DNA of 64,000 nucleotides. Origin: an uncultured Gammaproteobacteria bacterium (GTDB lineage Bacteria > Pseudomonadota > Gammaproteobacteria > Pseudomonadales > Cellvibrionaceae). A model generated the notes under the pieces. It made no database searches. It was not told the origin of the DNA and saw only the letters and a list, made by a program, of their open reading frames with translations. This document shows positions 1 through 64,000 of the stretch, in pieces. The stretch spans positions 8,850-72,849 of the forward strand of contig CBHTVU010000001.1 of assembly GCA_966096785.1 (NCBI GenBank), given 5' to 3'. Position 1 is the stretch's first letter. Every line of letters starts with the position of its first letter. The position numbers and the translations under genes were made by a program.

Positions 1-251
1 ATTACCCACCAGTCACCATAAAATTGGCTGCTAGGTAATAAGCCGATACAGCCGACCATTAGCGTCTTTGCAATATGCCAGCTATCAAAGCGGTAACCAA
101 GAATCTTTTTAACCCACTTCCAGGATTCGCGTTTGTACCAGAAACGTTGGTTCCATTCTTTGAAAATTGATTCAAAGTAGTTTTCATTTTCAAACGCATC
201 CATACAGGCGTTTAAGAATGCCATCATTGCTATGAGTAAATACCCGCTCAT
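1..251 (-). CDS. hypothetical membrane protein (3' end beyond window edge)
   Basis: ATG at 249-251 (minus) overlaps the TGA of ORF 248..457 (ATGA junction). The frame stays open to position 1 (MSGYLLIAMMAFLNACMDAFENENYF...). It is missing from the ORF track only because no stop lies in the window. Confidence 0.45.
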   Translation of the reverse strand, partial: MSGYLLIAMMAFLNACMDAFENENYFESIFKEWNQRFWYKRESWKWVKKILGYRFDSWHIAKTLMVGCIGLLPSSQFYGDWWV

Positions 252-457
252 TGCTTATGACCTCCGCGTGCACCATAGGTAAACATAATAATAAGCCCTG
301 TCACAATCATTACACTACCGGTTATCATCATGAATAGGCCCCCACGTGTACGCTCCGCTATAGTTGAGGTGTATTTATCCCAGCCCCAGCCACCTATGAT
401 CATACCGCCTAAAAGGCCAACAAATGCCCAGAATAATGGGTTTTTCAAAAGTTTCAT
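248..457 (-). CDS. small two-TM membrane protein (holin-like)
   Basis: 69 aa with two hydrophobic helices (FWAFVGLLGGMIIGGWGW; LFMMITGSVMIVTGLIIMF) and a charged C-terminus. Belongs to a run of translationally coupled small membrane genes. Confidence 0.5.
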   Translation of the reverse strand: MKLLKNPLFWAFVGLLGGMIIGGWGWDKYTSTIAERTRGGLFMMITGSVMIVTGLIIMFTYGARGGHKQ

Positions 458-463
458 AAATAA

Positions 464-1213
464 TTATTTTCGTAAACGAATAAGGATGTTACCATTAATG
501 CGGCCATACCAACCACCGCCATTTTGTAAGCCGCCTGACACTTGCCAAAGCTTATTGGTTTTGGTCTTTAGGGACAACACAGCGCCAGCGTTTTGTACAA
601 GTAATTGCTGACTGCCTATAAATTCAGCGCCTATATATATTTGATTAGTTGGTTTACTACGCTTATCAGCTTCTGCGTAGAAGTGCTGTAATGCTTTGAA
701 ATCTTTATCACATTGAAGCTTCGCTGCACGCTCCTTATTAAGCAATTGCGTCTGTAGATTATAGGCAGTATCTTTCATCGCAAGTAAACTTGTGTTTTTG
801 CGTTTATAAGCTGTATAATCAACTGCTATACTATCTGCTGTATAAGCCAGACTATCGCAATACGTGACATATTCCCCACTAACTGTAATTGCTGTTGAGT
901 CAACCGGCCAGCCCTTTATACGCCTAAGTTCAGCGGCTAATCTTGTTGCAGTTGCTACAGATGCATTTAATTTACCTTCAGCGCTACGCTGATCTTCACG
1001 TGCAACTTGGGCTTGCCCGATGGCAACATTTAGCTTATTCTCCAGCGCTTGTGCGTTTATCTTATGTACAGAATCGCTCATGCGCCGCTCGATTAATAAC
1101 GCTTGCACGTCCCCATTGAGATCATCGGTTTTGTCCCTATGGCATTTAGATAATACAATTATTATTAAGGCGATGATCCCCACCCAAACGATATCTCTGA
1201 AAGTGATATTCAT
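464..1213 (-). CDS. N-terminally anchored coiled-coil envelope protein (spanin-like / lysis-associated candidate)
   Basis: 249 aa. N-terminal TM (IVWVGIIALIIIVL), long helical Q/A/E-rich middle, Gly-rich beta-like C-terminus. Its start overlaps the upstream ORF stop. Confidence 0.4.
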   Translation of the reverse strand: MNITFRDIVWVGIIALIIIVLSKCHRDKTDDLNGDVQALLIERRMSDSVHKINAQALENKLNVAIGQAQVAREDQRSAEGKLNASVATATRLAAELRRIKGWPVDSTAITVSGEYVTYCDSLAYTADSIAVDYTAYKRKNTSLLAMKDTAYNLQTQLLNKERAAKLQCDKDFKALQHFYAEADKRSKPTNQIYIGAEFIGSQQLLVQNAGAVLSLKTKTNKLWQVSGGLQNGGGWYGRINGNILIRLRK

Positions 1214-1503
1214 TCAACCTCGTTTATATCTTTAGGTTTTTTAATATTTACAATGCCCGATAGCATAGAGCTGCCAAACGTTCCTATAATTACACATGTA
1301 AGCGGTGACATGACGATTAAATCAGCAGGCAATGAATCTCCAATGTATACCAATACAAATATTGATATAACGTTCATGGCAATGCTAATGTAGAATGTGT
1401 CCATAATAAACTTTTCCTTACGTTTAATGGACTCACCCCACAACTTTAGCAGGTGTATAATGTAGCCCGCCAAGGCCAACAGCAATTGTTCATAAAAGCT
1501 CAT
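1210..1503 (-). CDS. small multi-TM membrane protein (holin-like)
   Basis: 97 aa with three hydrophobic segments. ATGA-type overlaps on both sides. Confidence 0.5.
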   Translation of the reverse strand: MSFYEQLLLALAGYIIHLLKLWGESIKRKEKFIMDTFYISIAMNVISIFVLVYIGDSLPADLIVMSPLTCVIIGTFGSSMLSGIVNIKKPKDINEVE

Positions 1504-1793
1504 TGCTTATTATTTATTGATTCGATTCTAATTATTCGCTCCCTTACATCGCGAACGTCGAGCTGTAACGTATTGACCTTTACGCGCATCTCTTCACGCA
1601 CACGTATGGATTCGGTTTCTCGCTCTTGCATTCGCGCCAATGTCCCATTTAAGTTCCATAGAAACCCAAAGCAACCAATCACACCAGCAGTAACAACAGA
1701 TAATAATGCAGTTACTAACTTATCCGGCATAACGGGCGCTGATAATTTAGATGTACCATTAGGGGACATAGTGATATTTTTAACCTTCTCCAT
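1500..1793 (-). CDS. membrane-anchored coiled-coil protein
   Basis: 97 aa. One TM (LVTALLSVVTAGVIGCFGFLW) followed by a charged helix. Overlaps both neighbours. Confidence 0.45.
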   Translation of the reverse strand: MEKVKNITMSPNGTSKLSAPVMPDKLVTALLSVVTAGVIGCFGFLWNLNGTLARMQERETESIRVREEMRVKVNTLQLDVRDVRERIIRIESINNKQ

Positions 1794-3007
1794 TAAATAA
1801 TTCTATAGGTGAATGTGAAATACCAGTCCTGTGCAGATGTGGTGCCTGATACACCTATAGTAAAGATTAACTCTGCACGATCATTGGTGGCATCCCCGCG
1901 AATCGATCCAAAAAGATCTGTAGTATTACCCACAGTACCGGTTCCGCCGCACTCATTATTATTTGCAATAGCAGATGCAACAGGCAATGATATGCCAAGG
2001 GCTGTTGCGCCATTAGTGGTTGGCGTTACATTAACTTTCCCGCTTACGGTAACTGTATTACCTACCCGCATATATTGGCAACTGGACGCCGAGGATGCAG
2101 CGACGTTTGTGCCGTTTGTTAGGGTTGGGGTATATGTGCCAGCCGCAACAACCGGCCCCTCAATAATCGCACCCGCTGAAGTAGTTTGTATGGTAGCTGT
2201 TGGCGTACCGGTATGAGTGCCTGCCCCATAAGTGTCCCATGTCCATTGCCCACTACCTGCCAGTGCTGCCTTACGGGCTGTTGTTGCACTATTAACACCG
2301 TAGATTTCGAATTGTGATGTTCTTGTTGCATTTGTTGCGTCAGTCCATTGAAAGGCAATCGATCCGGCGATCTGCGATGTTCCATTAGTTGCTGTCTCTA
2401 ATTCATACTGAATGGCGGCACCAAGGCCGTTAGCGCCAGCGCCAGATGATGCTGTTCGGAGCATGGTTTGCACGTTCTCAACGGTATTATTAGCGCTTGG
2501 GTTCACTTGCCCTCTAAGCGCTGCGCCAGTAGTGCTAATTCCAACAACCCCGAAGGATGAAGATGATTGACCCTGAACGCCAACGCTTGACGTTGAGCTA
2601 CCGAATACACCTAGATACTGACTTGATGTGCCACTTACGCCAATGCTTGTTGTGCCGCTTGCTGACCCTGATATCGCGCTTGCGCTTGTAGTGCCATTGT
2701 TAATAACAGAAAATGTTGTTTCGTTGTCATTAGTACCAGTCCAGGTCGTTGTAAACCCAGCTGTGCTAACCGTAACATCGCTAGGTAATGAACCGCTGCC
2801 GCCGTAAATACCATTGCCATCACCGGTAATATTAGTTGGCTTATAGAACAAAATGGAATCTGTCCTAAATGATGCTATGCTATCAGCTGTATTAATCAAA
2901 TAAAACCGATAACTATTAATATTGTAGCCACCATTGCCGAATAGCTTTAATTGCGCATTGGCAACGAAAGGGGTTAGTAATATAATCACTAAAATGTTCT
3001 TCACCAT
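1793..3007 (-). CDS. tail fibre-like protein with Ser/Thr/Gly-rich repeats
   Basis: 404 aa. Signal-like N-terminus (MVKNILVIILLTPFVANAQ), then reiterated GxSxxSxGVxG motifs (SGTTSIGVSGTSSQYLGVFGSSTSSVGVQGQSSSSFGVVG). Sits at the distal end of the structural module. Confidence 0.5.
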   Translation of the reverse strand: MVKNILVIILLTPFVANAQLKLFGNGGYNINSYRFYLINTADSIASFRTDSILFYKPTNITGDGNGIYGGSGSLPSDVTVSTAGFTTTWTGTNDNETTFSVINNGTTSASAISGSASGTTSIGVSGTSSQYLGVFGSSTSSVGVQGQSSSSFGVVGISTTGAALRGQVNPSANNTVENVQTMLRTASSGAGANGLGAAIQYELETATNGTSQIAGSIAFQWTDATNATRTSQFEIYGVNSATTARKAALAGSGQWTWDTYGAGTHTGTPTATIQTTSAGAIIEGPVVAAGTYTPTLTNGTNVAASSASSCQYMRVGNTVTVSGKVNVTPTTNGATALGISLPVASAIANNNECGGTGTVGNTTDLFGSIRGDATNDRAELIFTIGVSGTTSAQDWYFTFTYRII

Positions 3008-4780
3008 TTATTTAGTATTGGTTGTAAAATATGTGATATATGTATCAACGCCCCCAATAACAGCAACCAGGTGGTAGTAGTATAATGTTGCGGAAGATAG
3101 GCCACTATCAACATAACTACCTTCTGTACCTGTGTGTATCAGTGTTCGTGCTCCGTGTTTGGTAGTTGATCTATAAATTTTATAATTTGTTGCGCTTGGG
3201 TAGGTTATCTGCCAACGTACTAAGGTGCTTGTCGTTGAAGTTGGCGCCGCTACTAACCAGCATTCATAGACGCCAAATGTCCAGAAATTGCAACTTGTAG
3301 TGAACCAGGTATTTGATGCGTCAAATGCGTATGCATTTATTTGCTTCCCGTAATTGCCACTATTACTAATAAGGATTTCGTCATTTGAGGTTGGAGCAGC
3401 TGTTACAGCATTTCCAAAAGCATCCTGTAGTATAAAACCAACAGTATATGCCCCCAGCGCAGAATATTGTCGCCTAATCGTATAGCCGCTTGTACCAATG
3501 TATTGTAGGCCAATGCCATCCGGGTCGTAATTAAATGCGCCCGCAGCCGTTAAAACATCAAATCTCGTTAAGCCATTGCCCGTATTATAGGAGTCCACAC
3601 TAAAGCATGAAGGGCACGTGCCGCTGTTTTTTGTCCATGTGGTTGTGCCGTTCCCTGTTAGCCTCGCGCCAAGTGAAGACATTGAGTAAAGAGGTGCCTC
3701 AAAGTTGTCCAACGCTGTTGTAGAACCCGTTACAATACAACGGGATGAGATGGTTTCGTCTGGCGTTATTGTGGTATTAATCACATTTTTAACCGTTGGG
3801 AAAAATACCTTCAATCGTTGACTGCCGCTATTATAACCTGCGCTGTCAAAAAATGAACTATTATGCGCTGTGGTATAATCTAATATTTGCCAGTTGATCG
3901 GCACACCATTTGACCACGAATTATTCGGATAAACAATAGCCGATGCAAACACAACAAAGGTGGGGTCAAATGAGGTGGCAGGACCAAAATATACGCCTGG
4001 ATTCTGCAATGCTGGAGTGTTTTTTATTTCGGCAAAGTCTATACTATCCCATAGAATTTGTGTAGTACTACGTTTTAAATAAGTAGAGGCAATTGCGGCT
4101 GTTATATCGGCCACATTCCCTGTAGAATTCGTGCTACGACCAACTACTGACAGCCCTGCCGATTGGCGAAACTTAGCATTGCTTACAGCATTTGCAGCAA
4201 TCGTAGCCGCCTGTGATCCAGTGCCTGGCCCCGCTGTTACGTCACCGGTAAGCTCGTTGATGCCCGATACAATTTGTGTCAGGTCATATTGCGTTGCCAG
4301 AACTGCTGTGTCAGCTTTAGCGGTTAACGCATTCGCGTTACTTGTTGAATCCCATAATATAGTATTACTAGAGGCGAGCGTTTTAATTGAACCGAATGGC
4401 GTTGTTACAAGACGGTGCCCGCTGCCAACATTGCTTAAGGTAAAGCTTACAGAATTAATGCGGTTACTTAGTGATATAGTATCGGTGCCATTTAGGAATG
4501 CCCTCCAGCGTGTGCCATGGTAACCATACCAGCGATTGTCCGAGTTTTTATATTTAATTGCAGGCCAACGGGGGATGGCAAAAGTATCGCCACCCATTAT
4601 CATAAGGAATGAATCAACTAGCTGGTAGTTTTTAAACTCATACAATTTTCCTCCGAATAGCTGTGGCGCGGCGCCAGTGGGCACTGTATCACGCAACAGT
4701 GACTTAGTTGCATATCCCTTGTCTGAATAAGTAAACGCAAGGCTAATAAAAACTACCAATATGACTAAAAGCCACTTCAT
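3008..4780 (-). CDS. tail fibre / receptor-binding protein with C-terminal FN3-like module
   Basis: 590 aa. Hydrophobic N-terminus; C-terminal YKIYRSTT...GSYVDSGLSSATLYYYHLVAV resembles a fibronectin type III strand pattern. Lies between other fibre-like genes. Confidence 0.5.
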   Translation of the reverse strand: MKWLLVILVVFISLAFTYSDKGYATKSLLRDTVPTGAAPQLFGGKLYEFKNYQLVDSFLMIMGGDTFAIPRWPAIKYKNSDNRWYGYHGTRWRAFLNGTDTISLSNRINSVSFTLSNVGSGHRLVTTPFGSIKTLASSNTILWDSTSNANALTAKADTAVLATQYDLTQIVSGINELTGDVTAGPGTGSQAATIAANAVSNAKFRQSAGLSVVGRSTNSTGNVADITAAIASTYLKRSTTQILWDSIDFAEIKNTPALQNPGVYFGPATSFDPTFVVFASAIVYPNNSWSNGVPINWQILDYTTAHNSSFFDSAGYNSGSQRLKVFFPTVKNVINTTITPDETISSRCIVTGSTTALDNFEAPLYSMSSLGARLTGNGTTTWTKNSGTCPSCFSVDSYNTGNGLTRFDVLTAAGAFNYDPDGIGLQYIGTSGYTIRRQYSALGAYTVGFILQDAFGNAVTAAPTSNDEILISNSGNYGKQINAYAFDASNTWFTTSCNFWTFGVYECWLVAAPTSTTSTLVRWQITYPSATNYKIYRSTTKHGARTLIHTGTEGSYVDSGLSSATLYYYHLVAVIGGVDTYITYFTTNTK

Positions 4781-4781
4781 A

Positions 4782-5987
4782 TTAAAATGTATAAATTGAT
4801 ATTAATTGGTCTGCCACTAACGCAGTATTCCAGGTAATTACCCCTGTAGCGGAGTTATAGGTTATTGAAACTCTGTCGGTCAATCCGTTACCCATAAGCA
4901 GGCTATCGAGGAACACCATGACGCTTTTGTTGATAAGCAGCGCATCGGTATAAGTGGTAGCACCAGCTGCTGGCGCATTGTTTACGCCACTATCAACAAT
5001 CATCTGTTTAAAGAATGCAAATGACCCACTACTAGTGCTGCCCCAGTCGTATGGCGCAATGGCTTCATTAGTGTTGGTGTAAGCGGGGGTGACACAATTG
5101 CTCAATAACTTTTGCAACTGTAGCACATACGCGTCAAGGCCCGTGGTTACCCCTTCGCGGCCCCGCTCAACTATATGCGTGTATATCGAAACCGCTAGTG
5201 TATATGTATTTTTTAAGGGTGTGCAGTTGTCAACGCAACCTGTGCCACATATACAATGAGCCGCATCAACCGTAGCCTTATAATCAGTAAGCATCTCCAG
5301 CAATTCAACCAATGTTGGCGGTATGAATGCGTAGTAAGTCTCTTCGAATAGAATTGTATCTTCTATTGTAACCCAGTCATCTGGAGAATCAAGGGTATAG
5401 GTGGCTGTGGCCGATAATGAAACATCATAACGTGAGTCGTAGTACGATCCTAAATAATTGAGGTCAAATGTTTGTGTAGTGGATGAAATATCCTGATTGG
5501 TGCCTTCAACGCTTATAATGGTTGCTTGCCAGTCCCGAGCAACGCTATCCAGTGACATTCCCGTTTGTGTATAACTGGTTGCATCTGTTACTGATAACGA
5601 CGGAGTAAAAACATCAAAGTTATCCGTAACATCGAGCGTTGGGGAAGTGTAACTAAGTTCAAATGTTTTAGTAAGTGTTGTTTCGTCATAGCCGGGCGCT
5701 ACAATATTATAGGTAATACTATATTCGCCCTGCTGAAACCCGCCATTTGACTTTAACCTAAGCTGTTTACTTGCCTCTACCAGACTACCGCCTGAATAAT
5801 AAATATCAGGTGTTAAATAATTACCTGTAATAGTGATCCCGTCTGGTTGTGTAATAACGAAATAACCCTTCAAGTTTACATCAACACCAGCGGGATAGTT
5901 ATCAGGGTCTGATAATACTAGCGCTGATGTTGTAGTGCTCTTTTGAAGCACTATATTAAAGTCAATATATGCGGATAGATTTGCCAT
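4782..5987 (-). CDS. tail-associated structural protein
   Basis: 401-aa ORF, beta-rich and Thr/Ser/Asp-rich, abutting the fibre gene (2-nt gap). Confidence 0.4.
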   Translation of the reverse strand: MANLSAYIDFNIVLQKSTTTSALVLSDPDNYPAGVDVNLKGYFVITQPDGITITGNYLTPDIYYSGGSLVEASKQLRLKSNGGFQQGEYSITYNIVAPGYDETTLTKTFELSYTSPTLDVTDNFDVFTPSLSVTDATSYTQTGMSLDSVARDWQATIISVEGTNQDISSTTQTFDLNYLGSYYDSRYDVSLSATATYTLDSPDDWVTIEDTILFEETYYAFIPPTLVELLEMLTDYKATVDAAHCICGTGCVDNCTPLKNTYTLAVSIYTHIVERGREGVTTGLDAYVLQLQKLLSNCVTPAYTNTNEAIAPYDWGSTSSGSFAFFKQMIVDSGVNNAPAAGATTYTDALLINKSVMVFLDSLLMGNGLTDRVSITYNSATGVITWNTALVADQLISIYTF

Positions 5988-6057
5988 TCCTTAAGTTTAA
6001 AAATGGCTCCCGCATGAACATATCAGGAGCGTATACAAAACCCAATTAATAAAACCA

Positions 6058-6942
6058 TTAGGCCTTATGCTTTATTAGGCCCTTTATCTTTATTAGCACT
6101 TCTTGGCCGTTCTTGCTGGTGCTTAACCAATCGCTCATGCGCTCAAGCACCTTGCCATCCTCACAGCGATCAAGTATTGCTATTGTTTGGTTATTTGAGG
6201 CCCAAACGAATTTATTTTCTACTGGGTGCCACTTGATAATATTGTTGTCCATTGCGCGCTTAATTACAGCGCGGTATTCAATGCTCTTGTTGTCAATAAA
6301 GTTTTTGAACCATTCTGGGTCATTGTCTGCCAGCTCCATTACTTTATTGCGAAGGATATTAATATCCTGGTGTTCATCCCAACCCATAGCACATGCAAAG
6401 TCAGCAATCTCTGTGACCGACATTTGCGATGCTACAAACATGGCATTGGCGCGGTTTTCCCTGGCGGTTAGCTCTGTTTTGGCCTCCTTCACATCATCAA
6501 TGCGTCGGAATACGGCCATTTCATTTTTATCCCTGAATTCGCCGCCCTCCAGCTTAGGATGCATTTCCAAATACATGAATTTGTCTTGGTCCGCCTGGTT
6601 TTCCATGTCCAGTGTTAACACGCCAGCAAACTGCTCATCCAGATGCACCCTTCCGAAGTGGTCTGAGGGGTGACCATACTCTTTCAAATGCTTAATTATG
6701 CCAATGCGTTTGCGCAGGTTATCGAATGGGTCTGTTATTGAATATGATACTGGTGTTAATGACCACCGTAACGGATACAGATATTCACCACCGGTTTTCA
6801 TCTCGCCATCAGGGTTTCGCTTGGCTATAGAGAACTTATACTTTACATATCGCCCAGACTCCTTAGCCTTCTTTTCAAGCTTCTCGCGCAGCTGAGGCGA
6901 AATATTATTATAAACGGGCTTTGTACCTACTTGATCTAACAT
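6058..6942 (-). CDS. hypothetical protein
   Basis: The track ORF 6058..6996 begins inside the hairpin at 6981-7012. The internal ATG at 6942 (MLDQVGTKPVY...) is the more plausible start. Confidence 0.5.
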   Translation of the reverse strand: MLDQVGTKPVYNNISPQLREKLEKKAKESGRYVKYKFSIAKRNPDGEMKTGGEYLYPLRWSLTPVSYSITDPFDNLRKRIGIIKHLKEYGHPSDHFGRVHLDEQFAGVLTLDMENQADQDKFMYLEMHPKLEGGEFRDKNEMAVFRRIDDVKEAKTELTARENRANAMFVASQMSVTEIADFACAMGWDEHQDINILRNKVMELADNDPEWFKNFIDNKSIEYRAVIKRAMDNNIIKWHPVENKFVWASNNQTIAILDRCEDGKVLERMSDWLSTSKNGQEVLIKIKGLIKHKA

Positions 6943-6980
6943 TTTGGGTTGTATTATGTATATGCGTAAATGTGTTACAA

Positions 6981-7012
6981 AATAGGTTGCTAACATGCGT
7001 TAGCAACCTATT
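6981..7012 (-). terminator. intrinsic terminator after the capsid gene
   Basis: Perfect 14-bp inverted repeat AATAGGTTGCTAAC-ATGC-GTTAGCAACCTATT. On the minus strand it is followed by TTTTGT, and it lies 14 nt downstream of the 7026 stop. Confidence 0.65.
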
Positions 7013-7025
7013 ATACCGTTAGTAT

Positions 7026-8372
7026 TTATACTACTCTAAACCTTTGCATGTGCTTGGCGCCCAGCACCTCCAACCCTTGGTTCGTCCACCAGTCGGTATG
7101 CCACACCATAACCGAATTTGTTGGAATCGGTGCTAGAGCACCGGTATTCCATTCGGTGATAATGCCGTTAGATTGGCTATTACCGCCCGCCATAGGCTTT
7201 GGTAGGTAACGAATCTGTAAGCGTGGCTCCATGCCACCGCCTTCGACCTGAACCTTGTCCTTTGGCGTGAAATAAACTGATCCCACCATTTCAGGCACGA
7301 TGCCATATGGGAACAGTTGCGGGTGGTCAAAAATTGGCAGGTGAATAAATTCAAACTCAGCATTGCCATAACGCATACGGTCAACTTCAAAGTCAACCTC
7401 GCGGCCATCGATATTGAGACGCACAGACTCAACGCCCGAACTTCCCAGGTTTTTCAGCCAAACATCCCAGGGGCGGCGTGCTACGCTACCCATCCAGCCC
7501 ATTTGCTGGAGTGGTGCCTTGTTTGCGAGGAAATTGTCAATGATGGCATCAACATCTGCGAACGTCATTGTGCCAAGTGTAGCAGCTGCGTCGCTAATGC
7601 CATAGGTGGTGATGTACTGATCAAGACCCATGGTTGTTTGGATAGGGTTACCACTGGAGTCTGCCAGGATAGGGTTACTATCTGAGAACAATGTAGTTGA
7701 CTGCACACCTGCAATCATCTGCGCGCTGATAAACCCGTTAAGGGCTTTTAGCTTATAGATATGCTGTAGTGGTGTGTAATACGGCTGACCATTAATGGTA
7801 AGCTCAATTTTAGATACCTTCTGTACGTCCGTAATCTCATCAGCCTCACGGAATATCTGCACCTGGTTAACATACCGGGTTACAGGATAACGGCGGCTCA
7901 GAGGGGTGTCGGACTTTTCACCGAAGGCATTAGATTGGAATGTGATGGTGTCGTTTGTAGCAGCAAACAGCGGTGTTCCATCTACAGATTGCAACACAAT
8001 CGTATCTACGCTAGATACGGATGTAACCTGCATGATACGAGCTTGGCGTCCTGTTGAGTTGGTGTTGCTGATGCGTACCAGGTCACCAACACGCGCATAG
8101 CCACCTGTGCCAGCAGTCAGTACAACGGTCATGATCGATGTACCGTAACCAGATGATACGCTGCTAATGGTTGCCGTAGCAAACACATCATTGTTAACAA
8201 AGTGGTTGTAGATTGGCACTTTTGCCTCTTTGTACCTATTTACCACCTTCATGATATCGGTGAATTGCGCATCACGCGCCACGTCAATCAGGTTAGGATT
8301 TATATCACGTTGATCAAGGAAGGCAATGGCAGAGACGTAGGCCTTGTTCAACGTTCCTTGTGAAACAGCCAT
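7026..8372 (-). CDS. major capsid protein (by synteny)
   Basis: 448 aa, directly downstream of the scaffold-like gene and followed by a strong terminator. The order portal - small ORF - scaffold - this gene is the classical head-module order. Confidence 0.65.
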   Translation of the reverse strand: MAVSQGTLNKAYVSAIAFLDQRDINPNLIDVARDAQFTDIMKVVNRYKEAKVPIYNHFVNNDVFATATISSVSSGYGTSIMTVVLTAGTGGYARVGDLVRISNTNSTGRQARIMQVTSVSSVDTIVLQSVDGTPLFAATNDTITFQSNAFGEKSDTPLSRRYPVTRYVNQVQIFREADEITDVQKVSKIELTINGQPYYTPLQHIYKLKALNGFISAQMIAGVQSTTLFSDSNPILADSSGNPIQTTMGLDQYITTYGISDAAATLGTMTFADVDAIIDNFLANKAPLQQMGWMGSVARRPWDVWLKNLGSSGVESVRLNIDGREVDFEVDRMRYGNAEFEFIHLPIFDHPQLFPYGIVPEMVGSVYFTPKDKVQVEGGGMEPRLQIRYLPKPMAGGNSQSNGIITEWNTGALAPIPTNSVMVWHTDWWTNQGLEVLGAKHMQRFRVV

Positions 8373-8398
8373 TTTAATTTAAGTTGAAAGGTGAAATA

Positions 8399-9538
8399 TT
8401 AATCACCTGAAGTAATCGTTCCGAATCTAGCGAGTTGCGCAATTGGGTTGGCAGATTCAGCATTGCCAGTTGCAGGTGTGCCGGCAGCGGGTGCTGATGC
8501 ATTGGCTATTTTATCGGCGACCGACTTAGCACCTAACATTTCGTAGTGCTTAGTAAGATTGCTGAAAAATGCCGTATCATCATTAGCGATCGCTGCTAAT
8601 ACCAATTGCTTGCGTACGTTAGGTGTGCCATCCTCATTCCAGAGTTTCTGTGCCCATTTAGCAGGATCATACAGTAGCCCTAATAACTCATCAGGCTTTG
8701 ACACCTCCAGGTTAAAGGCTTTATCGCCTTCACCAATTTTAAGCAAGCTGGTACTTAACAGCTCTTTCGTATATGAATTGTTCTGTACATGATTGTGATA
8801 ATCTTGTACTTGCTTTTCACGCTGCTCTAATTCTGCTCTTGCTGCCGCTTCTGCTGCTGAATTATCAGGCTCTGGTGGTTTACTTAACAGCATGTCTTGC
8901 TGCCGTTTAATAAACTCCTGGCGTACCCGATCAGCTTCAACGCTCAGTAGTAGCCTGCCTCGCCTAACGTCTTTCTCATCGAATACATCAGGGTCAAGCT
9001 TATACTGTTCAATTACTTTCATCTTATAAACTTCTTCAAAGTCTTCTGCGGACAGCCCACCAAAGTCCTTCATCAAGTGTCGTCTCAACACTTCTTCAGG
9101 CGTCATTTTAGTATAGTCCGTTGTAACGGCTTCTAAGTAGTCTCTAAGATCCTCGCCGCTTTTCCACCTGGAAAGAAAATTGATCATTTTTTCATCCAAG
9201 CCGAAATGCTTCAATACCTCTGCTTCAGGTTGTTGTTTAATTAATTCACGCCAATCGGGCGCAGCTACTTGAGCTGGGCGCGGCTCCGGCGTGACGGGAG
9301 GTGCCTGTTTTGGAGGCTCTTCCACCTTTGGCGCTTCTGTACTTGGGGGAGCTGTAACCGTTTCAGTTTGGGCTTCCGCAGTACGAGGCGCTTCTGTAGG
9401 TGTGGCCTCTGGTGCAGGCGGTGTATCTTGAACCGGAATAGTTACCGGCGAATCATCAGTTTTAAAACCTTCCTTTGCCATCATAGCGGCAATGTTCACA
9501 GGCTCTGTAGTTGTAGGTGTTGCGACAACTTCACTCAT
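8399..9538 (-). CDS. scaffolding protein candidate
   Basis: 379 aa. Pro/Thr/Ala/Glu-rich low-complexity N-terminus followed by highly charged helical sequence. Located immediately upstream of the capsid gene. Confidence 0.55.
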   Translation of the reverse strand: MSEVVATPTTTEPVNIAAMMAKEGFKTDDSPVTIPVQDTPPAPEATPTEAPRTAEAQTETVTAPPSTEAPKVEEPPKQAPPVTPEPRPAQVAAPDWRELIKQQPEAEVLKHFGLDEKMINFLSRWKSGEDLRDYLEAVTTDYTKMTPEEVLRRHLMKDFGGLSAEDFEEVYKMKVIEQYKLDPDVFDEKDVRRGRLLLSVEADRVRQEFIKRQQDMLLSKPPEPDNSAAEAAARAELEQREKQVQDYHNHVQNNSYTKELLSTSLLKIGEGDKAFNLEVSKPDELLGLLYDPAKWAQKLWNEDGTPNVRKQLVLAAIANDDTAFFSNLTKHYEMLGAKSVADKIANASAPAAGTPATGNAESANPIAQLARFGTITSGD

Positions 9539-9870
9539 AATATTGTATTGGGTTGATTGTATGACTTAGTTTGGAACGGGTCTTTGCCAATTCGCACACT
9601 GTCGGCTGCATTGCCTTCAATGAACAGCGCATTAAATGTATTTGGCCATAGTATTTGCCACAGGCCATCTGGGTGGCGTATTAGCCATTGGGTTTCGTAT
9701 ATCCTGTGGAGATTTTCGCCCTGCTGTAAAAGGGCCAGGTATTGGTCGGCGCCTACATGTTTAACTTGTCCAGATTCAAAATATACCGGCTTGCGCTGTT
9801 TGATCAATTCCTTTTCCTCATCTGTCAACTTAAACTGTACGGCATCAACCTTTTTATAGTAAAGAGCCAT
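9535..9870 (-). CDS. hypothetical head-module protein
   Basis: 111-aa ORF. It is the first gene after promoter-like element copy 1 and overlaps the scaffold gene start (ATGA). Confidence 0.45.
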   Translation of the reverse strand: MALYYKKVDAVQFKLTDEEKELIKQRKPVYFESGQVKHVGADQYLALLQQGENLHRIYETQWLIRHPDGLWQILWPNTFNALFIEGNAADSVRIGKDPFQTKSYNQPNTIL

Positions 9871-9874
9871 GCCC

Positions 9875-9924
9875 CAAACCTAAAGGGGTTTTAATTTAAT
9901 TAACCAAAAAGCGGATTGACTTTA
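9875..9924 (-). promoter_or_regulatory. conserved late-type promoter element, copy 1
   Basis: Minus strand: TAAAGTCAATCCGCTTTTTGG-N21-TAGGTTTG, then GGGC-ATG. The downstream box is a perfect Bacteroidota -7 consensus (TAnnTTTG). The upstream end overlaps the portal stop codon. Confidence 0.6.
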
Positions 9925-12225
9925 TGCAGGCTCTGCTTCAGCTTCTTTATTTTCGGCTATTCGTTCCTTACTTTCATTCTGCATTTCAGTTGTGACTATT
10001 TTTGTTTGGTTGTTTTCTGTATTCATTCCCAGCTTCATTTGCAATTCCATTTGGAGTAGCGCCGCTTCAAGCTGCTTCTCGCGCTCCATATATTGCATTT
10101 TCAGACCCCATTCCATTTGGAGGGTTTGTTGACGGGCCTGCTCTGCAACCATAGCAGTCTGTTGCGCGCCCTGGTTGTTTTCCTGAATCTTTGCCATTTC
10201 AGCCTTCTGAGCCGCCTCCTTGTTCTTACGGGCTTTATATGCCAGCATCTGCTGGGCCTGCTTAACATTATATACATTTAATATATACAACGCATCGGCG
10301 CTGTCCAGAAACCCTTGGGCTTGATCCTGCTGAATCGCCATCATTAATAGCTGCTTCTGATCATCGTTGGGGCGCTCATCTAACATGATGCCGTAATCGC
10401 GCATACGCAAGGTGTCTGACACCTCTATAAACTGTAGGGTGTTGCTGTTAAGCGCTTTGGCGTAGCCTTCTACTTTGCCCATTTTCAACGACTGCTGCAT
10501 AAGCATCAACATGTCATTGGCAAGGGATTCGAGCAGATACCGTTCGCCGAATTGAAGCGGGAACAATGAATTATTGGTAGATTCCACCGCTATTGATGCG
10601 ACGCCATTCAGTGTTTTTGGATTAGGCGTAGAGCCGTCTGTAAGTTCATTAAGCCCTATGATGCTCTGCATCTGCGTTATTGTAATCTGCAAGTGTTCAT
10701 ATAGCGCTTTAAGCTGATCATAAACGTTGTTGTCAATAGGTATTACAGGCTTGTAATTGACATTATTGCCCATGATATCCTTACTTCGACCGGCAAGGAT
10801 ACCAGTCTCAAAAAACATTTGAAGAAGATCAACAGGCTTCATGTTTTCGCCCCCCTTATTAAGCGCTACATTCTCCAGGGCGTCAAGATCAACCCACCAA
10901 CCCGAAGGCACCATGCGGTTGATAAAGTTTTGTATGCGGTAAACACACATTTGGTATTCATCGGCCAACGGCATTAACCGTTCCATCATTGATAAGGTGC
11001 GCATTTCATAGAAGTTTGGCGCAAAGAATTTATAATCGAGCGTTGTATGGGCCATTTTCTCAGGGTTAACAGACCGCTTCATGTCCTTCTTTAGCCGGAA
11101 GTCATATACATAATCGGTTCCTATTATCCACTTAACCTCATAAACAACCTTAATTTTCTTGCGTAAGTATTTATCTTTCTTATAATTACGGCGCTCCCAT
11201 TCAACTTCGTTAAACATTATGTTACCCCTGCGGTTGATGTTACGCTCAAAGTTTAATTCATTGTAAGAATAGAATTGTAAGTCTAACACTTTAACTGTGT
11301 TCTTATCGTAACTTTTAAAGTAGTTTGTACTTCGGCCAACCATGGCGGGGTTTGACCACTTGCCAGCAACATTATTCTTCATTTCATCGATTTGCTCTGG
11401 CGTGAATACCGAATTGCCATTGTCGTCACGCAATACCGCCAAGTCGATCAGGCTAACATCGATCACCTCGCCAGCATGCAGCAAGTCCCTAAAATCTGGG
11501 AAGCGGCAATAATTGGTAACAACAGCCTCTGGGTTAACATCGCGGCAGCGTGGACGCCCATCCTTATCAAGCCATGCCTTGTACCCAGCTGGGCCACAAT
11601 CAAACTCGCTTTCAAACCAGCGGCGGCGCATCATCTTAACATCGTTCTCATAGAACATGAGCTGTATGGCTTGTTCAGCGTCTTTGCTGCGGTTGAACTG
11701 TTCGCCAAACTCAACCCGCATTTCCAACTCTTCAAAATCCATTGGCTCACCTGGCTGTGGTTGTAACATCGGGTGGTTTGCCAGTTCGGGGTTTTGCTGC
11801 TCCATCAGCTTACGCATAGCGATCTTTGCCTTGGTATCAGCGTAATAACCGTCAAGCTCACCCTTGGCCTGTGGATCAATGGGCGTTGCTACGATATTAT
11901 ATTCCTGTTGTACAAGCCGGGAAATAGCAATGTCACGAAATTTGGGTATGATAGGGCGTACTGACCAATCAACAACCAACCAAGTATTATCAGTTTGTTC
12001 GTCAACTGCTAACAGCTTCTTATACTTATTTATCGGCTGTTTGCCTTGCGCATATAAACGCAGTTCCTCGTACTTATCTGCTGCGTTGTAAAAGCATGTT
12101 CGGGGAATGGTATAATTCCAGTCGCTCCAAGCTGCCTTTGCATACTTCATACCCCACTTAGCATCCTTTAACTTAGGATCAATATCATGTGGGGGGTAAA
12201 CGCCTTTGTCATCTACAGAGATCAT
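9922..12225 (-). CDS. portal protein (by size and synteny)
   Basis: 767 aa. Its start overlaps the terminase stop (ATGA at 12222-12225). Q/E/K-rich helical C-terminal tail. Confidence 0.65.
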   Translation of the reverse strand: MISVDDKGVYPPHDIDPKLKDAKWGMKYAKAAWSDWNYTIPRTCFYNAADKYEELRLYAQGKQPINKYKKLLAVDEQTDNTWLVVDWSVRPIIPKFRDIAISRLVQQEYNIVATPIDPQAKGELDGYYADTKAKIAMRKLMEQQNPELANHPMLQPQPGEPMDFEELEMRVEFGEQFNRSKDAEQAIQLMFYENDVKMMRRRWFESEFDCGPAGYKAWLDKDGRPRCRDVNPEAVVTNYCRFPDFRDLLHAGEVIDVSLIDLAVLRDDNGNSVFTPEQIDEMKNNVAGKWSNPAMVGRSTNYFKSYDKNTVKVLDLQFYSYNELNFERNINRRGNIMFNEVEWERRNYKKDKYLRKKIKVVYEVKWIIGTDYVYDFRLKKDMKRSVNPEKMAHTTLDYKFFAPNFYEMRTLSMMERLMPLADEYQMCVYRIQNFINRMVPSGWWVDLDALENVALNKGGENMKPVDLLQMFFETGILAGRSKDIMGNNVNYKPVIPIDNNVYDQLKALYEHLQITITQMQSIIGLNELTDGSTPNPKTLNGVASIAVESTNNSLFPLQFGERYLLESLANDMLMLMQQSLKMGKVEGYAKALNSNTLQFIEVSDTLRMRDYGIMLDERPNDDQKQLLMMAIQQDQAQGFLDSADALYILNVYNVKQAQQMLAYKARKNKEAAQKAEMAKIQENNQGAQQTAMVAEQARQQTLQMEWGLKMQYMEREKQLEAALLQMELQMKLGMNTENNQTKIVTTEMQNESKERIAENKEAEAEPA

Positions 12226-14237
12226 ATAGTAGCTTTACGCATTCTGAAATAATTTGATATATCGCGTGTTTCCTCAACCTTTCGTTGGTAGGTTTTGTCA
12301 CGGGCGGCGATCAACGCAAAACCAGCTGCCATTGCAACGTCATACTTAGTTGTAGCGCCAAGATCAAAGAGCAACCATTCCCTTAGCAGCTCTTTGAAGT
12401 AAACTTTTTCACAGTGTTCATTAATGTAGGATTCTGTATAATCAGCCAACCATTGGTGTACTTTCTTGTGGCCATCTGTATAAACCCCATAATCATCTTC
12501 GCCGGGTAACATCATTAAAAACCCTTCACAATTTTTATCTATGAAGTAGGACCGCCAGTGATCCACATTGCGTTCAAACAATACCTGACAGCCATAATAC
12601 CACGCCATCTTTAATATATCCTCATTGGCCATGGCAGTTGTTACTGCCCGGTAACGGTAGTAACAAACGAACGTATCATTATATGGGTGTTTGCTATTAA
12701 GTGGGTCGTATTTCTTATAGACAAATGCCGCGCAGTCTGATCTGCGATTGTCCTTTACAGCATCATATTTAAACGGGTCACAGCCGATGGCAAAGGCAAA
12801 ATTGTTATTAGGGTAATATCGCTCATTGCGTTTTACCACCTTGTTTGCCTGATCATAATTCTCCATTAGATACGCGACTTCCCAGCGGCCATTGCTTGAT
12901 TTCTCAAACTTTACCTTTGTAAATGGCTCACCATTCTCCCAAACAAAATTGCCCCTGGTAACCAGGTTTTGTTTATAACTTATGGCGTCCAGTTGGTAAT
13001 TGAGCCGCATGGAGTCGTACAGACAACGATCACCGTCAATGCGAAACGCCTCCTGAATACTAAATGGGTTTTTGCGTATAATGGAGCTTAAAGCTCTGGG
13101 GTCACTTTGTAGGCCGGCGCGTTCCTTAAGAAAGAATTCTTTAGCCCGTTCAACTTCCGGCATGCCGTACTTATCAAAATAGAAGGTTTCATAAGCTGGC
13201 AGAAAGAACCGGTACAGGCCTGACTTAGTACGGCCATTCTCGTTACGTTCGTTAGGGTCCGAACTGTCCCAAATCTTTTTGCCGTTCTCACCACCATTTT
13301 CCATCTCTTCAATGGTCGTTGTTAACAGCGCTTTACCTACCCAGTTGCCATCCTGATCTAAACAAAAACGCACAACATTCCAACGGTCCCACACATTACA
13401 GTCCATAGTCTTGCCAAACTCATCCATTACATAGGTGTTCAGCTTACTGCCGTCATAATAAAATGGCTCTGATGAACCAAAATCTATCCAGCTTTCCAGC
13501 TCTTCACCCTGTAAGATCTTCTCAGCATTACGGCCCTTTGTTGACGTTTGAAAGAACCGTAATTCAGTTGAAGGCGCCATACCCTTTGACCTGTCATATA
13601 CAGGCCTGAAGAAATCGGGCATTTTCTTAAAGAAGGATACCACCGTTTTCTTAAACACCTGCCGGGCGTCCTCGCCCGTTTTGGACTGAATACCGCCATG
13701 ATGATTACGGTACAGACTGGTACGATCAAGTAATATGGAACCGGACTTATAGGTTTTACCCATGCGCCGACGCTCAATATCTACCAGTCCTGCACACCTG
13801 GGGTCCTCCACACAATACTCCCACACGTAGTAAAATTTACGATCAGTATCCCGATAGTACGGATAGCCAATGTCTATTTTACAATAATTAATGTATGTAA
13901 AGTAAGAGCCGTTTATATAGGTAGGGTGCCCGTTATTAAAGAACCATACACCACATAAGCGGTATTTCCAGTGCTGCTCACGTATACGCTCAAGGTCCTT
14001 GTCAAAATATTCCGGGTCATCCCGTTGCTCATCCTCTTCCTCCCTGCGGCGCTTTTCCCAGTCGTCTGGCAGCTCTATACGTCGCCATAGCTGATCTTCT
14101 TTTTTATTGGCGATTTTTTGGATGCCTACAAACTCCAGCTCGCCTGTCAGCCGGTTTTTACCATAACCAACTGGCGGTAACTGGCACTCGTAGCCTTGAA
14201 TCTCTTCTACACTTCCTCCTTCAATTGGGTAGTACAT
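12222..14237 (-). CDS. terL: terminase large subunit
   Basis: 671 aa. Walker A-like RRRMGKTY, Walker B-like LNTYVMDEFG, and a C-terminal nuclease-like acidic motif (AIGCDPFKYD). Confidence 0.85.
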   Translation of the reverse strand: MYYPIEGGSVEEIQGYECQLPPVGYGKNRLTGELEFVGIQKIANKKEDQLWRRIELPDDWEKRRREEEDEQRDDPEYFDKDLERIREQHWKYRLCGVWFFNNGHPTYINGSYFTYINYCKIDIGYPYYRDTDRKFYYVWEYCVEDPRCAGLVDIERRRMGKTYKSGSILLDRTSLYRNHHGGIQSKTGEDARQVFKKTVVSFFKKMPDFFRPVYDRSKGMAPSTELRFFQTSTKGRNAEKILQGEELESWIDFGSSEPFYYDGSKLNTYVMDEFGKTMDCNVWDRWNVVRFCLDQDGNWVGKALLTTTIEEMENGGENGKKIWDSSDPNERNENGRTKSGLYRFFLPAYETFYFDKYGMPEVERAKEFFLKERAGLQSDPRALSSIIRKNPFSIQEAFRIDGDRCLYDSMRLNYQLDAISYKQNLVTRGNFVWENGEPFTKVKFEKSSNGRWEVAYLMENYDQANKVVKRNERYYPNNNFAFAIGCDPFKYDAVKDNRRSDCAAFVYKKYDPLNSKHPYNDTFVCYYRYRAVTTAMANEDILKMAWYYGCQVLFERNVDHWRSYFIDKNCEGFLMMLPGEDDYGVYTDGHKKVHQWLADYTESYINEHCEKVYFKELLREWLLFDLGATTKYDVAMAAGFALIAARDKTYQRKVEETRDISNYFRMRKATI

Positions 14238-14245
14238 ATCACCGC

Positions 14246-14295
14246 CTAAACTATAGGGAAGGCGGCTTATTTAGCCAAAAAGCGGATTGACTTAT
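14246..14295 (-). promoter_or_regulatory. conserved late-type promoter element, copy 2
   Basis: Minus strand: ATAAGTCAATCCGCTTTTTGG-N21-TAGTTTAG, then 8 nt to the terL ATG. Same spacing as copies 1 and 3. Confidence 0.6.
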
Positions 14296-14873
14296 TTGCC
14301 GTTAGCAATCATTTCTGGTGTAAGTCGTCGTTTAGCTTTCTGCTGAAGATCATCATCCTCACCAAAAAATGTTCGGTATAGTTGATCCAGGCGCCGAATA
14401 TCCTTTTCTATCTCTTCCTTGATAGCCGCCTTCTTCTGTACAGAGTCTAGTTTCTCCCGGCTGTTCTTACCACTAATAGGCTCACACACTTCTTTAATGG
14501 ACTCCCAGAATGAAGATTCAAACGCACATATAGCCGCCCATTCTTTGGAACGGGCAAACCGCATAAGGTATTTGATAATTAATGATGGGCTATAGATGTG
14601 CGTTGAGTTAACAACAGCTGCTGCTAATGTTTCATCTGTCAGTCTTGCCAGCAATACCGCAGTATCTTTACGGTAATTAAGGTCCCGCTCATAGCTTACA
14701 AGCGGCGACTTTGGATCATATACCATTATCATAAATCGTAAGATGCTGTCCAGGTTCTCGTCATACCATTCTGCATCTATGATTTCGCCCAGCTTTGGAT
14801 AAGTTTCCAGTATCTCCGTATCAATTAACGGGTTAAACTGACAATTCTTAAAGTCTGATTGTTTGTAGGTCAT
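14292..14873 (-). CDS. hypothetical protein (small-terminase position)
   Basis: 193-aa helical, acidic ORF immediately upstream of terL. No motif recognised; the call rests on position only. Confidence 0.3.
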   Translation of the reverse strand: MTYKQSDFKNCQFNPLIDTEILETYPKLGEIIDAEWYDENLDSILRFMIMVYDPKSPLVSYERDLNYRKDTAVLLARLTDETLAAAVVNSTHIYSPSLIIKYLMRFARSKEWAAICAFESSFWESIKEVCEPISGKNSREKLDSVQKKAAIKEEIEKDIRRLDQLYRTFFGEDDDLQQKAKRRLTPEMIANGK

Positions 14874-17800
14874 TGGTTTTGTTTGGCTTTTCTTTCATCG
14901 GATTGTTTTTTCTGCCCAGCCTTCTTTTGTTCTGCTGCTTCAATTTTGTATATATCCATTTTTTGTTCTTCCCATGTCTTTAGCAACTCCTTGCTATAAT
15001 CGATCAGTTGGTTGCCTATTTCTTCGCGTTGCTCATCGGTATCAGCGTTAAAATAATCACCAACAATTCCATTAAATGCCTTATAAGCAGGAACCCTAGT
15101 TAGGCCGAACTCTTTGGCATATGCGATCATGTCTTGGACAGACTTTGAATTATATGCTGGGCTACGCTTAAACAAACCGGTATCCGTAAAATCAAACTTA
15201 TGGCGACTATCATCACGTCCAATGTCTGACAACTTAAGGGCAAAGGCGCCAGTGTAGGAGAATTGCCGTTGTAAAAAATGATCCCACTTACGAGCATCAA
15301 TGTCAGCTAGATTTTGTACAAATGGTATATATTTAATTGCTTCGATTTGTGAAAACCTCTGCAAAAGCTGTCCTAACCTGGAAGCTGTTTCTGTGTGACG
15401 CATAGCCAAGTTTAAAGCATCTTCGTCAATGGGTATTATATTGCGCTCCCTAAAGAAATCATAGTTAGCCATGCCTTCTATTACTGTTTGATAAGGACCG
15501 GCTATATTGCCCTCATCAAATGGCAGTATAAGCTTCAATACTTGCGGCGCTAGTCCATCAAAAGCTTTCTTATTGTCGGCATATTTATAACTTAATAGCC
15601 GATCAACGCCCATTAGTGGGATAGCTAACTCGTATGGCTTGGGTATGCTGAGCCATTTATTAGGGCCAACGCGAAAATTCCAAAACATGTCACGTTGGTA
15701 ACCTGGCAGTTCTTCATAAAGTTTTTCATCCTCTTCGTTACGGTGGTTCCAGAGCCATGCGGCTACGCCAGGAACAATGCTATAAGCAAACGTTTTTAGC
15801 ATAAACCCGCCAGGATTTTCCTTAAAACTGTATGCGGCAGAACGTAAGCCTTGTACTGCTGCATTACTGAATGGAATTATCTGATTGGCAATTTTCATCC
15901 AATTCCCCATAATCGCGAAGTCAATAAGGTTACGTGCTTTATACGCCGCATACATCGAAGCGTTATAATCATCCATGCCTTTCTTCTTTGCTTCTTTAAA
16001 GGCAGATCGATATTCAGCAACACGGTTAGATGTTTCTCCCTTGGTCAATAAATCTGTATACCCGCCCCACATACGCTTGAACAGTGCGGGGTCAGCCAGA
16101 ATAAATCGCTTATCTTTCGCCATCCCGCTCATGGCCTCCGTCAACAGGCCATAGTAATAATCTTTGCTTTTAGCGTAATGTCCACTATTTAAGCCGCCAG
16201 CCCGCGCAATAGCGTGCCAGTCCTCTTGGCTACCAATTAAGCTGGCGAATCCAGAGCCTGTAGTTGATTTTATGAGCCTATCCTGGGTATCCCTTACCCA
16301 GTTACGAACCGCAAAGGCCGGGAAGTGGGTGGTAAAAAATCTTAAAGTAGTTGCTGGCAATGTTATTAATGTTGGGAGCCTATATGCCTCTTTATCAAGC
16401 CCCTTAAGTTGTTCGTGAATATCCTTTTGGAATCGCCATTTCTCAGCCTTCCCGTTTATAAAAATAGATATTGTGTCTGGGTCCCCATCCTTCGCTATGA
16501 TGCCAATATCTGAATAACGCTTGGGGTCCCCTTCATTGCTGAAACGCGGATCAATTAACAAATCCCTAAACGCTCGTAGCACATCATTACGATCTGATTC
16601 ACGCATTGTTTTATAGAGCGTGTCAAGTAATGAAGAGTATGGGTTTTTTATGGTTTTAGTTGACCCTTGAATGTTATGCAGAAATTGGGTAGCGCTACCT
16701 AATGCTGCACCAGGCCCCTCAAAGCCAGTTATTTCTTCACCAGGCGCTGTTTCCATTACACGCTGCAACGCAACATATTGCTCATTGTTCTCTGTAATAT
16801 ATTCATACGCCTCCTGTGATAAGCGTCCTTTATCTACCGCGTAGCTCAGTATTGCATCCGCTAATTGTCGGTAGCGTTTTGCTGCTTCCTGTATACGCGC
16901 CAGCCGCTTAGGGTCGCCATTATAATATTCGGTCAATGCTTTCTGTGCAACTTCAAAGTCTTCCCTGATTCCTGCACCAACACCCGTTAATTCATTGCCG
17001 CGCGCAAATTTCTTAGACAACTCAACTGTTCTTTCTGCTACCATAAACGCAATTGTATCCTGCATATCTGCCTTAACTGTACCAGACGTTGAGTTGTCAA
17101 AAGGCGCTAAGAGCCACGCAAGATTCATGGCATTGCCATTGCCGTCTGAAAGTACTTCGCCTCGCCCATTGATCATTCCACTCTTAAGAATCTCTCCAAA
17201 CTTACCGTCTATGCCTAGCAGTATGCGTGACAGGATAAGCGGGTCATTTTCCGGCAATACATCATCAAGGCCACGCAGGCCTTTGGCGTATTTAAAAGCT
17301 TTCTCAAAAGCCGCTAACGGGTTTATGAAGTTTGCCGCAAGCTTGTTGACCCATGTGATGCTAAACTCATTATTTGTTTCTTCCTTCTTAAAAAGTTTTC
17401 CTAAAAGCCCTTTCGGTTTATCAGGCTCAAATTCAATATTAGCCTTCATGATATCTGAACCATTAGCACCCGCTAGGATTCTGATATCATCGGAGAATGA
17501 TTGAATAGTGCTGCGAAATTTATCGCTGGTATTTGCTTTGTATAACGCCGTAACCTTGGGCGCCATTTGTTCAGCAGCTGCCGGATTTACAACATATGCA
17601 CGCAGCCATTCAGCAAACCCTTCCTTGTCTATATATCGACGCGGGTTTGGGTGTCCAGTTGGCGGTGTGCTACCAAATGAAGCAAACTGATCCAGCTCTG
17701 TCAATGCAACTGGGTCTTTTGCAATTTTAGTATAAAGATCAAAGTGGTCGTCTATAGCGTGTCCAAGCTCATGGGCAATAGTATCCAGATCGTTATTGCG

Positions 17801-20767
17801 TTTTATTTTTATGCCTTTAAACCCCGGTAGATATGCTCCAATACCCCCGTAACGACCCGTTTTCCCATAAATCAGGCGCTGCTTAAGGCCAGTTGTCACG
17901 TCCTTTACAATTTGTGGTAATTTCTTTGGTTGTTTCCCAACGATTGGATCAGGCATGATACGACCTGTCTGAGCAGGCGTTGCGCCTATGTTGGACTCAT
18001 AAAACTTTTCTTGCGTTTGTGTGACTTTTTGTTTTGGCGCCTTTGATCTTGTAGCTCCTGCGCTTTCTTCAAAGGATGCAGCAGGCTTCTGCACATTTGC
18101 CCGCTGAATATTTTCTACAATTTCCTTTGCATTTTGGGTTTGCATCGCTTTCTCCGAGAATTCCATCTCGCCGCTATCCATCTTAGCGTATAGCTTGCCA
18201 TCACGCAAAACAAATGACTGTCCGGTAGTCGGGTTGGTCCAGTGCTGTTCATTAGAGGTATCTGTATTTTGAGCATTTGCACGCCTATTGCCCCAGAACG
18301 CCTTCCCATCTTTTGATTGTACTGTACTTGGCTCTATGCTTATATTAAATTGCTTTTCAGCTAAATCATACATTTTCGTTGCGAGTCCCTGACGCTGGTA
18401 CTTTCTCTCAACATCAACCCCCGTTGCATAATATGCCTTACCATCTTTCTTTTTTTTAAGCCTTAGAGTGCCTATTCGTTTATCGCCATCATACAACTTT
18501 ACACTATATACATTGCTCCCATGATCATCTGCTACAGCTTTGTACTTATTGCCACTTTTATCAGTAATTTCAGATGTTACTGCTTTTTGAGTTGGCGGTT
18601 GTTCTGAAATTGTTTCAGTTTCTATCCTAACTTTAAACTCATCTAACGTCAATGGTGTCTCATCAGGCTCAAGATTCTCCCTGTAGTCATTATACATGTT
18701 AATGTAAACATCATCTGGTAACGCGTCCAGTTTGTTTGCGCTTGGTTCAGTAACCGGCGCGGCTGTTCCTTCTGTACCCCCGATTATTTCAGCCGCGCCA
18801 GGTTCTGGCGCTGTTGCGGTAGCGCTACCTTCGGGCTGCGTTTGTTCTTGTTCTTCTGTTTCTGTTGCCTCCTTTTTATGGGTTGAATGCTCAAGAATTT
18901 CCTCATTGAGCTTTTTGATTTCTTCCTTTATTGGTGGGTGTAGTGCCTCATCTTCGGTTTCCAGGCGCTTTTGTAACTCATCGCGCTTAGCAATCTTATC
19001 AATCATGGCCATACGCGAAACGTCCTTAATATCTTCAGGAACGGTTTTATCTACAGCGCGCTGTTCCTTTATTTGGTTTTGTATATCATCTGCATCCTCT
19101 TTGGTAATGTCACCGTTCAAAACCATTTCACCCAGCTTGGCATTGGTAGTTTCTTCTGGCTGCTTGGTAATCCAATACAGTATTTTTTTATACGTCTTTG
19201 GGTCTACAGCCGCCCTGCCAACCTGGGATAAAGTACCGGCAGCTAAAGCGAATGTCAATTCACCCATGAATGCCTCACGCACAGTGTCATCATCTCTGAA
19301 CATGCCGGCTTCACGGGCAGCTTCATTCTTTTTGTCTTGTAAATAGGCCGCTACCATGCCATCGGTAACGCCTTCAATGGTTGTTTCAGCGGCAAAATGC
19401 TTAGACTTAGCAAGAACTTCCTTAACAGCATTTTTGAAACCGCCAGTGATTTTAAACTTAGGCAGTTCTTTAATACCAATACGACCGCCAAGATAGGAGG
19501 ATATAAATCCTTCGGCAGCATTATATTTGCCCTCGATCTTGGCCTGTTTTAATGCGCCCTCATAGGCTTCATCCTCGGATTTGCCCTGATTGCGCAAATC
19601 ATTATAGCTCTGCGTAAAGGCGGCTTCAAAGCCACGCTTGTAATATTCAGGGGTGTTGATAGCGGCACTTATATAAGGAGCTGCGCCCTCTGCGCCCACC
19701 AAACTTGTTGCCATGGTAGTAGCCGTGCCTTTTAACAGCGTTGCCCATTCTGAACCGAACATCTGGCCAATTTCACCAGCTCCTTTAGGAACCTCAACTG
19801 CATCATCAGGATCATACGCCGCTCTTCGGGCTTCCATAATCTTTATAACCTGGTCCTTTGGCAACTGTAGGATTTTATATCCTTCCAGGCTTTCAGCGCG
19901 CTGCCTTACACCAGCAATTAATGCTTTGAAGAAGGGCAACTCCTTAACTAGCTGTCCCGTTTGTGCATTATATTTTAGGTCGCCTTTTTCAATCGATTCA
20001 ATGTTCTGAATTATTTTATTACCAGATGCTGGCCGTTCTTGCATCCTGGCACTGGCATCCAATGCATACATCGAGCTTTGCAGCTCTTTCGCCTTCTCCG
20101 GCTTGTGTACGACAAGCTGGTTTACAAATTGTCTGGCTTGTGGCTCATTGGTTTTAATCTCACTCTTTAATCTGCCAACTTCCTCTGCTGACACTGGCAA
20201 GTCCTGTGGTTTTATTTGAGGATCTACCCGCTCACGAATTCCTGCCAGCGCGGCTGCAACAGGCATGTCTGTGCGCCGGGACTGCGCAAATTCATTATAG
20301 GCTTGCTGTTTTGCATCTTCATAACGCTGGTAGCGGATAAGCTTTTCTACAACATCATCATTCGCATCCAGTTCATTGAATAGATTAGTTTTAGCGGTTT
20401 GTAGCTTTTTATCAAATACGTCTTTTTGCACTTGTCCTGTTTTAACAGGAATGGTTGCGGCACGCGCAGTGCTTTCGGCAACAGTTGGCGACTTTACAGG
20501 TTTAGTAAAATCTTCTTTTGGTATTGTAGGCGTCTCTGGTGTTTGCTTAATAGCCGGAGCGGCACTACCACTGAAATATGATTTTAATTCAGGGTAATAG
20601 TTACTAATTTCCTCATATTTAATTTTGCTATTTGTAAGGCCATAGTATAAGCTTCTGAAGGCTTTAACTTCTTCACTTTTAAGCTTAAAATCCTTCATTA
20701 ACACATCATCCCCTTTACCGGCCTCAATGGCGTCTAACACATCATCGCCTGGTCCTGTGAATGGCAT
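14870..20767 (-). CDS. giant multidomain virion protein (polyvalent / ejected-protein type) with GNAT-like and HExxH zincin motifs
   Basis: Uninterrupted 1965-aa ORF. GNAT motif-A-like VDVERKYQRQGLATKMYDLA is encoded around 18377-18397. Zincin motif IAHELGHAIDDH is encoded around 17759-17773. Long helical linkers and a K/E/Q-rich C-terminus. Confidence 0.6.
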   Translation of the reverse strand: MPFTGPGDDVLDAIEAGKGDDVLMKDFKLKSEEVKAFRSLYYGLTNSKIKYEEISNYYPELKSYFSGSAAPAIKQTPETPTIPKEDFTKPVKSPTVAESTARAATIPVKTGQVQKDVFDKKLQTAKTNLFNELDANDDVVEKLIRYQRYEDAKQQAYNEFAQSRRTDMPVAAALAGIRERVDPQIKPQDLPVSAEEVGRLKSEIKTNEPQARQFVNQLVVHKPEKAKELQSSMYALDASARMQERPASGNKIIQNIESIEKGDLKYNAQTGQLVKELPFFKALIAGVRQRAESLEGYKILQLPKDQVIKIMEARRAAYDPDDAVEVPKGAGEIGQMFGSEWATLLKGTATTMATSLVGAEGAAPYISAAINTPEYYKRGFEAAFTQSYNDLRNQGKSEDEAYEGALKQAKIEGKYNAAEGFISSYLGGRIGIKELPKFKITGGFKNAVKEVLAKSKHFAAETTIEGVTDGMVAAYLQDKKNEAAREAGMFRDDDTVREAFMGELTFALAAGTLSQVGRAAVDPKTYKKILYWITKQPEETTNAKLGEMVLNGDITKEDADDIQNQIKEQRAVDKTVPEDIKDVSRMAMIDKIAKRDELQKRLETEDEALHPPIKEEIKKLNEEILEHSTHKKEATETEEQEQTQPEGSATATAPEPGAAEIIGGTEGTAAPVTEPSANKLDALPDDVYINMYNDYRENLEPDETPLTLDEFKVRIETETISEQPPTQKAVTSEITDKSGNKYKAVADDHGSNVYSVKLYDGDKRIGTLRLKKKKDGKAYYATGVDVERKYQRQGLATKMYDLAEKQFNISIEPSTVQSKDGKAFWGNRRANAQNTDTSNEQHWTNPTTGQSFVLRDGKLYAKMDSGEMEFSEKAMQTQNAKEIVENIQRANVQKPAASFEESAGATRSKAPKQKVTQTQEKFYESNIGATPAQTGRIMPDPIVGKQPKKLPQIVKDVTTGLKQRLIYGKTGRYGGIGAYLPGFKGIKIKRNNDLDTIAHELGHAIDDHFDLYTKIAKDPVALTELDQFASFGSTPPTGHPNPRRYIDKEGFAEWLRAYVVNPAAAEQMAPKVTALYKANTSDKFRSTIQSFSDDIRILAGANGSDIMKANIEFEPDKPKGLLGKLFKKEETNNEFSITWVNKLAANFINPLAAFEKAFKYAKGLRGLDDVLPENDPLILSRILLGIDGKFGEILKSGMINGRGEVLSDGNGNAMNLAWLLAPFDNSTSGTVKADMQDTIAFMVAERTVELSKKFARGNELTGVGAGIREDFEVAQKALTEYYNGDPKRLARIQEAAKRYRQLADAILSYAVDKGRLSQEAYEYITENNEQYVALQRVMETAPGEEITGFEGPGAALGSATQFLHNIQGSTKTIKNPYSSLLDTLYKTMRESDRNDVLRAFRDLLIDPRFSNEGDPKRYSDIGIIAKDGDPDTISIFINGKAEKWRFQKDIHEQLKGLDKEAYRLPTLITLPATTLRFFTTHFPAFAVRNWVRDTQDRLIKSTTGSGFASLIGSQEDWHAIARAGGLNSGHYAKSKDYYYGLLTEAMSGMAKDKRFILADPALFKRMWGGYTDLLTKGETSNRVAEYRSAFKEAKKKGMDDYNASMYAAYKARNLIDFAIMGNWMKIANQIIPFSNAAVQGLRSAAYSFKENPGGFMLKTFAYSIVPGVAAWLWNHRNEEDEKLYEELPGYQRDMFWNFRVGPNKWLSIPKPYELAIPLMGVDRLLSYKYADNKKAFDGLAPQVLKLILPFDEGNIAGPYQTVIEGMANYDFFRERNIIPIDEDALNLAMRHTETASRLGQLLQRFSQIEAIKYIPFVQNLADIDARKWDHFLQRQFSYTGAFALKLSDIGRDDSRHKFDFTDTGLFKRSPAYNSKSVQDMIAYAKEFGLTRVPAYKAFNGIVGDYFNADTDEQREEIGNQLIDYSKELLKTWEEQKMDIYKIEAAEQKKAGQKKQSDERKAKQNQ

Positions 20768-20770
20768 ATC

Positions 20771-22387
20771 TTATTTATTTGCTTCAGTAAATGGTAGCCC
20801 TAATGGCTGGGTCGTTATTTGACGCCAAGCTTTTACTTTCTTTTCACGTCTATCAATATCCCGTTGCATCTCTACTTCCTCGCTAACCTTAAATTTATTA
20901 TTCTCATAGCCGATCTTTTTAAGAAGCTCTTTTATGCGGGGATAGCCAATACCGTTTGCTTCACCGATCTGGTATATAAACTTACCAATGTCTGATTCCT
21001 TTATAACTTCTGTAGATACTGGCTTCCGACCATACATATCTAACTTACCCTCCTTCTCAACTGTCAGCTCCCTTGTATCTGGATTGTAATATATTCCCCT
21101 ATAGTTAAAGTTCTGGCCACGGCCAGCCTTAAGACCTCCTTTAGGGAATACAGTTGTTACATCAATCAAAGGGCTATTTGGTATTGTATTCTGTAAATAG
21201 TCAGGGTTACCACTAAATATTTCACCAATGGTTTCAATGGGGTTTGTTTTGAGGGGCTTATGTTGATCCCTTACCTCTGCTTTTATTTCTGTGATCTCAC
21301 GTAAATTTTCCTTGTATTGCGGCGTGCTTTGAACGTTTAAACTAATCATTTGCGGACTCGGCTTATTGTTGATAATCTTTTCACCTATTTTCCCATAGTT
21401 TCGTTGTGGTCGGTTTAGTTCTCTGTACGCCAAAGCCTGTTCCACCAACTGAGCCTGTTGGCTATTAGGTGATATCTTCTTGCCAGTTGCAGATTCGTAG
21501 TTATTAAGTTCGGTTTTTAGCTTGCCGCGAAGATCCGCACGCAAGTCATCTGATAGCCCCTCAAATATTGATTTATCTAGGAGCCTCACTTGCTCCCGTA
21601 CCGGCTTGCCAGCTTCATCTGTAAACGTATGCATCAAAGGCTGGCCACCATCATAAGCCAATGTGTATTTGGGCACAAAGCCTTTAATTTTCTTGCCGTC
21701 CCATTCTGGTTGCATATATTCCTGGTAAGTCACATTAACGTCAACCTTATCTTTAGTGCCAAACCTATCATAATCTTCAACGCTGTGTGTCTCTGTTTTT
21801 GTTTTAGCCTTATTGGCAAAGTCTTCCCACCCTCGCACAGATGTAACTGCCTCGGGGCGATCTTTGATTGCTTGGCTTACCCAGTTCACAGACGGGTCTG
21901 CCTGATCTGGATCAAGTTGTAGCTGACCATTTGCATCAGGTTTATAAAATGCACTTTTTAGCGCCTCTTCACGGAGCTTAGCAAAGTCATAACCAGTATA
22001 GCCGGAGTCTTTAAGCTTTGCAATCTGATCATCAACCTGTTTATTTATATTCTTCGCATTGGTGGAATATGTACTTAGCTTATTGACCATAGGCCCAAGT
22101 GCCATCATCAGCATTGGTGAGTCTGCACCGGCTGCAACCAATCTTGCGCCTTGTTGCAATGCCTCATGGATACCTTGATTTATAAGGGGGTCAAGCTGTG
22201 TTCCTGACAAATAATCTTTAGGGTCCAGGTAGTTTTGCAGAAATGTACCCGCAGCGTTACGCTTAGCCTGCTGTTGTAGCGCCAATTGATCAGCTTTTAG
22301 CTGGCGCTTTTCCATTTGATCAGCAGCGTGATATAAGCCCGCCCATTGATTTGGTTCGCCTACGAATCCCTGTAAGTTTAAAGGCAT
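20771..22387 (-). CDS. virion-associated protein
   Basis: 538-aa ORF lying between internal-protein-like genes. No motif recognised. Confidence 0.4.
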   Translation of the reverse strand: MPLNLQGFVGEPNQWAGLYHAADQMEKRQLKADQLALQQQAKRNAAGTFLQNYLDPKDYLSGTQLDPLINQGIHEALQQGARLVAAGADSPMLMMALGPMVNKLSTYSTNAKNINKQVDDQIAKLKDSGYTGYDFAKLREEALKSAFYKPDANGQLQLDPDQADPSVNWVSQAIKDRPEAVTSVRGWEDFANKAKTKTETHSVEDYDRFGTKDKVDVNVTYQEYMQPEWDGKKIKGFVPKYTLAYDGGQPLMHTFTDEAGKPVREQVRLLDKSIFEGLSDDLRADLRGKLKTELNNYESATGKKISPNSQQAQLVEQALAYRELNRPQRNYGKIGEKIINNKPSPQMISLNVQSTPQYKENLREITEIKAEVRDQHKPLKTNPIETIGEIFSGNPDYLQNTIPNSPLIDVTTVFPKGGLKAGRGQNFNYRGIYYNPDTRELTVEKEGKLDMYGRKPVSTEVIKESDIGKFIYQIGEANGIGYPRIKELLKKIGYENNKFKVSEEVEMQRDIDRREKKVKAWRQITTQPLGLPFTEANK

Positions 22388-22399
22388 CTTGTAAATGTT

Positions 22400-23086
22400 T
22401 TATCTATAGCTTGCAAGCGGCATTGTAAATGGCCGCGCCTGTAAATTATTCTCATAATTAAACCTTGGGTCATATGGATAATTAGGGACCCCGCCGGCTC
22501 CAGCCCTGTTCCCACCACCACCAAATAAAGCCTCACTGCCGCCCGCAAGGCCAAGATTCATGGCACCAAACCCAAGATTACTTATGCTGCTCCAGGTGTT
22601 TTGACGATTCGCATTTTGCGCACCGCGTATCTGGGCCATATCCTGGAACCGTCGCACGCTGTCCTGGAATACTTTATCATCCTCATTGATCTGCGTTGCT
22701 TGCGCATTTGTTAGATTACCATAACGGCGCTGGTAATCCTGGGCTTCCTGGGTAGCCAAATTGCCAAACGCTTGGTTGGTTTGACCTTGGCCGGCAGCAG
22801 CCAATGCTAATGCCTGGGATGCATCGGTGGCATTACGATTGATTTGGCCAAATGTATTGGCTTGGTTTTGATAGATGTTACGTTCAGCCGCAGCCGCACC
22901 TGGCATACGGGCGTTTAATAACGTTTGTGCCAGCCCAAGCTGCTGGGCTGCTAAAGGATTGGCTTTGTATTGGGGGTTCATTCCAATTAGTCTTTCCAGC
23001 TGCCTATTGGCCTTACGGTTGCCAAATAGACTACCAATGCCGCCAATTACGCCAAGGCCTAAGCCTGCTATTGCTAAAGGATTCAT
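22400..23086 (-). CDS. Gly/Ala/Gln/Asn-rich internal virion protein candidate
   Basis: 228 aa. N-terminal hydrophobic Gly-zipper (AIAGLGLGVIGGIGSLFG) followed by low-complexity Q/N/A-rich sequence. Confidence 0.4.
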   Translation of the reverse strand: MNPLAIAGLGLGVIGGIGSLFGNRKANRQLERLIGMNPQYKANPLAAQQLGLAQTLLNARMPGAAAAERNIYQNQANTFGQINRNATDASQALALAAAGQGQTNQAFGNLATQEAQDYQRRYGNLTNAQATQINEDDKVFQDSVRRFQDMAQIRGAQNANRQNTWSSISNLGFGAMNLGLAGGSEALFGGGGNRAGAGGVPNYPYDPRFNYENNLQARPFTMPLASYR

Positions 23087-23098
23087 GTTACTATGTCT

Positions 23099-23821
23099 TT
23101 ATTGTGGTACATATGCCAAAGCTGGCGACTCCATAGGCTGCGCTTTTCTACTCGCCATAGCTTTTTGAATCGCCTTTTGTATCTCAGGATGCTTTTTAAT
23201 TATCTCGTCACGAACCGACATGATCGTTTTACCATACACAGGGTTGGTCGCCATATTTAGTGGATTGGCCCTTGTAGTTGGAATACCATAATAGTATTCA
23301 GTAGTTGGCACGCCAGCTCCAGCCCCCCTGGGCATAAGCTTACCGTATCCATTGTAGGCTTGCAACGCAAAGGCTTCGCCTTTCTTATCATACCCCAACC
23401 GCTTCGCATAATCTAATTTATCTACCAAGGCTTTTACCATTGAGTTTGCCCCCTGTTCATAAGGGTTAGTAATGCCTGAATCAGGCAAGGTTGCCCAAGC
23501 ACTTCCAACGTCCTCATTAAGATTGCCCAGCTTCGTTTCCTGTAGTGCAATTGCAAGCGCAGTATTGGGGTCAACGCCTTTGTTCATTGCCTGCTTTATA
23601 ACATAATCTATCACGTCTGGATTAACTGACGCCGACATTGGCGCATCGCCTTTCCATGGTTGCCCTGTTGCCGGGTTAAACTTGCGCAAATCCTGTATTT
23701 TTAAGCGCCTTGTATCTTTGGGAACGTATAAAGGCAGCTTCCCTGCTGGTACAGGATCTTCGGCATTAAGGCCATCCAGCCCAGAGGCCATGCCAAGGCC
23801 TTTAAATAATGCTGAATTCAT
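23099..23821 (-). CDS. lytic transglycosylase (SLT-domain) virion-associated peptidoglycan hydrolase
   Basis: 240 aa with DPNTALAIALQETKLGN (catalytic Glu context) and ALQAYNGYG, both typical of the SLT family. Embedded in the structural module. Confidence 0.7.
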   Translation of the reverse strand: MNSALFKGLGMASGLDGLNAEDPVPAGKLPLYVPKDTRRLKIQDLRKFNPATGQPWKGDAPMSASVNPDVIDYVIKQAMNKGVDPNTALAIALQETKLGNLNEDVGSAWATLPDSGITNPYEQGANSMVKALVDKLDYAKRLGYDKKGEAFALQAYNGYGKLMPRGAGAGVPTTEYYYGIPTTRANPLNMATNPVYGKTIMSVRDEIIKKHPEIQKAIQKAMASRKAQPMESPALAYVPQ

Positions 23822-26800
23822 TGTGTAGGTATTGAATGTCCTAAACTTAATTGGTATCCAATGTTTACAAACCGCAATTCTAACGGCGTAGTGCTAACTG
23901 TAAACTCCAACATAAACCGAAATGCGTAGGTGCGCATTTTCTCCCCTGTAACTAATGCGTTTGCCTTTAAGCCGGTTGCTGTAGGTGTTAGTACATTGCG
24001 ATATATCTGGCTATATAATATGCCTTCACGATTTTCATAATCAAAGTCCTGGAGGTTACTAACCTGGGTATATGGTGATAGGCTCATGAAATACGTAAGC
24101 GTCGGCAACATATTGGCTTCAACACATATATTATTATAAACCTTAACGCGCTCTGGTTGCTGGTTACATATACCCATAATACGCGGCTTGTATTGCGTGC
24201 CATAAAATTCGCCATATGACTCTGTGCTGTTGTGCTCATAGAGCTGGCCAAACTTGAAGCTGTATAGCTTATTTTGAATTGCTACCCAGCCCTCGGGCGT
24301 CTGGCTATATGACCCAATCCAGTAATTAGGTTCGGCATTAATTTTATATACCAGCGTTTTTGCCTGACCATCATAAATATCAAACGGGTATACATAGCTT
24401 GTATATGGTGAATCGGGCAAATACCCCAATGGCGGGTTTTGTAAAACACGTGGCACAGTAATAAGCAATTCCCAGTGATGCGGGTCAACGGTAGTAAATA
24501 TAAAAGGCCGACTACCCAATGCCTCGATCTGCTCTTGCGTCATTGACATGTACTGATCACAAAACAGTTTCCAGTAACGTGTCATTTTATAATTGGAAAT
24601 AGGGAACAACCCATTTAGGCTGTATTGTACAACCTTTCCATTGAGCACATCTACCCAGTAAACATTGCCTCGGAATTGGGTAACCGATTCCGGGTTGATC
24701 GTGCCGAAAGAGCCTTTCAGATTATTAATGGTGCCAATTACTTCCAAAGATGCCGCTAAGAACTGCGATACCCCTGTATTGTCTAATACCTTAGTTTCTC
24801 CCAGATACAATGAACTGGTTTCATTAGTACACACAGCGAGCATTACATCACCTTCATCCTGTGTTTTAGAAGTAAGGATAAGCCTATTTATTTCGCCGTT
24901 CTCAAGCGGTACTGCCTTTTCATTTAAAGCTTCAAACGTTGATAACCCATTTGTAGCAGTTCCTGGGATGTAAACATTGCTGTATGATATGTTTTGAGGC
25001 TTAATGCTTTGCCCCGACTTAACTATAAAATTAACCTTTCCGCCATCATTGTCCCACCGGCTATAGAACCGATCATTAGGCGACATGGTTTCAGCGAAGT
25101 ATGTAATACTATCATAATTTCTTGTTAGCGCATAAGCATCAGGCAAAAACGTCCCTGTTAATATGCTAAACAAGCGCCCCGATGTTGCGGGATTTGATAT
25201 CTTGTACATTTCGCCCACCTCATAAAATGGCTCCTGACTTCCGGCTTGATATGGTGTATATATTTCATAAATGAGCTTGAACGAGGCGAAATCGCCTATG
25301 CCGCCCTCTGGAACGTTTACTATTATATATTTTCCGCTTTGTCCAATTACCGATAATGTATAAGCTGTATTGTCCTCTTTAATAAGATAGCACACATCGC
25401 CTTCACTGAATACATAACCAAGACCGGCCTGTGTTAAAGATGTAGTATCCAGCGCAATGCCTACTGCGCCCGATACAAATGTTGTACTGGTGAACTGGTA
25501 ATTGCCATCAGCGTCTTTTGTGGCATACTTTGCATTCGATGTTTGTTGAACAGCCTGTAAAAAAAATCTGGTTCGTAGGTTAAGCGTTCTAACGACTGAA
25601 TAATAATATGCCCACTCTGGTATTTCATTTAAGGCGTTATCATTACTTAAAGACCAGTTAATACCGTTGATGGCTGTACTTAAGGCATAATTACGCGCAG
25701 GAATTATTACCAATGTCGGATCGGCAACATTTGATCCAAAAGGTGGCGTCACTACGCCACACTTCCGCATGGCATAATCATAAAACACAATACCAAGCTT
25801 ATACTGTGTTTGGGTTTTAAAGATATCATAAGTACTAACGGACAGCCCAGTTATTGTAGTCCAATAAATTGAATAAAAGTTTTGCGCGCTTGTTAGCGAT
25901 AATGAGAATGCTGCGTTGACACTAGCAAGTGCTGCATTTAAATCAACCCCTCTATATGTTAAAGCCGCCAGCGTTACTGTTGCTGGTGGTGGTGGTATAG
26001 TTGGGTATGTTGAACAGCTACAATATTGCTCAGATGATGTAACGGCATAATAACCTGCTGGTGAAACCATATTGAGGTATACGTACCATGCGGAATATCG
26101 CTGGGGGCCAAGAAATGGCCGCGTCATATACACCTCTTCCAAATTCACGCTAACGCTGGAACCAGAAAGCGTAACGGTGTTTAGCGAATAGGTTAATGAT
26201 GTGCTTAGCGGTGCATCATATCCCTCAACATTATTGCCAAGGAAAAGGCGATTCTTAGCAATTTCTAATGTTTTAGAATAAATAGGAACGCTATCAAAGG
26301 GTTTTAATATTAAATCGCTGCTGACTGTTGGCCCAGTAATGTTGTTGTAAAAATTATAGGTTAGTTGGCCCGTGCCTGAATTCTGTGAATTTATTTCAGT
26401 TTCTTCTGCACTAATTGCCTTATCCCATGTCTTTATTACGTTAGCTGTATTTGCATAACGAACAATAAGATTAACAATTTTAACAGTATTGGGAATGCGC
26501 TCAAGCGGGTCCATTGTAACGATGATTCTATTGAAAGTATCCGTAACCTTATTCAACCGCGAGGCATTGCTGTAAGTCCCTACTACTGTTATTTCATTGT
26601 TATAATAAATATATTGATATGAAAAACTAAAGCTTTCATTGGCGATAAAGTTATTAGCGAAGCTAACATCTGTATCTTTCACTATGTTAGGCGCTAATGG
26701 TGGCGGCGGCTTAATGATAGTGATTTCAGAGAAGTCAATTGGCGCGGTATATGGCACGGCATCCGTTACATAGGATGGATCATTTAATTTTATACCTGCA

Positions 26801-27246
26801 TCAATATCGATTTTACGTGGTTCATTGGTTGTGCTGTCTGGCCAGTACAGAAGGCCATTAACGACACTGGCCGAATGTATTAAACTGTTCTTATTAAAGT
26901 TTAAACCGCCAGTAACTTGATTAGCTAACAGCACATCATAAAATGTCCCTGACTCAACGAAATAACAAATTATCTTATCCCATGGTCCATAAAGATCTTT
27001 TAGAAAGTATATAATGCGGTTGTTTTCTTGATCTACAACACTACCGATCTGTACAAATGTTACCGAAGGTAATATTGGTGATAGCAGAGTGTTACTTCCA
27101 ATCGATTCTACTGTTCCAATTACGCCGTTATCTGTTGACCCAACCCTGGCATTTTCAAGGTTTACCCACTCATTAGGCGCAATGCGGAAATCAACATCAT
27201 CGAAGTTGCCATGTCCATCCCCGTAATATTTTTTCTCGTAATTCAT
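23818..27246 (-). CDS. large tail structural protein
   Basis: 1142-aa beta-rich ORF. Its stop overlaps the SLT gene start (ATGA). Confidence 0.5.
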   Translation of the reverse strand: MNYEKKYYGDGHGNFDDVDFRIAPNEWVNLENARVGSTDNGVIGTVESIGSNTLLSPILPSVTFVQIGSVVDQENNRIIYFLKDLYGPWDKIICYFVESGTFYDVLLANQVTGGLNFNKNSLIHSASVVNGLLYWPDSTTNEPRKIDIDAGIKLNDPSYVTDAVPYTAPIDFSEITIIKPPPPLAPNIVKDTDVSFANNFIANESFSFSYQYIYYNNEITVVGTYSNASRLNKVTDTFNRIIVTMDPLERIPNTVKIVNLIVRYANTANVIKTWDKAISAEETEINSQNSGTGQLTYNFYNNITGPTVSSDLILKPFDSVPIYSKTLEIAKNRLFLGNNVEGYDAPLSTSLTYSLNTVTLSGSSVSVNLEEVYMTRPFLGPQRYSAWYVYLNMVSPAGYYAVTSSEQYCSCSTYPTIPPPPATVTLAALTYRGVDLNAALASVNAAFSLSLTSAQNFYSIYWTTITGLSVSTYDIFKTQTQYKLGIVFYDYAMRKCGVVTPPFGSNVADPTLVIIPARNYALSTAINGINWSLSNDNALNEIPEWAYYYSVVRTLNLRTRFFLQAVQQTSNAKYATKDADGNYQFTSTTFVSGAVGIALDTTSLTQAGLGYVFSEGDVCYLIKEDNTAYTLSVIGQSGKYIIVNVPEGGIGDFASFKLIYEIYTPYQAGSQEPFYEVGEMYKISNPATSGRLFSILTGTFLPDAYALTRNYDSITYFAETMSPNDRFYSRWDNDGGKVNFIVKSGQSIKPQNISYSNVYIPGTATNGLSTFEALNEKAVPLENGEINRLILTSKTQDEGDVMLAVCTNETSSLYLGETKVLDNTGVSQFLAASLEVIGTINNLKGSFGTINPESVTQFRGNVYWVDVLNGKVVQYSLNGLFPISNYKMTRYWKLFCDQYMSMTQEQIEALGSRPFIFTTVDPHHWELLITVPRVLQNPPLGYLPDSPYTSYVYPFDIYDGQAKTLVYKINAEPNYWIGSYSQTPEGWVAIQNKLYSFKFGQLYEHNSTESYGEFYGTQYKPRIMGICNQQPERVKVYNNICVEANMLPTLTYFMSLSPYTQVSNLQDFDYENREGILYSQIYRNVLTPTATGLKANALVTGEKMRTYAFRFMLEFTVSTTPLELRFVNIGYQLSLGHSIPTQ

Positions 27247-27276
27247 TTAATTAAGTATCTTGCTTCCTTCATAAGT

Positions 27277-27323
27277 GTGACCTCATTTGTGAGGTCACAG
27301 CGCCCGACCCTTTTGGGTTGGGC
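27277..27323. other. tandem hairpins between tail genes (possible leaky terminator or RNA-stability element)
   Basis: GTGACCTCA-TTTG-TGAGGTCAC (27277-27298) and GCCCGACCC-TTTT-GGGTTGGGC (27302-27323). Neither has a clear U-tract on either strand. Confidence 0.4.
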
Positions 27324-27328
27324 TTATT

Positions 27329-28075
27329 CTATTCCTTAATGGCCGCTGTATAGTTTCTATATATAATTTGTCGTAGGTCATATAGGGTTAACTCACTCAT
27401 CCGTGCCCGTAACAGCCGGCGCTGGTTTAAGTAATTTCTGGATTCTGGCGATACATCACTATCAGCGTTTACACTACGTTTCCAGTTAATATAAGCCTCT
27501 ATTGTGCTCCATGCATACTGTTCAACTTGTGTGGCATTGTCAGAGGTCTGGCCATCACTGATATACTCAAGAACGTAAGTGCAGTCGCGTGAGGATTCTA
27601 AGAACTGTATTTGATTACGCTCCTTTAGTATTTTAAAGCCATCAGGTACAATTCCAGTATTGTAACCATATAGGCGCCCAAGATTCTCCCCCAAGTCATC
27701 AATGTTTTGAAACATCCAGTAACCCGGCCAAAAGGGGAAATCCAGATTAAACGTACCAGGGTCCTGGTAGGTAGTTATCTGGCCCTGGTTGTTATATGCA
27801 TGTAGCCGGTTGATACTATCTCGCTGCGTAATAGGCTGCACGAACTGACCCATTTTAATACCAACCTTGGTCCAGTCGAGGTAGTCACATGGAAGATCGG
27901 CAGCATAGTAATCGTTAAGCTCAAGCTCTACAGTGTTTATTATCTTCAGGCTATCAAATGTCAGTTCTCGTAGGCAGGTGGAAGCATGCACCATGTATTC
28001 TATATAATAGTGTAATGGCATCCGCTTAGCCAGCAGATTACGACGTACTATTTTATCGAGTGTTGTGTATTTCAT
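27329..28075 (-). CDS. tail/adaptor-region structural protein
   Basis: 248-aa ORF, coupled to the upstream ORF by a 4-nt overlap. Confidence 0.45.
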   Translation of the reverse strand: MKYTTLDKIVRRNLLAKRMPLHYYIEYMVHASTCLRELTFDSLKIINTVELELNDYYAADLPCDYLDWTKVGIKMGQFVQPITQRDSINRLHAYNNQGQITTYQDPGTFNLDFPFWPGYWMFQNIDDLGENLGRLYGYNTGIVPDGFKILKERNQIQFLESSRDCTYVLEYISDGQTSDNATQVEQYAWSTIEAYINWKRSVNADSDVSPESRNYLNQRRLLRARMSELTLYDLRQIIYRNYTAAIKE

Positions 28076-28740
28076 GATTGCATTTGCTGATTAATAGCCA
28101 CCCCCCTTTGCTCTTTAACTCCGCTGTCAACCAGCTTATCAGAAATAGGCTCAGTTGTAAACAGCTTGTAAACCTCCTGTATAACATCCCACTCCATATC
28201 TGAGGGAATGGGCAGTATATCATAATCGCTGTACTGACTTATATCCAACACCACCAACCGCATTGTGACTGTTATTGGGTCGGGTTGGGTAAGATCTGTG
28301 GTATAGACAATATCCATCCCATACCATTCATAGCCAACCTGCCCGAGCAGATCATTAAGTAAGGGTTGAGACTTTAGAAGACCCAGCTGGCCCATCTCCA
28401 GGGGAATGAATGGACAATCAGGGTTCGCTGGGTCAAAGATTTGATATACGCCTATGCCTCTAGGTAATTTAAGCGGCATGGCCGGCAGCGTTGATTTGCT
28501 GCGCGTTCCATACTGCACAATAGGAATATCTTCATACGTCGCTACACTGGCGCCGTTTGGTATCATTTCAAACGATGGGATATTCAGGTTTAAATATTCC
28601 ATCTTTAGCAGCTTGTTAAGCACCTGCTCAACCGCTATTTTCACCTCCGGTATTTTCACTTTGGCAGCTGCCGGAATATTACCACCGTTTAACAGTCGCA
28701 CTACTTGCTCTGCAATTCGATATTTTGTTGTTGTTGCCAT
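28072..28740 (-). CDS. structural protein
   Basis: 222-aa ORF, translationally coupled on both sides. Confidence 0.45.
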   Translation of the reverse strand: MATTTKYRIAEQVVRLLNGGNIPAAAKVKIPEVKIAVEQVLNKLLKMEYLNLNIPSFEMIPNGASVATYEDIPIVQYGTRSKSTLPAMPLKLPRGIGVYQIFDPANPDCPFIPLEMGQLGLLKSQPLLNDLLGQVGYEWYGMDIVYTTDLTQPDPITVTMRLVVLDISQYSDYDILPIPSDMEWDVIQEVYKLFTTEPISDKLVDSGVKEQRGVAINQQMQS

Positions 28741-29408
28741 TATGCTTTAGGTACAGCAGTTAGATTTTGCTGTGATTTCATTTCGCTCCATTGGATAATG
28801 TCAGGCTCTGATAGGTTTATTCCCAGGCCGTTAAGTGCTATTAAGATTATGCTTAATATGTCCTTGTCGTTCCATTGAAGCTGTACGCTTGTAAGGGGGT
28901 CGTAAACGATGACACGCCCGCTCATAAGCGTATAGCCAAATACAGGCGTCCTGGGAACTGCGAGGTATACCATTGTGCCCGCGTGCTGGACCTTTGGATA
29001 CAGTTGCCACGTGTCATTATCGACCCGAACAACAACCGGTGTAAACTCGCTCGGCGCGTCGATCTGGCTATTGAGCCTATAGGCAAGTTCGTCGTCTGCA
29101 ATCACCTCTACAGGACGTGTTCGGGTAACGTTTAAGTCATCAACTACTGTAGTTGTGATTGCCAGCATGTCCTGGTAATCTTCTGGGTTTGTAATGACAC
29201 CTGTTGCGTGCGAGAATGTAAGTGCAGCCTTGAACGGTGCCAAGGCGTCATCAAGCCGCTGGCTTGTTTGGTATTTTGTATAGTATGTATTAAACAGGGT
29301 ACGCTGCCCCCGGTCAACAATCATAGTTAACTCTTCGGGCGTGTACCAGCCGCCTTGGGCCTTATTTATATAGAAATTTAAAAGCTCGTATATCTCGTTT
29401 AGGTCCAT
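28740..29408 (-). CDS. structural protein (first gene after promoter copy 3)
   Basis: 222-aa ORF. Its ATG lies 6 nt after the TAGTTTAG box. Confidence 0.45.
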   Translation of the reverse strand: MDLNEIYELLNFYINKAQGGWYTPEELTMIVDRGQRTLFNTYYTKYQTSQRLDDALAPFKAALTFSHATGVITNPEDYQDMLAITTTVVDDLNVTRTRPVEVIADDELAYRLNSQIDAPSEFTPVVVRVDNDTWQLYPKVQHAGTMVYLAVPRTPVFGYTLMSGRVIVYDPLTSVQLQWNDKDILSIILIALNGLGINLSEPDIIQWSEMKSQQNLTAVPKA

Positions 29409-29414
29409 GAAGGC

Positions 29415-29464
29415 CTAAACTATAGGTAATCAGTGAGATGTTGCCAAAAAGCGGATTGACTTTA
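29415..29464 (-). promoter_or_regulatory. conserved late-type promoter element, copy 3
   Basis: Minus strand: TAAAGTCAATCCGCTTTTTGG-N21-TAGTTTAG, then GCCTTC-ATG. Shares the 13-bp CCTATAGTTTAGG with copy 2. Confidence 0.6.
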
Positions 29465-30100
29465 TCCCTCCTTAGCCAATACATACTGTTCTTTAATTAT
29501 ATAAAACTTTTCCAGGTTAAGCTGGTATTGCATGACCGTTTGCGGATTTATGTAAACTGTATCACCAACGTAAATGGGCAGGCTGCTATTGACTGCCCGG
29601 ACTACTGCCCTGTCCTTAATAACAATATTATTATAATTGTCAGGCCTGATAATCCGACTGGTAAAATCGGCCCGCTTTTCAGTGATCGGGTCAAGCATCA
29701 CATAACCATTTATCATTTGGTACTGCCCATCCTTAATTATGGCAAATACCTGGAGTATGTCACATAGCCACAACTCTTCATACTGTTCAAGTTGTTCGTT
29801 GTAAACAAACAGCAGGTTTTTATATACAGGCGTATCTCTGTCCGGCTGATCACGGTAAGCAAACACCACGTCATATCGTATTAGGATTTCATCACCAGGT
29901 TCAACGCAAATGCTATAGCCTTTATAATCTTGTCGGTTTATAACGCCTGGGGCAACCGAAATTACTCGGGCCTTTAACATCGCATATTCCTCTGGTTGCC
30001 AAGTGGGATCGAAGTAAATTGTCTGGCCAGATTCAAACGTGCGAGAATCATACAGCTTCTTATCTAGTGATACAATCAATTTATTTATTGGTGTGTGCAT
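29462..30100 (-). CDS. hypothetical protein with two GroES-fold-like halves
   Basis: 212 aa. Both halves follow the Cpn10 pattern: LIVSLDKK...ESGQTIYF...ARVISVAPGV...VEPGDEILI, and YVMLDPITEK...RIIRPD...AVVRAVNSS...YVGDTVYI. Judged by eye only. Confidence 0.35.
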   Translation of the reverse strand: MHTPINKLIVSLDKKLYDSRTFESGQTIYFDPTWQPEEYAMLKARVISVAPGVINRQDYKGYSICVEPGDEILIRYDVVFAYRDQPDRDTPVYKNLLFVYNEQLEQYEELWLCDILQVFAIIKDGQYQMINGYVMLDPITEKRADFTSRIIRPDNYNNIVIKDRAVVRAVNSSLPIYVGDTVYINPQTVMQYQLNLEKFYIIKEQYVLAKEG

Positions 30101-30155
30101 ATAAAAAATCTACAAATAATTTTTTTAATTAAACAAAGTCCCTTAGATTTTTAAT

Positions 30156-30383
30156 ATGGTCATGCTCTTATTAATTGCGGTCTACCTTCTGGGTTATGTT
30201 TGCGCCTATTTATCATATAGGTCCCTTATAAAATCCAAACATAGCCGTGACTGGCTTTTAATAGAGAAGATTGTAGTTATTGCCCTAAGCCTGTTTAGCT
30301 GGCCAGGGCTACTAACATTTGCCTTTATAATTATTGCAGGTTTCACATTTCGTATTGATTTAGACAAACAATGTAAATGGTAA
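30156..30383 (+). CDS. small two-TM membrane protein
   Basis: 75 aa, two hydrophobic helices. Overlaps the GroES-like gene start by 7 nt. Confidence 0.45.
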   Translation: MVMLLLIAVYLLGYVCAYLSYRSLIKSKHSRDWLLIEKIVVIALSLFSWPGLLTFAFIIIAGFTFRIDLDKQCKW

Positions 30384-30655
30384 ACATTATACCACTGGGC
30401 CATCGTGTGCTCGTAAAACCCATTTTGCGCAAAGAGAAGCAAAGCGGTGGACTGATAATACCAGCCAGCGTTAATAAGGAATTAGAAGAGGCTGAAGTTA
30501 TAAAGACCGGCGATGCTGTCATAAACGTTAAGGTTGGCGATAAGATATTGTATCATTCGCGCATTGGCACGCCATTGCTGATCGAGGACATAACCTATAA
30601 GTTTCTCAATGGGCCTTCTGCCACAGATACCGGTGAAATAATTGCCATCATATGA
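30377..30655 (+). CDS. groES: co-chaperonin GroES (Cpn10) homologue
   Basis: 92 aa. IIPLGHRVLVKP...KQSGGLIIPAS...AEVIKTGD...VKVGDKILY...GEIIAII aligns along its full length with the bacterial GroES pattern. Confidence 0.85.
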   Translation: MVNIIPLGHRVLVKPILRKEKQSGGLIIPASVNKELEEAEVIKTGDAVINVKVGDKILYHSRIGTPLLIEDITYKFLNGPSATDTGEIIAII

Positions 30656-30867
30656 TCCACGAATGTAATAAACCCATACCATGCCTAACGCCGTTAGGAC
30701 CTGGTTATATCTGGTACATCACCAGCAACGGGATGCTTGAAAACGATGAGGTAACGGTTGTATTAACAAGCGACGGCGGCGTCAAGCATTTTACTACAGA
30801 GCAGATCAAGATATGGTACAATGCCACTTACGATATTAATAAAGGGATTCCACAACCGCCATTCTAA
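30652..30867 (+). CDS. hypothetical protein
   Basis: 71 aa, ATGA overlap with the GroES stop. Confidence 0.45.
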   Translation: MIHECNKPIPCLTPLGPGYIWYITSNGMLENDEVTVVLTSDGGVKHFTTEQIKIWYNATYDINKGIPQPPF

Positions 30868-31539
30868 ATGAAAATACTATTTAAGCTACCGAGCCGTAGC
30901 AGGCCTGAGCGATTCTTTAAGACGCTGGATAACCTGCATACTATGATAGTTGATAAGGAAAACTTTCATATTGCTTGCACACTGGATGAAGATGATTATT
31001 CTATGAATAATCAGGAGGTAAGAGCACGCATTACGGCATATCCTAACACAACTGCAATGTTCGGTTATTCAAAGTCAAAGATCGATGCTTTCAACAGGGA
31101 TATGCTTGATATTGATGGCTGGGACATATGCGTTGCGGTCAGTGATGATATGCAGTTTACTGTAGTTGGTTTTGATAACCTTATACGTGAGGGCTTTAGA
31201 TGTAACGCATCAGATTTAGATGCATTATTACACTACCCGGACCAAGATGCTAAACAGGCAATACCAGTATTATATATAGCGGGTAGGAAATACTTTATTC
31301 GGGACCTGTTCATTTATAACCCTATCTACGAAAGCCTGTTTTGTGATAACGAATCAATGGAGGTAGCTAAAATGCGCGGCAAATATTTCTATATGGGCAT
31401 ACGCATCTTAAATCATTTAAACCCGGCTTATGGCCACCTTCCGCGAGACGCCCAATTTGACCGGCAGCAAAACCTATGGGGAAGGGATGAGCGCGTATTC
31501 AACATTCGTAAAGCTAACAACTTTGGTCTTATTATATGA
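30868..31539 (+). CDS. glycosyltransferase-like protein (GT-A type)
   Basis: 223 aa. N-terminal ILFKLPSRSRPERF and acidic motifs TLDEDD and VSDDM are consistent with a DxD nucleotide-sugar transferase. Confidence 0.45.
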   Translation: MKILFKLPSRSRPERFFKTLDNLHTMIVDKENFHIACTLDEDDYSMNNQEVRARITAYPNTTAMFGYSKSKIDAFNRDMLDIDGWDICVAVSDDMQFTVVGFDNLIREGFRCNASDLDALLHYPDQDAKQAIPVLYIAGRKYFIRDLFIYNPIYESLFCDNESMEVAKMRGKYFYMGIRILNHLNPAYGHLPRDAQFDRQQNLWGRDERVFNIRKANNFGLII

Positions 31540-32129
31540 GCCAGATACTTCTGTCAGTCCTCATACCAACAGTACTGGAGCGGGCTGAGCAATTCCATAA
31601 ATTAAAGCAACACATATTCCACCAGCTGGTTGATCACGAGCTGACTGACATAGTGGAGATCCTGTATATCCAGGACAATAAAGAGATGACCATTGGTGCA
31701 AAGAGAAATAAGTTGTATCGCATGGCAAAGGGCGAGTATAGTTTACAGGTGGATGATGATGATTGGTTACACCCTTTGGCCATGCCGTACATTGTTGATG
31801 AACTTAAAGATAATCCTGATTGCGTTGGTTATAAAGAATTATGCATATATGATGGCAAGCGTGTTGAGTCTAGCAATTTTAGTATTGCTTATCCTGGCTG
31901 GTTAGATAATTACGATGGCTTTAACCATGTACGGACTCCTTTTTTTAAGACTCCGATTAAAACCAGGTTGTGCTTACAATGCCCGATACCTGATATACGG
32001 TTTGGTGAAGATCATGAATTTGCTAAAATGATATATCCATTATTAAGCCGGGAGAATTATATAGATGAGTTTATTTACTACTATCAGCATAATTCAACAC
32101 CTCACAATGAGCGATATGGAATAACCTGA
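31536..32129 (+). CDS. family-2-type glycosyltransferase
   Basis: 197 aa. LSVLIPTVLERAEQF...YIQDNKEMTIGAKRNKLYRMAKGEYSLQVDDDDW is the canonical GT2 N-terminal signature. Confidence 0.7.
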   Translation: MSQILLSVLIPTVLERAEQFHKLKQHIFHQLVDHELTDIVEILYIQDNKEMTIGAKRNKLYRMAKGEYSLQVDDDDWLHPLAMPYIVDELKDNPDCVGYKELCIYDGKRVESSNFSIAYPGWLDNYDGFNHVRTPFFKTPIKTRLCLQCPIPDIRFGEDHEFAKMIYPLLSRENYIDEFIYYYQHNSTPHNERYGIT

Positions 32130-32153
32130 TGAATCCAACAAAACAATAATCAT

Positions 32154-32366
32154 ATGTCAGAAAAGTCTTTAGGAGAACAACGTGTACGAACAGATTTTAA
32201 TGCCAGTGGCTCAGAGCTGGTGGATATTATTAAAAATAAAAGCGCAGACCTCATTAACATTTGCGAAGCCTTAAAGGCTAACGGCAAAGATGCGCGGCTT
32301 GCCTCACTTGCCCAAACCAGTTATGAGGAAGCGGCTATGTGGGCAGTTAAATCAGCAACATCGTAA
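32154..32366 (+). CDS. hypothetical protein
   Basis: 70-aa ORF inside the glycosylation island. Confidence 0.4.
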   Translation: MSEKSLGEQRVRTDFNASGSELVDIIKNKSADLINICEALKANGKDARLASLAQTSYEEAAMWAVKSATS

Positions 32367-32369
32367 AAA

Positions 32370-33053
32370 ATGGAATTAACAAAAGCTAAAATCTGCATCA
32401 TAAACGCTGGTATTGGCGGCTGGTACCCGGTGGGGACTAAACGATTACGGAAGAGCTTGAACGAGGTTGGCTTTGCGGGAGATGTGCTAACCTGGGAGGA
32501 TCAGTATCCACCGAACAGCCACCCTCACCAGGAAGTACCGTACTACTTTAAGATTGCAGCCTTTGAATGGGCTTTATACCGGCAATACACACATATATTA
32601 TGGTGTGACAGTAGTTTCTGGGCTGTTAATGATCCCATGCCAATATTCGATATTATCAATGATCAGGGGTATTATATGTTCTCATCTGGGTACAGCCTTG
32701 GCCAAACGGCTAACGATCGTAGCCTTGAATACCTGGACTACAAACGCGAGCATTTAATGGGCATACCTGAGTGGGCGACGGGCTGTGTTGGAATCAACTT
32801 TGAGAACCCAACAGGCCGCGAACTATACAAGCTTTGGAAGGAATATATGGATGCGGGCTTAAGCATTGGTTCCAGGTTACATGACAACCAAAGCACTGAT
32901 CCGCGCTTTCTGTTCCACCGACAAGATCAGACATGCTGGAGCTTGGCTTGCTATAAACTTGAAGCCCGCAATGAACGAGGCCTGGATCACATAGCATATT
33001 ACGGCACCGGTCACAACCCACAACAATTAATCTTTTATATAAGAGGTGTATGA
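32370..33053 (+). CDS. putative nucleotide-diphospho-sugar transferase
   Basis: 227 aa. YYFKIAAFEWALYRQYTHILWCDSSFWAV resembles the GT-A 'K...ylDsD' core. Weak call. Confidence 0.35.
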   Translation: MELTKAKICIINAGIGGWYPVGTKRLRKSLNEVGFAGDVLTWEDQYPPNSHPHQEVPYYFKIAAFEWALYRQYTHILWCDSSFWAVNDPMPIFDIINDQGYYMFSSGYSLGQTANDRSLEYLDYKREHLMGIPEWATGCVGINFENPTGRELYKLWKEYMDAGLSIGSRLHDNQSTDPRFLFHRQDQTCWSLACYKLEARNERGLDHIAYYGTGHNPQQLIFYIRGV

Positions 33054-33874
33054 CAGCAATAATTAGCATTACTCACGATGATAAATATCTGTTTTATTTA
33101 CCTATTGTAGCATGGTCCTGGAATAAGATAGGCTGCGATGTGGTTGTTATAGGGCCAGACCTGGGCGTTGAAACTACTGATGATCGCATTGAACTAATCA
33201 TAGACACCAGATGGGAAAATGATATCAGTTTCCATTGGGTGGGTTTCAACGCGCCGCCTGAGAAAGAAGCTACGTATGCGCAATGCTCCAGGTTATATGC
33301 AGCTGGGTTTAGGCGGCTCCTGCCTGATGACGAGGTGCTGATCACTAGTGATGTTGATATGGCCGTGTTTAATAAGGAGTATTTAGAAACTGGTCAAGAT
33401 GGCCGCATACATGTTTACGGCGCCGACCTGGTGCCAGAAGGTCAATACCCAATATGTTATATCGCCATGACCGGCGCCACTTGGCGGGATGTAATGGATA
33501 TTAAGTTGGGCGAAACCATGCAGGATAAACTGGATCAGCTATTGGGGGACTTAGATTGTGAACACTTCAGAGGTAATTATTGGTGCAAAGATCAGGAAAC
33601 AATTTACAGTCAGCTCAATAACGGCAATTGGCATCCTGTAATACATAATCGCGCAAAGCTCCCACATCAATTTGCTACACGCCGCGCTGATCGAGACGGC
33701 TGGCCAGATGAGCCCGCATCAGATATTATAGACGCACACTTGCCCCGACCTGGATATACTGATGAGAACTTTGAAAGAATCATTCGTTTGTTTACAACAA
33801 TGTACCCTAATGAAAACTTTACCTGGATGCGCGATTACAGAGATAAATATGTACGATTAATTACAAATAAATGA
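33050..33874 (+). CDS. putative glycosyltransferase (DxD type)
   Basis: 274 aa. LITSDVDMAVF motif preceded by a Rossmann-like N-terminus. ATGA coupling on both sides. Confidence 0.4.
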   Translation: MTAIISITHDDKYLFYLPIVAWSWNKIGCDVVVIGPDLGVETTDDRIELIIDTRWENDISFHWVGFNAPPEKEATYAQCSRLYAAGFRRLLPDDEVLITSDVDMAVFNKEYLETGQDGRIHVYGADLVPEGQYPICYIAMTGATWRDVMDIKLGETMQDKLDQLLGDLDCEHFRGNYWCKDQETIYSQLNNGNWHPVIHNRAKLPHQFATRRADRDGWPDEPASDIIDAHLPRPGYTDENFERIIRLFTTMYPNENFTWMRDYRDKYVRLITNK

Positions 33875-34431
33875 CAGGACTAAGCGACTTCCAACGATTT
33901 GACCCCACCAACGGCCTTGTTGAACCCTGGCTTACTCACCCAGCTCTTGACGTAATCAAGAGCTGGGATTTGTCAGATAAGTTAGTGCTGGAGTATGGCG
34001 CAGGCTTATCAACATTATGGTGGGCTGACAAATGCAAGTATGTAATGTCAATTGAGGCTGATGCGAAATGGTTCGCAGATATAGTTAGGCAGAGAAACGA
34101 ACGCGGCCTGGAGGGCAAGGCTGAGTTGCATTATCGAAACTGTAATGAAGGCGATCAAACTAAAATTGACTTTTATACTGAAGTGCCGGCATGGTATACA
34201 CCAAACATTGTGGTCGTAGATGGCATCTTGCGTTATGAATGTATTCTGAAAGCGCTTGAGTTGCCCAGGCCCCTAACCCTTATAGTAGATAACTGGCAAC
34301 AAGACTATGTATTTATCTGTCCAGCTGCTGAAGAAGCGCTTAAGGGTTTCACGGGAAACGTTTATGTACAACCGGGCCATACCAATCATGAAGGCAGACC
34401 ATGGGCAACAGCAATATTTAACATTGAATAA
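33871..34431 (+). CDS. class I SAM-dependent methyltransferase-like protein
   Basis: 186 aa. Motif I VLEYGAGLSTLWW, acidic residue after beta-2 (SIEAD), and LIVDNWQ. Confidence 0.55.
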   Translation: MTGLSDFQRFDPTNGLVEPWLTHPALDVIKSWDLSDKLVLEYGAGLSTLWWADKCKYVMSIEADAKWFADIVRQRNERGLEGKAELHYRNCNEGDQTKIDFYTEVPAWYTPNIVVVDGILRYECILKALELPRPLTLIVDNWQQDYVFICPAAEEALKGFTGNVYVQPGHTNHEGRPWATAIFNIE

Positions 34432-34441
34432 ATAATTACTT

Positions 34442-34708
34442 ATGCGCATAGAAATGCCAAATCATAGCAGCAGAGAAGATATCCATGCCATCCACGGCAA
34501 CACAATGACCTTGTTAAGCGAAAAAGAAGTTAATGAGGGCGATACGATAGTAAGCCCTCATAAAATCACACTAACGCATTATGCTGTTTTCTATGTAGAA
34601 GAAATTAAAGAAAAGCGCCGGCCTATGGGTGATTGGAAGTGTGAGCCGCCGAATTTATATAAGATTAGGTTTCGCAAAGAAATGGTAAAGTTTGAGATGA
34701 CAAATTAA
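34442..34708 (+). CDS. hypothetical protein
   Basis: 88-aa ORF. Confidence 0.4.
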   Translation: MRIEMPNHSSREDIHAIHGNTMTLLSEKEVNEGDTIVSPHKITLTHYAVFYVEEIKEKRRPMGDWKCEPPNLYKIRFRKEMVKFEMTN

Positions 34709-34713
34709 CACAC

Positions 34714-35370
34714 ATGGCAAAGAAGAAAAAAGAACCTGTTCCTATTGAACCGGTTTACCAACCTGGTGTGCCGCTGCCCCTTGATCACCCGGAAATTCCA
34801 GATGAATGGATGCCCGTTGATGATTTTAGCAGCCACCGACCTATGCTATATAGAGCAATTATGAATACACACCATGTTGGATTTTTTGAGTTTGGGACTG
34901 GTAACGGGAGCACGCCACTATTAACACAGTTGTATGCAGACGAATTTAGAATGAATGACTGCATAAGTTATGAAAGCGATTACCAATGGTTTGAGTTAAT
35001 GAAAACTAAATCCTATGAGGCCATAGCCCATGGAGATAATATTTGGACTTATAAGAACCATACTTTGTTTTATGAGCCGGAATACTTGCATGTAAATGTA
35101 TGGAAGGGGTCTATTGTATTTATAGACTGTGCACCAGCAGAGCTGCGCAAATATCTTATCAGCAAGCACAGCAATATCGCAAAGCTGATCATTGTACATG
35201 ACACAGAGCATGGCGCTGAGTACGTATATGGCATGCAGGATATTCTAAGCAGCTTCAAATATCGTTGTGACCTAATTGTTGAAGGAGCGCCGCAAACAAC
35301 TGTAGTAAGCAATTTGTACGAATTTAATAACTGGAAAACTGTTGTCAATGACAAAATTAGATTTGAGTGA
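34714..35370 (+). CDS. methyltransferase-fold protein (second copy, divergent)
   Basis: 218 aa. FFEFGTGNGSTPLL (motif I-like), IVFIDCAP and IIVHDTEH. Architecture parallels 33871..34431. Confidence 0.4.
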   Translation: MAKKKKEPVPIEPVYQPGVPLPLDHPEIPDEWMPVDDFSSHRPMLYRAIMNTHHVGFFEFGTGNGSTPLLTQLYADEFRMNDCISYESDYQWFELMKTKSYEAIAHGDNIWTYKNHTLFYEPEYLHVNVWKGSIVFIDCAPAELRKYLISKHSNIAKLIIVHDTEHGAEYVYGMQDILSSFKYRCDLIVEGAPQTTVVSNLYEFNNWKTVVNDKIRFE

Positions 35371-35548
35371 TTTCTTAGTATTCGCTCTTGCGGGTGCAAC
35401 CATTGTTGTTATAGCGTTTGTGGTTGGTTATTTAATCGGCTGGAGCTTATACAACATGAACCATAAATTTCGGGACTGGGTTGATAATATACGTCATAAT
35501 GATAGCACATATAATTATAAATCCCGACAACCCACGGCCAAAAGATAA
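35342..35548 (+). CDS. small single-TM protein
   Basis: 68 aa with one TM (FLVFALAGATIVVIAFVVGYLIGW). Overlaps both neighbours. Confidence 0.35.
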   Translation: MSMTKLDLSDFLVFALAGATIVVIAFVVGYLIGWSLYNMNHKFRDWVDNIRHNDSTYNYKSRQPTAKR

Positions 35549-36092
35549 TCTATACCTGGAGTTGGATCAGCAGGGTATAACAGCAAAATTCTGGGTCTGT
35601 GTGCCAGATCGCAATAATGTTGTACGGTCCATAAACCTGTCTCATAAACAAATTGTCAGCTTTGCTAAGGACCATTTACTTCCTGAAATATGTATTATGG
35701 AGGAAGATGTAATGTTCCCGGCTCAGGATGGCTGGCGATATTTCTTGGATAATAAGCCGCATGAATTTGACTTGTACCTCGCAGGGGCATACGGGCTGAA
35801 TGATGCGGCTTTTACCAGGATACTTAAAAAGCCTGGAGCAGTTGCGGTGCATAATTTTGCTGGGCTGCATTGCTATATAATAAGAAACACTTACTATGAT
35901 AAGTTTTTATCCTTAGACGAAAACCAGCATATCGATAACCAGCCCGGTATGGGACGGTTTTTTGTGTGTGCGCCATTTGCTGCGTTGCAACGGCCTGGTT
36001 ATAGTTATAATGCTAAGCGAACTGTTGACTATAATAGCGATAGACGTATTTTACCACCTGAATGTATATATTATGGGACGCAAAGTGAATAA
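35499..36092 (+). CDS. glycosyltransferase family 25-like protein
   Basis: The track ORF starts at a TTG (35481); the ATG at 35499 is preferred. HIIINPDNPRPKDN...INLSHKQIV...ICIMEEDVMF resembles the GT25 pattern (VINL..R ... ilEDD). Confidence 0.45.
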   Translation: MIAHIIINPDNPRPKDNLYLELDQQGITAKFWVCVPDRNNVVRSINLSHKQIVSFAKDHLLPEICIMEEDVMFPAQDGWRYFLDNKPHEFDLYLAGAYGLNDAAFTRILKKPGAVAVHNFAGLHCYIIRNTYYDKFLSLDENQHIDNQPGMGRFFVCAPFAALQRPGYSYNAKRTVDYNSDRRILPPECIYYGTQSE

Positions 36093-36471
36093 GCCAATAA
36101 TCGAACTGGATATGCCTAACGGCAAAATCAAGCAATATTGGCACAGTGCCAAAGCTGCCAGCGACTTTTATAATATAAATGTTGTTAATATATCCTATAA
36201 TGTTAATGGTATCACAAAGCAGGCCAAAGGCCATTATTTTAGGTTTGCAACCCAACAAGAAATTGAGCAATACAGCAAAATTGCAGAAACAATTGCTCCA
36301 CCAATAAGCACTGACCCAGCTCCGATAGACGACAATAGCGCCATTTCTGTAAGCCCGGCTCCGGTAATCGAAGAGACTGTACAACCAGATGAGCAACAAG
36401 AAAATATAACGTCGCCCTTCGCCCGACTCTTAGAAAAGAGTAAAAAAAAGTTCCAAAATAATCCAAAATAA
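36073..36471 (+). CDS. stand-alone NUMOD1/IENR1-like DNA-binding protein
   Basis: ATG at 36073 (MGRKVNKPIIELD...). GKIKQYWHSAKAASDFYNINVVNISYNVNGITKQAKGHYFRF matches the nuclease-associated modular DNA-binding repeat. No nuclease domain is present. Confidence 0.5.
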   Translation: MGRKVNKPIIELDMPNGKIKQYWHSAKAASDFYNINVVNISYNVNGITKQAKGHYFRFATQQEIEQYSKIAETIAPPISTDPAPIDDNSAISVSPAPVIEETVQPDEQQENITSPFARLLEKSKKKFQNNPK

Positions 36472-36627
36472 TTATATACATTAGGGGCGTTTCATAATTA
36501 TAAACACCTTAATCGTATGCATATGCGCTCTATTCCTGCACGCGGCCAACCATGCTGCAAAAGCCCGCCTGTATTCCTTCTTAACGTCGCTTTTCTGATA
36601 ACTGCATTTTGAGTATAACATGAAACA

Positions 36628-37077
36628 ATGGAACATGAACAACAATGGGCTGGTATCAATATTCAATGGGATGGCAAGGAGATCGCTATAAAATACTCAG
36701 ATATGACAGTTGAGCAGTTGACCAATTTATTATATGGTGCGCTGCTCGAAATTCCATGGTGCCGTGAGGCAATGGAAATAGCCATTGAGAAAACAAAACC
36801 CAATGAAATGGACCGGTCAACATTTATACATAACCTACGATTGCTTCGCATTAATGAAAATTTAAATACGATTGAATTAGCCGATAGACTAAATCTGCCT
36901 TACAATAGGATTTCTTTAATTGAGAATAATCCAAAAATTAAGATCGCTCCTGAAGAAATTGAAATTATTGCCAATTATTTCAAGCTGACGCCAGAAACCT
37001 TAACTAACATTAGGGGGTCTGTTACATTCAAAACCCAAAACGATGGCAAAGAAGAAGAACAGCCGGAAGCCTATTAA
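36628..37077 (+). CDS. XRE-family HTH protein
   Basis: 149 aa. The C-terminal half (IHNLRLLRINENLNTIELADRLNLPYNRISLIENN) is a Cro/C1-type HTH. Confidence 0.65.
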   Translation: MEHEQQWAGINIQWDGKEIAIKYSDMTVEQLTNLLYGALLEIPWCREAMEIAIEKTKPNEMDRSTFIHNLRLLRINENLNTIELADRLNLPYNRISLIENNPKIKIAPEEIEIIANYFKLTPETLTNIRGSVTFKTQNDGKEEEQPEAY

Positions 37078-37321
37078 AAAAGCAGCTGCAACTGTTGCAA
37101 AGAAAACATCAATTAAAGCCGCAAATAAAATAAAGAATAAGATTGTTGGGGACTTATATTCTAGGTCGCCAGAGGCTAAGGCTATCTATAAGAATCGTTG
37201 GTACTATAAACATCATACTAACAACCTAAAAAAGCAAATGGAGTATGATAAAAAGCACGATGAAAAGAAGCGACTAGCCTTTATTGAATACTATAATAAA
37301 AAATACCCACCACCAAAATGA
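37043..37321 (+). CDS. highly basic Lys-rich protein
   Basis: 92 aa, starts MAKKKNSRKPIKKAAATVAKK. Overlaps the upstream ORF by 35 nt. Confidence 0.4.
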   Translation: MAKKKNSRKPIKKAAATVAKKTSIKAANKIKNKIVGDLYSRSPEAKAIYKNRWYYKHHTNNLKKQMEYDKKHDEKKRLAFIEYYNKKYPPPK

Positions 37322-38163
37322 GCAAAACTTTTGTAATTGGCGATATACACGGTGCCCATAAAGCGCTTGAGCAGTGCCTTGAGCGTTGTGGGTTTGATTA
37401 TGAGAATGATACTTTAATTGCTTTAGCTGATTATTGTGATGGCTGGCCTTATGTTTATGAATGTATTGAAATCCTTCTGCGCATTGTCAATTTGATCCCT
37501 TTGCTTGGAAATCATGATCAATGGCTTAGATATTGGTTAGAAACTGGCGTTCACCCTGTTAATTGGAGCCAGGGCGGTAAGGGCACTGTAACATCATATT
37601 TACGGAATTCAGGTAAGGATATTGATCATTATAGAGCATTTTATGTTTATAATCAGAACGGTCGCCCTGTAGAGTGTTATGAATACGCCGAATTTAATTT
37701 TACAGACGTTCCTCCGTCTCACCAAGCATTTTTCAGATCCTTACACCTTTACTATAAAGACGATAAGAATCGCCTATTCGTACATGCGGGCATGTATAAT
37801 AAAAATCTTACACTAAAAGAGAATCAGCAGCAATCACCAGCTGATTTTTATTGGGATAGGAAATTATGGAATAAGGCAAAGAGCGCAAAGGGTGCCAAGA
37901 TGAAATTTGCTGAACCGCTCAGTGAAATATTCATTGGCCATACAGCAACCACTCAATGGACTACGAAGGAAATAAGAACCGACGCCGGCATAATAATCCC
38001 TAAAGGTGACCCAATTACAACACCAATGCACGCTGACATTATATGGAACCTGGATACTGGTGCCGGCGCCAATGGCAAATTAACAATCATGGATGTTGAT
38101 ACCCATGAGTATTGGCAGTCTGATTTGGTAAATACATTTTATGGCGATTATAAACCTAGATGA
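37318..38163 (+). CDS. calcineurin-like metallophosphatase (Ser/Thr phosphatase / ApaH type)
   Basis: 281 aa. VIGDIHG, ALADYCDGWP (GDxxDRG variant), LLGNHD, FVHAG and IGHT appear in the canonical order. Confidence 0.8.
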   Translation: MSKTFVIGDIHGAHKALEQCLERCGFDYENDTLIALADYCDGWPYVYECIEILLRIVNLIPLLGNHDQWLRYWLETGVHPVNWSQGGKGTVTSYLRNSGKDIDHYRAFYVYNQNGRPVECYEYAEFNFTDVPPSHQAFFRSLHLYYKDDKNRLFVHAGMYNKNLTLKENQQQSPADFYWDRKLWNKAKSAKGAKMKFAEPLSEIFIGHTATTQWTTKEIRTDAGIIIPKGDPITTPMHADIIWNLDTGAGANGKLTIMDVDTHEYWQSDLVNTFYGDYKPR

Positions 38164-38441
38164 TGAAAAAGCCTAATTACAGCCCATTCCCAAAACTGGA
38201 ACAAAGCAGCAATGATACTGGCCGCTTAGTATCTTACCATGTTCAAAAAAGGGGGCCAGAGAAGCGTACAATTTATTACTTATTTAAAGACGTTGTAGCA
38301 GCTAAAGGCGGCATAGTACAACAAAACTACCTTGTATATACCACGTTTAATTTTGAGCGACTGCACCAGTATCTTACACAGTCCGGTTTAGTGCCAATGA
38401 TAAATCAAATAGACCCAAGGATCGTAATGGAGTATTTATAA
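38160..38441 (+). CDS. hypothetical protein
   Basis: 93 aa, ATGA-coupled to the phosphatase gene. Confidence 0.45.
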   Translation: MMKKPNYSPFPKLEQSSNDTGRLVSYHVQKRGPEKRTIYYLFKDVVAAKGGIVQQNYLVYTTFNFERLHQYLTQSGLVPMINQIDPRIVMEYL

Positions 38442-38449
38442 ACAAAAAA

Positions 38450-38466
38450 CCCCTGCACAGCAGGGG
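38450..38466. terminator. hairpin terminator at the end of the plus-strand operon
   Basis: CCCCTGC-ACA-GCAGGGG. The A-run lies upstream and the T-run is on the minus strand only, so it is stronger for leftward transcription. Confidence 0.5.
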
Positions 38467-38670
38467 TTACACTAATCAAATACCATTAACCATTAAACCT
38501 TATCCTATGTCCAAATATAATACAGTAATTTTATTGAACAAAATTATATGAGTAATTAATCTTTCCTGCAACAAGATTATCTTAACATATACTTTATTGT
38601 TAGTATTATATTTATACTTTATATAATATGGCGGGTTCAGATTAGGCTGAAAAGGACTAACGCTAAATTA

Positions 38671-38844
38671 ATGGGCCTCATACATCAGTTCAATTATCAG
38701 AATTATCAAATGGCTCAGGTGCAAATTGAATACTTTAATAATAAACCTGATATAACACCCCAGGAACGGGAAAAGCTCTATAAAGCACAAATAATTGTTC
38801 AGAAATTCCATGATAATTATGAGCAGCCAACTGAAAATTCTTAA
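38671..38844 (+). CDS. possible small protein (57 aa)
   Basis: ATG..TAA frame MGLIHQFNYQNYQMAQVQIEYFNNKPDITPQEREKLYKAQIIVQKFHDNYEQPTENS. It falls below the track cutoff and is the only protein-like frame in the 1.3-kb gap. Confidence 0.3.
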   Translation: MGLIHQFNYQNYQMAQVQIEYFNNKPDITPQEREKLYKAQIIVQKFHDNYEQPTENS

Positions 38845-38901
38845 ACTTTTTTCAACCTGTATATCACATCGTTAGTATTTAATTAAGGTGCTTTCTACTT
38901 A

Positions 38902-38951
38902 TAAAGTCAATCTGGAATTTGGCAATTTCGCAAAAAACACCTGTAGGTTTA
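38902..38951 (+). promoter_or_regulatory. conserved late-type promoter element, copy 4 (plus strand, no CDS downstream)
   Basis: TAAAGTCAATCTGGAATTTGG-N21-TAGGTTTA. Spacing is identical to copies 1-3 (43 nt from the first T to the -7-like box). Confidence 0.5.
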
Positions 38952-38956
38952 CAGTG

Positions 38957-39058
38957 CTTTGATCCGAATAGGTAATGCGCATATCTACTCGGGTTGCGAA
39001 TGGGACCTGAAATTCCGCTAGTAACTCGCCTGCACATGCGCATTGTGCGGGCTTTTTT
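38957..39058 (+). ncRNA. candidate ~100-nt phage small RNA
   Basis: Bounded by promoter copy 4 and an intrinsic terminator. No start codon or open frame. Contains two copies of the palindrome ATGCGCAT (38975-38982 and 39036-39043). Confidence 0.4.
39028..39058 (+). terminator. intrinsic terminator, plus-strand specific
   Basis: GCCTGCACA-TGCGCAT-TGTGCGGGC followed by TTTTTT. The single non-Watson-Crick pair is G-U on the plus-strand RNA and would be A-C on the minus strand. Confidence 0.6.
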
Positions 39059-39372
39059 ATGCCCGACTGTTCCAAAGCTGGCTGCCTAACAGGTAACCGG
39101 GCTAATGACCGGGACTGGTTCTTCACTCGACAGAGTTCTTTACAGTGTTGTTAGGGGAATGACGGGGGAATAAAGGGGCTAGTGCCCAAGGACCCGTTGC
39201 AGCCTCAAAAGGGCTGCTGGTAAATAACGGCGACGGCGACCGACGAATCGTTATAACCAATTCTGAAGAGGTTAAGCCCCTCTTTAGGAATTGGTGTATC
39301 CAGCTCTGGCTCCCTCTGAATTGTTATTATGATGAATATAGTTAGTGTATAAAGGGCATGATACAAACAAAA

Positions 39373-39398
39373 ACACCCCTGGTGTTACCCAAGGGTGT
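39373..39398 (-). terminator. intrinsic terminator, minus-strand specific
   Basis: Minus strand: CACCCTTGG-GTAACA-CCAGGGGTG followed by TTTTTGTTTG. The odd pair is G-U on the minus RNA and C-A on the plus RNA. Confidence 0.55.
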
Positions 39399-39506
39399 GT
39401 AAGACAGCATAACCAATAAAACGATACCGACAATGATTAGGAAGTTACCTGTTAATACTGCCTTTATAGGTTATTCTTTCGCGGGAAATAAACTATGCCT
39501 CAAATA

Positions 39507-39525
39507 TCTTCACATTTCTTCACAT
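39507..39525. repeat. direct repeat TCTTCACAT x2 (10-bp period)
   Basis: TCTTCACAT at 39507-39515 and at 39517-39525. Confidence 0.6.
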
Positions 39526-39538
39526 ATCCAAATAAAAA

Positions 39539-39561
39539 GCCCCGAGTGGAGAACCCAGGGC
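39539..39561 (-). terminator. intrinsic terminator, minus-strand specific
   Basis: Minus strand: GCCCTGGG-TTCTCCA-CTCGGGGC followed by TTTTTATTT. Two G-U pairs on the minus RNA would be A-C mismatches on the plus RNA. Confidence 0.5.
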
Positions 39562-39717
39562 GTCTGATTGATTGTAACCTTTAAAAACATCTAGTGTTCT
39601 CTTTCGAGCGTTTTTGCGTAACTATCCATTGATGTGATTAAAAAATATTGTTGACATGTGCAATATCTTAACATTACTTAACTTTTCCTAACAATCGTTC
39701 ATATAAAATATTTTACT

Positions 39718-39906
39718 ATGGAAAGACTGTTCTGGATCGACATAAAATATGCTTGTTTTGGCATTATCAGCCGGGATGGACTAATTGTTGATGCGCCTCC
39801 GATAGCCCGCTGGATGGTCTATAAACGCCTTACTGATGTAAAGCCTTATTTGCTGGGCAAACAAGCCAAGGTGGTTGAGGTTAAATGTGACGTGGGTAAA
39901 GCTTAG
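39718..39906 (+). CDS. hypothetical small protein
   Basis: 62 aa (MERLFWIDIKYACFGIISRDGLIVDAPPIARWMVYKRL...). Protein-like composition; first gene after the non-coding hub. Confidence 0.5.
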   Translation: MERLFWIDIKYACFGIISRDGLIVDAPPIARWMVYKRLTDVKPYLLGKQAKVVEVKCDVGKA

Positions 39907-40112
39907 CCATTCTACCAACCACCGGCAACGCAACATTGTCAGCAACTTTAAATCCGTCCCATGCTTTCGAATTGCTTTTTGTGCTACCTCTTTTAAGTGT
40001 TTTACGATATTTGTTACATCCTGATCCATAGTTATATAATTACAAATTTACTATATGAAAACAGTGAAATAATTTTGTTCAAAATAATAAAATTAATTTC
40101 TAACTTGGCTGC

Positions 40113-40634
40113 ATGTTCGATGGTTATTTTGTTACTTGCGACGTTGCGATTGCCTTACGAAACGTAGGATTTGACGAGCCATGTATGGCAGTGCATGAGC
40201 ATTATACCCATAATAGCATGCAGTATACAAAACTGATTATTGGCTATAGCAACCAACCAACCACGCCTGAGATTTACAATTCCACTATCCAAAAACTATT
40301 AGAAGAGAAACCCGACTTATTCAAAGAACAACGCAGAAATTCACTGTTGCCTGTATGGCAGTATGCGGCGCCGTTATATGATCAGGTATTTGATTGGCTA
40401 ATGATTAAGGGTTACTACTTACATGACTATCCCATACCTAAATTAGAACAAGCGCCTGTACGATGGGGTGTGAATTTATATGATGATAAAGGGGGTTTGG
40501 TTTGGCCTAAATTAACCTTGAATGATCAGGCTTATTTATATGAAGAAAAACGGGAGGCGTGGCGCTATGGGCTGCTTGCAGCATTAAAATTTCTTGAACA
40601 TAATAAAGAAAACGTAAAGCATGGCAAGATCTAA
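40113..40634 (+). CDS. hypothetical protein
   Basis: 173-aa ORF. Confidence 0.5.
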   Translation: MFDGYFVTCDVAIALRNVGFDEPCMAVHEHYTHNSMQYTKLIIGYSNQPTTPEIYNSTIQKLLEEKPDLFKEQRRNSLLPVWQYAAPLYDQVFDWLMIKGYYLHDYPIPKLEQAPVRWGVNLYDDKGGLVWPKLTLNDQAYLYEEKREAWRYGLLAALKFLEHNKENVKHGKI

Positions 40635-41010
40635 ATTTTCGCCAGTTGACTACAATCATATTGCTGATCGTGCGGCCTGCATGGAAATCATTGTGCTTAA
40701 TTATATAGCCAGCATAGAGGCAGTATGTGAGAATAAGAAGCTGAGCGATTATGCACGTGATGTAATGGGATCGCTGAGGTTATTACATGAGGCAGCACTG
40801 GCTAAAGGGAGCGAGAACGACAATACATTGCATGATCGTGCGGCCTGGTTATGTGATGTTGTAAGCGATCTGCTGGTAGAGCAACCAGAGATACAGAAAG
40901 ACAGGAAAGCCCACAGGTCAGCGCATAGTGCTATGTGTAGGTTATGGACGCTTTACCAGCACCTTGCAGAAAAGTGGTTTAATAAAAACCGGAGCCTGAG
41001 ACTAAAGTAA
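40621..41010 (+). CDS. hypothetical protein
   Basis: 129-aa helical ORF, 14-nt overlap with the upstream gene. Confidence 0.5.
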   Translation: MARSKFSPVDYNHIADRAACMEIIVLNYIASIEAVCENKKLSDYARDVMGSLRLLHEAALAKGSENDNTLHDRAAWLCDVVSDLLVEQPEIQKDRKAHRSAHSAMCRLWTLYQHLAEKWFNKNRSLRLK

Positions 41011-41022
41011 AACCTTAAAAGC

Positions 41023-41295
41023 ATGGCAGATCTATACGTTAGTGTTTCAGAAAAAGTAAATGATTTCATTAAAGAGCTTAATGGGCGCTACAAAGATCAC
41101 ATAAGCGACGGTATGTTGTATCATTTGCTTGTTGATAGAATTATAAGCTTGCAGCAGGAACGGCCAAAACAGTTATTAGTGAATACAGCATATGACGCTG
41201 GTTGTTATTTTTTTGAATCGGTTTTAGAATATAAGTGTGAAGCGGGTGGCAATGGCCATCATGTCGCACAGGATTTGGCAAAAAAGTTTGTATGA
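41023..41295 (+). CDS. hypothetical protein
   Basis: 90-aa ORF. Confidence 0.45.
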   Translation: MADLYVSVSEKVNDFIKELNGRYKDHISDGMLYHLLVDRIISLQQERPKQLLVNTAYDAGCYFFESVLEYKCEAGGNGHHVAQDLAKKFV

Positions 41296-41627
41296 TAAAT
41301 CATGATCTTATCTATGAAAATAACAAAGAGTGGTATTTGTACTTATGCTGGAACCCGCATCGGGGACTTTGCGGTATTATGCGTATGACATTTACAGTTG
41401 GGTTGTTTTATAACATTGAATATGGCGGCTTGTGGGGAGCACCTGAAGGTCGTTATTGTTACCATACTATGGCTGAAGCTGTTCAGGACCTTATTGAATG
41501 GGATGGTAAGGATGATCCGCCTGGTGATTGGATTAAACATAAAGGGCTACAGGAATATGAGCACCCTAACTCAGATAATACATTTGCTATAAAAAAGTCA
41601 CACTATGAACAAAGCAAAAACCCGTAA
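41292..41627 (+). CDS. hypothetical protein
   Basis: 111 aa, ATGA-coupled. Confidence 0.45.
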   Translation: MINHDLIYENNKEWYLYLCWNPHRGLCGIMRMTFTVGLFYNIEYGGLWGAPEGRYCYHTMAEAVQDLIEWDGKDDPPGDWIKHKGLQEYEHPNSDNTFAIKKSHYEQSKNP

Positions 41628-41663
41628 AACTACACTGCAATTCTGGTAACAAACCAGATTGCT

Positions 41664-42011
41664 ATGAGTAGAAGTTACAAAAAACCATGGGTTAAAGATT
41701 ATCAACCCTATCTTAAGAAAATTCACAGCCGCCGTTATCGCAGATTTATTAGGCAGGATGTAAAGCAGTGGCGCAATAGATACACTAAAGGCATCATTAG
41801 CTATTGCGGCTCCTATTGGGAATGGTCAGAAGACATGTTTAGTAAGTATTGGGATTGGGACGAGGAAATATTATTCTGGAGAAGTACATTATCATTACAA
41901 TATGAACCAGAATATAGCCCGCGCAACAAATGGATTAACATATGGAACGTCTGCGATTGGCGCATCTATTGGGTAGATATTGACCCGACCGTTAAATATC
42001 TACGCAAGTAA
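41664..42011 (+). CDS. basic, Trp-rich protein
   Basis: 115 aa. 11 Trp residues and an Arg/Lys-rich N-terminus (KKIHSRRYRRFIRQDVKQWRNRY). Confidence 0.45.
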   Translation: MSRSYKKPWVKDYQPYLKKIHSRRYRRFIRQDVKQWRNRYTKGIISYCGSYWEWSEDMFSKYWDWDEEILFWRSTLSLQYEPEYSPRNKWINIWNVCDWRIYWVDIDPTVKYLRK

Positions 42012-42109
42012 CCAACTTACGCTGTCGGGTGCTACAAGGGCTATCTGGCGATGGAACTCTTCTTAGCAACCGGGTGTTAACCGGGCTTGGCAGCGTTTTT
42101 AACTTAATC

Positions 42110-42165
42110 ACACCGCCAGTAAAACCTCATTTTCTCGCTCCTTTAGAGGCCTGGCGGTGTTTTAT
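42110..42165 (+). terminator. long hairpin terminator candidate
   Basis: 10-bp arms ACACCGCCAG / CTGGCGGTGT enclose a 31-nt loop with an inner CCTC/GAGG stem, followed by TTTTA. Confidence 0.4.
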
Positions 42166-42318
42166 CCCGACCCAAACTAACATAAGCTTGCGAGGCTTAT
42201 TATCTCAAACATAGAACACAACAGCGCTACGGTTGAAGCTGCAAAAGAATACTTAATTAGTGAGGGCTATGATCCAGATGCCATCGTTAAGAAGGGACTT
42301 GAAAAGATAAAATCATTT

Positions 42319-42696
42319 ATGGATAAACAAAGCGCATATCTACACGAATTAACCAGTTTAACTGTTAAGCTTATGCAGTCAGCGGAATTAAAAGGCTTTA
42401 GGGCAAGTGAAAACGTCAAAAGCATTATGCTGGCTGACTGGATGCCGGTTGCAGAAATATTTGCCAATACAGTGTGCGTTGCGCTGCAATGGTGGTTGAG
42501 AACTAAACATAAAATTGACGTATGGGTAGAGCCTGTTGTCCCAGAGCGTTATAAAGGGTTTGTTAGATATTTTGGGATTCATAAAGCACCAAATGAATAT
42601 GATTCAGATATTAGCCGTAACTATGAAATGCAGTTTATAGGCGCATTAGATTTCGCAATTAAATCGTTACCACCAGCAGCTCAGGAGCAAAGCTAA
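42319..42696 (+). CDS. hypothetical protein
   Basis: 125-aa ORF. The frame is open from 42181, but 42319 is the first ATG. Confidence 0.45.
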   Translation: MDKQSAYLHELTSLTVKLMQSAELKGFRASENVKSIMLADWMPVAEIFANTVCVALQWWLRTKHKIDVWVEPVVPERYKGFVRYFGIHKAPNEYDSDISRNYEMQFIGALDFAIKSLPPAAQEQS

Positions 42697-42766
42697 AACC
42701 GACTTCGCACAGATTGCCTGAGCAACTGGGGTAGGCAACCAGGCTGGTGGTATAAATTAACTATTT

Positions 42767-43054
42767 ATGAGTGAGTTGCATGTATTTGATAAAATGACGT
42801 GCCCGAAATGTGGCTATGAGCATATAATGGCAACTAAATTAACCAATATATCACCTAATATGCAGAGTGGTGATTTTGGGATTTGTGGTAAGTGTAAATG
42901 TTTTCTGCGGGTTATTATAATAAATAAACAAGCTAAATTCAGGATACCACTGGAAATAGAGCTTATTATGATAGCGCTCAAACAACCGGCATCCTTTATG
43001 CGACTGCTGAGGCTTGCAACACCAAAAACACCAGAAAATGATACTAACACCTGA
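42767..43054 (+). CDS. zinc-ribbon protein
   Basis: 95 aa with CPKCGYEH...CGKCKCF. Confidence 0.45.
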   Translation: MSELHVFDKMTCPKCGYEHIMATKLTNISPNMQSGDFGICGKCKCFLRVIIINKQAKFRIPLEIELIMIALKQPASFMRLLRLATPKTPENDTNT

Positions 43055-43613
43055 AGAACACGCATTGATATTTAACTATTACCCTTTTGCTGAAATAACA
43101 AAGGACAATAAGCGGACGCTGAAGGTTATTAAATATATAACCGACTTTGAGGTTTATATGCTTTGTTACAGAGCATGGTCGGAGCCATTTACAAAAGGCT
43201 TATGGCTTATTGAACGTGAGAACGAAATTATTTATGTTCGAAAGCGTAATAATGAGGTTGCATATCATATAAATACGGCTACCGGGAACGTATATGTGTA
43301 TTATAATGGCAGGCTTACACCAGAGGCCAATAATTTGAATGTAATGCAGTTCTACATAAAGTATAGTTATGCATTTCCTGTATTCATTGAAAAAGGGCAC
43401 TGGGCCAATGGTAAGACGCCCTTTGCGCTAGGTGTTGCTATTCCTGATAAGCAGCACTTAAAAGACGCTTTAAATATTATATACGATAAGGATCAATCGC
43501 AAATTGATCAATGGTTCTTTGACAAACGGCTATACAACATTGACCTTACTGACATTAATGTATTCGAAAAAGAATTGACCCAGATCAATAAATCAATTAT
43601 GGGTAACCGTTAG
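43038..43613 (+). CDS. hypothetical protein
   Basis: The track ORF starts at TTG 43014; the ATG at 43038 (MILTPEEHALIF...) is preferred. Confidence 0.45.
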   Translation: MILTPEEHALIFNYYPFAEITKDNKRTLKVIKYITDFEVYMLCYRAWSEPFTKGLWLIERENEIIYVRKRNNEVAYHINTATGNVYVYYNGRLTPEANNLNVMQFYIKYSYAFPVFIEKGHWANGKTPFALGVAIPDKQHLKDALNIIYDKDQSQIDQWFFDKRLYNIDLTDINVFEKELTQINKSIMGNR

Positions 43614-43701
43614 TTTGTTATGTCAATATTAATACATAACTTTACCTTATGCAAGCAAATTAATTTAGATCACTTTATCGTACAAGCAGTTTGCCTTACG
43701 C

Positions 43702-43726
43702 GGTTCTGATTGTCTAATCAGGAACC
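43702..43726 (+). other. hairpin with GTCT loop upstream of the tRNA
   Basis: GGTTCTGATT-GTCT-AATCAGGAACC (one bulged C). Confidence 0.5.
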
Positions 43727-43743
43727 TTGGCAAGGCCCAATAT

Positions 43744-43815
43744 CGCGCGGTAGAGCAGGGGCAGCTCGGTAGGCTCATAACCTATAGGTCGGTGGTTCGA
43801 ATCCATCCCGCGCAA
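43744..43815 (+). tRNA. tRNA-Met (anticodon CAT) with initiator (fMet) hallmarks
   Basis: Hand-folded cloverleaf: acceptor CGCGCGG/CCGCGCA with a C1-A72 mismatch; D-stem GAGC/GCTC (A11:U24); anticodon loop CTCATAA; T-arm GGTGG-TTCGAAT-CCATC. Closely parallels E. coli tRNA-fMet. No encoded CCA. Confidence 0.85.
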
Positions 43816-43885
43816 CAGTCTTTTTAGCGATGAAAGCAGAAGAGGTTAAAGTAACATTTGTTTAATTCGTATTAATTCTGCTAAT

Positions 43886-43907
43886 ACCTGGGTTGTCTAA
43901 CCCAGGT
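43886..43907 (+). other. hairpin with GTCT loop downstream of the tRNA
   Basis: Perfect ACCTGGGTT-GTCT-AACCCAGGT. Confidence 0.5.
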
Positions 43908-44011
43908 CCCTTATACAACAACAACCATTGGGGGGACCGTCTATAGCAACTCTGAATTCCATTGTACGACCATTTAACCATGGTCCTCCTGATGGTTTAA
44001 ATATATGTGGC

Positions 44012-44080
44012 AATAATCGGGAGCGTATGTTTAGGTGTCATTAAGCAATCATTTGGTTTTCACAAGCGCTCCCGATTATT
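44012..44080. repeat. 14-bp perfect inverted repeat with 41-nt spacer
   Basis: AATAATCGGGAGCG (44012-44025) and CGCTCCCGATTATT (44067-44080), directly 3' of the minus-strand ORF 44089..44316. Confidence 0.6.
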
Positions 44081-44088
44081 GGAACTAA

Positions 44089-44316
44089 TTAGGGATAATT
44101 TTCGCCGTTATATACAAGGTCAACATATATTGTTGTTTCTGTTTTTGGTACTATATATAAGCTATTGCCATCCCTGTCCCATGCCCGCGCAAAGCGTACA
44201 TATACTTCTTTGACAGGATTGCCGTTTACCTCACGAACTTTAAACCACTTGTTGAGCTGGGTTTCTTTATTGCTTGTTAATTCAACTAACATAATAGTAA
44301 ATATATCTTCGCACAT
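44089..44316 (-). CDS. hypothetical protein (isolated minus-strand gene)
   Basis: 75 aa with protein-like composition (KWFKVREVNGNPVKEVYVRFARAWDRDGNSLYIV). The competing plus-strand ORFs look like junk. Divergent from the HTH gene at 44411. Confidence 0.45.
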   Translation of the reverse strand: MCEDIFTIMLVELTSNKETQLNKWFKVREVNGNPVKEVYVRFARAWDRDGNSLYIVPKTETTIYVDLVYNGENYP

Positions 44317-44410
44317 TTATAAACTTATTATATTTGGATTGAGTTTTTAGGAACATGGCCCAGGCCGTTACTAACGGCTTGGTATTTTTAACCTTAAACG
44401 TTAACCGCGT

Positions 44411-44830
44411 ATGGCACAGCCCAAAAGGCGTAACAAGACCCAACCATTAATTATTGCTGAAGATTTACACAAGGAGCATACTACAGCCGCGATAGTCTAT
44501 AAGAGAAACCCGCAGGAAATTGTATATACAGAGGCCGCTGTAATAAAAATTCTTACTAAATATGGGCACCCCGAACCTGACTTTGCCGGCTATGCTAAAA
44601 TTGCTAAAAACACAAGCGAGGGCTACTTTAACAGGAAGAAAGAGTTAAATAGCCTGGCCGCGCTTATTAAGAAGGAGATGGATAAAAAAGGCATTGATAA
44701 CACCGAGCTGGCACGGCTAATGAATCTATCAAAATCTGAGATTACAAGGTTGTTAAGTGGCGCTAACATGACGGTAGCCACTGTTCTGCGTATAGAGCGG
44801 GTTCTTGATATCAAATTATTAAATCATTAA
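44411..44830 (+). CDS. XRE-family HTH protein
   Basis: 139 aa with a C-terminal HTH (KKGIDNTELARLMNLSKSEITRLLSGANMTVATVLRIERVL). Confidence 0.6.
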   Translation: MAQPKRRNKTQPLIIAEDLHKEHTTAAIVYKRNPQEIVYTEAAVIKILTKYGHPEPDFAGYAKIAKNTSEGYFNRKKELNSLAALIKKEMDKKGIDNTELARLMNLSKSEITRLLSGANMTVATVLRIERVLDIKLLNH

Positions 44831-44906
44831 TGTGTTATTTGAAAAAATTGTGTGTAAATTTCTGCACTTTTCCTAATACAGCGTAAAACAAACAAAACCC
44901 ATAATA

Positions 44907-45452
44907 ATGATTCAACACAAGTTAACACCTGATAGCGCAGAGAGATTGCGGGCGCTATTGGAAACTGATATTGCACAGTACACAGAAAAGATCAATGAAT
45001 TTCAACAAAAGAAACTTGATTTGCTTAATGAGCTTGCGAATCTGACAAACTCTATGATAAGCGCGGGTTTTACACCAATAAACCTAAGCCAGCCAGCATT
45101 GCCGTCGCCAACGCAACCTGAACAGCCATTAACACCAACAGAGCCGACAATTGATATACCCAAGCTGGGGAGATACCGTAAAGGCGATGACTGGAGCTTA
45201 AGGGACAAAGCGATTTACATTTTACTAAAAGAGTCAATAGCGCGAAAAGAGAATGCGGCGCTACTATCCACAGATATTACAGATAGGATTGTAGAGATTG
45301 AACCCGATTATTCAAAAATCAAAAACATATCAACAATTATTGGCCAAAATAGCCCTAAGTTATTTACAAGGCTTGAATCAGATGGCAGAAGGCTATTAGT
45401 AAAATTGACAAACCCCAGAAAAGCCTACGAGTTAATATTTGATGAAGAATAA
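44907..45452 (+). CDS. hypothetical protein
   Basis: 181 aa. N-terminal coiled coil, Pro-rich linker. Confidence 0.5.
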   Translation: MIQHKLTPDSAERLRALLETDIAQYTEKINEFQQKKLDLLNELANLTNSMISAGFTPINLSQPALPSPTQPEQPLTPTEPTIDIPKLGRYRKGDDWSLRDKAIYILLKESIARKENAALLSTDITDRIVEIEPDYSKIKNISTIIGQNSPKLFTRLESDGRRLLVKLTNPRKAYELIFDEE

Positions 45453-45457
45453 CTAAT

Positions 45458-45475
45458 GGGAGGGGTACCCCTCCC
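45458..45475 (+). other. 18-nt perfect palindrome between genes
   Basis: GGGAGGGGTACCCCTCCC, 9 nt before the next ATG. No U-tract. Confidence 0.4.
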
Positions 45476-45484
45476 TCAAACTAT

Positions 45485-45691
45485 ATGCGTATTAAGCTTG
45501 CAAAGATCGTGTCCGAAGAGCAGTATTTGCAGTATGTACAGCGGCGGGCAAGCCTGGCAAACCGCCATAAATACGAAATACGCGCTCATTCTAAAGAGAT
45601 CAACGAACTGAACTTACGTATAATTGAATGGATAAACCGTCATGATAAAGTTAATCCGGTTCAGGTCGATGAATTGCATAAATCTCATTGA
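45485..45691 (+). CDS. hypothetical protein
   Basis: 68-aa helical ORF. Confidence 0.45.
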   Translation: MRIKLAKIVSEEQYLQYVQRRASLANRHKYEIRAHSKEINELNLRIIEWINRHDKVNPVQVDELHKSH

Positions 45692-45693
45692 TA

Positions 45694-45921
45694 ATGAACT
45701 CAAAACCGCAAGTAATGACAGTAGACCAATTTTTTGAGAAACACCCCTATATTACAGCTGCTGGCTTATCCAAAAAATCTGGCGTATCTTACCAAGCGAT
45801 TCGGCTTGAAATAGCCGGGAAATACTCTGATCCTAAGCGCATAGAGTATCTTGAAAAGGCAATACATCAGATGGGTAAAGAATTACAGGCCGTAAAGCTT
45901 AACCAACCGGCGAATACTTAA
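45694..45921 (+). CDS. small HTH-like protein
   Basis: ATG at 45694 (the track start at 45688 is TTG). ITAAGLSKKSGVSYQAIRLEIAG looks like a helix-turn-helix. Confidence 0.4.
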   Translation: MNSKPQVMTVDQFFEKHPYITAAGLSKKSGVSYQAIRLEIAGKYSDPKRIEYLEKAIHQMGKELQAVKLNQPANT

Positions 45922-45940
45922 TCATTAATAAATTAACATT

Positions 45941-46261
45941 ATGAAACCACTATTGTTATCCTTAACGCTACTGCTGTCGTGTAAATGCCTAACCGCCCAA
46001 ATCAAGTTACAAAAAGAGGAAGGCAAACCTATTATGATCTTACACAACGCGCCAGCCTATAAAATCATAGATACTGCCGCGAAGTATTTTAATTATCAGG
46101 TAGTTTATCGGTTTAATAAAGAACGTATCAATGATCCTTGGGCCGGAACAATGCCTTTGCAAAGTGTTGATAAGGTAATGACTGGTATTGCATATGCCCA
46201 GGATGGTTTATGTTACACTATAAAAAACAATAAACTAATTGTTGAATTGGTGGAAAATTGA
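45941..46261 (+). CDS. secreted protein resembling the C-terminal (STN/DUF4974-like) domain of FecR-type anti-sigma factors
   Basis: 106 aa. Signal peptide MKPLLLSLTLLLSCKCLTAQ. LHNAPAYKIIDTAAKYFNYQVVYRF...WAGTMPLQSVDKVMTGIAYAQDGLCYTIKNNKLIV follows the pattern I recall for Bacteroidota FecR C-termini (F.n.pL..vL..l...Y.v.i.f....ftg.f......vl..i......l.y.i.g..i.i). Confidence 0.4.
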   Translation: MKPLLLSLTLLLSCKCLTAQIKLQKEEGKPIMILHNAPAYKIIDTAAKYFNYQVVYRFNKERINDPWAGTMPLQSVDKVMTGIAYAQDGLCYTIKNNKLIVELVEN

Positions 46262-46266
46262 CAGTA

Positions 46267-47214
46267 ATGAAGCTCAACAAAAACTACAAAACCGCTCTAA
46301 TCTTAGTTCTTAAGTCAAAACAGTTTTTAGCATTAATAAAGGCTGCAAAATTATTTAAGTTCGCGAAGCCGTTTATTGCAATGATTTCTGTTGCTATTTC
46401 ACTGTTTGCTTATTCTTTAACATACAGCATTTCCCTAGCAATTGCCTTTATTATTTCTATGTTCGTTCATGAGCTTGGTCATGTGTATGCGATAAACAGA
46501 CTAGGGCTTAAAGCGGGCAGAATGATATTTATACCCTTTTTCGGAGCAATGGTCGGCGCGCCACCAGGCATGGACCGACGCCAAGAGGCCTATGTGGGTA
46601 TCGGTGGCCCATGGGCTGGAACTTTGTTAGCGCTACTGTTCATCGGATGTTATTTGGCCAGCCATAATACATGGTTCTTGCACACAGCTTATTTAGGGCT
46701 TCTTATTAACTTATTCAATATGATCCCTATAACCCCAATGGATGGTGGCCGCATTACACAAGCAATAGGTGGTTATTTCAATGTAATTGGGCTGGGATTG
46801 CTTGTGTTGCTTACCATTGCCTTAGGTAGCCCGTTGCTTTTACTGTTGTGGATTATAGCATTTTTGGATTTACAATGGCTTAATAAAACAACAAAGTTAA
46901 TCGCTGCGCTATTAACTGAAATTGTTTTGATTGTTATGTTATTTACTAAAACCGGCATAAACACTAAAATAGAATTTCGGGGCGTGGTCGTTGACATTAT
47001 CATTGGCGCGATTCTGATCACAGCATTTTATGTAAGCAATTTTTTATTGGATAAAGAAGATCAGGAGATAATTAACGAGCGCCACCAAAGACCAGCATTA
47101 GACCCCAAGGCAAAGATAAAATGGTTCATGGTTTGGTTACTAACGACACTATTTCTTTTGGGCGCAATTGGATGGCTGGTAGCATCAACAAACTTATCAC
47201 TGCATGTCAAATAA
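46267..47214 (+). CDS. site-2 protease family (peptidase M50) membrane metalloprotease
   Basis: ATG at 46267. Polytopic. HExxH in a TM helix (FVHELGHVYA, 46468-46482), then IPFFGA and NLFNMIPITPMDGGR (the NxxPxxxxDG motif). Confidence 0.8.
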   Translation: MKLNKNYKTALILVLKSKQFLALIKAAKLFKFAKPFIAMISVAISLFAYSLTYSISLAIAFIISMFVHELGHVYAINRLGLKAGRMIFIPFFGAMVGAPPGMDRRQEAYVGIGGPWAGTLLALLFIGCYLASHNTWFLHTAYLGLLINLFNMIPITPMDGGRITQAIGGYFNVIGLGLLVLLTIALGSPLLLLLWIIAFLDLQWLNKTTKLIAALLTEIVLIVMLFTKTGINTKIEFRGVVVDIIIGAILITAFYVSNFLLDKEDQEIINERHQRPALDPKAKIKWFMVWLLTTLFLLGAIGWLVASTNLSLHVK

Positions 47215-47365
47215 ATGTCATAAAATACCACACAAGACCTGGCGTAGCGCTGAAGCACATCAAACGCATCTTAAGCATGACCTGGAAACCGACAGCCATA
47301 TATATCGCTGTTCCAAATGCGGGTGGTTGCATATAACTACCACTGAAAAGTATTTTAAAGCATGA
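47204..47365 (+). CDS. possible small zinc-ribbon protein (53 aa)
   Basis: MSNKCHKIPHKTWRSAEAHQTHLKHDLETDSHIYRCSKCGWLHITTTEKYFKA. Its stop overlaps the next ATG (ATGA at 47362-47365) and its start overlaps the S2P gene end. Below the track cutoff. Confidence 0.4.
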   Translation: MSNKCHKIPHKTWRSAEAHQTHLKHDLETDSHIYRCSKCGWLHITTTEKYFKA

Positions 47366-47739
47366 TGCAGTTCAAAACGCTGAAGCATAAAACGCTGCCC
47401 GGCACGTATGGGTATCCAGCGAATGACCCAATTGAGCTGTGTCATATTAGCATTCCCAGGCTGTTGGGGATGAATAACACCATGGAAAGCCTTAGAAATT
47501 ACTGGCATGATCAACCATTAATACTGGAGCAGCTTAATGATTATGACCTTGTTACATACACACTTATTCCTGGTTTAAGTGCCATTGATATTGCAGCAGG
47601 TTTGATGAAAATCCATCATCATGATTATATAACTGACGAGATAGTTTATAAAGAAGATGAGTTGCTGGAGTTGCTTCACGCCTGGGGCCTCCCGCTACCT
47701 GACTGGGAAGGCAATGCAAAGCGCATAACTAACAAGTAA
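47362..47739 (+). CDS. hypothetical protein
   Basis: 125-aa ORF. Confidence 0.5.
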   Translation: MMQFKTLKHKTLPGTYGYPANDPIELCHISIPRLLGMNNTMESLRNYWHDQPLILEQLNDYDLVTYTLIPGLSAIDIAAGLMKIHHHDYITDEIVYKEDELLELLHAWGLPLPDWEGNAKRITNK

Positions 47740-47742
47740 ACT

Positions 47743-47961
47743 ATGAACTCCCCTCACACCGGCAAGCCAATGGAGCGCATGACAAAGCGCGTTAGCGTAG
47801 AATTCAAAGGTGATCATATATTGATCGATTGGATGTATTATTATTGTCCAGATGCTGGCCTTGAGTATACCAATGAAGAAACCGATGATATGAATCTCAA
47901 CCAGGTTTATCTCGCTTATTCAAAGAAGCACAATATCCCAATTGAACAAGTAAAACCTTAA
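47743..47961 (+). CDS. hypothetical protein
   Basis: 72-aa ORF. Confidence 0.45.
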   Translation: MNSPHTGKPMERMTKRVSVEFKGDHILIDWMYYYCPDAGLEYTNEETDDMNLNQVYLAYSKKHNIPIEQVKP

Positions 47962-47965
47962 TGCC

Positions 47966-48241
47966 ATGTCAACAATATTTATAGTATACCTACAATGTGA
48001 TATTTGTAAGGTAGAATTTGGCAAAGATAATCCGCAGACCAGGGCTTATATCATAAGAAATATGGCAGCGGAAGCTGGATGGACGGCTAATACAAATTTA
48101 GACCTGTGCCCCGAGTGCCGTAATTCAAAAATAAAAAAGTATAACTACGATATAAATACTAACACCAATATAAAAAGACGAAAAGCCTTAGCTGCTGCAA
48201 TGAAGCGCGATGAAAGAGATCAGTCAACAAATAGCAAATAA
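47966..48241 (+). CDS. zinc-ribbon protein
   Basis: 91 aa with CDICKVEF...CPECRN and a basic tail. Confidence 0.45.
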   Translation: MSTIFIVYLQCDICKVEFGKDNPQTRAYIIRNMAAEAGWTANTNLDLCPECRNSKIKKYNYDINTNTNIKRRKALAAAMKRDERDQSTNSK

Positions 48242-48497
48242 AATTAACAGTCGGCTTAAATCGTTGCGCATTAGTAAGACCGAGTTTGCAGCAATGGTAA
48301 AGGTTCCACCTTCTGCCGTATCAAAATGGCTGAGTGGGTCACATAACTTTACTATTGCAACACTTGTAGAGATACAAAGCGCTTTAATGATTAATTTTTT
48401 TGATCTGGGCGATAGCAAAAGTGATAAAGCTTGTTTCCCTTGCAATTATGAGTTTTGTATTTATGACAGCAAAACACAAGTACCATATTACATTTGA
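48210..48497 (+). CDS. XRE-family HTH protein
   Basis: 95 aa; RISKTEFAAMVKVPPSAVSKWLSGSHNFTIATLVEIQSAL. Confidence 0.6.
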   Translation: MKEISQQIANKINSRLKSLRISKTEFAAMVKVPPSAVSKWLSGSHNFTIATLVEIQSALMINFFDLGDSKSDKACFPCNYEFCIYDSKTQVPYYI

Positions 48498-49140
48498 AGA
48501 GCTGGCTATGCGGGGCGCGCAGGTCCTGGCAAAACAAGGTCCGGTAACTTATAAACAGGCATTAGCACAAATCAATAGAATTATGTCAAACAGCAAAGGT
48601 TATAACGCCTACGGCCAAATCTACCGCAACATTAAATCATGTGGCGACAATGCCCCCAAGCTCCAGCAGATCCTGGATGATCACATGAGCCTTTTTGTTA
48701 TGGCAAAAGGATCAACGCATAATCATCAGGCATGGCCAGGCGGCTATTTACAGCATGTTGCCGATTGTATGACCATAGCCAGGCGGTTGCTCAACAACAC
48801 TCCGCCCAGCTGGCCGGTACCGTTCTCCTTGGGCAGTGTTGTGCTCGTACTGTTCCTGCATGACATTGAGAAGCCATTTATGCAGAAGCGCATGGCAGCT
48901 GATCCTGAAATGCGATTATGGAGCGATCAACAGCGCATGGCGTTTAGAAGAAGCTTAATGGCTGAATACAAGATTGCTATTACAGAGGAAGAGGACATCG
49001 CACTTACCCATATACATGGCGAAGGAGGGGCTTATAGCAGCAAGCAGCGTGTCATGAACGAGCTGGGTGCCCTGTGCCATGCTGCTGACGTGCTAAGCTC
49101 CAGGTTGTGGTGGAATAGAAATAATCCGAAAAATATCTAA
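48463..49140 (+). CDS. HD-domain phosphohydrolase-like protein
   Basis: H...HD pattern (GGYLQHVADCM...VLVLFLHDIEKPF...HIHGEGG). The start is uncertain: ATG 48463 (35-nt overlap) or ATG 48508. Confidence 0.55.
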   Translation: MTAKHKYHITFEELAMRGAQVLAKQGPVTYKQALAQINRIMSNSKGYNAYGQIYRNIKSCGDNAPKLQQILDDHMSLFVMAKGSTHNHQAWPGGYLQHVADCMTIARRLLNNTPPSWPVPFSLGSVVLVLFLHDIEKPFMQKRMAADPEMRLWSDQQRMAFRRSLMAEYKIAITEEEDIALTHIHGEGGAYSSKQRVMNELGALCHAADVLSSRLWWNRNNPKNI

Positions 49141-49145
49141 TCATT

Positions 49146-49661
49146 ATGATCAAACACGTTCGCAACCTTGCACCAGAGCTTAGGGCCGCAATAAACACCA
49201 TACGCAGAGAACTGGCAACTGATGAGTTATATTTTAAAGCATGGCAATTTACCATGTCCAGGACGTTTCACAAAAAGATTACTGAATGGGCAGAAGCTCA
49301 AGGTGTTTCAGATAGCATCATGCAGGACAAGGAACACACGCTAAGTGATGTGTGTTTGCAGGCAGCTGCTGAGTATATAACTAAGTTTATAGGTGATATA
49401 AAGCAAGAGGATGAACGCGAATTGCTGTCCCCGCCTGGTGATCACATAAAAGAAACAATGAATGAGCTGGGCATAGATTTGCCATTGTTTGTCATTAAGA
49501 TGGGCATATCTGCCGAGGGCGCAAAAGATCTCTTAGATGGCAAAGCGCCGCTTACTGAAGCCATTGCCCGGCGGCTGGAGTTGACATTTAACACTGATGC
49601 CCAGTACTGGCTGAACCTGGAGACTAATTACCGGGAGAAATTACAACAACTAAACACTTAG
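49146..49661 (+). CDS. HigA/VapI-type antitoxin-like HTH protein with an N-terminal extension
   Basis: 171 aa. The C-terminal PPGDHIKETMNELGIDLPLFVIKMGISAEGAKDLLDGKAPLTEAIARRLELTFNTDAQYWLNLETNY matches the HigA antidote pattern. No HigB-like partner is adjacent. Confidence 0.6.
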   Translation: MIKHVRNLAPELRAAINTIRRELATDELYFKAWQFTMSRTFHKKITEWAEAQGVSDSIMQDKEHTLSDVCLQAAAEYITKFIGDIKQEDERELLSPPGDHIKETMNELGIDLPLFVIKMGISAEGAKDLLDGKAPLTEAIARRLELTFNTDAQYWLNLETNYREKLQQLNT

Positions 49662-49669
49662 TCATATGA
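49646..49669 (+). repeat. 24-bp direct repeat, copy A
   Basis: ACAACTAAACACTTAGTCATATGA, identical to 49941-49964. Confidence 0.8.
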
Positions 49670-49708
49670 CATTTCTTTTCACCATAAAGTTGATAAATAA
49701 TAACCCCG

Positions 49709-49927
49709 ATGAATAACTTAGAAGCAATTAAACAGCTGGAATCGGCTTTTAAGCACAATCCTGAATATAAGGGTAAATGGCAGGATTATATTGAACTGGC
49801 AATCATGGAAGCTTTTGATGACCAGGCGCCGCATGTAGGTAAAAATGCCGTTAAGAATGTTGTCAACGATGCCGCTAAAAAGATACTTCGCCTTTTTGAT
49901 ACAGCCTGGTGGGAAGCGCAGCGGTAA
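49709..49927 (+). CDS. hypothetical protein
   Basis: 72-aa helical ORF. Confidence 0.45.
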   Translation: MNNLEAIKQLESAFKHNPEYKGKWQDYIELAIMEAFDDQAPHVGKNAVKNVVNDAAKKILRLFDTAWWEAQR

Positions 49928-49940
49928 TAAGTTACAAATA

Positions 49941-49964
49941 ACAACTAAACACTTAGTCATATGA
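49941..49964 (+). repeat. 24-bp direct repeat, copy B (contains the start codon of 49961..50290)
   Basis: ACAACTAAACACTTAGTCATATGA. The AAACACTTA..ATATG core resembles the 55-64 kb cassette box. Confidence 0.8.
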
Positions 49965-50290
49965 ATCTTGACGACTTTGAAGCATTTGAAATCCTGGAGC
50001 GCTCTTATTCGCCCAACGCTGTAGTTGGCATTACGGATGACGGACGCCGGGTATTTATTACGGCACCTGTGCCTGCGCTGGGCAAGCAGTTGGGTGATAA
50101 AATAGCATTGGTTATCAAGGAAACATTAGAGCGTGAATGCAATATGAAGGTTGCGACATTATTTGAAGAGGCAGAACCCTCCATGGTTGAATGCCCGCAC
50201 TGCAAAGAATTTCAAACACATGGCTTCCCCATGAGCGGTAAGCTTTATTGCCGCAGCTGTGGGGAGTTGCTTGATGAGCTTATAGCCTAG
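49961..50290 (+). CDS. zinc-ribbon protein
   Basis: 109 aa with CPHCKEF...CRSCGE. Confidence 0.5.
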   Translation: MNLDDFEAFEILERSYSPNAVVGITDDGRRVFITAPVPALGKQLGDKIALVIKETLERECNMKVATLFEEAEPSMVECPHCKEFQTHGFPMSGKLYCRSCGELLDELIA

Positions 50291-50379
50291 CCAACTTATC
50301 ATGAAAAATAAATTTCATGAGGCTTCAGTAAAATACAAGTTCTGGGCTGTTTGTATATGTATACAAAACCCTCATCTAT

Positions 50380-50808
50380 ATGTACAAATACATACTAAGC
50401 TTAGTAACGCTTATTCCCGTGTACAGTCTTGCTCAAATGAACTCAGTACCCAGCTCTAACCCCATCGATAACCCCGCTAATAAAATGGCTATGGCGGTGC
50501 GCGCAACGGGTGCAAATATGGATATTAGCGTCCAGCAAGGCCCATGTTGCTTTGGCGATAAGGCTGCCGTTTTGTTTGTGGATTTAGGCAAGCTGCCGCC
50601 CGACCAATACAAAGACAAACAACTTAGGGACAGTATAATAAATGCCAGTAAGTTCTTATATATTGAAGACGCCTTGCAACAAGGCTGTCAAGAAGTGCGT
50701 TTCTTTATATCAAAGAAGGCCTTTTTGGGCGGCGCTGACAGCAGAACTTACACTGTTCTGCAGCTATTAGATGAAAGGCGTAAGGCCCGGTCCGCAATGA
50801 ACAAATAA
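50380..50808 (+). CDS. secreted hypothetical protein
   Basis: 142 aa with signal peptide MYKYILSLVTLIPVYSLAQ. Confidence 0.5.
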   Translation: MYKYILSLVTLIPVYSLAQMNSVPSSNPIDNPANKMAMAVRATGANMDISVQQGPCCFGDKAAVLFVDLGKLPPDQYKDKQLRDSIINASKFLYIEDALQQGCQEVRFFISKKAFLGGADSRTYTVLQLLDERRKARSAMNK

Positions 50809-50817
50809 ACCACCATA

Positions 50818-51042
50818 ATGAGCCCGTTTGAGAATTTACTTGTCTGCTTGTTAGTATTGCTATACCTTATACTGAAGTTTTATATATGGCAGGCAAAATT
50901 ATTTGATAATATCCCCATAAGTGATACAAAGGAATGGATCTGGACGCTTCCCACAGGGTACGGCATGGCTATAACGTTCACAAACGTTGATGGCAAACGG
51001 GGCTGTTGGCGTATGGGCTTTTTTAGGATAAGAAAGCAATAG
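50818..51042 (+). CDS. small membrane protein
   Basis: 74 aa with an N-terminal TM (LLVCLLVLLYLILKFYIW). Confidence 0.4.
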   Translation: MSPFENLLVCLLVLLYLILKFYIWQAKLFDNIPISDTKEWIWTLPTGYGMAITFTNVDGKRGCWRMGFFRIRKQ

Positions 51043-51054
51043 TATTTTAGCAAT

Positions 51055-51369
51055 ATGGATGACGAACTATATTTTGGCTGGTCTTGGATAACGCCAGAAG
51101 ATATAATAATTTACGAGCACCCGCTGCTATGGCGCTCCAACCTGTTAACCCAGCGCAATAAAACAGTCATTAAGCGGCTACGCCATATGGGGCGCCGGCA
51201 TATGCCACTGCCAAAGCCGCTACCCTGCAATTTTGACCATAACGGCGAATGTCTGGTTTGTGACTGCTGGCCCTCCGATTGTGCCTATAAGCGGTATTTA
51301 GCAGGGGATTATAGCTATGAGAGCAAAGTGCAACTGGAGTGTATGTTTAAGGAATACCATAGGCGATAG
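51055..51369 (+). CDS. Cys-rich hypothetical protein
   Basis: 104 aa with CNFDHNGECLVCDCWPSDC. Confidence 0.45.
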   Translation: MDDELYFGWSWITPEDIIIYEHPLLWRSNLLTQRNKTVIKRLRHMGRRHMPLPKPLPCNFDHNGECLVCDCWPSDCAYKRYLAGDYSYESKVQLECMFKEYHRR

Positions 51370-51421
51370 ATTAGTATTACGCACCATAACCCTAACACCC
51401 CAATACAAAACCCCTTAATCA

Positions 51422-52099
51422 ATGAAGCTGGCTCTTAAATTATCAGTTGCGCTCAATGTTCTATTTTTACTATTTTTTATTGGCAAACGTGTTTATTACA
51501 CTTATGGCGCTCCAGGCAAAGCTGCAGCGACGAATTACGAAGAAACAATATTCGCCAAAGCGTCTGTTCAAAACCAGCTGCCGATAGATAGCAATGATGT
51601 TGTATTTATTGGTAATTCTTTAACAGAAGGCTTTCCGGTCACAGAGTATTTTGCGAACGCAAAAAACCGTGGCGTCGGGGGCAGCGAAACCCGGCATGTA
51701 CTTGCCAGGATAGGCCCTATAGTAAATGGGCGCCCTAAGAAGATCTTTTTAGAAATAGGCGTAAATGACCTGGCTGCGGGGGTGTCTATAAATGACGCAT
51801 TGGCCAAATACAATACAATTATTAGCACCATTCAAACCCGGTCACCACGCACAGCTATATACATACAGTCCATTTTCCCAGTCTGCAAAGAGTATAGCAA
51901 CTTATTACCCGCTATCAAAGAATTTAATTCTAAGCTGGCACAACAGTATGGACATATTGCAGGAATTACATATTTGAATATTTACCCAAGCTTGGTTAAA
52001 AATAACAAATTAGACAGCGCACTAACGCATGATGGCATTCACTTAAACGCAAAAGGGTATCAAATATGGAAAAAGGAAATAGAACATGCAGTAAACTAA
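51422..52099 (+). CDS. SGNH/GDSL-family hydrolase (esterase), membrane-anchored or secreted
   Basis: 225 aa. N-terminal hydrophobic anchor. Block I VVFIGNSLTEG, block II GVGGSET, block III EIGVNDL, block V HDGIHLNAKGY. Confidence 0.8.
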   Translation: MKLALKLSVALNVLFLLFFIGKRVYYTYGAPGKAAATNYEETIFAKASVQNQLPIDSNDVVFIGNSLTEGFPVTEYFANAKNRGVGGSETRHVLARIGPIVNGRPKKIFLEIGVNDLAAGVSINDALAKYNTIISTIQTRSPRTAIYIQSIFPVCKEYSNLLPAIKEFNSKLAQQYGHIAGITYLNIYPSLVKNNKLDSALTHDGIHLNAKGYQIWKKEIEHAVN

Positions 52100-52114
52100 T
52101 AAACCAATACCCAC

Positions 52115-52339
52115 ATGGCAAAAATTAGCGCCCTAATCATCAAACAGCTATTTAAAATAATTACGCCTGAAGAGCGTAAAGAACTGGACAACTATGCCGC
52201 AGAGTCAGAAGAAAACAGGCAAATGGTCGAAAAATACACCGACGGTAAAAAGGTGCTGGAAGAGATTAAACTAAGCGAACAATTTTTAAATGAGGAAGAT
52301 TGGTTAAAGATTGAAGCCAATCTGCCCAAAAACACCTAA
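52115..52339 (+). CDS. FecR-N-terminal-like (anti-sigma domain-like) mini-protein, paralogue 1
   Basis: 74 aa. ISALIIKQLFKIITPEERKELDNYAAESEENRQMVEKY follows the Bacteroidota FecR N-terminal pattern (l..kyl.g.ls.eE...l..W...s.eN...f). No TM or periplasmic part. Confidence 0.5.
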   Translation: MAKISALIIKQLFKIITPEERKELDNYAAESEENRQMVEKYTDGKKVLEEIKLSEQFLNEEDWLKIEANLPKNT

Positions 52340-52361
52340 AGCAAAAACCCACCCCATCAAC

Positions 52362-52589
52362 ATGCAACGAATCAGTACGCTGATCATTAAATTACGCAAT
52401 AACGAGATTACGCCTGAGGAGCGTATAGAACTGGACGCCTTCGCAGCCCAGTCTGAAGACAATAAAAGATTGGTAGAAGACTATTCCAATTACAGCCATG
52501 TGCTAAAGGAAATAAAGGAATCAGATAAGTACCGTACAGAAGAAAACTGGCAAAGGGTTAAAGCAGGTCTGCCAAAGCCAGCTATGTAA
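52362..52589 (+). CDS. FecR-N-terminal-like mini-protein, paralogue 2
   Basis: ATG at 52362 (MQRISTLIIKLRNNEITPEERIELDAFAAQSEDNKRLVEDY...). Clearly paralogous to 52115..52339. Confidence 0.5.
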   Translation: MQRISTLIIKLRNNEITPEERIELDAFAAQSEDNKRLVEDYSNYSHVLKEIKESDKYRTEENWQRVKAGLPKPAM

Positions 52590-52652
52590 AGAAATGTTAG
52601 GAAATATGCGGCAAAACCCCGAGTTTAGACCAAAATAGTTAATACAAAGCCG

Positions 52653-52916
52653 ATGAGATTACAAATACCCGACTTCTCAATACCAGGACCCGATTGCTAC
52701 TTGACCGTAGATAAGAATAACGTACAGCTCAAAGTGGGCGATGTGGTACAAAGCTGCACGCTACCATTGCGGGGCCGGGAAAAGCGCACAGAACACTACC
52801 AACCCGTCAAAATGGTTGATGGCCACCTTGTTATACCGCATGCAGGATCACACCTGGTTGATATATTTGTTAAAACAGAATGCGAAATTGTAAAAAATAT
52901 CAGCAAACAAAGTTAA
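52653..52916 (+). CDS. hypothetical protein
   Basis: 87-aa ORF between paralogues 2 and 3. Confidence 0.45.
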   Translation: MRLQIPDFSIPGPDCYLTVDKNNVQLKVGDVVQSCTLPLRGREKRTEHYQPVKMVDGHLVIPHAGSHLVDIFVKTECEIVKNISKQS

Positions 52917-52974
52917 AATGCCGATCAGCCGTGTTTACTTATATGAGAGACTTCTAATTCATTAACGTAAACAC

Positions 52975-53205
52975 ATGATCAACATGAAAACCCGAATTGA
53001 GGAACTCCTGCTAAAAAGGCTGATGCAAATGCTTACTCCTGAAGAAGCCACCCAACTGGAAGACTTCAGAAACCAGTCCGAAGCTAACCGTGAACTGGTG
53101 GATAGCCTAAAGCCTGGCAAGAAGCTATATGACGCTGTAACGTGGAAGCTGGATGTTGAAGGGGCATTAGAAAAAACAAAACAAGAGCTGTTTGGCGACA
53201 GCTGA
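52975..53205 (+). CDS. FecR-N-terminal-like mini-protein, paralogue 3
   Basis: MINMKTRIEELLLKRLMQMLTPEEATQLEDFRNQSEANRELVDSL. A start at 52984 would align best with the other paralogues. Confidence 0.45.
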   Translation: MINMKTRIEELLLKRLMQMLTPEEATQLEDFRNQSEANRELVDSLKPGKKLYDAVTWKLDVEGALEKTKQELFGDS

Positions 53206-53260
53206 CGGTTAAGGGGCTAATCACCCCTCCCGCTCCTGGACAACGCAGGATGGCAAAAAA

Positions 53261-53545
53261 TCAATATAAAGACTCCAGCAAAACTTTAACGCCTGGCACA
53301 ACAGCCCAAAACGCCGGCAACTTATCTGGAGCAATATCCATATGATCTAATGATAGAATGTAAACAATAGGCAATGGCACCTCAAGTGTATTAGCTATCT
53401 TTATCATTGTGGCATGCTCAGGATGATGTTTATTATTCTCTATCAAGCTCATTGAGGTTGCTGATATACCAACCAGGTTGGCAAGTTCATATTGCTTTAG
53501 ACCACGCTCTTTTCGGAGTCTTTCTATTACAATACCTAAATTCAT
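53261..53545 (-). CDS. XRE/Cro-C1-type repressor-like HTH protein
   Basis: ATG at 53545 (MNLGIVIERLRKERGLKQYELANLVGISATSMSLIENNKHHP...). The track start at 53566 is TTG. One of only two minus-strand genes in the plus-strand half of the window. Confidence 0.7.
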   Translation of the reverse strand: MNLGIVIERLRKERGLKQYELANLVGISATSMSLIENNKHHPEHATMIKIANTLEVPLPIVYILSLDHMDIAPDKLPAFWAVVPGVKVLLESLY

Positions 53546-53585
53546 ACTTAAATACTTTCCCGGCAAAATACGTATTTATTTAAGT
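53546..53585. promoter_or_regulatory. inverted repeat (operator candidate) in the divergent intergenic region
   Basis: ACTTAAATA (53546-53554) and TATTTAAGT (53577-53585) flank the 55-nt gap between the divergent genes 53545(-) and 53601(+). Confidence 0.45.
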
Positions 53586-53600
53586 TAAAGGTACAAAACC

Positions 53601-53864
53601 ATGACAACAAAGCAAGCCTTCTCTGTCCCCGTAGGCACCCTCATAATCCATAAACGGTACGGCAAAGCCGTAGTATATGATCACATTCACAATTTTGGCC
53701 CCGCAATAATCCCAACAACGCCCTATGGGCGCTATTTGCTCCAGCAAGACAGCGGCATGCCTGACTGTCCCATCCATGAATTGTGGCGAACAGCAACACC
53801 ATATCTCGCTACAGACTATAAAAGGAATCTACAGTTCTATATAGCGAAGGACCGGGCGGGATGA
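53601..53864 (+). CDS. hypothetical protein (divergent from the XRE gene)
   Basis: 87-aa ORF. Confidence 0.5.
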   Translation: MTTKQAFSVPVGTLIIHKRYGKAVVYDHIHNFGPAIIPTTPYGRYLLQQDSGMPDCPIHELWRTATPYLATDYKRNLQFYIAKDRAG

Positions 53865-53891
53865 GGCAGGAAAATTCTGGTGAAGAAAGGG

Positions 53892-54033
53892 GGGCGGGAT
53901 GATTACATTTCGATGGGGGCCGGCAAATCGCGGGGAAACGCGTCTAAAATGACCCGGGGCGGTGCGATTTGGCCAATTTTGGATCGAATTTGGGCGAATT
54001 AGGGGTAAATAGTAAAATGCTCGCGGGAAATGC
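53892..54033. repeat. phased G-tract/A-T-tract repeat array (iteron-like)
   Basis: About 9 units of GGG(C)G-n-AAAT/ATTT at 10-13-bp spacing. The tightest stretch is GCGATTTGG CCAATTTTGG ATCGAATTTGG GCGAATTAGG GGTAAATA (53964-54011). Confidence 0.5.
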
Positions 54034-54201
54034 TCAAACTTATGTAATATATCTTATGTTAAATAGAATTTGCCTATCCCCTACCCTAGCATGATTGTCA
54101 ATTAATTACATATGCGCGCAGGAACGCATAACTAAGAACTTAGTCAATAATCCCCTCCGCTTTTCCTCCCGCTATACTTAATAATTCCCTATTTTGTAGT
54201 T

Positions 54202-54558
54202 GTGACAAGCGTTATACTATACATCGCCCACACCAACAGCACTTTAAAGCGCTTTACAGGCCACACAGAGAAACAAATTGTGCTGTTGGATCAATTGCAC
54301 AGGATTGGCAAGCCCTGCACTTATTCGCATTTATACAACGTTTTAGGCGATATGAATTGTACGTTAAATCACAGAGTCTACAATGCTATTTTAAGGCGTT
54401 GTATTGACAAGGGTTATATAACGCGTACTCAGGTTGGAAGGAATGTATTATTTGCTATTACTTTGTCAGGAAAGCAATTGCTCTATAGTTTTAGTATTGA
54501 GCTTGACAAGATTGTAAAGGCCGATATTGCAAAGCATGGCAATGGTTTGCCGTCATAA
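54202..54558 (+). CDS. winged-helix DNA-binding protein candidate
   Basis: 118 aa, GTG start. LLDQLHRIGKPCTYSHLYNVL...RRCIDKGYITRTQVGRNVLFAITLSGKQLL resembles a MarR/PadR-type wHTH. Confidence 0.45.
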   Translation: MTSVILYIAHTNSTLKRFTGHTEKQIVLLDQLHRIGKPCTYSHLYNVLGDMNCTLNHRVYNAILRRCIDKGYITRTQVGRNVLFAITLSGKQLLYSFSIELDKIVKADIAKHGNGLPS

Positions 54559-54585
54559 TCTGACTGTAATTGTTTTATATTTATT

Positions 54586-54621
54586 CCCAGTCAATATATA
54601 CTGACTGGGATTGTTGTTTTT
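54586..54621 (+). terminator. intrinsic terminator
   Basis: CCCAGTCA-ATATATAC-TGACTGGG followed by ATTGTTGTTTTT. Confidence 0.6.
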
Positions 54622-55234
54622 AAGGGCATATACTTATCTGTTAATAAATATTAACACTTAATACCTCAACTATTCTGTTAATATCGCTTGCCAGATTATC
54701 AATAATATTGTAATATTGTGGTGTTGTTACAGCGATAGGATAGTGGTAAAGATAATGTGGTAATGACACAAATAGCTCTTTGGTCGAATAGGTTGGATTG
54801 CTCTAATTACAGATCAGTATTGCTGCTAAGTTGTAAGCACTACAGGCACCTAATAGATGTTAACGTGTTGAGGTAAGTTCGCTAAATGTTAACCACTGGA
54901 TTTAAAGATCAGGCTATTGAGTGTACAGCAATATGAACGCTACAATGTAATTGTAGGTTACCACTTATAACTATATTCTTATAGGTCTTATAACAGCTGG
55001 TAAATATCTGCAACAAACGGTTAAACGGTGTGGGAATGCAATAGGAGTAATTGCATTACAAATGGGTGTTTAACCGGTTAGTAGCCTTAAAGTTTGTTGT
55101 CAACAGTCTGTTACTGTTGTGAAATAATGATTAAAGAGCAATGATTAATGTATATGTCGTTACGCTGTGGAGATAACGCATATACACAGAACAATTGATT
55201 ATCAAAGTGTTTTAATAGTGTTTTTTGAGTCTAA
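54622..55234. other. gene-free AT-rich region with TGTTAA-type repeats and a composite cruciform
   Basis: No ORF of 60 aa or more in any frame. TGTTAA(Y) at 54639, 54676, 54858 and 54887. Nested inverted repeat CGGTTAAAC...AATGCAAT-AGGAGTA-ATTGCATT...GTTTAACCG (55019-55076). Confidence 0.5.
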
Positions 55235-55283
55235 CCCCATATAATATCGTTTATATGGGGTTTTGTGTTTATAAAACACTTAT
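55235..55283 (+). promoter_or_regulatory. hairpin + conserved box cassette EC01
   Basis: Stem CCCCATATA/TATATGGGG, then TTTTGTGTTTATAAAACACTTAT|ATG(55284). Confidence 0.6.
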
Positions 55284-55757
55284 ATGAAATTCTTTAATAA
55301 TTGCAAAACGCTTGAAGAGGTCAAAAAGCTGTACAAAAAGCTTGCATTAGAACACCATCCTGACAAGGGCGGCAATACAGAAACTATGCAAACGATAAAT
55401 ACTGAATATGCGTTTATATGTGCAAAGCTCTTAAAGGGTGAAAACCTAACGGATGAACAGATCAATGAAGAAATGAATTTATCTGAAGAACTTAGGCAAG
55501 CAATTGAGCAAATTATACATTTGCCGGGTATTACTATTGAGGTAGTTGGTTATTACATTTGGGTTACTGGTAACACCTACCCAGTAAGAAACGAATTAAA
55601 GAGCGCAAAGTTTGTTTATCATGGTACAAAAGAATGTTGGTATTATGCCAATGCAAAATTTAAAGTAAGAGGTGGTAAAAAAACATTAGAAGAAATAAAG
55701 GCTAAGTATGGCAGCGCGACTGTTCACAAGTTTAAAACCAGCAAGGAAATTAATTAG
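55284..55757 (+). CDS. J-domain (DnaJ-like) co-chaperone protein
   Basis: 157 aa. LEEVKKLYKKLALEHHPDKGGNTETMQTINTEYAFI contains the HPD motif. Confidence 0.85.
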   Translation: MKFFNNCKTLEEVKKLYKKLALEHHPDKGGNTETMQTINTEYAFICAKLLKGENLTDEQINEEMNLSEELRQAIEQIIHLPGITIEVVGYYIWVTGNTYPVRNELKSAKFVYHGTKECWYYANAKFKVRGGKKTLEEIKAKYGSATVHKFKTSKEIN

Positions 55758-55763
55758 CACAAA

Positions 55764-55805
55764 GCCCGCAATGTTGCGGGCTTTGTTATTATAAAACACT
55801 TGTAT
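55764..55805 (+). promoter_or_regulatory. cassette EC02
   Basis: Stem GCCCGCA/TGCGGGC, then TTTGTTATTATAAAACACTTGTAT|ATG(55806). Confidence 0.6.
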
Positions 55806-56063
55806 ATGTTGAACTATGATAAATTAATTGCACTCAACCCCACGGTGTATTCTAAGTTTACCAACTCATTAGGGCAAGAAATAGAGTTTGTTGAGCATCC
55901 AACTAAAGGAGAAGATTATCCCGTTATTTGCGTATGTCATGCCCTTAAACTTGCAGCGTGTAGTGACTTCTACGAAACGACTGATATGTTAGCCGATCAT
56001 AAGGAGTATGAACCTAAATTTATTGACGGTCAATTTTGGATTGGGAATTTCTTACACGAATAG
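55806..56063 (+). CDS. hypothetical protein
   Basis: ATG at the cassette-defined position (MLNYDKLIAL...). The track start at 55800 is a TTG inside the box. Confidence 0.55.
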   Translation: MLNYDKLIALNPTVYSKFTNSLGQEIEFVEHPTKGEDYPVICVCHALKLAACSDFYETTDMLADHKEYEPKFIDGQFWIGNFLHE

Positions 56064-56102
56064 GGCGCAATTTGCGCCCTATGTTATTTTAAAAACACTT
56101 AT
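56062..56102 (+). promoter_or_regulatory. cassette EC03
   Basis: Stem AGGGCGCA/TGCGCCCT, then ATGTTATTTTAAAAACACTTAT|ATG(56103). Confidence 0.6.
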
Positions 56103-56267
56103 ATGACTACAACAGAGCAGGAAATTGAATTAACGAAAATTCAATCAATAAATATTGCGGCTAAAGCGCTGGCGCAATCTGCGTTTTTGATAGGGGTTTC
56201 TTTAGACGTGCTGTTGCCTATGGCAACCGCATTAGCAGAAAAAGAGTTAATAAAACTAAAAGGGTAG
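56103..56267 (+). CDS. hypothetical small protein (54 aa)
   Basis: MTTTEQEIELTKIQSINIAAKALAQSAFLIGVSLDVLLPMATALAEKELIKLKG. Framed by cassettes EC03 and EC04; below the track cutoff. Confidence 0.45.
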   Translation: MTTTEQEIELTKIQSINIAAKALAQSAFLIGVSLDVLLPMATALAEKELIKLKG

Positions 56268-56304
56268 CAATTATGCTACCCTTTGTTATTTATAAAACAC
56301 TTAT
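56262..56304 (+). promoter_or_regulatory. cassette EC04
   Basis: Stem GGGTAGCA/TGCTACCC (covers the preceding stop), then TTTGTTATTTATAAAACACTTAT|ATG(56305). Confidence 0.6.
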
Positions 56305-56391
56305 ATGAATCGTACTATCATGATCAATTTAGCTATTACAGTACTTGTTGTTTCTGCTAACATATTAGCACAGGTTGTACGGCATTTATAG
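56305..56391 (+). CDS. possible 28-aa hydrophobic micro-protein
   Basis: MNRTIMINLAITVLVVSANILAQVVRHL, with the ATG at the exact cassette position. Confidence 0.3.
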   Translation: MNRTIMINLAITVLVVSANILAQVVRHL

Positions 56392-56429
56392 TTGCAGTCA
56401 TGCACTCATTACGCAGTATAACACAGGAA

Positions 56430-56472
56430 CCCGGCTCAATGCCGGGTTTTGTTATTTATAAAAACACTTATT
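56430..56472 (+). promoter_or_regulatory. cassette EC05
   Basis: Stem CCCGGC/GCCGGG, then TTTTGTTATTTATAAAAACACTTATT|ATG(56473). Confidence 0.6.
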
Positions 56473-56748
56473 ATGCCTATAACATTTAATACGGGCGGGT
56501 ATTCGTATTGCACCATTGTACAGGATGCGATCGGTTGCCTGCATATCTGGGAGGGACAATGTATACCTACAAATAACCCAACATTGCCTAAAGTTGATGG
56601 CAATGAGTGTGATTTGTTTATAGAAAATGAATCGGATGTTAAGAACACGTTAGAGTATTTAACGGATGACGAAAGGGAATATATAAATAAAGGGTTCGCA
56701 ATACAGGTAAAAACTATTCCCGACGATTTATTGCTAAAAGATTATTAG
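56473..56748 (+). CDS. hypothetical protein
   Basis: MPITFNTGGYSYC... The track extension from 56449 reads through the box. Confidence 0.55.
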   Translation: MPITFNTGGYSYCTIVQDAIGCLHIWEGQCIPTNNPTLPKVDGNECDLFIENESDVKNTLEYLTDDEREYINKGFAIQVKTIPDDLLLKDY

Positions 56749-56780
56749 AACGGTCTCAGGATAAACAGAAGTACAAACAA

Positions 56781-56827
56781 CCCTACGCATGTCTATGCGT
56801 GGGGTTTTGTATTTATAAAACACTTAT
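56781..56827 (+). promoter_or_regulatory. cassette EC06
   Basis: Stem CCCTACGCAT/ATGCGTGGGG with loop GTCT, then TTTTGTATTTATAAAACACTTAT|ATG(56828). Confidence 0.6.
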
Positions 56828-57022
56828 ATGAATATTGAACAGATAAAGGCTAATTTACCAAAAAACATGCATGAAATAGACCGTAAGGAATACCTACGGT
56901 TACATAAACGTATAATTGAGATTGAAACAACCGGGTATAATAAACATGAATTGGAACCATTGCGTAACAGTGCCTTTAATATTATTAATCCATATATTTT
57001 AGATAGTAATTACAAAGGATAG
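56828..57022 (+). CDS. hypothetical protein
   Basis: 64-aa ORF framed by cassettes. Confidence 0.55.
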   Translation: MNIEQIKANLPKNMHEIDRKEYLRLHKRIIEIETTGYNKHELEPLRNSAFNIINPYILDSNYKG

Positions 57023-57058
57023 GGGCCATTTGGCCCTTTTTTATTTAAAAACACTTAT
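57023..57058 (+). promoter_or_regulatory. cassette EC07
   Basis: Stem GGGCC/GGCCC, then TTTTTTATTTAAAAACACTTAT|ATG(57059). Confidence 0.55.
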
Positions 57059-57310
57059 ATGAAATACGGCTTCAGCATAGTGAACACAATGCGCACTTAT
57101 AGCATTGAATTACGTGAACGCAATTACCCGGTATTTGCGGGTAGATACAATGCATATATGGCGGTTTATGGGCCGTTAAGCGGCGAATATATGGGCTTAA
57201 TTGAAACGCCTATAAAATTAGATATTACAGAAAATGATGTACCTGAGTTGCTGCTGAATGGAGAAAAGTTTGTAAAAGATAATGCATGTTGCAAGGTATC
57301 GGTTTGGTAA
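57059..57310 (+). CDS. hypothetical protein
   Basis: 83-aa ORF framed by cassettes. Confidence 0.55.
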   Translation: MKYGFSIVNTMRTYSIELRERNYPVFAGRYNAYMAVYGPLSGEYMGLIETPIKLDITENDVPELLLNGEKFVKDNACCKVSVW

Positions 57311-57345
57311 ATAATTGACGGTTTTTTAGCAGGTAGTACAAACAA

Positions 57346-57392
57346 CCCTATACATTTCTATGTGTGGGGTTTTGTTATTTAAAAACACTTGT
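57346..57392 (+). promoter_or_regulatory. cassette EC08
   Basis: Stem CCCTATACAT/ATGTGTGGGG (two G-U pairs), then TTTTGTTATTTAAAAACACTTGT|ATG(57393). The 5' flank GTACAAACAA is shared with EC06. Confidence 0.6.
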
Positions 57393-57593
57393 ATGAATAT
57401 GCCATATTTCAAACCGGGGTTATTACATCTTATTTTTGAGAATGAAACCGGTGAACAATTTATAGATGTAAATGGTTACCCTACTTTACAGTTAGCAGAA
57501 GTTGCAGCCGAATATTATAAACGCGGTAGATTTAGAATGTCAGGTTCAATAGTGGTAGGAGTTTATATTTGTCAGACAATTAAGCCCGCCTAA
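57393..57593 (+). CDS. hypothetical protein
   Basis: MNMPYFKPGLLHLIF... The track extension from 57360 lies inside the hairpin and box. Confidence 0.55.
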   Translation: MNMPYFKPGLLHLIFENETGEQFIDVNGYPTLQLAEVAAEYYKRGRFRMSGSIVVGVYICQTIKPA

Positions 57594-57625
57594 TTGGCGG
57601 GCTTTTGTATTATAAAAACACTAAA
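57584..57625 (+). promoter_or_regulatory. cassette EC09
   Basis: Stem GCCCGCC/GGCGGGC, then TTTTGTATTATAAAAACACTAAA|ATG(57626). Confidence 0.6.
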
Positions 57626-57883
57626 ATGATCACAATCTATAATTGGCATGAACCAACCACATCCTTAAGCCGCTGTAAGCCTATAGAGTGCAACAATACA
57701 ATGTCATTGGCCCGCTCATTTAGCCAAATAGGCAAGGCAAAGCTGGACAGCTCAATTGTTAGTATAACCCTTAAAGACGAAAACACGGGTAAAACTATAC
57801 GTATTGAATTTGATAATGAGGCAAGGAAAAAAATATTGGAATGGTTTAATATTGAACAGGAAATAGCAAAAGCCCGCGTTTAG
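57626..57883 (+). CDS. hypothetical protein
   Basis: MITIYNWHEPTTS... Start set by the cassette. Confidence 0.55.
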   Translation: MITIYNWHEPTTSLSRCKPIECNNTMSLARSFSQIGKAKLDSSIVSITLKDENTGKTIRIEFDNEARKKILEWFNIEQEIAKARV

Positions 57884-57910
57884 CGGGCTTTTGCTATTAT
57901 AAACACTTAT
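57871..57910 (+). promoter_or_regulatory. cassette EC10
   Basis: Stem AGCCCGC/GCGGGCT (the preceding stop lies in the hairpin), then TTTGCTATTATAAACACTTAT|ATG(57911). Confidence 0.6.
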
Positions 57911-58186
57911 ATGAAGTACATTTTTTTGTTACTGTTAGCATTCAACAGCACTAAAGGCATTGCACAAGATAAAAAGCCTATAGTACAATGCAAAGGAACT
58001 ACAGTGAAAGGCGTGCAATGTATGCGCAAAGCAAAGGAAGGCACAAAGGACAACGCTTATTGCAGCCAACACAACCTTGACGCGCCGCGCTGCGCAGGTC
58101 ATACTGGCAGCGGTGTGCGCTGTAAAAGAATAGTCGCAAAGGAAGGGGATAAATGTCATGACCACGTTTTTCAAAAACGCGCATAA
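57911..58186 (+). CDS. secreted Cys/His-repeat (putative zinc-binding) protein
   Basis: 91 aa. Signal-like N-terminus and two repeats: GVQCMRKAKEGTKDNAYCSQH and GVRCKRIVAKEGDKCHDH. Confidence 0.5.
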   Translation: MKYIFLLLLAFNSTKGIAQDKKPIVQCKGTTVKGVQCMRKAKEGTKDNAYCSQHNLDAPRCAGHTGSGVRCKRIVAKEGDKCHDHVFQKRA

Positions 58187-58208
58187 TCACCAGCTGAAAC
58201 CACATGAA

Positions 58209-58254
58209 CCCCGAACAGTGTTCGGGGTTTTGCTATTTATAAAACACTAGCAAA
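58209..58254 (+). promoter_or_regulatory. cassette EC11
   Basis: Stem CCCCGAA/TTCGGGG, then TTTTGCTATTTATAAAACACTAGCAAA|ATG(58255). Confidence 0.6.
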
Positions 58255-58719
58255 ATGAATACAGAAATTAAAACAGTAAGTGATAAGCAATATCAAGTAA
58301 CAAACACAGGTACTTACTACCATATTGAAACAAATTTGCAGGTTATAGAAGTACTTGAACAATGTCGCCTAAATAATACACGCATTCGCTTATTTTTAGG
58401 CGATACAATAACCGGTAAAGTATGGCCTGAACTTCACGATGTAACAGGCTACGTCAGTCGTTCAACGGGCGTTGTAAAGGTGCCAATTCTGCGTTATAAT
58501 AGTATTGCTGTTGGTGGTGGCGCAATACTTGATCATTGCATCATGAAAATAAGCGATACCAAAGGCAACGTATTGTATAAGGCTGGTAATTATAAGGAGC
58601 CGGTAATTGAGATAAAAGGCAATGAGGCGCAAGGCATACAGGTAATTTATGATAACGAACCGATTGCAAACTGTAAAACATTAAAAGAGGCGAACAAACT
58701 AAAAGAACAATTACTTTAA
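58255..58719 (+). CDS. hypothetical protein
   Basis: 154-aa ORF framed by cassettes. Confidence 0.6.
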   Translation: MNTEIKTVSDKQYQVTNTGTYYHIETNLQVIEVLEQCRLNNTRIRLFLGDTITGKVWPELHDVTGYVSRSTGVVKVPILRYNSIAVGGGAILDHCIMKISDTKGNVLYKAGNYKEPVIEIKGNEAQGIQVIYDNEPIANCKTLKEANKLKEQLL

Positions 58720-58757
58720 CCCCCGTAATGGGGGTTTTTGCTTTATAAAACACTTAT
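58719..58757 (+). promoter_or_regulatory. cassette EC12
   Basis: Stem CCCCC/GGGGG with loop GTAAT, then TTTTTGCTTTATAAAACACTTAT|ATG(58758). Confidence 0.6.
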
Positions 58758-59024
58758 ATGAAGCGCAAACATGATTTAATAATCTTTGCAATCTTTGCCG
58801 CCTTGGTGGTAGGGATAATGCTAGGGGCCAAAGGACAACAGGCCATACACAGCCGCAATTGTCCGGTTGCACCTGTAACTCTTACGAATATACTAGCAAG
58901 TAAGGATTATCAAATACAATGTAGTATTGATTCAGTATATGTATTTGATAACAACAGGCTAATAGGCGCTACTTTGTGGGGTAAAGATGGTATTGATTCA
59001 TTGATCTTAAAGGACAACGAATGA
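58758..59024 (+). CDS. small membrane-anchored protein
   Basis: 88 aa with an N-terminal TM (LIIFAIFAALVVGIMLGA). Confidence 0.55.
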   Translation: MKRKHDLIIFAIFAALVVGIMLGAKGQQAIHSRNCPVAPVTLTNILASKDYQIQCSIDSVYVFDNNRLIGATLWGKDGIDSLILKDNE

Positions 59025-59092
59025 AGCCCTACACAGTCGCGCTCCTGTTGCGCCTTGTCTGGTATGCAGTACTGATCTATTGTATTGCTTAA
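59021..59092 (+). CDS. possible 23-aa hydrophobic micro-protein
   Basis: MKPYTVALLLRLVWYAVLIYCIA. ATGA overlap with the upstream stop; its own stop abuts the EC13 hairpin. Confidence 0.25.
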   Translation: MKPYTVALLLRLVWYAVLIYCIA

Positions 59093-59130
59093 CCCCCGTT
59101 TGGGGGTTTTGTTATTTTAAAAACACTTAT
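59093..59130 (+). promoter_or_regulatory. cassette EC13
   Basis: Stem CCCCC/GGGGG with loop GTTT, then TTTTGTTATTTTAAAAACACTTAT|ATG(59131). Confidence 0.6.
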
Positions 59131-59703
59131 ATGAAATCAATACTAGATAAGACTAATGAAGCTCCCGCTAATACATTGCAATTTGGCAAGTTTAATGTCA
59201 ATACTTCCGCGCAAGCAATGACATTAATCGCTTATAGCGACGTACCACATTTGCACACATCTAACATTCCTTTCAGGCAGCTACAGTATGTTGCAGAATG
59301 TGAGAATTTTATCGACTTCTGCGCATGTTTGCGCATTATTCGCGGCTATAATGGTTTTGAAGCGGAAGAGGTTATTAAAAAAGGAACGCCACACTTTAAC
59401 ATTAAACGCTGGTATCCTAAAGGCAACGGCAATCATGGTATGAACATGTTTAACTTTCAGATTGCCCGCGAATATTCTGCTACCTTTTATATTCGATACG
59501 TTACACTGTTTAACAACAATAAGTTAATAGAGGTAGAAGGGGAGTATGGCGATTGTGAAGAGTTTACCCCAAATGATTTTGAGGATACAATGTTGTGTCT
59601 TAAGCATTTACTAAAACCTAGCGAATTTAATATTGAAAAATTGCCGTATGAGTTTCAAGGGCAAACACAATACTCTTATAGTGTGCGCTTTTGCTGGACT
59701 TAA
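59131..59703 (+). CDS. hypothetical protein
   Basis: MKSILDKTNEAPANTLQFG... The track extension from 59080 reads through the hairpin. Confidence 0.6.
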   Translation: MKSILDKTNEAPANTLQFGKFNVNTSAQAMTLIAYSDVPHLHTSNIPFRQLQYVAECENFIDFCACLRIIRGYNGFEAEEVIKKGTPHFNIKRWYPKGNGNHGMNMFNFQIAREYSATFYIRYVTLFNNNKLIEVEGEYGDCEEFTPNDFEDTMLCLKHLLKPSEFNIEKLPYEFQGQTQYSYSVRFCWT

Positions 59704-59714
59704 ACAACTTAGAA

Positions 59715-59766
59715 CCCCGTTGCAGTAATGCGCGGGGTTTTTGTTATTATAAAAACACTTAAACAT
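59715..59766 (+). promoter_or_regulatory. cassette EC14
   Basis: Imperfect stem CCCCGTTGCA../..TGCGCGGGG, then TTTTTGTTATTATAAAAACACTTAAACAT|ATG(59767). Confidence 0.55.
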
Positions 59767-60507
59767 ATGCAACAGGAAATCAATGGTAAATTTTTGATAT
59801 GTAACGGGTCAATTAATGCCACACTGACAATTGACGAATTGCTACAATTCAATGAAGATAATAAACGTACCGCTTTACGGTATTTTCAAATTGAAGGCCA
59901 ATATCGCCAGATCAATTCGGAAATTGATAGCAGTGTTTTTAAACCTATGCAGGAACTATATACTTATGAGACGTTAATGCAACTATCAGGCTCCGAACTT
60001 GATTTAGCACTAACAAAGGTTTACAATAACTTACAGCAACATGAAGCCCAATTGCAAGTCGCAACTAATAGGCTACATTATGATTTAGGTAAAAAGATAC
60101 ATGCGGCGACCATAGACTTAAAATTCTCCGGGGAGCTTAAATTAACCAAAGGGCAATTGTTGGGGTTTATTGATGCGATAGGTAACTGGAACGACTTTAG
60201 GGCAAATAAAGTCGCAAAAGCAATTAATTACCTACATGCCAGCGCGCCCCGTGTGAATTATGGTAATAATAATCCCAATACAGGGCGCTTGTGGCATGAA
60301 TGGTGCATTGCAGGTGATTCGATTTATATGAAATTTGGACTTTGTAATAGCGAAGCGCTGGCCACTATAAAGAATTGGTTTAACACAATTACAAATGTAA
60401 AAAGCATGGCCGGTGCGGATTCCTTTGAATTACATGTGCAGGAAATTCAAAACGAATATTCAAAAGACCAATGTTATATTGTAACCGTTGAATTATGGTG
60501 GGATTAA
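59767..60507 (+). CDS. hypothetical protein
   Basis: MQQEINGKFLICNG... 246 aa. Confidence 0.6.
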   Translation: MQQEINGKFLICNGSINATLTIDELLQFNEDNKRTALRYFQIEGQYRQINSEIDSSVFKPMQELYTYETLMQLSGSELDLALTKVYNNLQQHEAQLQVATNRLHYDLGKKIHAATIDLKFSGELKLTKGQLLGFIDAIGNWNDFRANKVAKAINYLHASAPRVNYGNNNPNTGRLWHEWCIAGDSIYMKFGLCNSEALATIKNWFNTITNVKSMAGADSFELHVQEIQNEYSKDQCYIVTVELWWD

Positions 60508-60525
60508 AGTTAGAGCCGTACAAAA

Positions 60526-60576
60526 CCCCGTTGCAACCAGTTTGCAACGGGGTTTTGTTATTATAAAAACACTTAT
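60526..60576 (+). promoter_or_regulatory. cassette EC15
   Basis: Perfect 11-bp stem CCCCGTTGCAA/TTGCAACGGGG, then TTTTGTTATTATAAAAACACTTAT|ATG(60577). Confidence 0.65.
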
Positions 60577-61233
60577 ATGAATACTTACAGTAAATACGTT
60601 GCTAACGTATTCTTAGCGAAATGCACAGAAAAGCACGAAAAAGGCGCAACCATTCCCGTTACTACTAAATATGGGAAAGAGAACGAATGTATTGTATTTA
60701 ACCTCATTTACGAAAAAGACGGTTATTACTATTACTCTATCATTCGCGCCGATGGGTTTAATTATCAAACCTGGGCGCAAAATAGAGCAGATCGCCGTCG
60801 TAGTTGGGCTGCAAGCGCTGAAAACAAGTCAGACGAATACTATCAGCGCTCTAACAAAGATCGCGCTTTCCTTAGCCTGGGTGAACCAATCAAAATTGGC
60901 CATCACAGCGAAAAAGGGCACCGTAAAATTATTGACCAGCAATGGGCAAACATGGGCAAAAGCGTTGCATATTCCAAAAAGGCAGAAGCTCATGAAAGTG
61001 TGGCTGAATTTTGGGAACGCAAAGCGAAGGATATTAACTTGTCCATGCCAGATAGCGCAGAATTTTTTACCTACAAGCTTGAGCTTGCTAATGCACACCA
61101 CCAGGAATTGAAAACAGACCCAAGCAAAAGAAGACATTCTATGTCGTTGCAGTACGCTAAAAAAGATGTTAATGAGTTGCAGAAAAAAGTAGCTTTAGCA
61201 CATAAGCTATGGGGAGATGTTGAGGAAAAATAG
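60577..61233 (+). CDS. DUF3560-like protein
   Basis: 218 aa. LSLGEPIKIGHHSEKGHRKIIDQQWANMGKSVAYSKKAEAHESVAEFWERKA matches my recollection of the DUF3560 core (GQPILVGHHSE..HR...), a family seen on plasmids and phages. Confidence 0.5.
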   Translation: MNTYSKYVANVFLAKCTEKHEKGATIPVTTKYGKENECIVFNLIYEKDGYYYYSIIRADGFNYQTWAQNRADRRRSWAASAENKSDEYYQRSNKDRAFLSLGEPIKIGHHSEKGHRKIIDQQWANMGKSVAYSKKAEAHESVAEFWERKAKDINLSMPDSAEFFTYKLELANAHHQELKTDPSKRRHSMSLQYAKKDVNELQKKVALAHKLWGDVEEK

Positions 61234-61251
61234 TGCTACATGGAAGAACAG

Positions 61252-61302
61252 CCCCCGTTGCAGTTTATCTGCGCGGGGGTTTTGTATTTTAAAACATCTA
61301 TT
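61252..61302 (+). promoter_or_regulatory. cassette EC16
   Basis: Imperfect stem CCCCCGTTGCAG/CTGCGCGGGGG, then TTTTGTATTTTAAAACATCTATT|ATG(61303). Confidence 0.55.
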
Positions 61303-61488
61303 ATGTATACAGTAACTTTCTCCGTCAAAATACAAATGGACATAGCAAGCGAACACGGCGCATTGGAGCAAATAAAAGAAACTATTGAGCTAATTAACTT
61401 GGACTTTCAACGTGCCGGGTATAATTCAACCCCGCAAATAATTGAAGGCTCCCAAAACATCTTATCAATTGAGAAAAGTACTTTATGA
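61303..61488 (+). CDS. hypothetical protein
   Basis: MYTVTFSVKIQMDIASEHG... 61 aa. Confidence 0.5.
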   Translation: MYTVTFSVKIQMDIASEHGALEQIKETIELINLDFQRAGYNSTPQIIEGSQNILSIEKSTL

Positions 61489-61496
61489 GACAAACA

Positions 61497-61544
61497 ACCC
61501 GGCAACAGCCGGGTTTTGTATTTATAAACACTAAATTATTACTT
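61497..61544 (+). promoter_or_regulatory. cassette EC17
   Basis: Stem CCCGGC/GCCGGG, then TTTTGTATTTATAAACACTAAATTATTACTT|ATG(61545). Confidence 0.55.
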
Positions 61545-61784
61545 ATGGCAAAAGCTGCTAAAAAAACAACAACAAAACGCAAACCAAGACCAAAGCCCAT
61601 AAAGGATGAATTATGGGTATTAAACCCTGATACCGGCGATGTAGATAAAGCATTCGTGAAGGGTGATAATTGTACCGGTTTTGATTATAACTCCGAAAGC
61701 GTCACCCCCTGGTTTAAAATTTACTATGGTAGTTTTTCTGTCACAACAATAGGAATACCTTATTCAGTTGTGGAGCCATATTAA
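61545..61784 (+). CDS. hypothetical protein with a basic N-terminus
   Basis: MAKAAKKTTTKRKPRPKPIKDELWVLNP... 79 aa. Confidence 0.5.
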   Translation: MAKAAKKTTTKRKPRPKPIKDELWVLNPDTGDVDKAFVKGDNCTGFDYNSESVTPWFKIYYGSFSVTTIGIPYSVVEPY

Positions 61785-61805
61785 AATAATTTTGGATTAG
61801 GCGCA

Positions 61806-61855
61806 CCCCGTTCACCGTTATGGTGGCGGGGTTTTTATTTATAAAAACACTTGTT
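61806..61855 (+). promoter_or_regulatory. cassette EC18
   Basis: Imperfect stem CCCCGTTCACC/GGTGGCGGGG, then TTTTTATTTATAAAAACACTTGTT|ATG(61856). Confidence 0.55.
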
Positions 61856-62215
61856 ATGGCCAATAAGACATTTAAAAATGAAATTTTACAAAATGCAGTT
61901 CGTTGTGGCTTCTTATCTGATAACCCAACAGCGCTAAACTACCATGTGCATTACCAGTACTTAGGAATGGTAGATAATCAGCTTGAATTTAGGCATATTA
62001 AAAACGGAGGCAGCATTATATTTTCATTGAAATTAATTACAGGACTATCAGAAAGGTTTAAACCTGCCGCTGAATTTAAGTTTAAGTTCACAGATAAAGA
62101 CGCCGATCTTATAGAGGCGGGGTTAATAGCGCTGTCAGTTAGTAAGCCTGAGAAGCTACAGGAGATTGAAGGGTTAATAGAATACATTCACAAACAAAGA
62201 AGGGAGCTTAATTAG
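61856..62215 (+). CDS. hypothetical protein
   Basis: MANKTFKNEILQNAVRCGF... 119 aa. Confidence 0.55.
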   Translation: MANKTFKNEILQNAVRCGFLSDNPTALNYHVHYQYLGMVDNQLEFRHIKNGGSIIFSLKLITGLSERFKPAAEFKFKFTDKDADLIEAGLIALSVSKPEKLQEIEGLIEYIHKQRRELN

Positions 62216-62251
62216 TTACTGTTCCCGGCAAATAGTTATAGTATAGGCGCG

Positions 62252-62302
62252 CCCCGTTCACCATTTTTGGTGAACGGGGTTTTGTATTAATAAACAACGC
62301 TT
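62252..62302 (+). promoter_or_regulatory. cassette EC19
   Basis: Perfect 11-bp stem CCCCGTTCACC/GGTGAACGGGG, then TTTTGTATTAATAAACAACGCTT|ATG(62303). Confidence 0.6.
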
Positions 62303-62461
62303 ATGAAATGTTTATTTGATCAATGGTATGATGGCGAAGCACAGAACCTTAATAATTTTACTATAAAGTTATTTGAGGCGCTTATGGTAGCGGATGGTTT
62401 AAACAGGGATAAATTTAAAATAGCATGGCCAGAGTATTTTAAAGACTGCAAAAACTTTTAA
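62303..62461 (+). CDS. hypothetical small protein (52 aa)
   Basis: MKCLFDQWYDGEAQNLNNFTIKLFEALMVADGLNRDKFKIAWPEYFKDCKNF. Framed by cassettes; below the track cutoff. Confidence 0.45.
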   Translation: MKCLFDQWYDGEAQNLNNFTIKLFEALMVADGLNRDKFKIAWPEYFKDCKNF

Positions 62462-62469
62462 CAACATTC

Positions 62470-62512
62470 CCCCGTCAAATAGGCGGGGTTTTGTATTTAT
62501 AAAACACTTGTT
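62470..62512 (+). promoter_or_regulatory. cassette EC20
   Basis: Stem CCCCGTC/GGCGGGG (one G-U pair), then TTTTGTATTTATAAAACACTTGTT|ATG(62513). Confidence 0.6.
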
Positions 62513-62680
62513 ATGCCTAAATTTAAAATTCCTGTTAGTTGGCAAATGTCCGGCGAATATGAAATAATTGCCTTAACTAAAGAAGCCGCCATAAACATAG
62601 CCAACAATTTGCCATTGCCTGACGGTAATTATGTTGACAAATCTTTTGAAATTCGTGAGGATGAAATTGAAACAGAATAG
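62513..62680 (+). CDS. hypothetical small protein (55 aa)
   Basis: MPKFKIPVSWQMSGEYEIIALTKEAAINIANNLPLPDGNYVDKSFEIREDEIETE. Framed by cassettes. Confidence 0.45.
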   Translation: MPKFKIPVSWQMSGEYEIIALTKEAAINIANNLPLPDGNYVDKSFEIREDEIETE

Positions 62681-62718
62681 GCGCAATTTTGCGCCTATTT
62701 GTATTTAAAAACACTACT
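62679..62718 (+). promoter_or_regulatory. cassette EC21
   Basis: Stem AGGCGCA/TGCGCCT, then ATTTGTATTTAAAAACACTACT|ATG(62719). The hairpin is near-identical to EC03. Confidence 0.6.
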
Positions 62719-63114
62719 ATGAATTTAGAATCTTACTGCAATACACTTGCAGAATACAAAAAGTCGCAACCTGTTAGCGCTGCCTATCCACCTATTAAGG
62801 GTATCAACACGCTATGGGTGCCACTGTGGAGCGGCAAAAGAACTGCAACACTGAATCTAAACCACGGGGTTCCTAATTATGACACAAAAACTGGCATGGC
62901 CTACGGCGAAAATGGCAATTGTCAAACCCCCTACGTAATTATAGAAGTGCCGGAATGGTTTACTGACCGACATGTTGAAATAGTCGCAGAATTACTCTGT
63001 AAGGAGATGAACAAACCAGCTGGTTATCCAACCATCCGCGTGTTAAAGGCTGAACGCATTGCGGCAATTAAAAGAATTATTGGTACATTGCAGCCGGAAA
63101 CCATTACACAATGA
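62719..63114 (+). CDS. hypothetical protein
   Basis: MNLESYCNTLAEYKKSQPV... 131 aa. Confidence 0.55.
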   Translation: MNLESYCNTLAEYKKSQPVSAAYPPIKGINTLWVPLWSGKRTATLNLNHGVPNYDTKTGMAYGENGNCQTPYVIIEVPEWFTDRHVEIVAELLCKEMNKPAGYPTIRVLKAERIAAIKRIIGTLQPETITQ

Positions 63115-63139
63115 GGTGTAGGTTGTGATTTGCTTTCAA

Positions 63140-63183
63140 GCCCTGGTCAATGACCAGGGCTTTTGTATTAATAAACACTCGTT
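63140..63183 (+). promoter_or_regulatory. cassette EC22
   Basis: Stem GCCCTGGTC/GACCAGGGC, then TTTTGTATTAATAAACACTCGTT|ATG(63184). Confidence 0.6.
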
Positions 63184-63666
63184 ATGCAATCAAACCAGTA
63201 TAAAGTTAAATTCGTAAAAGAGAATGACGACGAATCGCAATCTGTTCTGGCTGTGTTCCCTGACCTCAAGGATCGTACATATGTTCGAGGCTACAGTCAT
63301 CAGGGCCAACATTGCAATGTTGATAGCGAATATTATTTAGGCTTAGAGGAAGCAAATAGGCGCGAATTTCTACCGCTTTATTTCGAGCTTGTTGGTCTTG
63401 GCTACAAGCTACTCGTAATAAACGATAATGAACCGTCGCCAGACCCTATTAAAAAAGCGTTTAGCAGCCCAACTAAAGAAACCAGAACAATTGTTGTTTA
63501 CCAGGATGGATGCGTTAGGCTTTTCGACCAATCCAACACAGAGGAAGATACTGCAAAGGTTATAGTATATGAGCCTGATGAATTTAATGAGCTTTCAAAA
63601 GCGTATCAGGAAATAATTGACGGCGAAGAACTTTACGAGATTCAACAAGCCATACAAGCCCCGTAA
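63184..63666 (+). CDS. hypothetical protein
   Basis: 160-aa ORF framed by cassettes. Confidence 0.6.
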   Translation: MQSNQYKVKFVKENDDESQSVLAVFPDLKDRTYVRGYSHQGQHCNVDSEYYLGLEEANRREFLPLYFELVGLGYKLLVINDNEPSPDPIKKAFSSPTKETRTIVVYQDGCVRLFDQSNTEEDTAKVIVYEPDEFNELSKAYQEIIDGEELYEIQQAIQAP

Positions 63667-63697
63667 CCGGGGCTTTTTGTGTTAATAAACACATACT
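63657..63697 (+). promoter_or_regulatory. cassette EC23
   Basis: Stem AGCCCCG/CGGGGCT (the preceding stop lies in the loop), then TTTTGTGTTAATAAACACATACT|ATG(63698). Confidence 0.6.
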
Positions 63698-63868
63698 ATG
63701 TCTAAACAAAGTAAAAAGAAGTATAAATTTACCAGCACTGGCACTGGCGAAGTATCAGAAATCATAGATGCATTAGAGAAGGTTTTAAGTGGATTAAAAG
63801 CATTAAAAGAAAATCAGCCTATTAATTTAAAATGGGAGGATAAAACCCTTTATACTGAGATTAGGTAA
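63698..63868 (+). CDS. hypothetical small protein (56 aa)
   Basis: MSKQSKKKYKFTSTGTGEVSEIIDALEKVLSGLKALKENQPINLKWEDKTLYTEIR. Framed by cassettes. Confidence 0.45.
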   Translation: MSKQSKKKYKFTSTGTGEVSEIIDALEKVLSGLKALKENQPINLKWEDKTLYTEIR

Positions 63869-63870
63869 AC

Positions 63871-63917
63871 AATAGCCCCAATTACGGGGCTATTGTTATT
63901 TAAAAACACTTATACGT
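63871..63917 (+). promoter_or_regulatory. cassette EC24
   Basis: Stem AATAGCCCC/GGGGCTATT, then GTTATTTAAAAACACTTATACGT|ATG(63918). Confidence 0.55.
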
Positions 63918-64000
63918 ATGACATATACAAACATTCTGCCTACCATTAATACCATGCCAAGGTTTCATATTCTAAAAGTAACAATACTTCCCGCATCGCA
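63918..64000 (+). CDS. hypothetical protein (5' fragment, continues beyond the window)
   Basis: ATG at the cassette position; the frame is open to the window end (MTYTNILPTINTMPRFHILKVTILPAS...). Confidence 0.4.
   Translation, partial: MTYTNILPTINTMPRFHILKVTILPAS

What the first reader, a model, noticed from the sequence alone, without database searches (positions are those of the whole stretch)
52115..53205. Three paralogous ~75-aa proteins resembling the cytoplasmic N-domain of FecR-type anti-sigma factors, with no TM or periplasmic part
Seen: ORFs 52115..52339, 52362..52589 and 52975..53205 are clear paralogues:
- ISALIIKQLFKIITPEERKELDNYAAESEENRQMVEKY
- ISTLIIKLRNNEITPEERIELDAFAAQSEDNKRLVEDY
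- IEELLLKRLMQMLTPEEATQLEDFRNQSEANRELVDSL

The pattern (l..kyl.g.lt.eE...l..w...s.eN..lv) is what I recall at the extreme N-terminus of the many Bacteroidota FecR-family anti-sigma factors. That is the part that contacts the cognate ECF sigma factor.

Established knowledge: in the E. coli Fec system the isolated cytoplasmic FecR fragment is enough to switch on FecI-dependent transcription constitutively. In Bacteroidota, FecR/ECF pairs control SusC-like TonB-dependent transporter loci.

Inference: the phage may carry soluble sigma-binding decoys that either silence or constitutively activate host ECF regulons, for example surface transporters that could serve as receptors or nutrient gates. I am not aware of a described phage system of this kind.
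Basis: partly seen in the sequence, partly recalled or inferred. Interest (0 to 1): 0.85.

Follow-up and report, generated by a model that had tools for sequence, protein, structure and literature searches.

The report
Phage copies of FecR sigma-binding domain
A Bacteroidota phage carries three small soluble proteins that are clear homologues of only the cytoplasmic, sigma-factor-binding tip of its host's FecR-type membrane sensors, which suggests that it tampers with the host switches controlling nutrient-transporter and surface genes; I found no report of a phage doing this.

Summary
ORFs 52115-52339, 52362-52589 and 52984(52975)-53205 are intact paralogues with no hydrophobic segment. An exhaustive HMMER search with their profile gave 170 hits. 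The ten longest tested all carry Pfam FecR + FecR_C, and the match covers their first ~75 residues, ending just before the membrane helix. Paralogues 1 and 2 are 55-58% identical to the N-domain of FecR P0004. Paralogue 3 is 51% identical to that of FecR P0011. So two N-domain lineages are present.

The AlphaFold model has a confident three-helix core. Its few PDB matches are non-significant, but 8 of 11 are ECF anti-sigma domains, including PupR.

No ECF sigma gene is detectable in the window, with good positive controls. The likely partners are therefore host FecI-like sigma factors. A related phage fragment carries a homologue. Stand-alone N-domains also occur in bacterial "split FecR" loci.

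Unexpectedly, the phage also encodes an intact M50 site-2 protease (46258-47214). This is the protease class that cleaves FecR. Next to it lies a lipoprotein-like, sub-threshold FecR_C-like protein (45941-46261).

The function is inferred, and the direction (silencing or activation) is unresolved. I found no prior description. Verdict: real, a new variant of phage anti-sigma or host mimicry, interest about 0.7.

The parts
52115..52339 (+). Paralogue 1: 74-aa soluble stand-alone FecR N-domain (sigma-binding domain homologue)
   Evidence: Intact ORF. Scores E = 3e-20 against the full-length FecR HMM, positions 6-77. 58% identical to the N-domain of FecR P0004. No TM segment. Starts 15 nt after the SGNH hydrolase gene.
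52362..52589 (+). Paralogue 2: 75-aa soluble stand-alone FecR N-domain
   Evidence: 58% identity over 71 aa with residues 1-71 of the 330-aa FecR P0004, E = 4e-28. AF2 model: residues 1-42 form three helices at pLDDT 84-91. Its PDB fold matches are dominated by ECF anti-sigma domains.
52984..53205 (+). Paralogue 3: 73-aa soluble stand-alone FecR N-domain of a second lineage (alternative start at 52975)
   Evidence: 51% identity over 72 aa with residues 1-72 of the 389-aa FecR P0011, E = 4e-20. 49% identity with stand-alone P0010, which lies on a related phage fragment.
52653..52916 (+). orf87: orphan 87-aa gene lying between paralogues 2 and 3, function unknown
   Evidence: Same direction as its neighbours, with gaps of 63 and 58-67 nt. 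Only a sub-threshold MoeA_C hit. No PHROG or PADLOC hit.
51422..52099 (+). Membrane-anchored SGNH/GDSL hydrolase immediately upstream of paralogue 1; a likely envelope-modifying accessory gene in the same co-directional gene run
   Evidence: Pfam Lipase_GDSL_2, E = 2.7e-21. phrog_14008, E = 3e-28. Hydrophobic N-terminus seen in the translation.
46258..47214 (+). M50 site-2 protease with no PDZ domain and intact catalytic motifs. Context gene; its link to the FecR fragments is tentative
   Evidence: Pfam Peptidase_M50 at 45.3 bits, above the cut-off of 27.2. HELGH at residues 71-75 and NMIPITPMDGG. These residues are invariant in six phage homologues. Conserved in the related phage contigs L007, L008 and L009.
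45941..46261 (+). 106-aa secreted, lipoprotein-like protein with a FecR_C-like domain (tentative). Overlaps the M50 gene start by 4 nt
   Evidence: Pfam FecR_C, E = 7e-4, 20.0 bits, below the cut-off of 24.4, but covering profile positions 2-70 of 70. My own FecR HMM gives E = 0.003. hhalign probability 52%, against at most 1.7% for 72 size-matched window ORFs. The same design occurs in L007:5351-5644 and L004:775-1191.

Best explanation
The three genes encode soluble, stand-alone copies of the cytoplasmic sigma-binding N-domain of Bacteroidota FecR-type transmembrane sigma regulators. They end exactly where the membrane helix of the full-length protein would begin. In size and content they correspond to the N-terminal fragment that regulated intramembrane proteolysis releases from FecR.

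During infection they would bind host FecI-like ECF sigma factors. At least two specificities are expected: the partners of P0004-like and of P0011-like FecRs. They have no periplasmic sensor and no membrane anchor, so the binding would be blind to the envelope signal.

My committed reading is that they act as non-releasable anti-sigma factors. They would sequester those sigmas and shut down the cognate SusC-like/TonB-dependent transporter regulons, and possibly the capsule regulons. That would remodel the cell surface, for example to block superinfection or to stop progeny adsorbing to doomed cells.

**Shown:** homology, domain boundaries, solubility, two lineages, absence of a detectable phage sigma in the window, and conservation in a related phage.

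**Inferred:** sigma binding (about 0.7 likely in either direction), host rather than phage targets, and the inhibitory direction.
For: **Homology and boundaries**
-.
- In 65 long relatives the domain ends at about residue 75 and the TM helix starts at residues 74-109, mostly 80-100.
- A profile built only from the three phage proteins hits 6 of 3,021 ORFs in 80 named Bacteroidota loci. All six are 376-399-aa ORFs matched at their N-termini.

**Fold**
- Confident three-helix core.
- 8 of the 11 PDB matches are ECF anti-sigma domains (RsiW, MucA, RslA, PupR), mostly at rmsd 2.4-3.3 A.
- The viral structure library gives only noise.

**Domain function in the family**
- In B. thetaiotaomicron, anti-sigma N-domains bind the cognate ECF sigma in 5 of 5 pairs tested, and a non-cognate sigma in 4 of 20 (PMC2709373).
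- The FpvR N-fragment inhibits its sigma factors (PMC9249621).

**No phage partner found**
- No Sigma70 Pfam hit in 46 window ORFs.
- An ECF-sigma HMM built from the 80 loci gives a best window E of 0.28. Two divergent control sigmas score 1e-22 and 5e-18.

**Cellular relatives are canonical**
- The closest full-length relatives lie in sigma / FecR / SusC-like loci.

**Selection**
- Three intact copies keep the family's conserved positions L7, E20 and L24.
- A homologue sits in a syntenic fragment of a related phage.

**Neighbourhood**
- The adjacent genes are envelope-directed accessory genes: a membrane SGNH hydrolase and a predicted signal-peptide-bearing 142-aa protein (50380-50808).
Against: - No binding or expression data exist.
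- The direction is uncertain. E. coli FecR1-85 activates FecI. A B. thetaiotaomicron anti-sigma truncation designed to keep the N-domain gave constitutive PUL expression.
- The phage's own M50 site-2 protease would, if it cleaves host FecR, push towards activation.
- The Foldseek E-values are not significant (3.4-8.9). The C-terminal two helices of the model have low confidence.
- About 15 kb of the 79-kb contig could not be inspected for a sigma gene. Phage sigma factors can also be too divergent to detect (PMC7826278).
- The related phage contig L007 lacks these genes, so they are accessory.
Confidence: 0.4

Rival explanations
1. Pro-sigma mimics. The proteins bind the same host ECF sigma factors but activate them, as the RseP-generated FecR fragment does in E. 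coli. Transporter/PUL regulons would then be switched on constitutively, for nutrient or iron import or for surface change. The phage M50 site-2 protease and the periplasmic FecR_C-like decoy might act in concert to strip host FecRs from their transducers.
For: - FecR1-85 is about the size of the RseP product and activates FecI constitutively (PMC9249621).
- A BT1052 truncation expected to retain the N-domain gave constitutive PUL expression (PMC2709373).
- The phage encodes an intact M50 protease and a FecR_C-like secreted protein.
- FecR_C-only and N-only genes are adjacent in L004 and L005.
- TonB-dependent transducers protect the anti-sigma factor from proteolysis (title and abstract of PMC11637429).
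Against: - The BT1052 result is equally explained by simple loss of anti-sigma function.
- Pro-sigma activity is the exception among anti-sigma domains. The FpvR fragment inhibits.
- The M50 gene occurs in related phages with no detectable FecR fragment: L008, L009 and L092. The three-part link is therefore not general.
- The FecR_C assignment of ORF 45941 is below threshold.
Confidence: 0.3
2. The proteins are cognate regulators of a phage-encoded sigma factor, either divergent or encoded in the unseen part of the contig. On this reading they time phage gene expression and do not target host sigmas.
For: - About 15 kb of the contig could not be examined.
- Phage sigma factors are often too divergent for standard models (PMC7826278).
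- The P0004 sigma/FecR pair sits among genes with no Pfam hit, so it could be on a mobile element.
Against: - No sigma-like ORF is found in 64 kb by Pfam or by a dedicated ECF HMM and hhalign, both with sensitive positive controls.
- The candidate late promoters look like the Bacteroidota primary-sigma type, -33 TTTG / -7 TAnnTTTG, and not the ECF type.
- Each paralogue is closer to a full-length FecR than to the other phage lineage. That fits mimicry of host proteins.
Confidence: 0.08
3. The proteins are captured gene fragments with no sigma-related role. They would be either decaying remnants of host FecR genes or small helical proteins re-used for some other purpose.
For: - They are accessory: absent from the L007 stretch that corresponds to this region.
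- No homologue in 50,697 GenBank phage records or in IMG/VR.
- No functional data.
Against: - Three intact ORFs all stop precisely at the domain boundary.
- The family's conserved positions are retained.
- A 49%-identical intact homologue lies in a syntenic fragment of a related phage.
- Intact stand-alone N-domain genes recur in bacterial loci and as tandem two- and three-domain proteins.
- The cluster's GC content equals that of the phage, 42.1% against 41.7%, so it is not a fresh capture.
Confidence: 0.15

Closest known systems
N-terminal cytoplasmic fragment of E. coli FecR (FecR1-85, about the size of the RseP cleavage product), and the N-fragments of Pseudomonas FpvR, FoxR and FiuR
   Same: It is the same part of the same protein architecture: a cytoplasmic sigma-binding domain of about 50-85 residues without membrane or periplasmic parts. 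On its own it suffices to act on the cognate FecI-like sigma (PMC9249621).
   Different: Those fragments are made by proteolysis or by genetic engineering from a full-length cellular protein. Here the fragment is a separate gene, in three copies, on a phage. Sequence similarity to the proteobacterial N-domain family (Pfam DUF4880) is not detectable. The direction of action (pro- or anti-sigma) is unknown here.
Bacteroidota FecR-type anti-sigma factors of trans-envelope signalling systems (for example B. thetaiotaomicron BT1052; here P0004, P0011, P0009)
   Same: Clear sequence homology over the whole N-domain: 51-58% identity, E = 4e-20 to 4e-28. In B. thetaiotaomicron anti-sigma factors of this type, the N-domain binds the cognate ECF sigma.
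   Different: The phage proteins lack the TM helix, the FecR domain (PF04773) and FecR_C (PF16344). They are not next to a sigma or a SusC-like gene. They therefore cannot sense or relay the transporter signal.
Known phage anti-sigma factors (T4 AsiA and others) - comparison from my own knowledge
   Same: Small phage-encoded proteins that bind a host sigma factor to redirect transcription.
   Different: Those target the primary sigma factor and are unrelated folds invented by phages. These proteins are homologues of a host anti-sigma domain and would target alternative ECF sigmas. They match no annotated phage family: only a weak hit of paralogue 2 to phrog_2910, of unknown function.
Class I anti-sigma domains solved with ECF sigmas (RsiW-SigW 5wuq, MucA-AlgU 8z6g/6in7, RslA-SigL 3hug) and the PupR cytoplasmic domain 5cos
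   Same: The predicted helical core superposes on these at TM about 0.43-0.53 normalised to the query, mostly at rmsd 2.4-3.3 A over 45-52 columns. They make up 8 of the 11 PDB matches.
   Different: The E-values are not significant. There is no zinc-binding HxxxCxxC motif; none of the three proteins contains a cysteine. The fourth and fifth helices are predicted with low confidence.
Bacterial 'split FecR' loci and stand-alone N-domain proteins (L002 with P0012; L004 and L005 with P0013; tandem-domain P0016 and P0020)
   Same: N-domain-only proteins of about 74 aa, 33-45% identical by BLASTP to the phage copies. Some are paired with a separately encoded secreted FecR_C-containing protein.
   Different: In L002 the stand-alone domain lies in a cellular locus with its own ECF sigma and SusD-like genes. 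It is presumably the normal regulator of that sigma, not a trans-acting mimic. As far as I could find, these are undescribed too.

Membership tests
FecR-family transmembrane sigma regulator (Bacteroidota type) | N-terminal cytoplasmic sigma-binding domain homologous to the family's | tested here: met
   The profile of the three proteins gives 170 hits. All ten long hits tested are PF04773 + PF16344 proteins matched at residues ~1-75. Pairwise E = 4e-28 and 4e-20. A full-length FecR HMM hits the three ORFs at E = 2e-15 to 4e-23.
FecR-family transmembrane sigma regulator (Bacteroidota type) | Single transmembrane helix after the N-domain | tested here: not met
   The proteins end at residues 73-75. 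The highest 19-residue hydropathy mean is below 0.9, against 1.5-3.1 for the helix at residues ~80-100 in 65 full-length relatives.
FecR-family transmembrane sigma regulator (Bacteroidota type) | Periplasmic FecR domain (PF04773) and FecR_C (PF16344) | tested here: not met
   No such Pfam hit in the three ORFs even at E up to 10. Only a separate ORF, 45941-46261, has a sub-threshold FecR_C match.
FecR-family transmembrane sigma regulator (Bacteroidota type) | Encoded next to a cognate ECF sigma gene, usually with a TonB-dependent transducer | tested here: not met
   The 80 Bacteroidota FecR loci contain 80 sigma ORFs. In the window the best score against that sigma HMM is E = 0.28. No Sigma70 Pfam hit in 46 ORFs. 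The unseen 15 kb of the contig was not tested.
Class I anti-sigma domain (ASD) fold | Helical bundle superposable on solved ASD-sigma complexes | tested here: inconclusive
   AF2 gives three confident helices. Eight of the 11 PDB matches are ASDs (RsiW, MucA, RslA, PupR) at TM about 0.43-0.53 normalised to the query, but E = 3.4-8.9.
Class I anti-sigma domain (ASD) fold | Physical binding to sigma regions 2 and 4 of an ECF sigma | not testable with these tools
   No complex prediction or experiment was available. The only precedent is the family literature (PMC2709373; PMC9249621).
Zinc-binding anti-sigma (ZAS) subclass | HxxxCxxC zinc motif | tested here: not met
   None of the three sequences contains a cysteine (translations).
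Pfam DUF4880 (PF16220, N-terminal domain of proteobacterial FecR) | Match to the family HMM | tested here: not met
   Not listed for any of the three proteins at E up to 10. Only a 'faint' precomputed hit on the tandem-domain relative P0016.
Described phage protein families, including phage anti-sigma factors | Match to a Pfam or PHROG family of known function | tested here: not met
   No significant Pfam hit. Only phrog_2910, of unknown function, at E = 0.002 for paralogue 2. No tblastn match in 50,697 phage records.
Peptidase M50 (site-2 protease), for ORF 46258-47214 | HExxH and NxxPxxxxDG zinc-ligand motifs in a polytopic membrane protein; Pfam score above threshold | tested here: met
   45.3 bits against a cut-off of 27.2. 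HELGH at residues 71-75 and NMIPITPMDGG. Invariant across six homologues. No PDZ domain was detected, so it is not of the RseP architecture.
FecR_C (PF16344), for ORF 45941-46261 | Match to the family HMM above the curated threshold | tested here: inconclusive
   20.0 bits against a cut-off of 24.4, covering the full profile. hhalign probability 52%, against at most 1.7% for controls. The single-sequence AF2 model was unusable at pLDDT 42.

The most novel reading that the evidence does not exclude
The phage carries a three-level toolkit against host trans-envelope (TonB-dependent transducer / FecR / ECF sigma) signalling:
- cytoplasmic N-domain mimics of at least two host FecRs, which capture or activate their sigma factors;
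- a periplasmic lipoprotein decoy of the FecR C-terminal domain, which competes for the transducer's signalling domain;
- a PDZ-less site-2 protease, which cleaves host FecR membrane helices without needing the signal.

Together these would let the virus take over the switches that control SusC-like transporters and, as in B. thetaiotaomicron, capsule loci. Those are the surface structures that govern nutrient uptake and phage adsorption.
Probability: 0.15. Interest if true: 0.9.

Novelty: new variant of a known kind. Interest (0 to 1): 0.72.

Why it matters
Bacteroidota encode on average about 22 ECF sigma factors per genome (PMC7826278). Many are wired through FecR-type sensors to SusC-like transporters. 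In B. thetaiotaomicron these systems also change capsule expression (PMC2709373).

A phage that encodes domain-only mimics of specific host anti-sigma factors would be a new way for viruses to reprogram alternative-sigma regulons. Known phage anti-sigma factors act on the housekeeping sigma (my own knowledge). Such a phage would directly link infection to nutrient-uptake and cell-surface phenotypes in soil, aquatic and gut Bacteroidota.

These natural, minimal, soluble N-domains also make an open question testable. They occur in phages, in bacterial "split FecR" loci and as tandem repeats. With them one can ask whether the Bacteroidota FecR N-domain is an inhibitor or a pro-sigma activator, and what sets its specificity. 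They could also serve as orthogonal tools to switch individual PULs off or on.

Tried and rejected
- **Pfam, NCBIfam, PHROG and PADLOC scans of the three proteins.** Nothing significant. This was uninformative, because no curated model covers the Bacteroidota FecR N-domain.
- **Word-indexed search of 5.8 billion proteins.** It returned only the window's own proteins. The exhaustive HMMER search was needed.
- **PDB sequence search with the N-domain profile.** No relevant hit. With full-length FecRs it finds only periplasmic domains: 4m0n, 4m0h and PupR 6ovk.
- **Related loci.** Searches of IMG/VR, GTDB genomes with the N-domain, JGI metagenomes and GenBank phages found no homologues of the small proteins.
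- **Rest of the 79-kb contig.** Attempts to fetch it and check for a sigma gene failed.
- **ORF 45941.** Single-sequence AF2 gave pLDDT 42, unusable. It shows no BLASTP similarity to the FecR_C-only protein of L004. It is an orphan in the word-indexed search.
- **General M50 / FecR-fragment co-occurrence.** Rejected. Only the window and L007 have both. L008, L009 and L092 show none in the DNA available.
- **Phage using a host ECF sigma for its own late genes.** No support. The conserved upstream elements look like primary-sigma promoters. Generic sigma-70 promoter and terminator scans around the cluster were at chance level.
- **Defence or anti-defence island.** No PADLOC hits.
Full report
**1.

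The three ORFs are at the stated coordinates and the quoted peptides are exact.
- Paralogues 1 and 2 share 51% identity over 72 residues (E = 2e-24).
- Paralogue 3 is more distant: 43% over 37 residues with paralogue 2 (E = 1e-7).
- None has a hydrophobic stretch or a Pfam FecR or FecR_C domain.
- A full-length FecR HMM run against all 374 window ORFs of at least 40 aa picks out exactly these three as N-domain matches.
- The third gene most likely starts at 52984 (MKTRIEE...), as its homologues and the database gene call do.

**2. What the window is**

The window is part of a phage genome. It has a portal gene (9922-12225) and a large terminase gene (12222-14237) by PHROG. The nearest terminases, at 27-29% identity, belong mostly to phages of Flavobacterium, Cellulophaga and other Bacteroidota hosts. 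Structural genes lie on the minus strand up to about 30 kb. A long run of small plus-strand genes follows.

The cluster reads: membrane-anchored SGNH hydrolase (51422-52099), paralogue 1, paralogue 2, orphan orf87, paralogue 3. All point the same way, with gaps of 15-67 nt. Generic promoter and terminator scans here are at chance level.

**3. The homology is real and precise**

Curated libraries gave nothing, and the word-indexed search found only the window's own proteins. The exhaustive HMMER search of 1.84 billion representatives with the three-protein profile gave 170 hits at E up to 1e-3.
- The ten longest tested all carry PF04773 (FecR) and PF16344 (FecR_C). The match covers their first ~70 residues.
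- In 65 hits of at least 300 aa, the matched domain ends near residue 75 and the TM helix starts at residues 74-109, mostly 80-100. The phage proteins therefore stop exactly at the cytoplasmic-domain boundary.
- Paralogue 2 is 58% identical (E = 4e-28) to residues 1-71 of the 330-aa FecR P0004. That gene follows an ECF sigma gene.
- Paralogue 3 is 51% identical (E = 4e-20) to residues 1-72 of the 389-aa FecR P0011.
- Paralogues 1 and 2 are each closer to P0004 (58% and 55%) than to each other (50%). Paralogue 3 groups with P0011, P0010 and P0013. Two N-domain lineages, and so probably two specificities, sit side by side.

As an independent test I fetched 80 genome loci holding relatives of P0004. 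Seventy-nine are labelled Bacteroidota, and the closest are Chitinophaga, Pseudopedobacter and Sphingobacterium. The phage-only profile hits 6 of their 3,021 ORFs. All six are 376-399-aa ORFs matched at the N-terminus.

**4. Structure**

An AF2 model of paralogue 2, built with a 99-sequence alignment, has a confident three-helix core (residues 1-42, pLDDT 84-91) and two low-confidence C-terminal helices. No PDB match is statistically significant. Even so, 8 of the 11 listed are cytoplasmic anti-sigma domains from ECF sigma complexes (RsiW, MucA, RslA) or the cytoplasmic domain of the FecR-family protein PupR. Most are at rmsd 2.4-3.3 A. The viral structure library returns only heterogeneous noise. 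This agrees with a class I anti-sigma-domain-like fold but does not prove it. There is no zinc motif.

**5. Who is the partner?**

No sigma factor is detectable in the window.
- Forty-six ORFs of at least 100 aa give no Sigma70 Pfam hit.
- An ECF-sigma HMM built from the 80 sigma ORFs found in the 80 FecR loci gives a best window E of 0.28, on an HTH protein. Two divergent control sigmas score 1e-22 and 5e-18.
- The close full-length relative P0009 lies in a canonical sigma / FecR / SusC-like locus on a bacterial contig.

Host FecI-like ECF sigmas are therefore the most economical targets. Two caveats apply. About 15 kb of the 79-kb contig could not be retrieved. Phage sigmas can also be very divergent (PMC7826278).

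**6. Relatives of the stand-alone form**

- P0010 (49% identical to paralogue 3) lies on a 1.7-kb contig whose flanking ORFs are homologous to window ORFs 48400-49140 and 50818-51042. It is a fragment of a related phage.
- P0013 sits immediately downstream of a 138-aa lipoprotein-like protein that passes Pfam's FecR_C threshold.
- P0012 lies in a Bacteroidota locus with three separate components:
  - an ECF sigma;
  - a secreted STN + FecR + FecR_C protein that lacks the N-domain;
  - the stand-alone N-domain.

  I call this arrangement a "split FecR".
- Soluble proteins with two or three tandem N-domains also exist.
- No homologue was found in 50,697 GenBank phage records, in IMG/VR, or in GTDB genomes with the N-domain query.
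- The related phage contig L007 shares at least ten early genes with the window but lacks N-domain genes. In this phage group they are accessory.

**7. Unexpected context in the window**

ORF 46258-47214 is an M50 site-2 protease. It scores 45 bits against a cut-off of 27, and has HELGH and NMIPITPMDGG motifs that are invariant in six homologues. It has no PDZ domain.
- This is the protease class whose E. coli member RseP cuts FecR in the membrane to release the active N-fragment (PMC9249621).
- It is conserved in the related phage contigs L007, L008 and L009, and in one IMG/VR contig.
- It is rare in deposited phages: 2 of 50,697 records, and no PHROG family.

Overlapping its start by 4 nt, ORF 45941-46261 encodes a lipoprotein-like signal peptide (LLSC) followed by a FecR_C-like domain.
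- Pfam gives E = 7e-4, below threshold but covering the full profile.
- My own FecR HMM gives E = 0.003.
- hhalign gives a probability of 52%, against at most 1.7% for 72 control ORFs.
- L007 has a protein of the same design, at hhalign probability 81%.
- A single-sequence structure prediction failed.

The M50 gene occurs without detectable FecR fragments in L008, L009 and L092. A functional link is possible but not established.

**8. Mechanism**

*Established by others*
- In B. thetaiotaomicron, anti-sigma N-domains bind their cognate ECF sigma, and C-domains bind the N-terminal transducing domain of the SusC-like transporter.
- A truncation designed to keep the N-domain gave constitutive PUL expression.
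- ECF de-repression also changes capsule loci.
- In E. coli, FecR1-85 activates FecI. The FpvR N-fragment inhibits its sigmas.

*Inference*
- The phage proteins bind host FecI-like sigmas regardless of the envelope signal. I put this at about 0.7.
- The direction is open. I lean towards sequestration (0.4), for three reasons:
  - inhibition is the default behaviour of anti-sigma domains;
  - the neighbouring genes look envelope-directed;
  - receptor or surface down-regulation is a familiar phage strategy (my own knowledge).
- The pro-sigma alternative (0.3) is serious. It is the reading that would fit together with the M50 protease and a periplasmic FecR_C decoy.
- I also tested whether the phage might use a host ECF sigma for its own late genes. 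The conserved elements upstream of three structural operons (AAGTCAATCCGCTTTTTGG ... CCTATAGTTTAGG) look like Bacteroidota primary-sigma promoters, so this idea gets no support.

**9. Comparison and novelty**

The proteins are homologous to one domain of FecR-family regulators. They fail every other defining feature of that family: TM helix, periplasmic domains and sigma adjacency. They are not FecR proteins. [quoted passage not shown]

Known phage anti-sigma factors target the primary sigma and are unrelated (my own knowledge). Full-text searches found no report of phage-encoded FecR fragments, phage ECF-directed anti-sigmas or Bacteroidota phage site-2 proteases.

I rate it a new variant of a known kind (phage anti-sigma or host-mimic regulators), with interest 0.72. 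The homology is solid. The function is plausible, specific and directly testable.

Noticed in passing
window 46258-47214 (+): An intact M50 site-2 protease gene with HELGH and NMIPITPMDGG motifs and no PDZ domain. It is conserved in the related phage contigs L007, L008, L009 and L092. It matches only 2 of 50,697 GenBank phage records and no PHROG family. It belongs to the protease class that cleaves FecR-type regulators.
   Followed up: partly
window 45941-46261 (+); L007:5351-5644; L004:775-1191: Small proteins with a lipoprotein-like signal peptide (Cys after LLS, LIG or LLTCAG) followed by a FecR_C-like domain. hhalign probabilities are 52%, 81% and 94%. The L004 copy passes the Pfam threshold and sits next to a stand-alone N-domain gene.
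   Followed up: partly
window 55268-60580 (+): The 20-nt element TTTATAAAACACTTATATGA occurs 8 times with at most 3 mismatches, against 0 expected in 100 shuffles. Each copy ends in ATG(A); where checked (55284, 60577) this is the start codon of a gene. It may be a conserved leader, a translation-initiation element or a promoter-proximal element of a gene set.
   Followed up: no
window 9907-9915, 14278-14286, 29447-29455 (-); 54156-54164 (+): A conserved element, AAGTCAATCCGCTTTTTGG, then about 20 nt, then CCTATAGTTTAGG, lies about 40 nt upstream of three structural-module operons. A partial copy lies upstream of 54202. It looks like a Bacteroidota -33 TTTG / -7 TAnnTTTG promoter with an extra upstream box, and is a candidate phage late promoter.
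   Followed up: partly
L002:6189-10225: A bacterial 'split FecR' locus. It holds an ECF sigma, a secreted 391-aa STN + FecR + FecR_C protein without an N-domain, two unknown genes, and then a stand-alone 74-aa N-domain (P0012), near SusD-like and SusC-like genes.
   Followed up: partly
proteins P0016, P0026, P0027, P0031, P0034, P0035, P0077, P0135 (about 130-140 aa) and P0020 (182 aa); L006:58-480: Soluble proteins made of two or three tandem FecR N-domains with no TM segment. P0016 lies next to a PemK toxin gene and an N6_Mtase fragment. Their function is unknown.
   Followed up: no
window 51422-52099 (+): A membrane-anchored SGNH/GDSL hydrolase (Pfam E = 2.7e-21) lies 15 nt upstream of paralogue 1. 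It may modify the envelope or a receptor. Nearby are a 142-aa protein with a signal-peptide-like N-terminus (50380-50808) and a hydrophobic 74-aa protein (50818-51042); the latter is conserved in related phage fragment L001.
   Followed up: no
window 52653-52916 (+): An orphan 87-aa ORF lies between paralogues 2 and 3. It has only a sub-threshold MoeA_C hit (20.5 bits against 22.1) and no PHROG or PADLOC match.
   Followed up: no
contig of P0004 (JGI sample 3300071325, 10.4 kb; no DNA available): The closest full-length FecR and its divergent ECF sigma are flanked by five genes with no Pfam hit and by an HTH gene on the opposite strand. It could be a mobile element or phage rather than a chromosome. 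Unresolved.
   Followed up: no
window 55284-55757 (+), 37318-38163 (+), 49146-49661 (+): Other accessory genes: a DnaJ-domain protein (phrog_15863), a NinI-like Ser/Thr phosphatase (phrog_246) and an HTH antitoxin-like protein (phrog_1381). The Pfam sweep also flagged Cpn10, Glycos_transf_2 and DUF3560 ORFs, which I did not locate.
   Followed up: no

Follow-up and report, generated by a model that had tools for sequence, protein, structure and literature searches.

A repeated hairpin-and-box cassette in a phage gene array as a candidate terminator and promoter joint

Why would a phage place the same short cassette ahead of one small gene unit after another? The window analyzed here, a 64 kb stretch of DNA from an uncultured Bacteroidota phage, raises this question, as 24 cassettes on the + strand run from 55233 to the window edge. 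Each consists of a GC hairpin, a T-tract, an A/T stretch, and AAACAC, followed after 4-13 nt by an ATG (Table 1). Our tentative answer is that the cassettes are self-contained units of a terminator and a compact, non-canonical promoter/leader, analogous but not homologous to the PeSL (promoter-early stem-loop) cassettes of T4-type phages, and that gene modules would recombine through them as linkers. That the box drives transcription, where its start site lies, and what reads it are inferred.

Anatomy of the array

The hairpin is followed by a box of ~25 nt with the consensus TTTTGT-WATTTAT-AAAACAC-TTRT. When the 64 kb were scanned on both strands with a 26-nt PWM (30.5 bits), array copies scored 19.6-36.3 bits and the best match elsewhere, on either strand, reached 15.0; the original prediction of 24 cassettes was correct. 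All 18 occurrences of the box core AAAACACT, where 1.8 would be expected, fall inside the array. The box is confined to this one gene block, being present in 24/24 units and, in the same scan, in none of the other ~70 genes of the phage.

The copies had been described as tandem and as preceding every gene. They are instead dispersed, one per expression unit, and while all 24 units carry one, no cassette stands before the small ORF at 59021-59092 (23 aa), whose start overlaps the end of the gene before it (ATGA). In a related lineage, a second box-less gene (L136 7550-7702) is likewise coupled to the first gene of its unit. Consequently, the box marks units, which are mono- or bicistronic, and not every start codon. 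Among 73 boxes, the start codon in all complete units is the first ATG 3' of the box, mostly 4-8 nt away. The protein products span the predicted 28-246 aa and include the J-domain and DUF3560 proteins already recognized. Intergenic gaps, given earlier as 36-52 nt, measure 27-87 nt (median 51), and the G of TTTG, expected 18-19 nt from the ATG in most copies, lies at 18-20 nt in 15 of 21 scorable copies.

A hairpin of -12 to -28 kcal/mol with a T-tract precedes every box, and the array region holds 31 terminator-like sites compared with 7.8 +/- 3.3 in shuffles. The hairpins are RNA-level features: the + strand fold is more stable than its complement in 38 versus 12 of 57 cassettes (p = 1.4e-5). 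For example, cassette 8 folds at -15.4 kcal/mol on the + strand and at -6.8 on the complement, and the cassette 5 hairpin differs from that of L141 by a compensatory change (G-C to A-T). This agrees with the proposed likeness to an intrinsic terminator, and hairpin plus U-tract is a predicted, terminator-like element of the + strand RNA. The hairpin was said to overlap the preceding stop codon often; it does so in 9 of 23 cases. Between hairpin and ATG, the box region is the sole conserved sequence.

Table 1. Features of the array, its head, and nearby regulators
Feature	Coordinates	Strand	First A of AAACAC	ATG	Remarks
HTH_3 protein	44411-44830				common to window and L136
CI-like HTH	53261-53545	-
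Winged-helix gene (MarR/PadR/AspA-like)	54202-54558	+			118 aa; directly 5' of gap; synteny with array in 6/6 lineages
Gene-free gap	54559-55232				~0.67 kb; conserved blocks and covarying hairpins in cross-lineage alignments
Head hairpin	55149-55186				loop CGCYGTGRRGA conserved; stems different in each lineage
Anti-box 1, AGTGTTTT	55206-55213	+			exact reverse complement of core; kept in L141, L151, L180, L181, L136
Anti-box 2, AGTGTTTT	55217-55224	+			11 nt past anti-box 1; 8 nt 5' of first terminator hairpin
Cassette 1	55233-55283	+	55274	55284	hairpin 55233-55262, T-tract, box; J-domain protein; no ORF 5' of terminator; 92% identity to L141, homology stops at ATG
Cassette 2	55763-55805	+	55794	55806
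Cassette 3	56060-56102	+	56093	56103
Cassette 4	56259-56304	+	56295	56305	28-aa hydrophobic protein; L141 homology starts within box
Cassette 5	56426-56472	+	56462	56473	L141 homology stops at ATG
Cassette 6	56779-56827	+	56818	56828	hairpin paralogous to that of cassette 8
Cassette 7	57021-57058	+	57049	57059
Cassette 8	57344-57392	+	57383	57393	G.U pairs in hairpin
Cassette 9	57582-57625	+	57616	57626
Cassette 10	57871-57910	+	57901	57911	DUF5763 protein, zinc-finger-like
Cassette 11	58206-58254	+	58242	58255	7 nt core to ATG
Cassette 12	58718-58757	+	58748	58758	unit includes the box-less 23-aa ORF
Cassette 13	59091-59130	+	59121	59131
Cassette 14	59715-59766	+	59753	59767	8 nt core to ATG
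Cassette 15	60522-60576	+	60567	60577	DUF3560 protein
Cassette 16	61250-61302	+	61292	61303	core is AAACAT
Cassette 17	61496-61544	+	61526	61545	13 nt core to ATG
Cassette 18	61805-61855	+	61845	61856
Cassette 19	62251-62302	+	62292	62303	core is AAACAA; lowest score, 19.6 bits
Cassette 20	62470-62512	+	62502	62513
Cassette 21	62677-62718	+	62709	62719
Cassette 22	63138-63183	+	63173	63184
Cassette 23	63656-63697	+	63687	63698
Cassette 24	63872-63917	+	63904	63918	ORF continues past window; source contig 79,059 bp

Related lineages and the head of the array

The layout of winged-helix gene, ~0.6-kb structured gap, and array recurs in five other uncultured phage lineages (L141, L151, L180, L181, and L136), which the original prediction had missed. 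Cassettes are 80-97% identical across lineages, while the array genes are mostly unrelated or reordered and the proteins neighboring the arrays in these five share only 35-63% identity. Between the window and L001/L089 (same contig as L136), the cassettes are the only DNA similarity within the arrays. A comparison of related phages had been suggested as a way to find breakpoints inside cassettes, and recombination junctions do lie in the box: homology to L141, a closer relative, begins and ends within box/ATG, and each hairpin moves with its upstream ORF. Homologous genes hold different ranks in different arrays. From these alignments, the cassettes appear to double as joints for gene swapping, or recombination linkers. 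No array was found in a search of 185,579 representative genomes, nor were an integrase or prophage copies found.

The winged-helix protein gives weak Pfam wHTH matches, and homologues of 35-63% identity occupy the same position in all five other lineages; its AlphaFold model (pLDDT 75) has AspA, MepR, PadR, and MarR as top Foldseek matches. The 0.6-kb region that follows had been called gene-free. It is a conserved structured element, closed off by two sequences complementary to the box in reverse and then by a terminator that no ORF precedes. Its conserved blocks include TTAGCTCTTTGA and GGATTGCTCTAATTAC, and an Rfam search with the gap element returned no match. In the head hairpin, pairing is kept through two-sided changes at 10 pairs in a 3-sequence alignment and at 11 of 13 pairs in a 6-sequence alignment, with no decisive strand asymmetry; CTACAATGTAATTGTAG is a second covarying hairpin. 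The order of covarying hairpin, AATTGAT, two GTGTTT(T) motifs, and terminator is common to the six lineages. Anti-box 2 is the variant TGTGTTT in L180 and L181, and L136 has three anti-boxes, each directly 5' of a hairpin on the + strand. Since the head anti-boxes lack the upstream A/T element of the box, a promoter reading alone cannot account for them. New here is this conserved head element, a covarying hairpin with two exact box complements just 5' of an ORF-less terminator; an anti-box RNA is one function that it suggests, a DNA operator the other.

Readings of the box

In the explanation that we tentatively favor, each cassette would be a self-contained expression joint linking two ORFan modules, in which the upstream unit would end, in + strand RNA, at the GC hairpin and U-tract. 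Hardly any transcription would pass 24 terminators in series, and every unit would therefore need a re-initiation signal of its own. Expression of the next gene may be restarted by the ~25 nt after the hairpin, acting as a promoter that is compact, non-canonical, and specific to one gene class, with a very short leader and with the near-invariant AAACAC core at or beside the start site, 4-8 nt 5' of the AUG. The core is probably also recognized by a dedicated regulator encoded at the array head. Because the box is common to all units and to related phages, it would also be a homology patch where gene modules are exchanged, in which case the array would be a hyperplastic region built of moron-like units and would function as PeSL cassettes do in T4-type phages.

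The host phylum is Bacteroidota, as predicted, going by SD-like sequences 5' of only 6/71 other genes and by TerL relatives from cultured phages, all of which infect Bacteroidota; the virion type is podovirus-like. The box had been judged not to fit Bacteroidota sigma-A architecture, and comparison with the published geometry (PMC6847099, PMC9723704) bears this out, as TAnnTTTG occurs in no cassette and the best match, at 4/6 invariant positions, equals the background median. No host-type promoter was found between hairpin and ATG in any cassette, and none of the promoter classes described for Bacteroidota corresponds to the box. If the A of CAC is +1, TATTTATA spans -12 to -5 and retains four bases of the host -7 box, namely T-12, A-11, T-8, and T-6 (compared with PMC6847099); its 4-nt spacing to that +1 is correct for such a box, and T-7 and G-5 are absent. 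TATTTATA would then be a weak melting element of host-like type, joined to a core specific to the phage. Bacteroidota leaders exceed 10 nt in 87% of cases (PMC6847099); ones of 5-7 nt would be atypical. The distance from box to ATG is as constrained as that of a ribosome-binding element, an observation that runs against a promoter.

Canonical host sigma-A promoters, or promoters read by an ECF sigma factor or a T7-like phage RNA polymerase, are the least probable account. TTTG does stand at the end of the T-tract, ACACTTATA loosely resembles CACTATA, an element of T7/SP6-type promoters, and AAC is part of ECF -35 elements, an ECF sigma factor being encoded by some close relatives. However, neither the window nor the 20-kb stretches sequenced for L136 and L151 encode that factor, and its -10 element would sit within unrelated coding sequence. 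The 64 kb, out of 79, yielded neither a phage RNA polymerase or sigma factor nor a two-barrel catalytic motif. In addition, G replaces T-12 and A-11, and G at -10/-9 is almost never present in real promoters (PMC6847099). The host sigma-A reading is largely refuted by the sequence. The original prediction had also offered an SD-independent translation module, a general A-rich, Kozak-like signal read by the host ribosome. The box is A-rich, lies 4-8 nt 5' of the AUG, and in its modal copy has A at -6 and -8 to -11, and Bacteroidota use upstream adenines at -3, -6, -12, and -13 (PMC6847099). This is nevertheless very unlikely as a general module because ~70 other genes of the phage lack the box. 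Moreover, the modal copy has T at -3, A-richness does not account for the invariant C-A-C, spacing differs by lineage (4 nt in the window versus 5-6 nt in L151), and reversed copies exist without any ORF.

A more serious, if still doubtful, possibility is that the box is an RNA operator in the 5' leader, with its partner encoded at the array head as a + strand non-coding RNA that ends at the first, ORF-less terminator. In all array mRNAs, (U)AAAACACU(U), 4-8 nt 5' of the AUG, would be the target of two single-stranded AGUGUUUU seeds, whose pairing would jointly control the translation or stability of these mRNAs; transcription could start in the A/T part of the cassette, or it could read through the terminators once antitermination had been set up at the conserved head hairpin. 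Such pairing is compatible with the terminator-promoter joint as an added layer. It would fit the two exact core complements 8-19 nt 5' of the ORF-less terminator, the shared head order of six lineages, the placement of the three L136 anti-boxes, and the very tight box-to-ATG coupling, and one RNA facing at least 24 targets would explain an evolutionarily frozen core. Complementarity with the consensus box reaches 10 nt as read from the sequence, and predicted duplexes average -11.5 kcal/mol at array starts versus -8.0 at other genes. However, the duplex is short and A/U-rich, with energies overlapping those of other genes, and two of three predicted folds leave the seeds partly paired. For the RNA itself no promoter was found, and a canonical -7 box is absent from the gap; the head hairpin shows no clear strand bias, the flanks do not covary, and L151 has AAAACACC boxes that its anti-boxes do not match. 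A protein binding inverted DNA sites would leave an identical pattern. We consider it unlikely that the core, with its one copy per unit and two inverted copies at the array head, is bound as DNA by a phage protein that represses or activates. Such a regulator could keep the entire block silent or set its timing, and the stoperators of mycobacteriophage L5 are a precedent. An asymmetric site in a single orientation at 24 or more intergenic positions, with reversed copies at array boundaries, argues for it, as do head copies 11 bp (one helical turn) apart in the window and L141 and small HTH regulators nearby, including the syntenic wHTH, the CI-like HTH, and the HTH_3 protein. Against this, the syntenic wHTH models as a MarR/PadR/AspA-type dimer, whose normal targets are palindromes and not an asymmetric 8-mer, head-copy spacing varies (30 nt in L136), and the searches for integrase, prophage copies, and arrays described above were negative. 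A DNA operator alone would leave the restart of transcription after each terminator unexplained.

Comparison with known phage cassettes

The stoperators of L5/Cluster A phages are many short, asymmetric intergenic sites oriented with transcription and served by one small phage regulator, much as the box would be as a DNA operator. Stoperators serve the immunity repressor of a temperate phage and occur all over the genome, whereas our sites lie in one array, each after a terminator, with no integrase or prophage copy known. If an anti-box RNA is real, it would resemble the C4 RNA of P1/P7 and the CI RNA of P4, antisense RNAs of phage immunity in which an upstream RNA of the same orientation carries two short seeds complementary to downstream start regions. 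Those RNAs have 1-2 targets in an immunity circuit; here at least 24 would share one seed match.

Stoperators are also mentioned in PMC3203893, our source for the start-associated sequences (SAS/ESAS) of Cluster K mycobacteriophages. Like the box, SAS is an asymmetric repeat 3-7 bp 5' of start codons that keeps a single orientation, is confined to the non-structural genome part, links unrelated gene families, is absent from host genomes, and has a lone reversed copy tied to no gene; about half of SAS copies have an inverted repeat upstream (PMC3203893). SAS/ESAS function is still unverified (PMC12699233). SAS has an SD core and can pair with 16S rRNA, unlike the A/U-rich box without SD, and ESAS inverted repeats are sequence-conserved without RNA covariation, while the hairpins here are sequence-variable and terminator-like, with compensatory changes; sequence and host phylum differ as well (PMC3203893). 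Lambdoid morons, promoter-gene-terminator units (PMC2839356), are similarly small, independent accessory-gene units with their own start and stop signals. They are solitary, have ordinary host promoters, and share no common flanking sequence, in contrast to at least 24 serial units with one cassette.

The parallel drawn in the original prediction, to the PeSL cassettes of T4-type RB49/phi1 (PMC2839356), holds and is backed by recombination junctions in the box and reshuffled gene order. PeSL cassettes take up ~100 bp, with an SD and a complete host sigma-70 consensus promoter (-35, -10, AT-rich region upstream), whereas here ~25 nt separate hairpin and ATG, with neither host-type promoter nor SD. 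Sequence, host phylum, and virion type differ too, and the five positional stem-loop subclasses of PeSL contrast with a stem-loop always 5' of the box. Promoter and terminator activity are experimental for PeSL and predicted from sequence here, and a head element with reversed boxes, present here, is not described for PeSL (PMC2839356). Both, however, combine a terminator stem-loop (often GGGG...CCCC) with an expression signal, putative here, are repeated 5' of small ORFans in a hyperplastic region, isolate units transcriptionally, and offer homology patches for gene insertion, deletion, and replacement (PMC2839356). The cassette family thus adds a further case to an established type of phage regulatory cassette.

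Anatomy of the cassettes and their hairpins

By reading 54000-64000 and anchoring on AAACA[CAT], we recovered all 24 of the predicted cassettes on the plus strand, in each of which a GC-rich hairpin leads into a T-tract, TTTTGT in most copies, and an A/T stretch precedes the AAACAC core (the box) and an ATG. A 26-nt position weight matrix built from these copies (30.5 bits) replaced a loose fuzzy-regex search, which had returned hundreds of meaningless matches. Array copies score between 19.6 and 36.3, and the best site elsewhere in the 64 kb, both strands included, reaches 15.0; the box is confined to one gene block. The motif AAAACACT is found 18 times in the window, against 1.8 expected, and all 18 lie within the array. 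The distance from core to ATG is 4 nt in 13 copies and 5 nt in six, with 6, 7, 8, 8 and 13 nt in the remaining five. Among 73 boxes from six lineages, all complete units start at the first ATG past the box, which in most lies at a distance of 4-8 nt, and no ORF-less unit was found. An analysis of the spacing from hairpin to core and from core to ATG does not discriminate between the models weighed below. Among the 22 array proteins scanned, 19 have no Pfam match at E <= 0.01.

Some details of the original prediction need adjustment. Intergenic gaps measure 27-87 nt (median 51) rather than 36-52 nt. The G of TTTG, placed 18-19 nt from the ATG in most copies, lies at 18-20 nt in 15/21 scorable copies. 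The overlap of the hairpin with the previous stop codon, described as frequent, occurs in 9 of 23 cases. A cassette had been placed before every gene; this stands for the 24 units but not for a 23-aa ORF, which shares an ATGA overlap with the preceding gene and lacks a cassette.

Stable hairpins (dG -12 to -28 kcal/mol) precede all 24 boxes, and the T-tract is interrupted in three copies (56093, 62709 and 63904). In a consensus scan, 54500-64000 held 31 terminator-like sites compared with 7.8 +/- 3.3 in shuffled sequence. For 57 cassettes from four phages, folding stability favours the plus-strand RNA over its complement in 38 and the complement in 12 (Wilcoxon p = 1.4e-5), and the stems contain 44 G.U pairs. 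A compensatory G-C to A-T change separates cassette 5 of the window from the orthologous hairpin of L141, a related phage, and compensatory changes are also seen between the paralogous hairpins of cassettes 6 and 8. The strand bias, the G.U pairs and the compensatory changes indicate that the hairpins act in plus-strand RNA. Each presents a GC-rich stem-loop directly before a U-tract on the transcribed strand, and the predicted resemblance to intrinsic terminators was confirmed; from this anatomy, we infer that they are capable of termination.

One array product is a 27/28-aa hydrophobic protein (C-terminus ANILAQVVRHL) present in the window and in L141. Synonymous third-position changes between the two copies leave the protein conserved, which makes it probably genuine. 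The ~40 nt past its stop codon are better conserved than the ORF itself.

Genome setting, relatives and exchange between arrays

Along the window, the plus-strand block of small-protein genes is followed by a gene-free gap of ~0.67 kb and then by the array. SD-like sequences were found upstream of only 6 of the 71 non-array genes, and the terminase relatives among cultured phages (identity <=29.5%) all come from Bacteroidota hosts, namely Flavobacterium, Cellulophaga, Tenacibaculum and Maribacter. Together, these two observations make Bacteroidota a well-supported host phylum, in line with the earlier description of a Bacteroidota-style phage. The phage is podovirus-like. Megablast and distant blastn searches with the array and with the head element (the conserved block just before the first cassette) returned no DNA match to any cultured phage, and the phage is a member of an uncultured lineage.

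Other features of the genome were recorded along the way. The plus-strand block carries a tRNA-Met (CAT) gene, and the Flavobacterium elemo phages, which are distant relatives, have a tRNA-Met as well. The starts of two minus-strand structural genes are each preceded, a few nt away, by an exact copy of the 14-mer CCTATAGTTTAGGC, which may be a late regulatory motif. A 1.6-kb ORF-poor stretch contains the only canonical Bacteroidota promoter of the window, which faces a TAATTTTG box, and has a terminator-like hairpin followed by the half-box TTTTTTGTTTATAAATAC; this stretch may be a control region.

Coordinates of the features discussed (window unless another sequence is named)
Feature	Coordinates	Strand	Remarks
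Structural block	248-30100	minus	portal, large terminase, SU10-type capsid protein, crAss-muzzle-like protein, 1965-aa LPD38/GNAT polyvalent protein
14-mer CCTATAGTTTAGGC, copy 1	14244-14257	minus	upstream of large terminase
1965-aa virion-module protein	14870-20767	minus	GNAT acetyltransferase domain and LPD38 'polyvalent protein' domain
14-mer CCTATAGTTTAGGC, copy 2	29413-29426	minus	upstream of gene 28740-29408
Small-protein block	30156-54558	plus	several HTH regulators, FecR_C-like protein, M50 site-2 protease
Terminator-like hairpin	~38437	minus
ORF-poor stretch	38441-40113
Canonical promoter TTTG-N19-TATATTTG	38519	minus
Box TAATTTTG	40070	plus
tRNA-Met (CAT) gene	43744-43816
FecR_C-like protein and M50 site-2 protease	45941-47214
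Same locus in L145	8386-9478		197-aa ECF sigma factor, also in L146-L148
230-aa protein	48448-49140
94-aa CI/Xre-type HTH gene	53261-53545	minus	0.7-1.5 kb upstream of winged-helix gene
Same gene in L180	12150-12434
Same gene in L182	11698-11982
Winged-helix gene	54202-54558	plus
Gap	54559-55232
Gap, L141	615-1250		source soil metagenome
Gap, L151	14493-15150		76-kb contig
Gap, L180	13158-13790		further lineage with same layout
Gap, L181	15532-16200		further lineage with same layout
Gap, IMGVR_UViG_3300003322_000968 (L001/L089/L136)	5281-5900		~19 cassettes, then convergent minus-strand genes
Head hairpin	55149-55186
Reversed cores AGTGTTTT	55206 and 55217	plus
First hairpin	55233-55262		no ORF upstream
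27/28-aa hydrophobic protein	56305-56430
Same protein in L141	1989-2110
23-aa ORF	59021-59092
Third reversed core ATAGTGTTTTTTG, L136	13100-13135		with hairpin and T-tract, directly 5' of hairpin
Repeated unit TTTTGTAGAACTCCAAAACTTTCTTATCTTTG, L139	8880-14600		also in L137

Relatives were recovered by pattern and protein searches, and five other lineages share the layout of winged-helix gene, ~0.6-kb gap and array. The syntenic winged-helix proteins are 35-63% identical across lineages, and array gene content is almost wholly different between them. Comparing the arrays of the window and L001/L089, DNA similarity is limited to the cassettes (~80-97%). A 39-bit cassette pattern run against metagenomes picked up 45 isolated chance matches and no arrays; the same was true of 185,579 representative bacterial genomes, with 28 isolated chance matches and neither a prophage nor a host identified. 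Analogous cassettes are absent from the nearest cultured phages, the Flavobacterium elemo group.

The comparison with L141 shows where the exchanged segments end. The first block of homology (92%) extends from the head element across the first hairpin and box as far as the ATG, and the first genes are unrelated. The second (81%) starts inside the box of cassette 4 and covers a 28-aa ORF with its 3' region and hairpin, plus the following box up to its ATG. The hairpins that precede the box of cassette 4 are unrelated in the two phages. These boundaries, together with the unrelated upstream hairpin, define the exchange module as box, ORF and hairpin. Gene ranks also differ between lineages. For example, the J-domain gene opens the array of the window and takes third place in that of L151, and the homologue of 63184-63666 lies early in the L136 array while that of 57911-58186 lies late. 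Judged by these junctions and ranks, the cassettes appear to be recombination joints, consistent with the prediction of gene exchange with breakpoints inside them, and the modules behave as self-sufficient exchangeable units.

Readings of the box

The box matches no promoter architecture that we compared with it. In Flavobacterium, the sigma-A -7 box TAnnTTTG lies at -12 to -5, with the start site 4-5 nt downstream; T-12, A-11, T-8, T-7, T-6 and G-5 are near-invariant, and G is almost never seen at -10/-9 (PMC6847099, PMC9723704). TAnnTTTG is present in none of the 24 cassettes, and the best match retains 4/6 invariant positions in 23/24 cassettes, which is the background median, so the earlier statement that the box does not fit this architecture holds. 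If the T-tract's TTTG supplied the 3' half of a -7 box, G would stand at -10 to -12, and the position 19-21 nt upstream, where a -33 TTTG would belong, is variable hairpin stem sequence. No cassette (0/24) has a host consensus promoter between hairpin and ATG, and sigma-70-like sites in 54500-64000 are at chance level (36 found versus 34.3 +/- 5.7 expected). The box is also unlike the other described flavobacterial motifs (TAnnTTGY, sigma-54, and ECF with CGT at -10). An ECF-type promoter, with a -35 AAC and a CGT-type -10 element 16-17 nt apart, is not found in the cassettes; its -10 element would fall in codons 3-5 of unrelated ORFs, where conservation is absent. By its sequence, the box belongs to no described class of host promoter. 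A literature search on the literal motif returned unrelated papers only, and the crAss-like precedent was set aside, as the early transcripts of phi14:2 share no motif. Canonical TTTG-N19-TATCTTTG promoters are visible in L137 and L139, unrelated Bacteroidota phages encoding a homologue of a relative's array protein. These phages repeat another upstream unit, TTTTGTAGAACTCCAAAACTTTCTTATCTTTG, which is a canonical host promoter used several times, and this reuse suggests that promoters repeated as cassettes may be common among phages of this group.

Candidates for a protein that reads the box were also considered. The 64 kb of the window, out of a source contig of 79,059 bp, yielded no RNA polymerase (T7-like genes included), no sigma factor and no two-barrel catalytic motif. 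A virion RNA polymerase was rejected: the 1965-aa protein is an LPD38/GNAT polyvalent protein without an RNA polymerase motif, and DxDGD/DFDxD is absent from the large virion proteins. The winged-helix protein, modeled (pLDDT 75) as a MarR/PadR/AspA-type dimer, is plausibly a regulator acting in the gap; it is not favoured as box reader because this fold binds palindromes, whereas the box is an asymmetric 8-mer. An ECF sigma factor is encoded only in the close relatives L145-L148; neither the window nor the 20-kb stretches sequenced from L136 and L151 contain it. It occupies the locus of the window's M50 protease, and an HD-family protein of the same relatives is 90% identical to the window's; these phages seem to carry interchangeable sigma/anti-sigma signalling modules. 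The best-conserved shared protein, of 230 aa, was dropped as a factor because its family is widespread and one source labels some of the members YhaM-like exoribonuclease. Inside the plus-strand block lies an opposite-strand CI/Xre-type HTH gene whose position is conserved in other lineages, an arrangement that resembles a genetic switch, although an integrase was not seen.

The gap is conserved and structured in all six lineages. It holds at least two hairpins whose stems covary, as well as conserved blocks (e.g., TTAGCTCTTTGA, GGATTGCTCTAATTAC, CTAAGTTGTAAGCACTACAGGCAC and ATTTAAATGAYTAACGRGC), and its role may be that of a long non-coding RNA, an origin or a packaging site. At or above the gathering score, Rfam 15 identified only the tRNA-Met in the window; in 54500-55400 it gave only chance-level matches. 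Just before the first hairpin, two plus-strand copies of AGTGTTTT, the exact reverse complement of the box core, follow a conserved AATTGAT motif and the head hairpin. The loop of this hairpin (CGCYGTGRRGA) is conserved, and its stems differ in all six lineages, with pairs kept through two-sided changes (10 in a three-sequence alignment, 11/13 in a six-sequence alignment). It has no strand bias, the plus strand being favoured in three lineages and the minus strand in three. In L136, a third reversed core lies just past the last plus-strand array gene and ahead of the convergent genes, so that reversed cores bracket that array. The reversed cores have neither an A/T element nor an ORF, which argues that the core is a recognition unit in its own right: either a DNA site or, as plus-strand RNA, AGUGUUUU seeds that would pair with the boxes of array mRNAs.

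We tentatively prefer to read the cassette as a terminator plus a promoter, although our confidence falls a little short of even. The terminator would close the upstream unit, the compact start signal would restart transcription, and the core in the leader would double as a regulatory handle. If each unit is closed by a terminator, re-initiation is needed; even with 50% of transcripts passing each terminator, next to none would get as far as gene 24. The box is specific to one gene class, units can be bicistronic with box-less second genes, and the modules are self-sufficient in behaviour, all of which favours a promoter. Placing +1 at the A of CAC would possibly put TATTTATA at -12 to -5, retaining T-12, A-11, T-8 and T-6; in this geometry a phage-specific core would come after a weak melting element. 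Promoters of the canonical sigma-A, T7-like or ECF kinds are very improbable.

An operator in the leader, read by an anti-box RNA, is a rather unlikely alternative, in favour of which are the start codon's invariable place at the first ATG past the box and the anti-box sequences at the array head. Predicted anti-box duplexes average -11.5 kcal/mol at array starts versus -8.0 for other genes; the seeds are only partly unpaired in predicted folds, and the positions flanking box and anti-box show no covariation. The specific version, in which the array head encodes a small plus-strand RNA (covarying hairpin, two AGUGUUUU seeds and its own terminator) that co-regulates at least 24 independently transcribed ORFan genes through a shared 8-10-nt box 4-8 nt before every AUG, is more doubtful. 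If it were true, genes recombining in through the box would automatically join the same regulon, and a terminator, an SD-less non-canonical start signal and a shared antisense handle would be packed into ~45 nt. A DNA operator, to which the reversed cores could also belong, is improbable, and a general translation module, in which a box found in this one gene block would simply serve initiation, is very improbable. The preferred promoter role and a role at the RNA level are mutually compatible.

Comparison with known systems

The conservation of the box, while proteins of these lineages have diverged to 35-60% identity, marks a strongly constrained and undescribed recognition event, which may involve a leader operator, a phage-specific class of promoter, or the two together. 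As a promoter, the box would give Bacteroidota, a phylum short of genetic parts, a portable, insulated expression part of ~25 nt; an anti-box RNA, if real, would amount to a phage regulon with one seed and many targets. The arrays also offer a ready set of ORFans that are candidates for host takeover or anti-defence.

The attC core sites of integron gene cassettes read GTTRRRY, which AAACAC/GTGTTT does not fit, and no integrase was detected among the proteins scanned; this comparison was rejected. In position, the closest system is the SAS/ESAS repeats of Cluster K mycobacteriophages, whose function is still unknown (PMC3203893, PMC12699233). They are asymmetric, lie 3-7 bp upstream of start codons in one orientation within a non-structural region, and include a lone reversed copy. 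Here, likewise, the core lies 4-8 nt from the ATG in most of the 73 boxes, on the plus strand only and confined to arrays, and reversed cores occur. However, the SAS/ESAS consensus GGGATAGGAGCCC holds an SD core with potential 16S rRNA pairing, while the box (TWTAAAACACTTRT) has no SD, and membership fails on sequence and SD content.

Functionally and evolutionarily, the arrays come closest to the PeSL (promoter-early stem-loop) cassettes of T4-type phages. Both have an adjacent stable stem-loop of the terminator/attenuator type, an association with ORFans (in the hyperplastic region, for PeSLs) and recombination between cassettes that shuffles the flanked genes, as described for PeSLs (PMC2839356) and as seen here in the L141 junctions and the L136 and L151 gene ranks. 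The predicted parallel with a different sequence is upheld in these three features. It does not extend to the host sigma-70-type consensus early promoter of PeSLs (-35, -10 and AT-rich upstream region), absent from the 24 cassettes, or to homology with the RB49/phi1 PeSL consensus and a T4-type genome, the phage here being podovirus-like with a Bacteroidota host; on these two features, membership fails. Experimental evidence for repeated terminator/start cassettes that express accessory genes and also shuffle them comes only from T4-type coliphages. The arrays described here add another host phylum, a much more compact, SD-less and non-canonical signal, and a conserved head element with box complements. 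The principle would extend to SD-less Bacteroidota phages that use a completely different and very compact signal.
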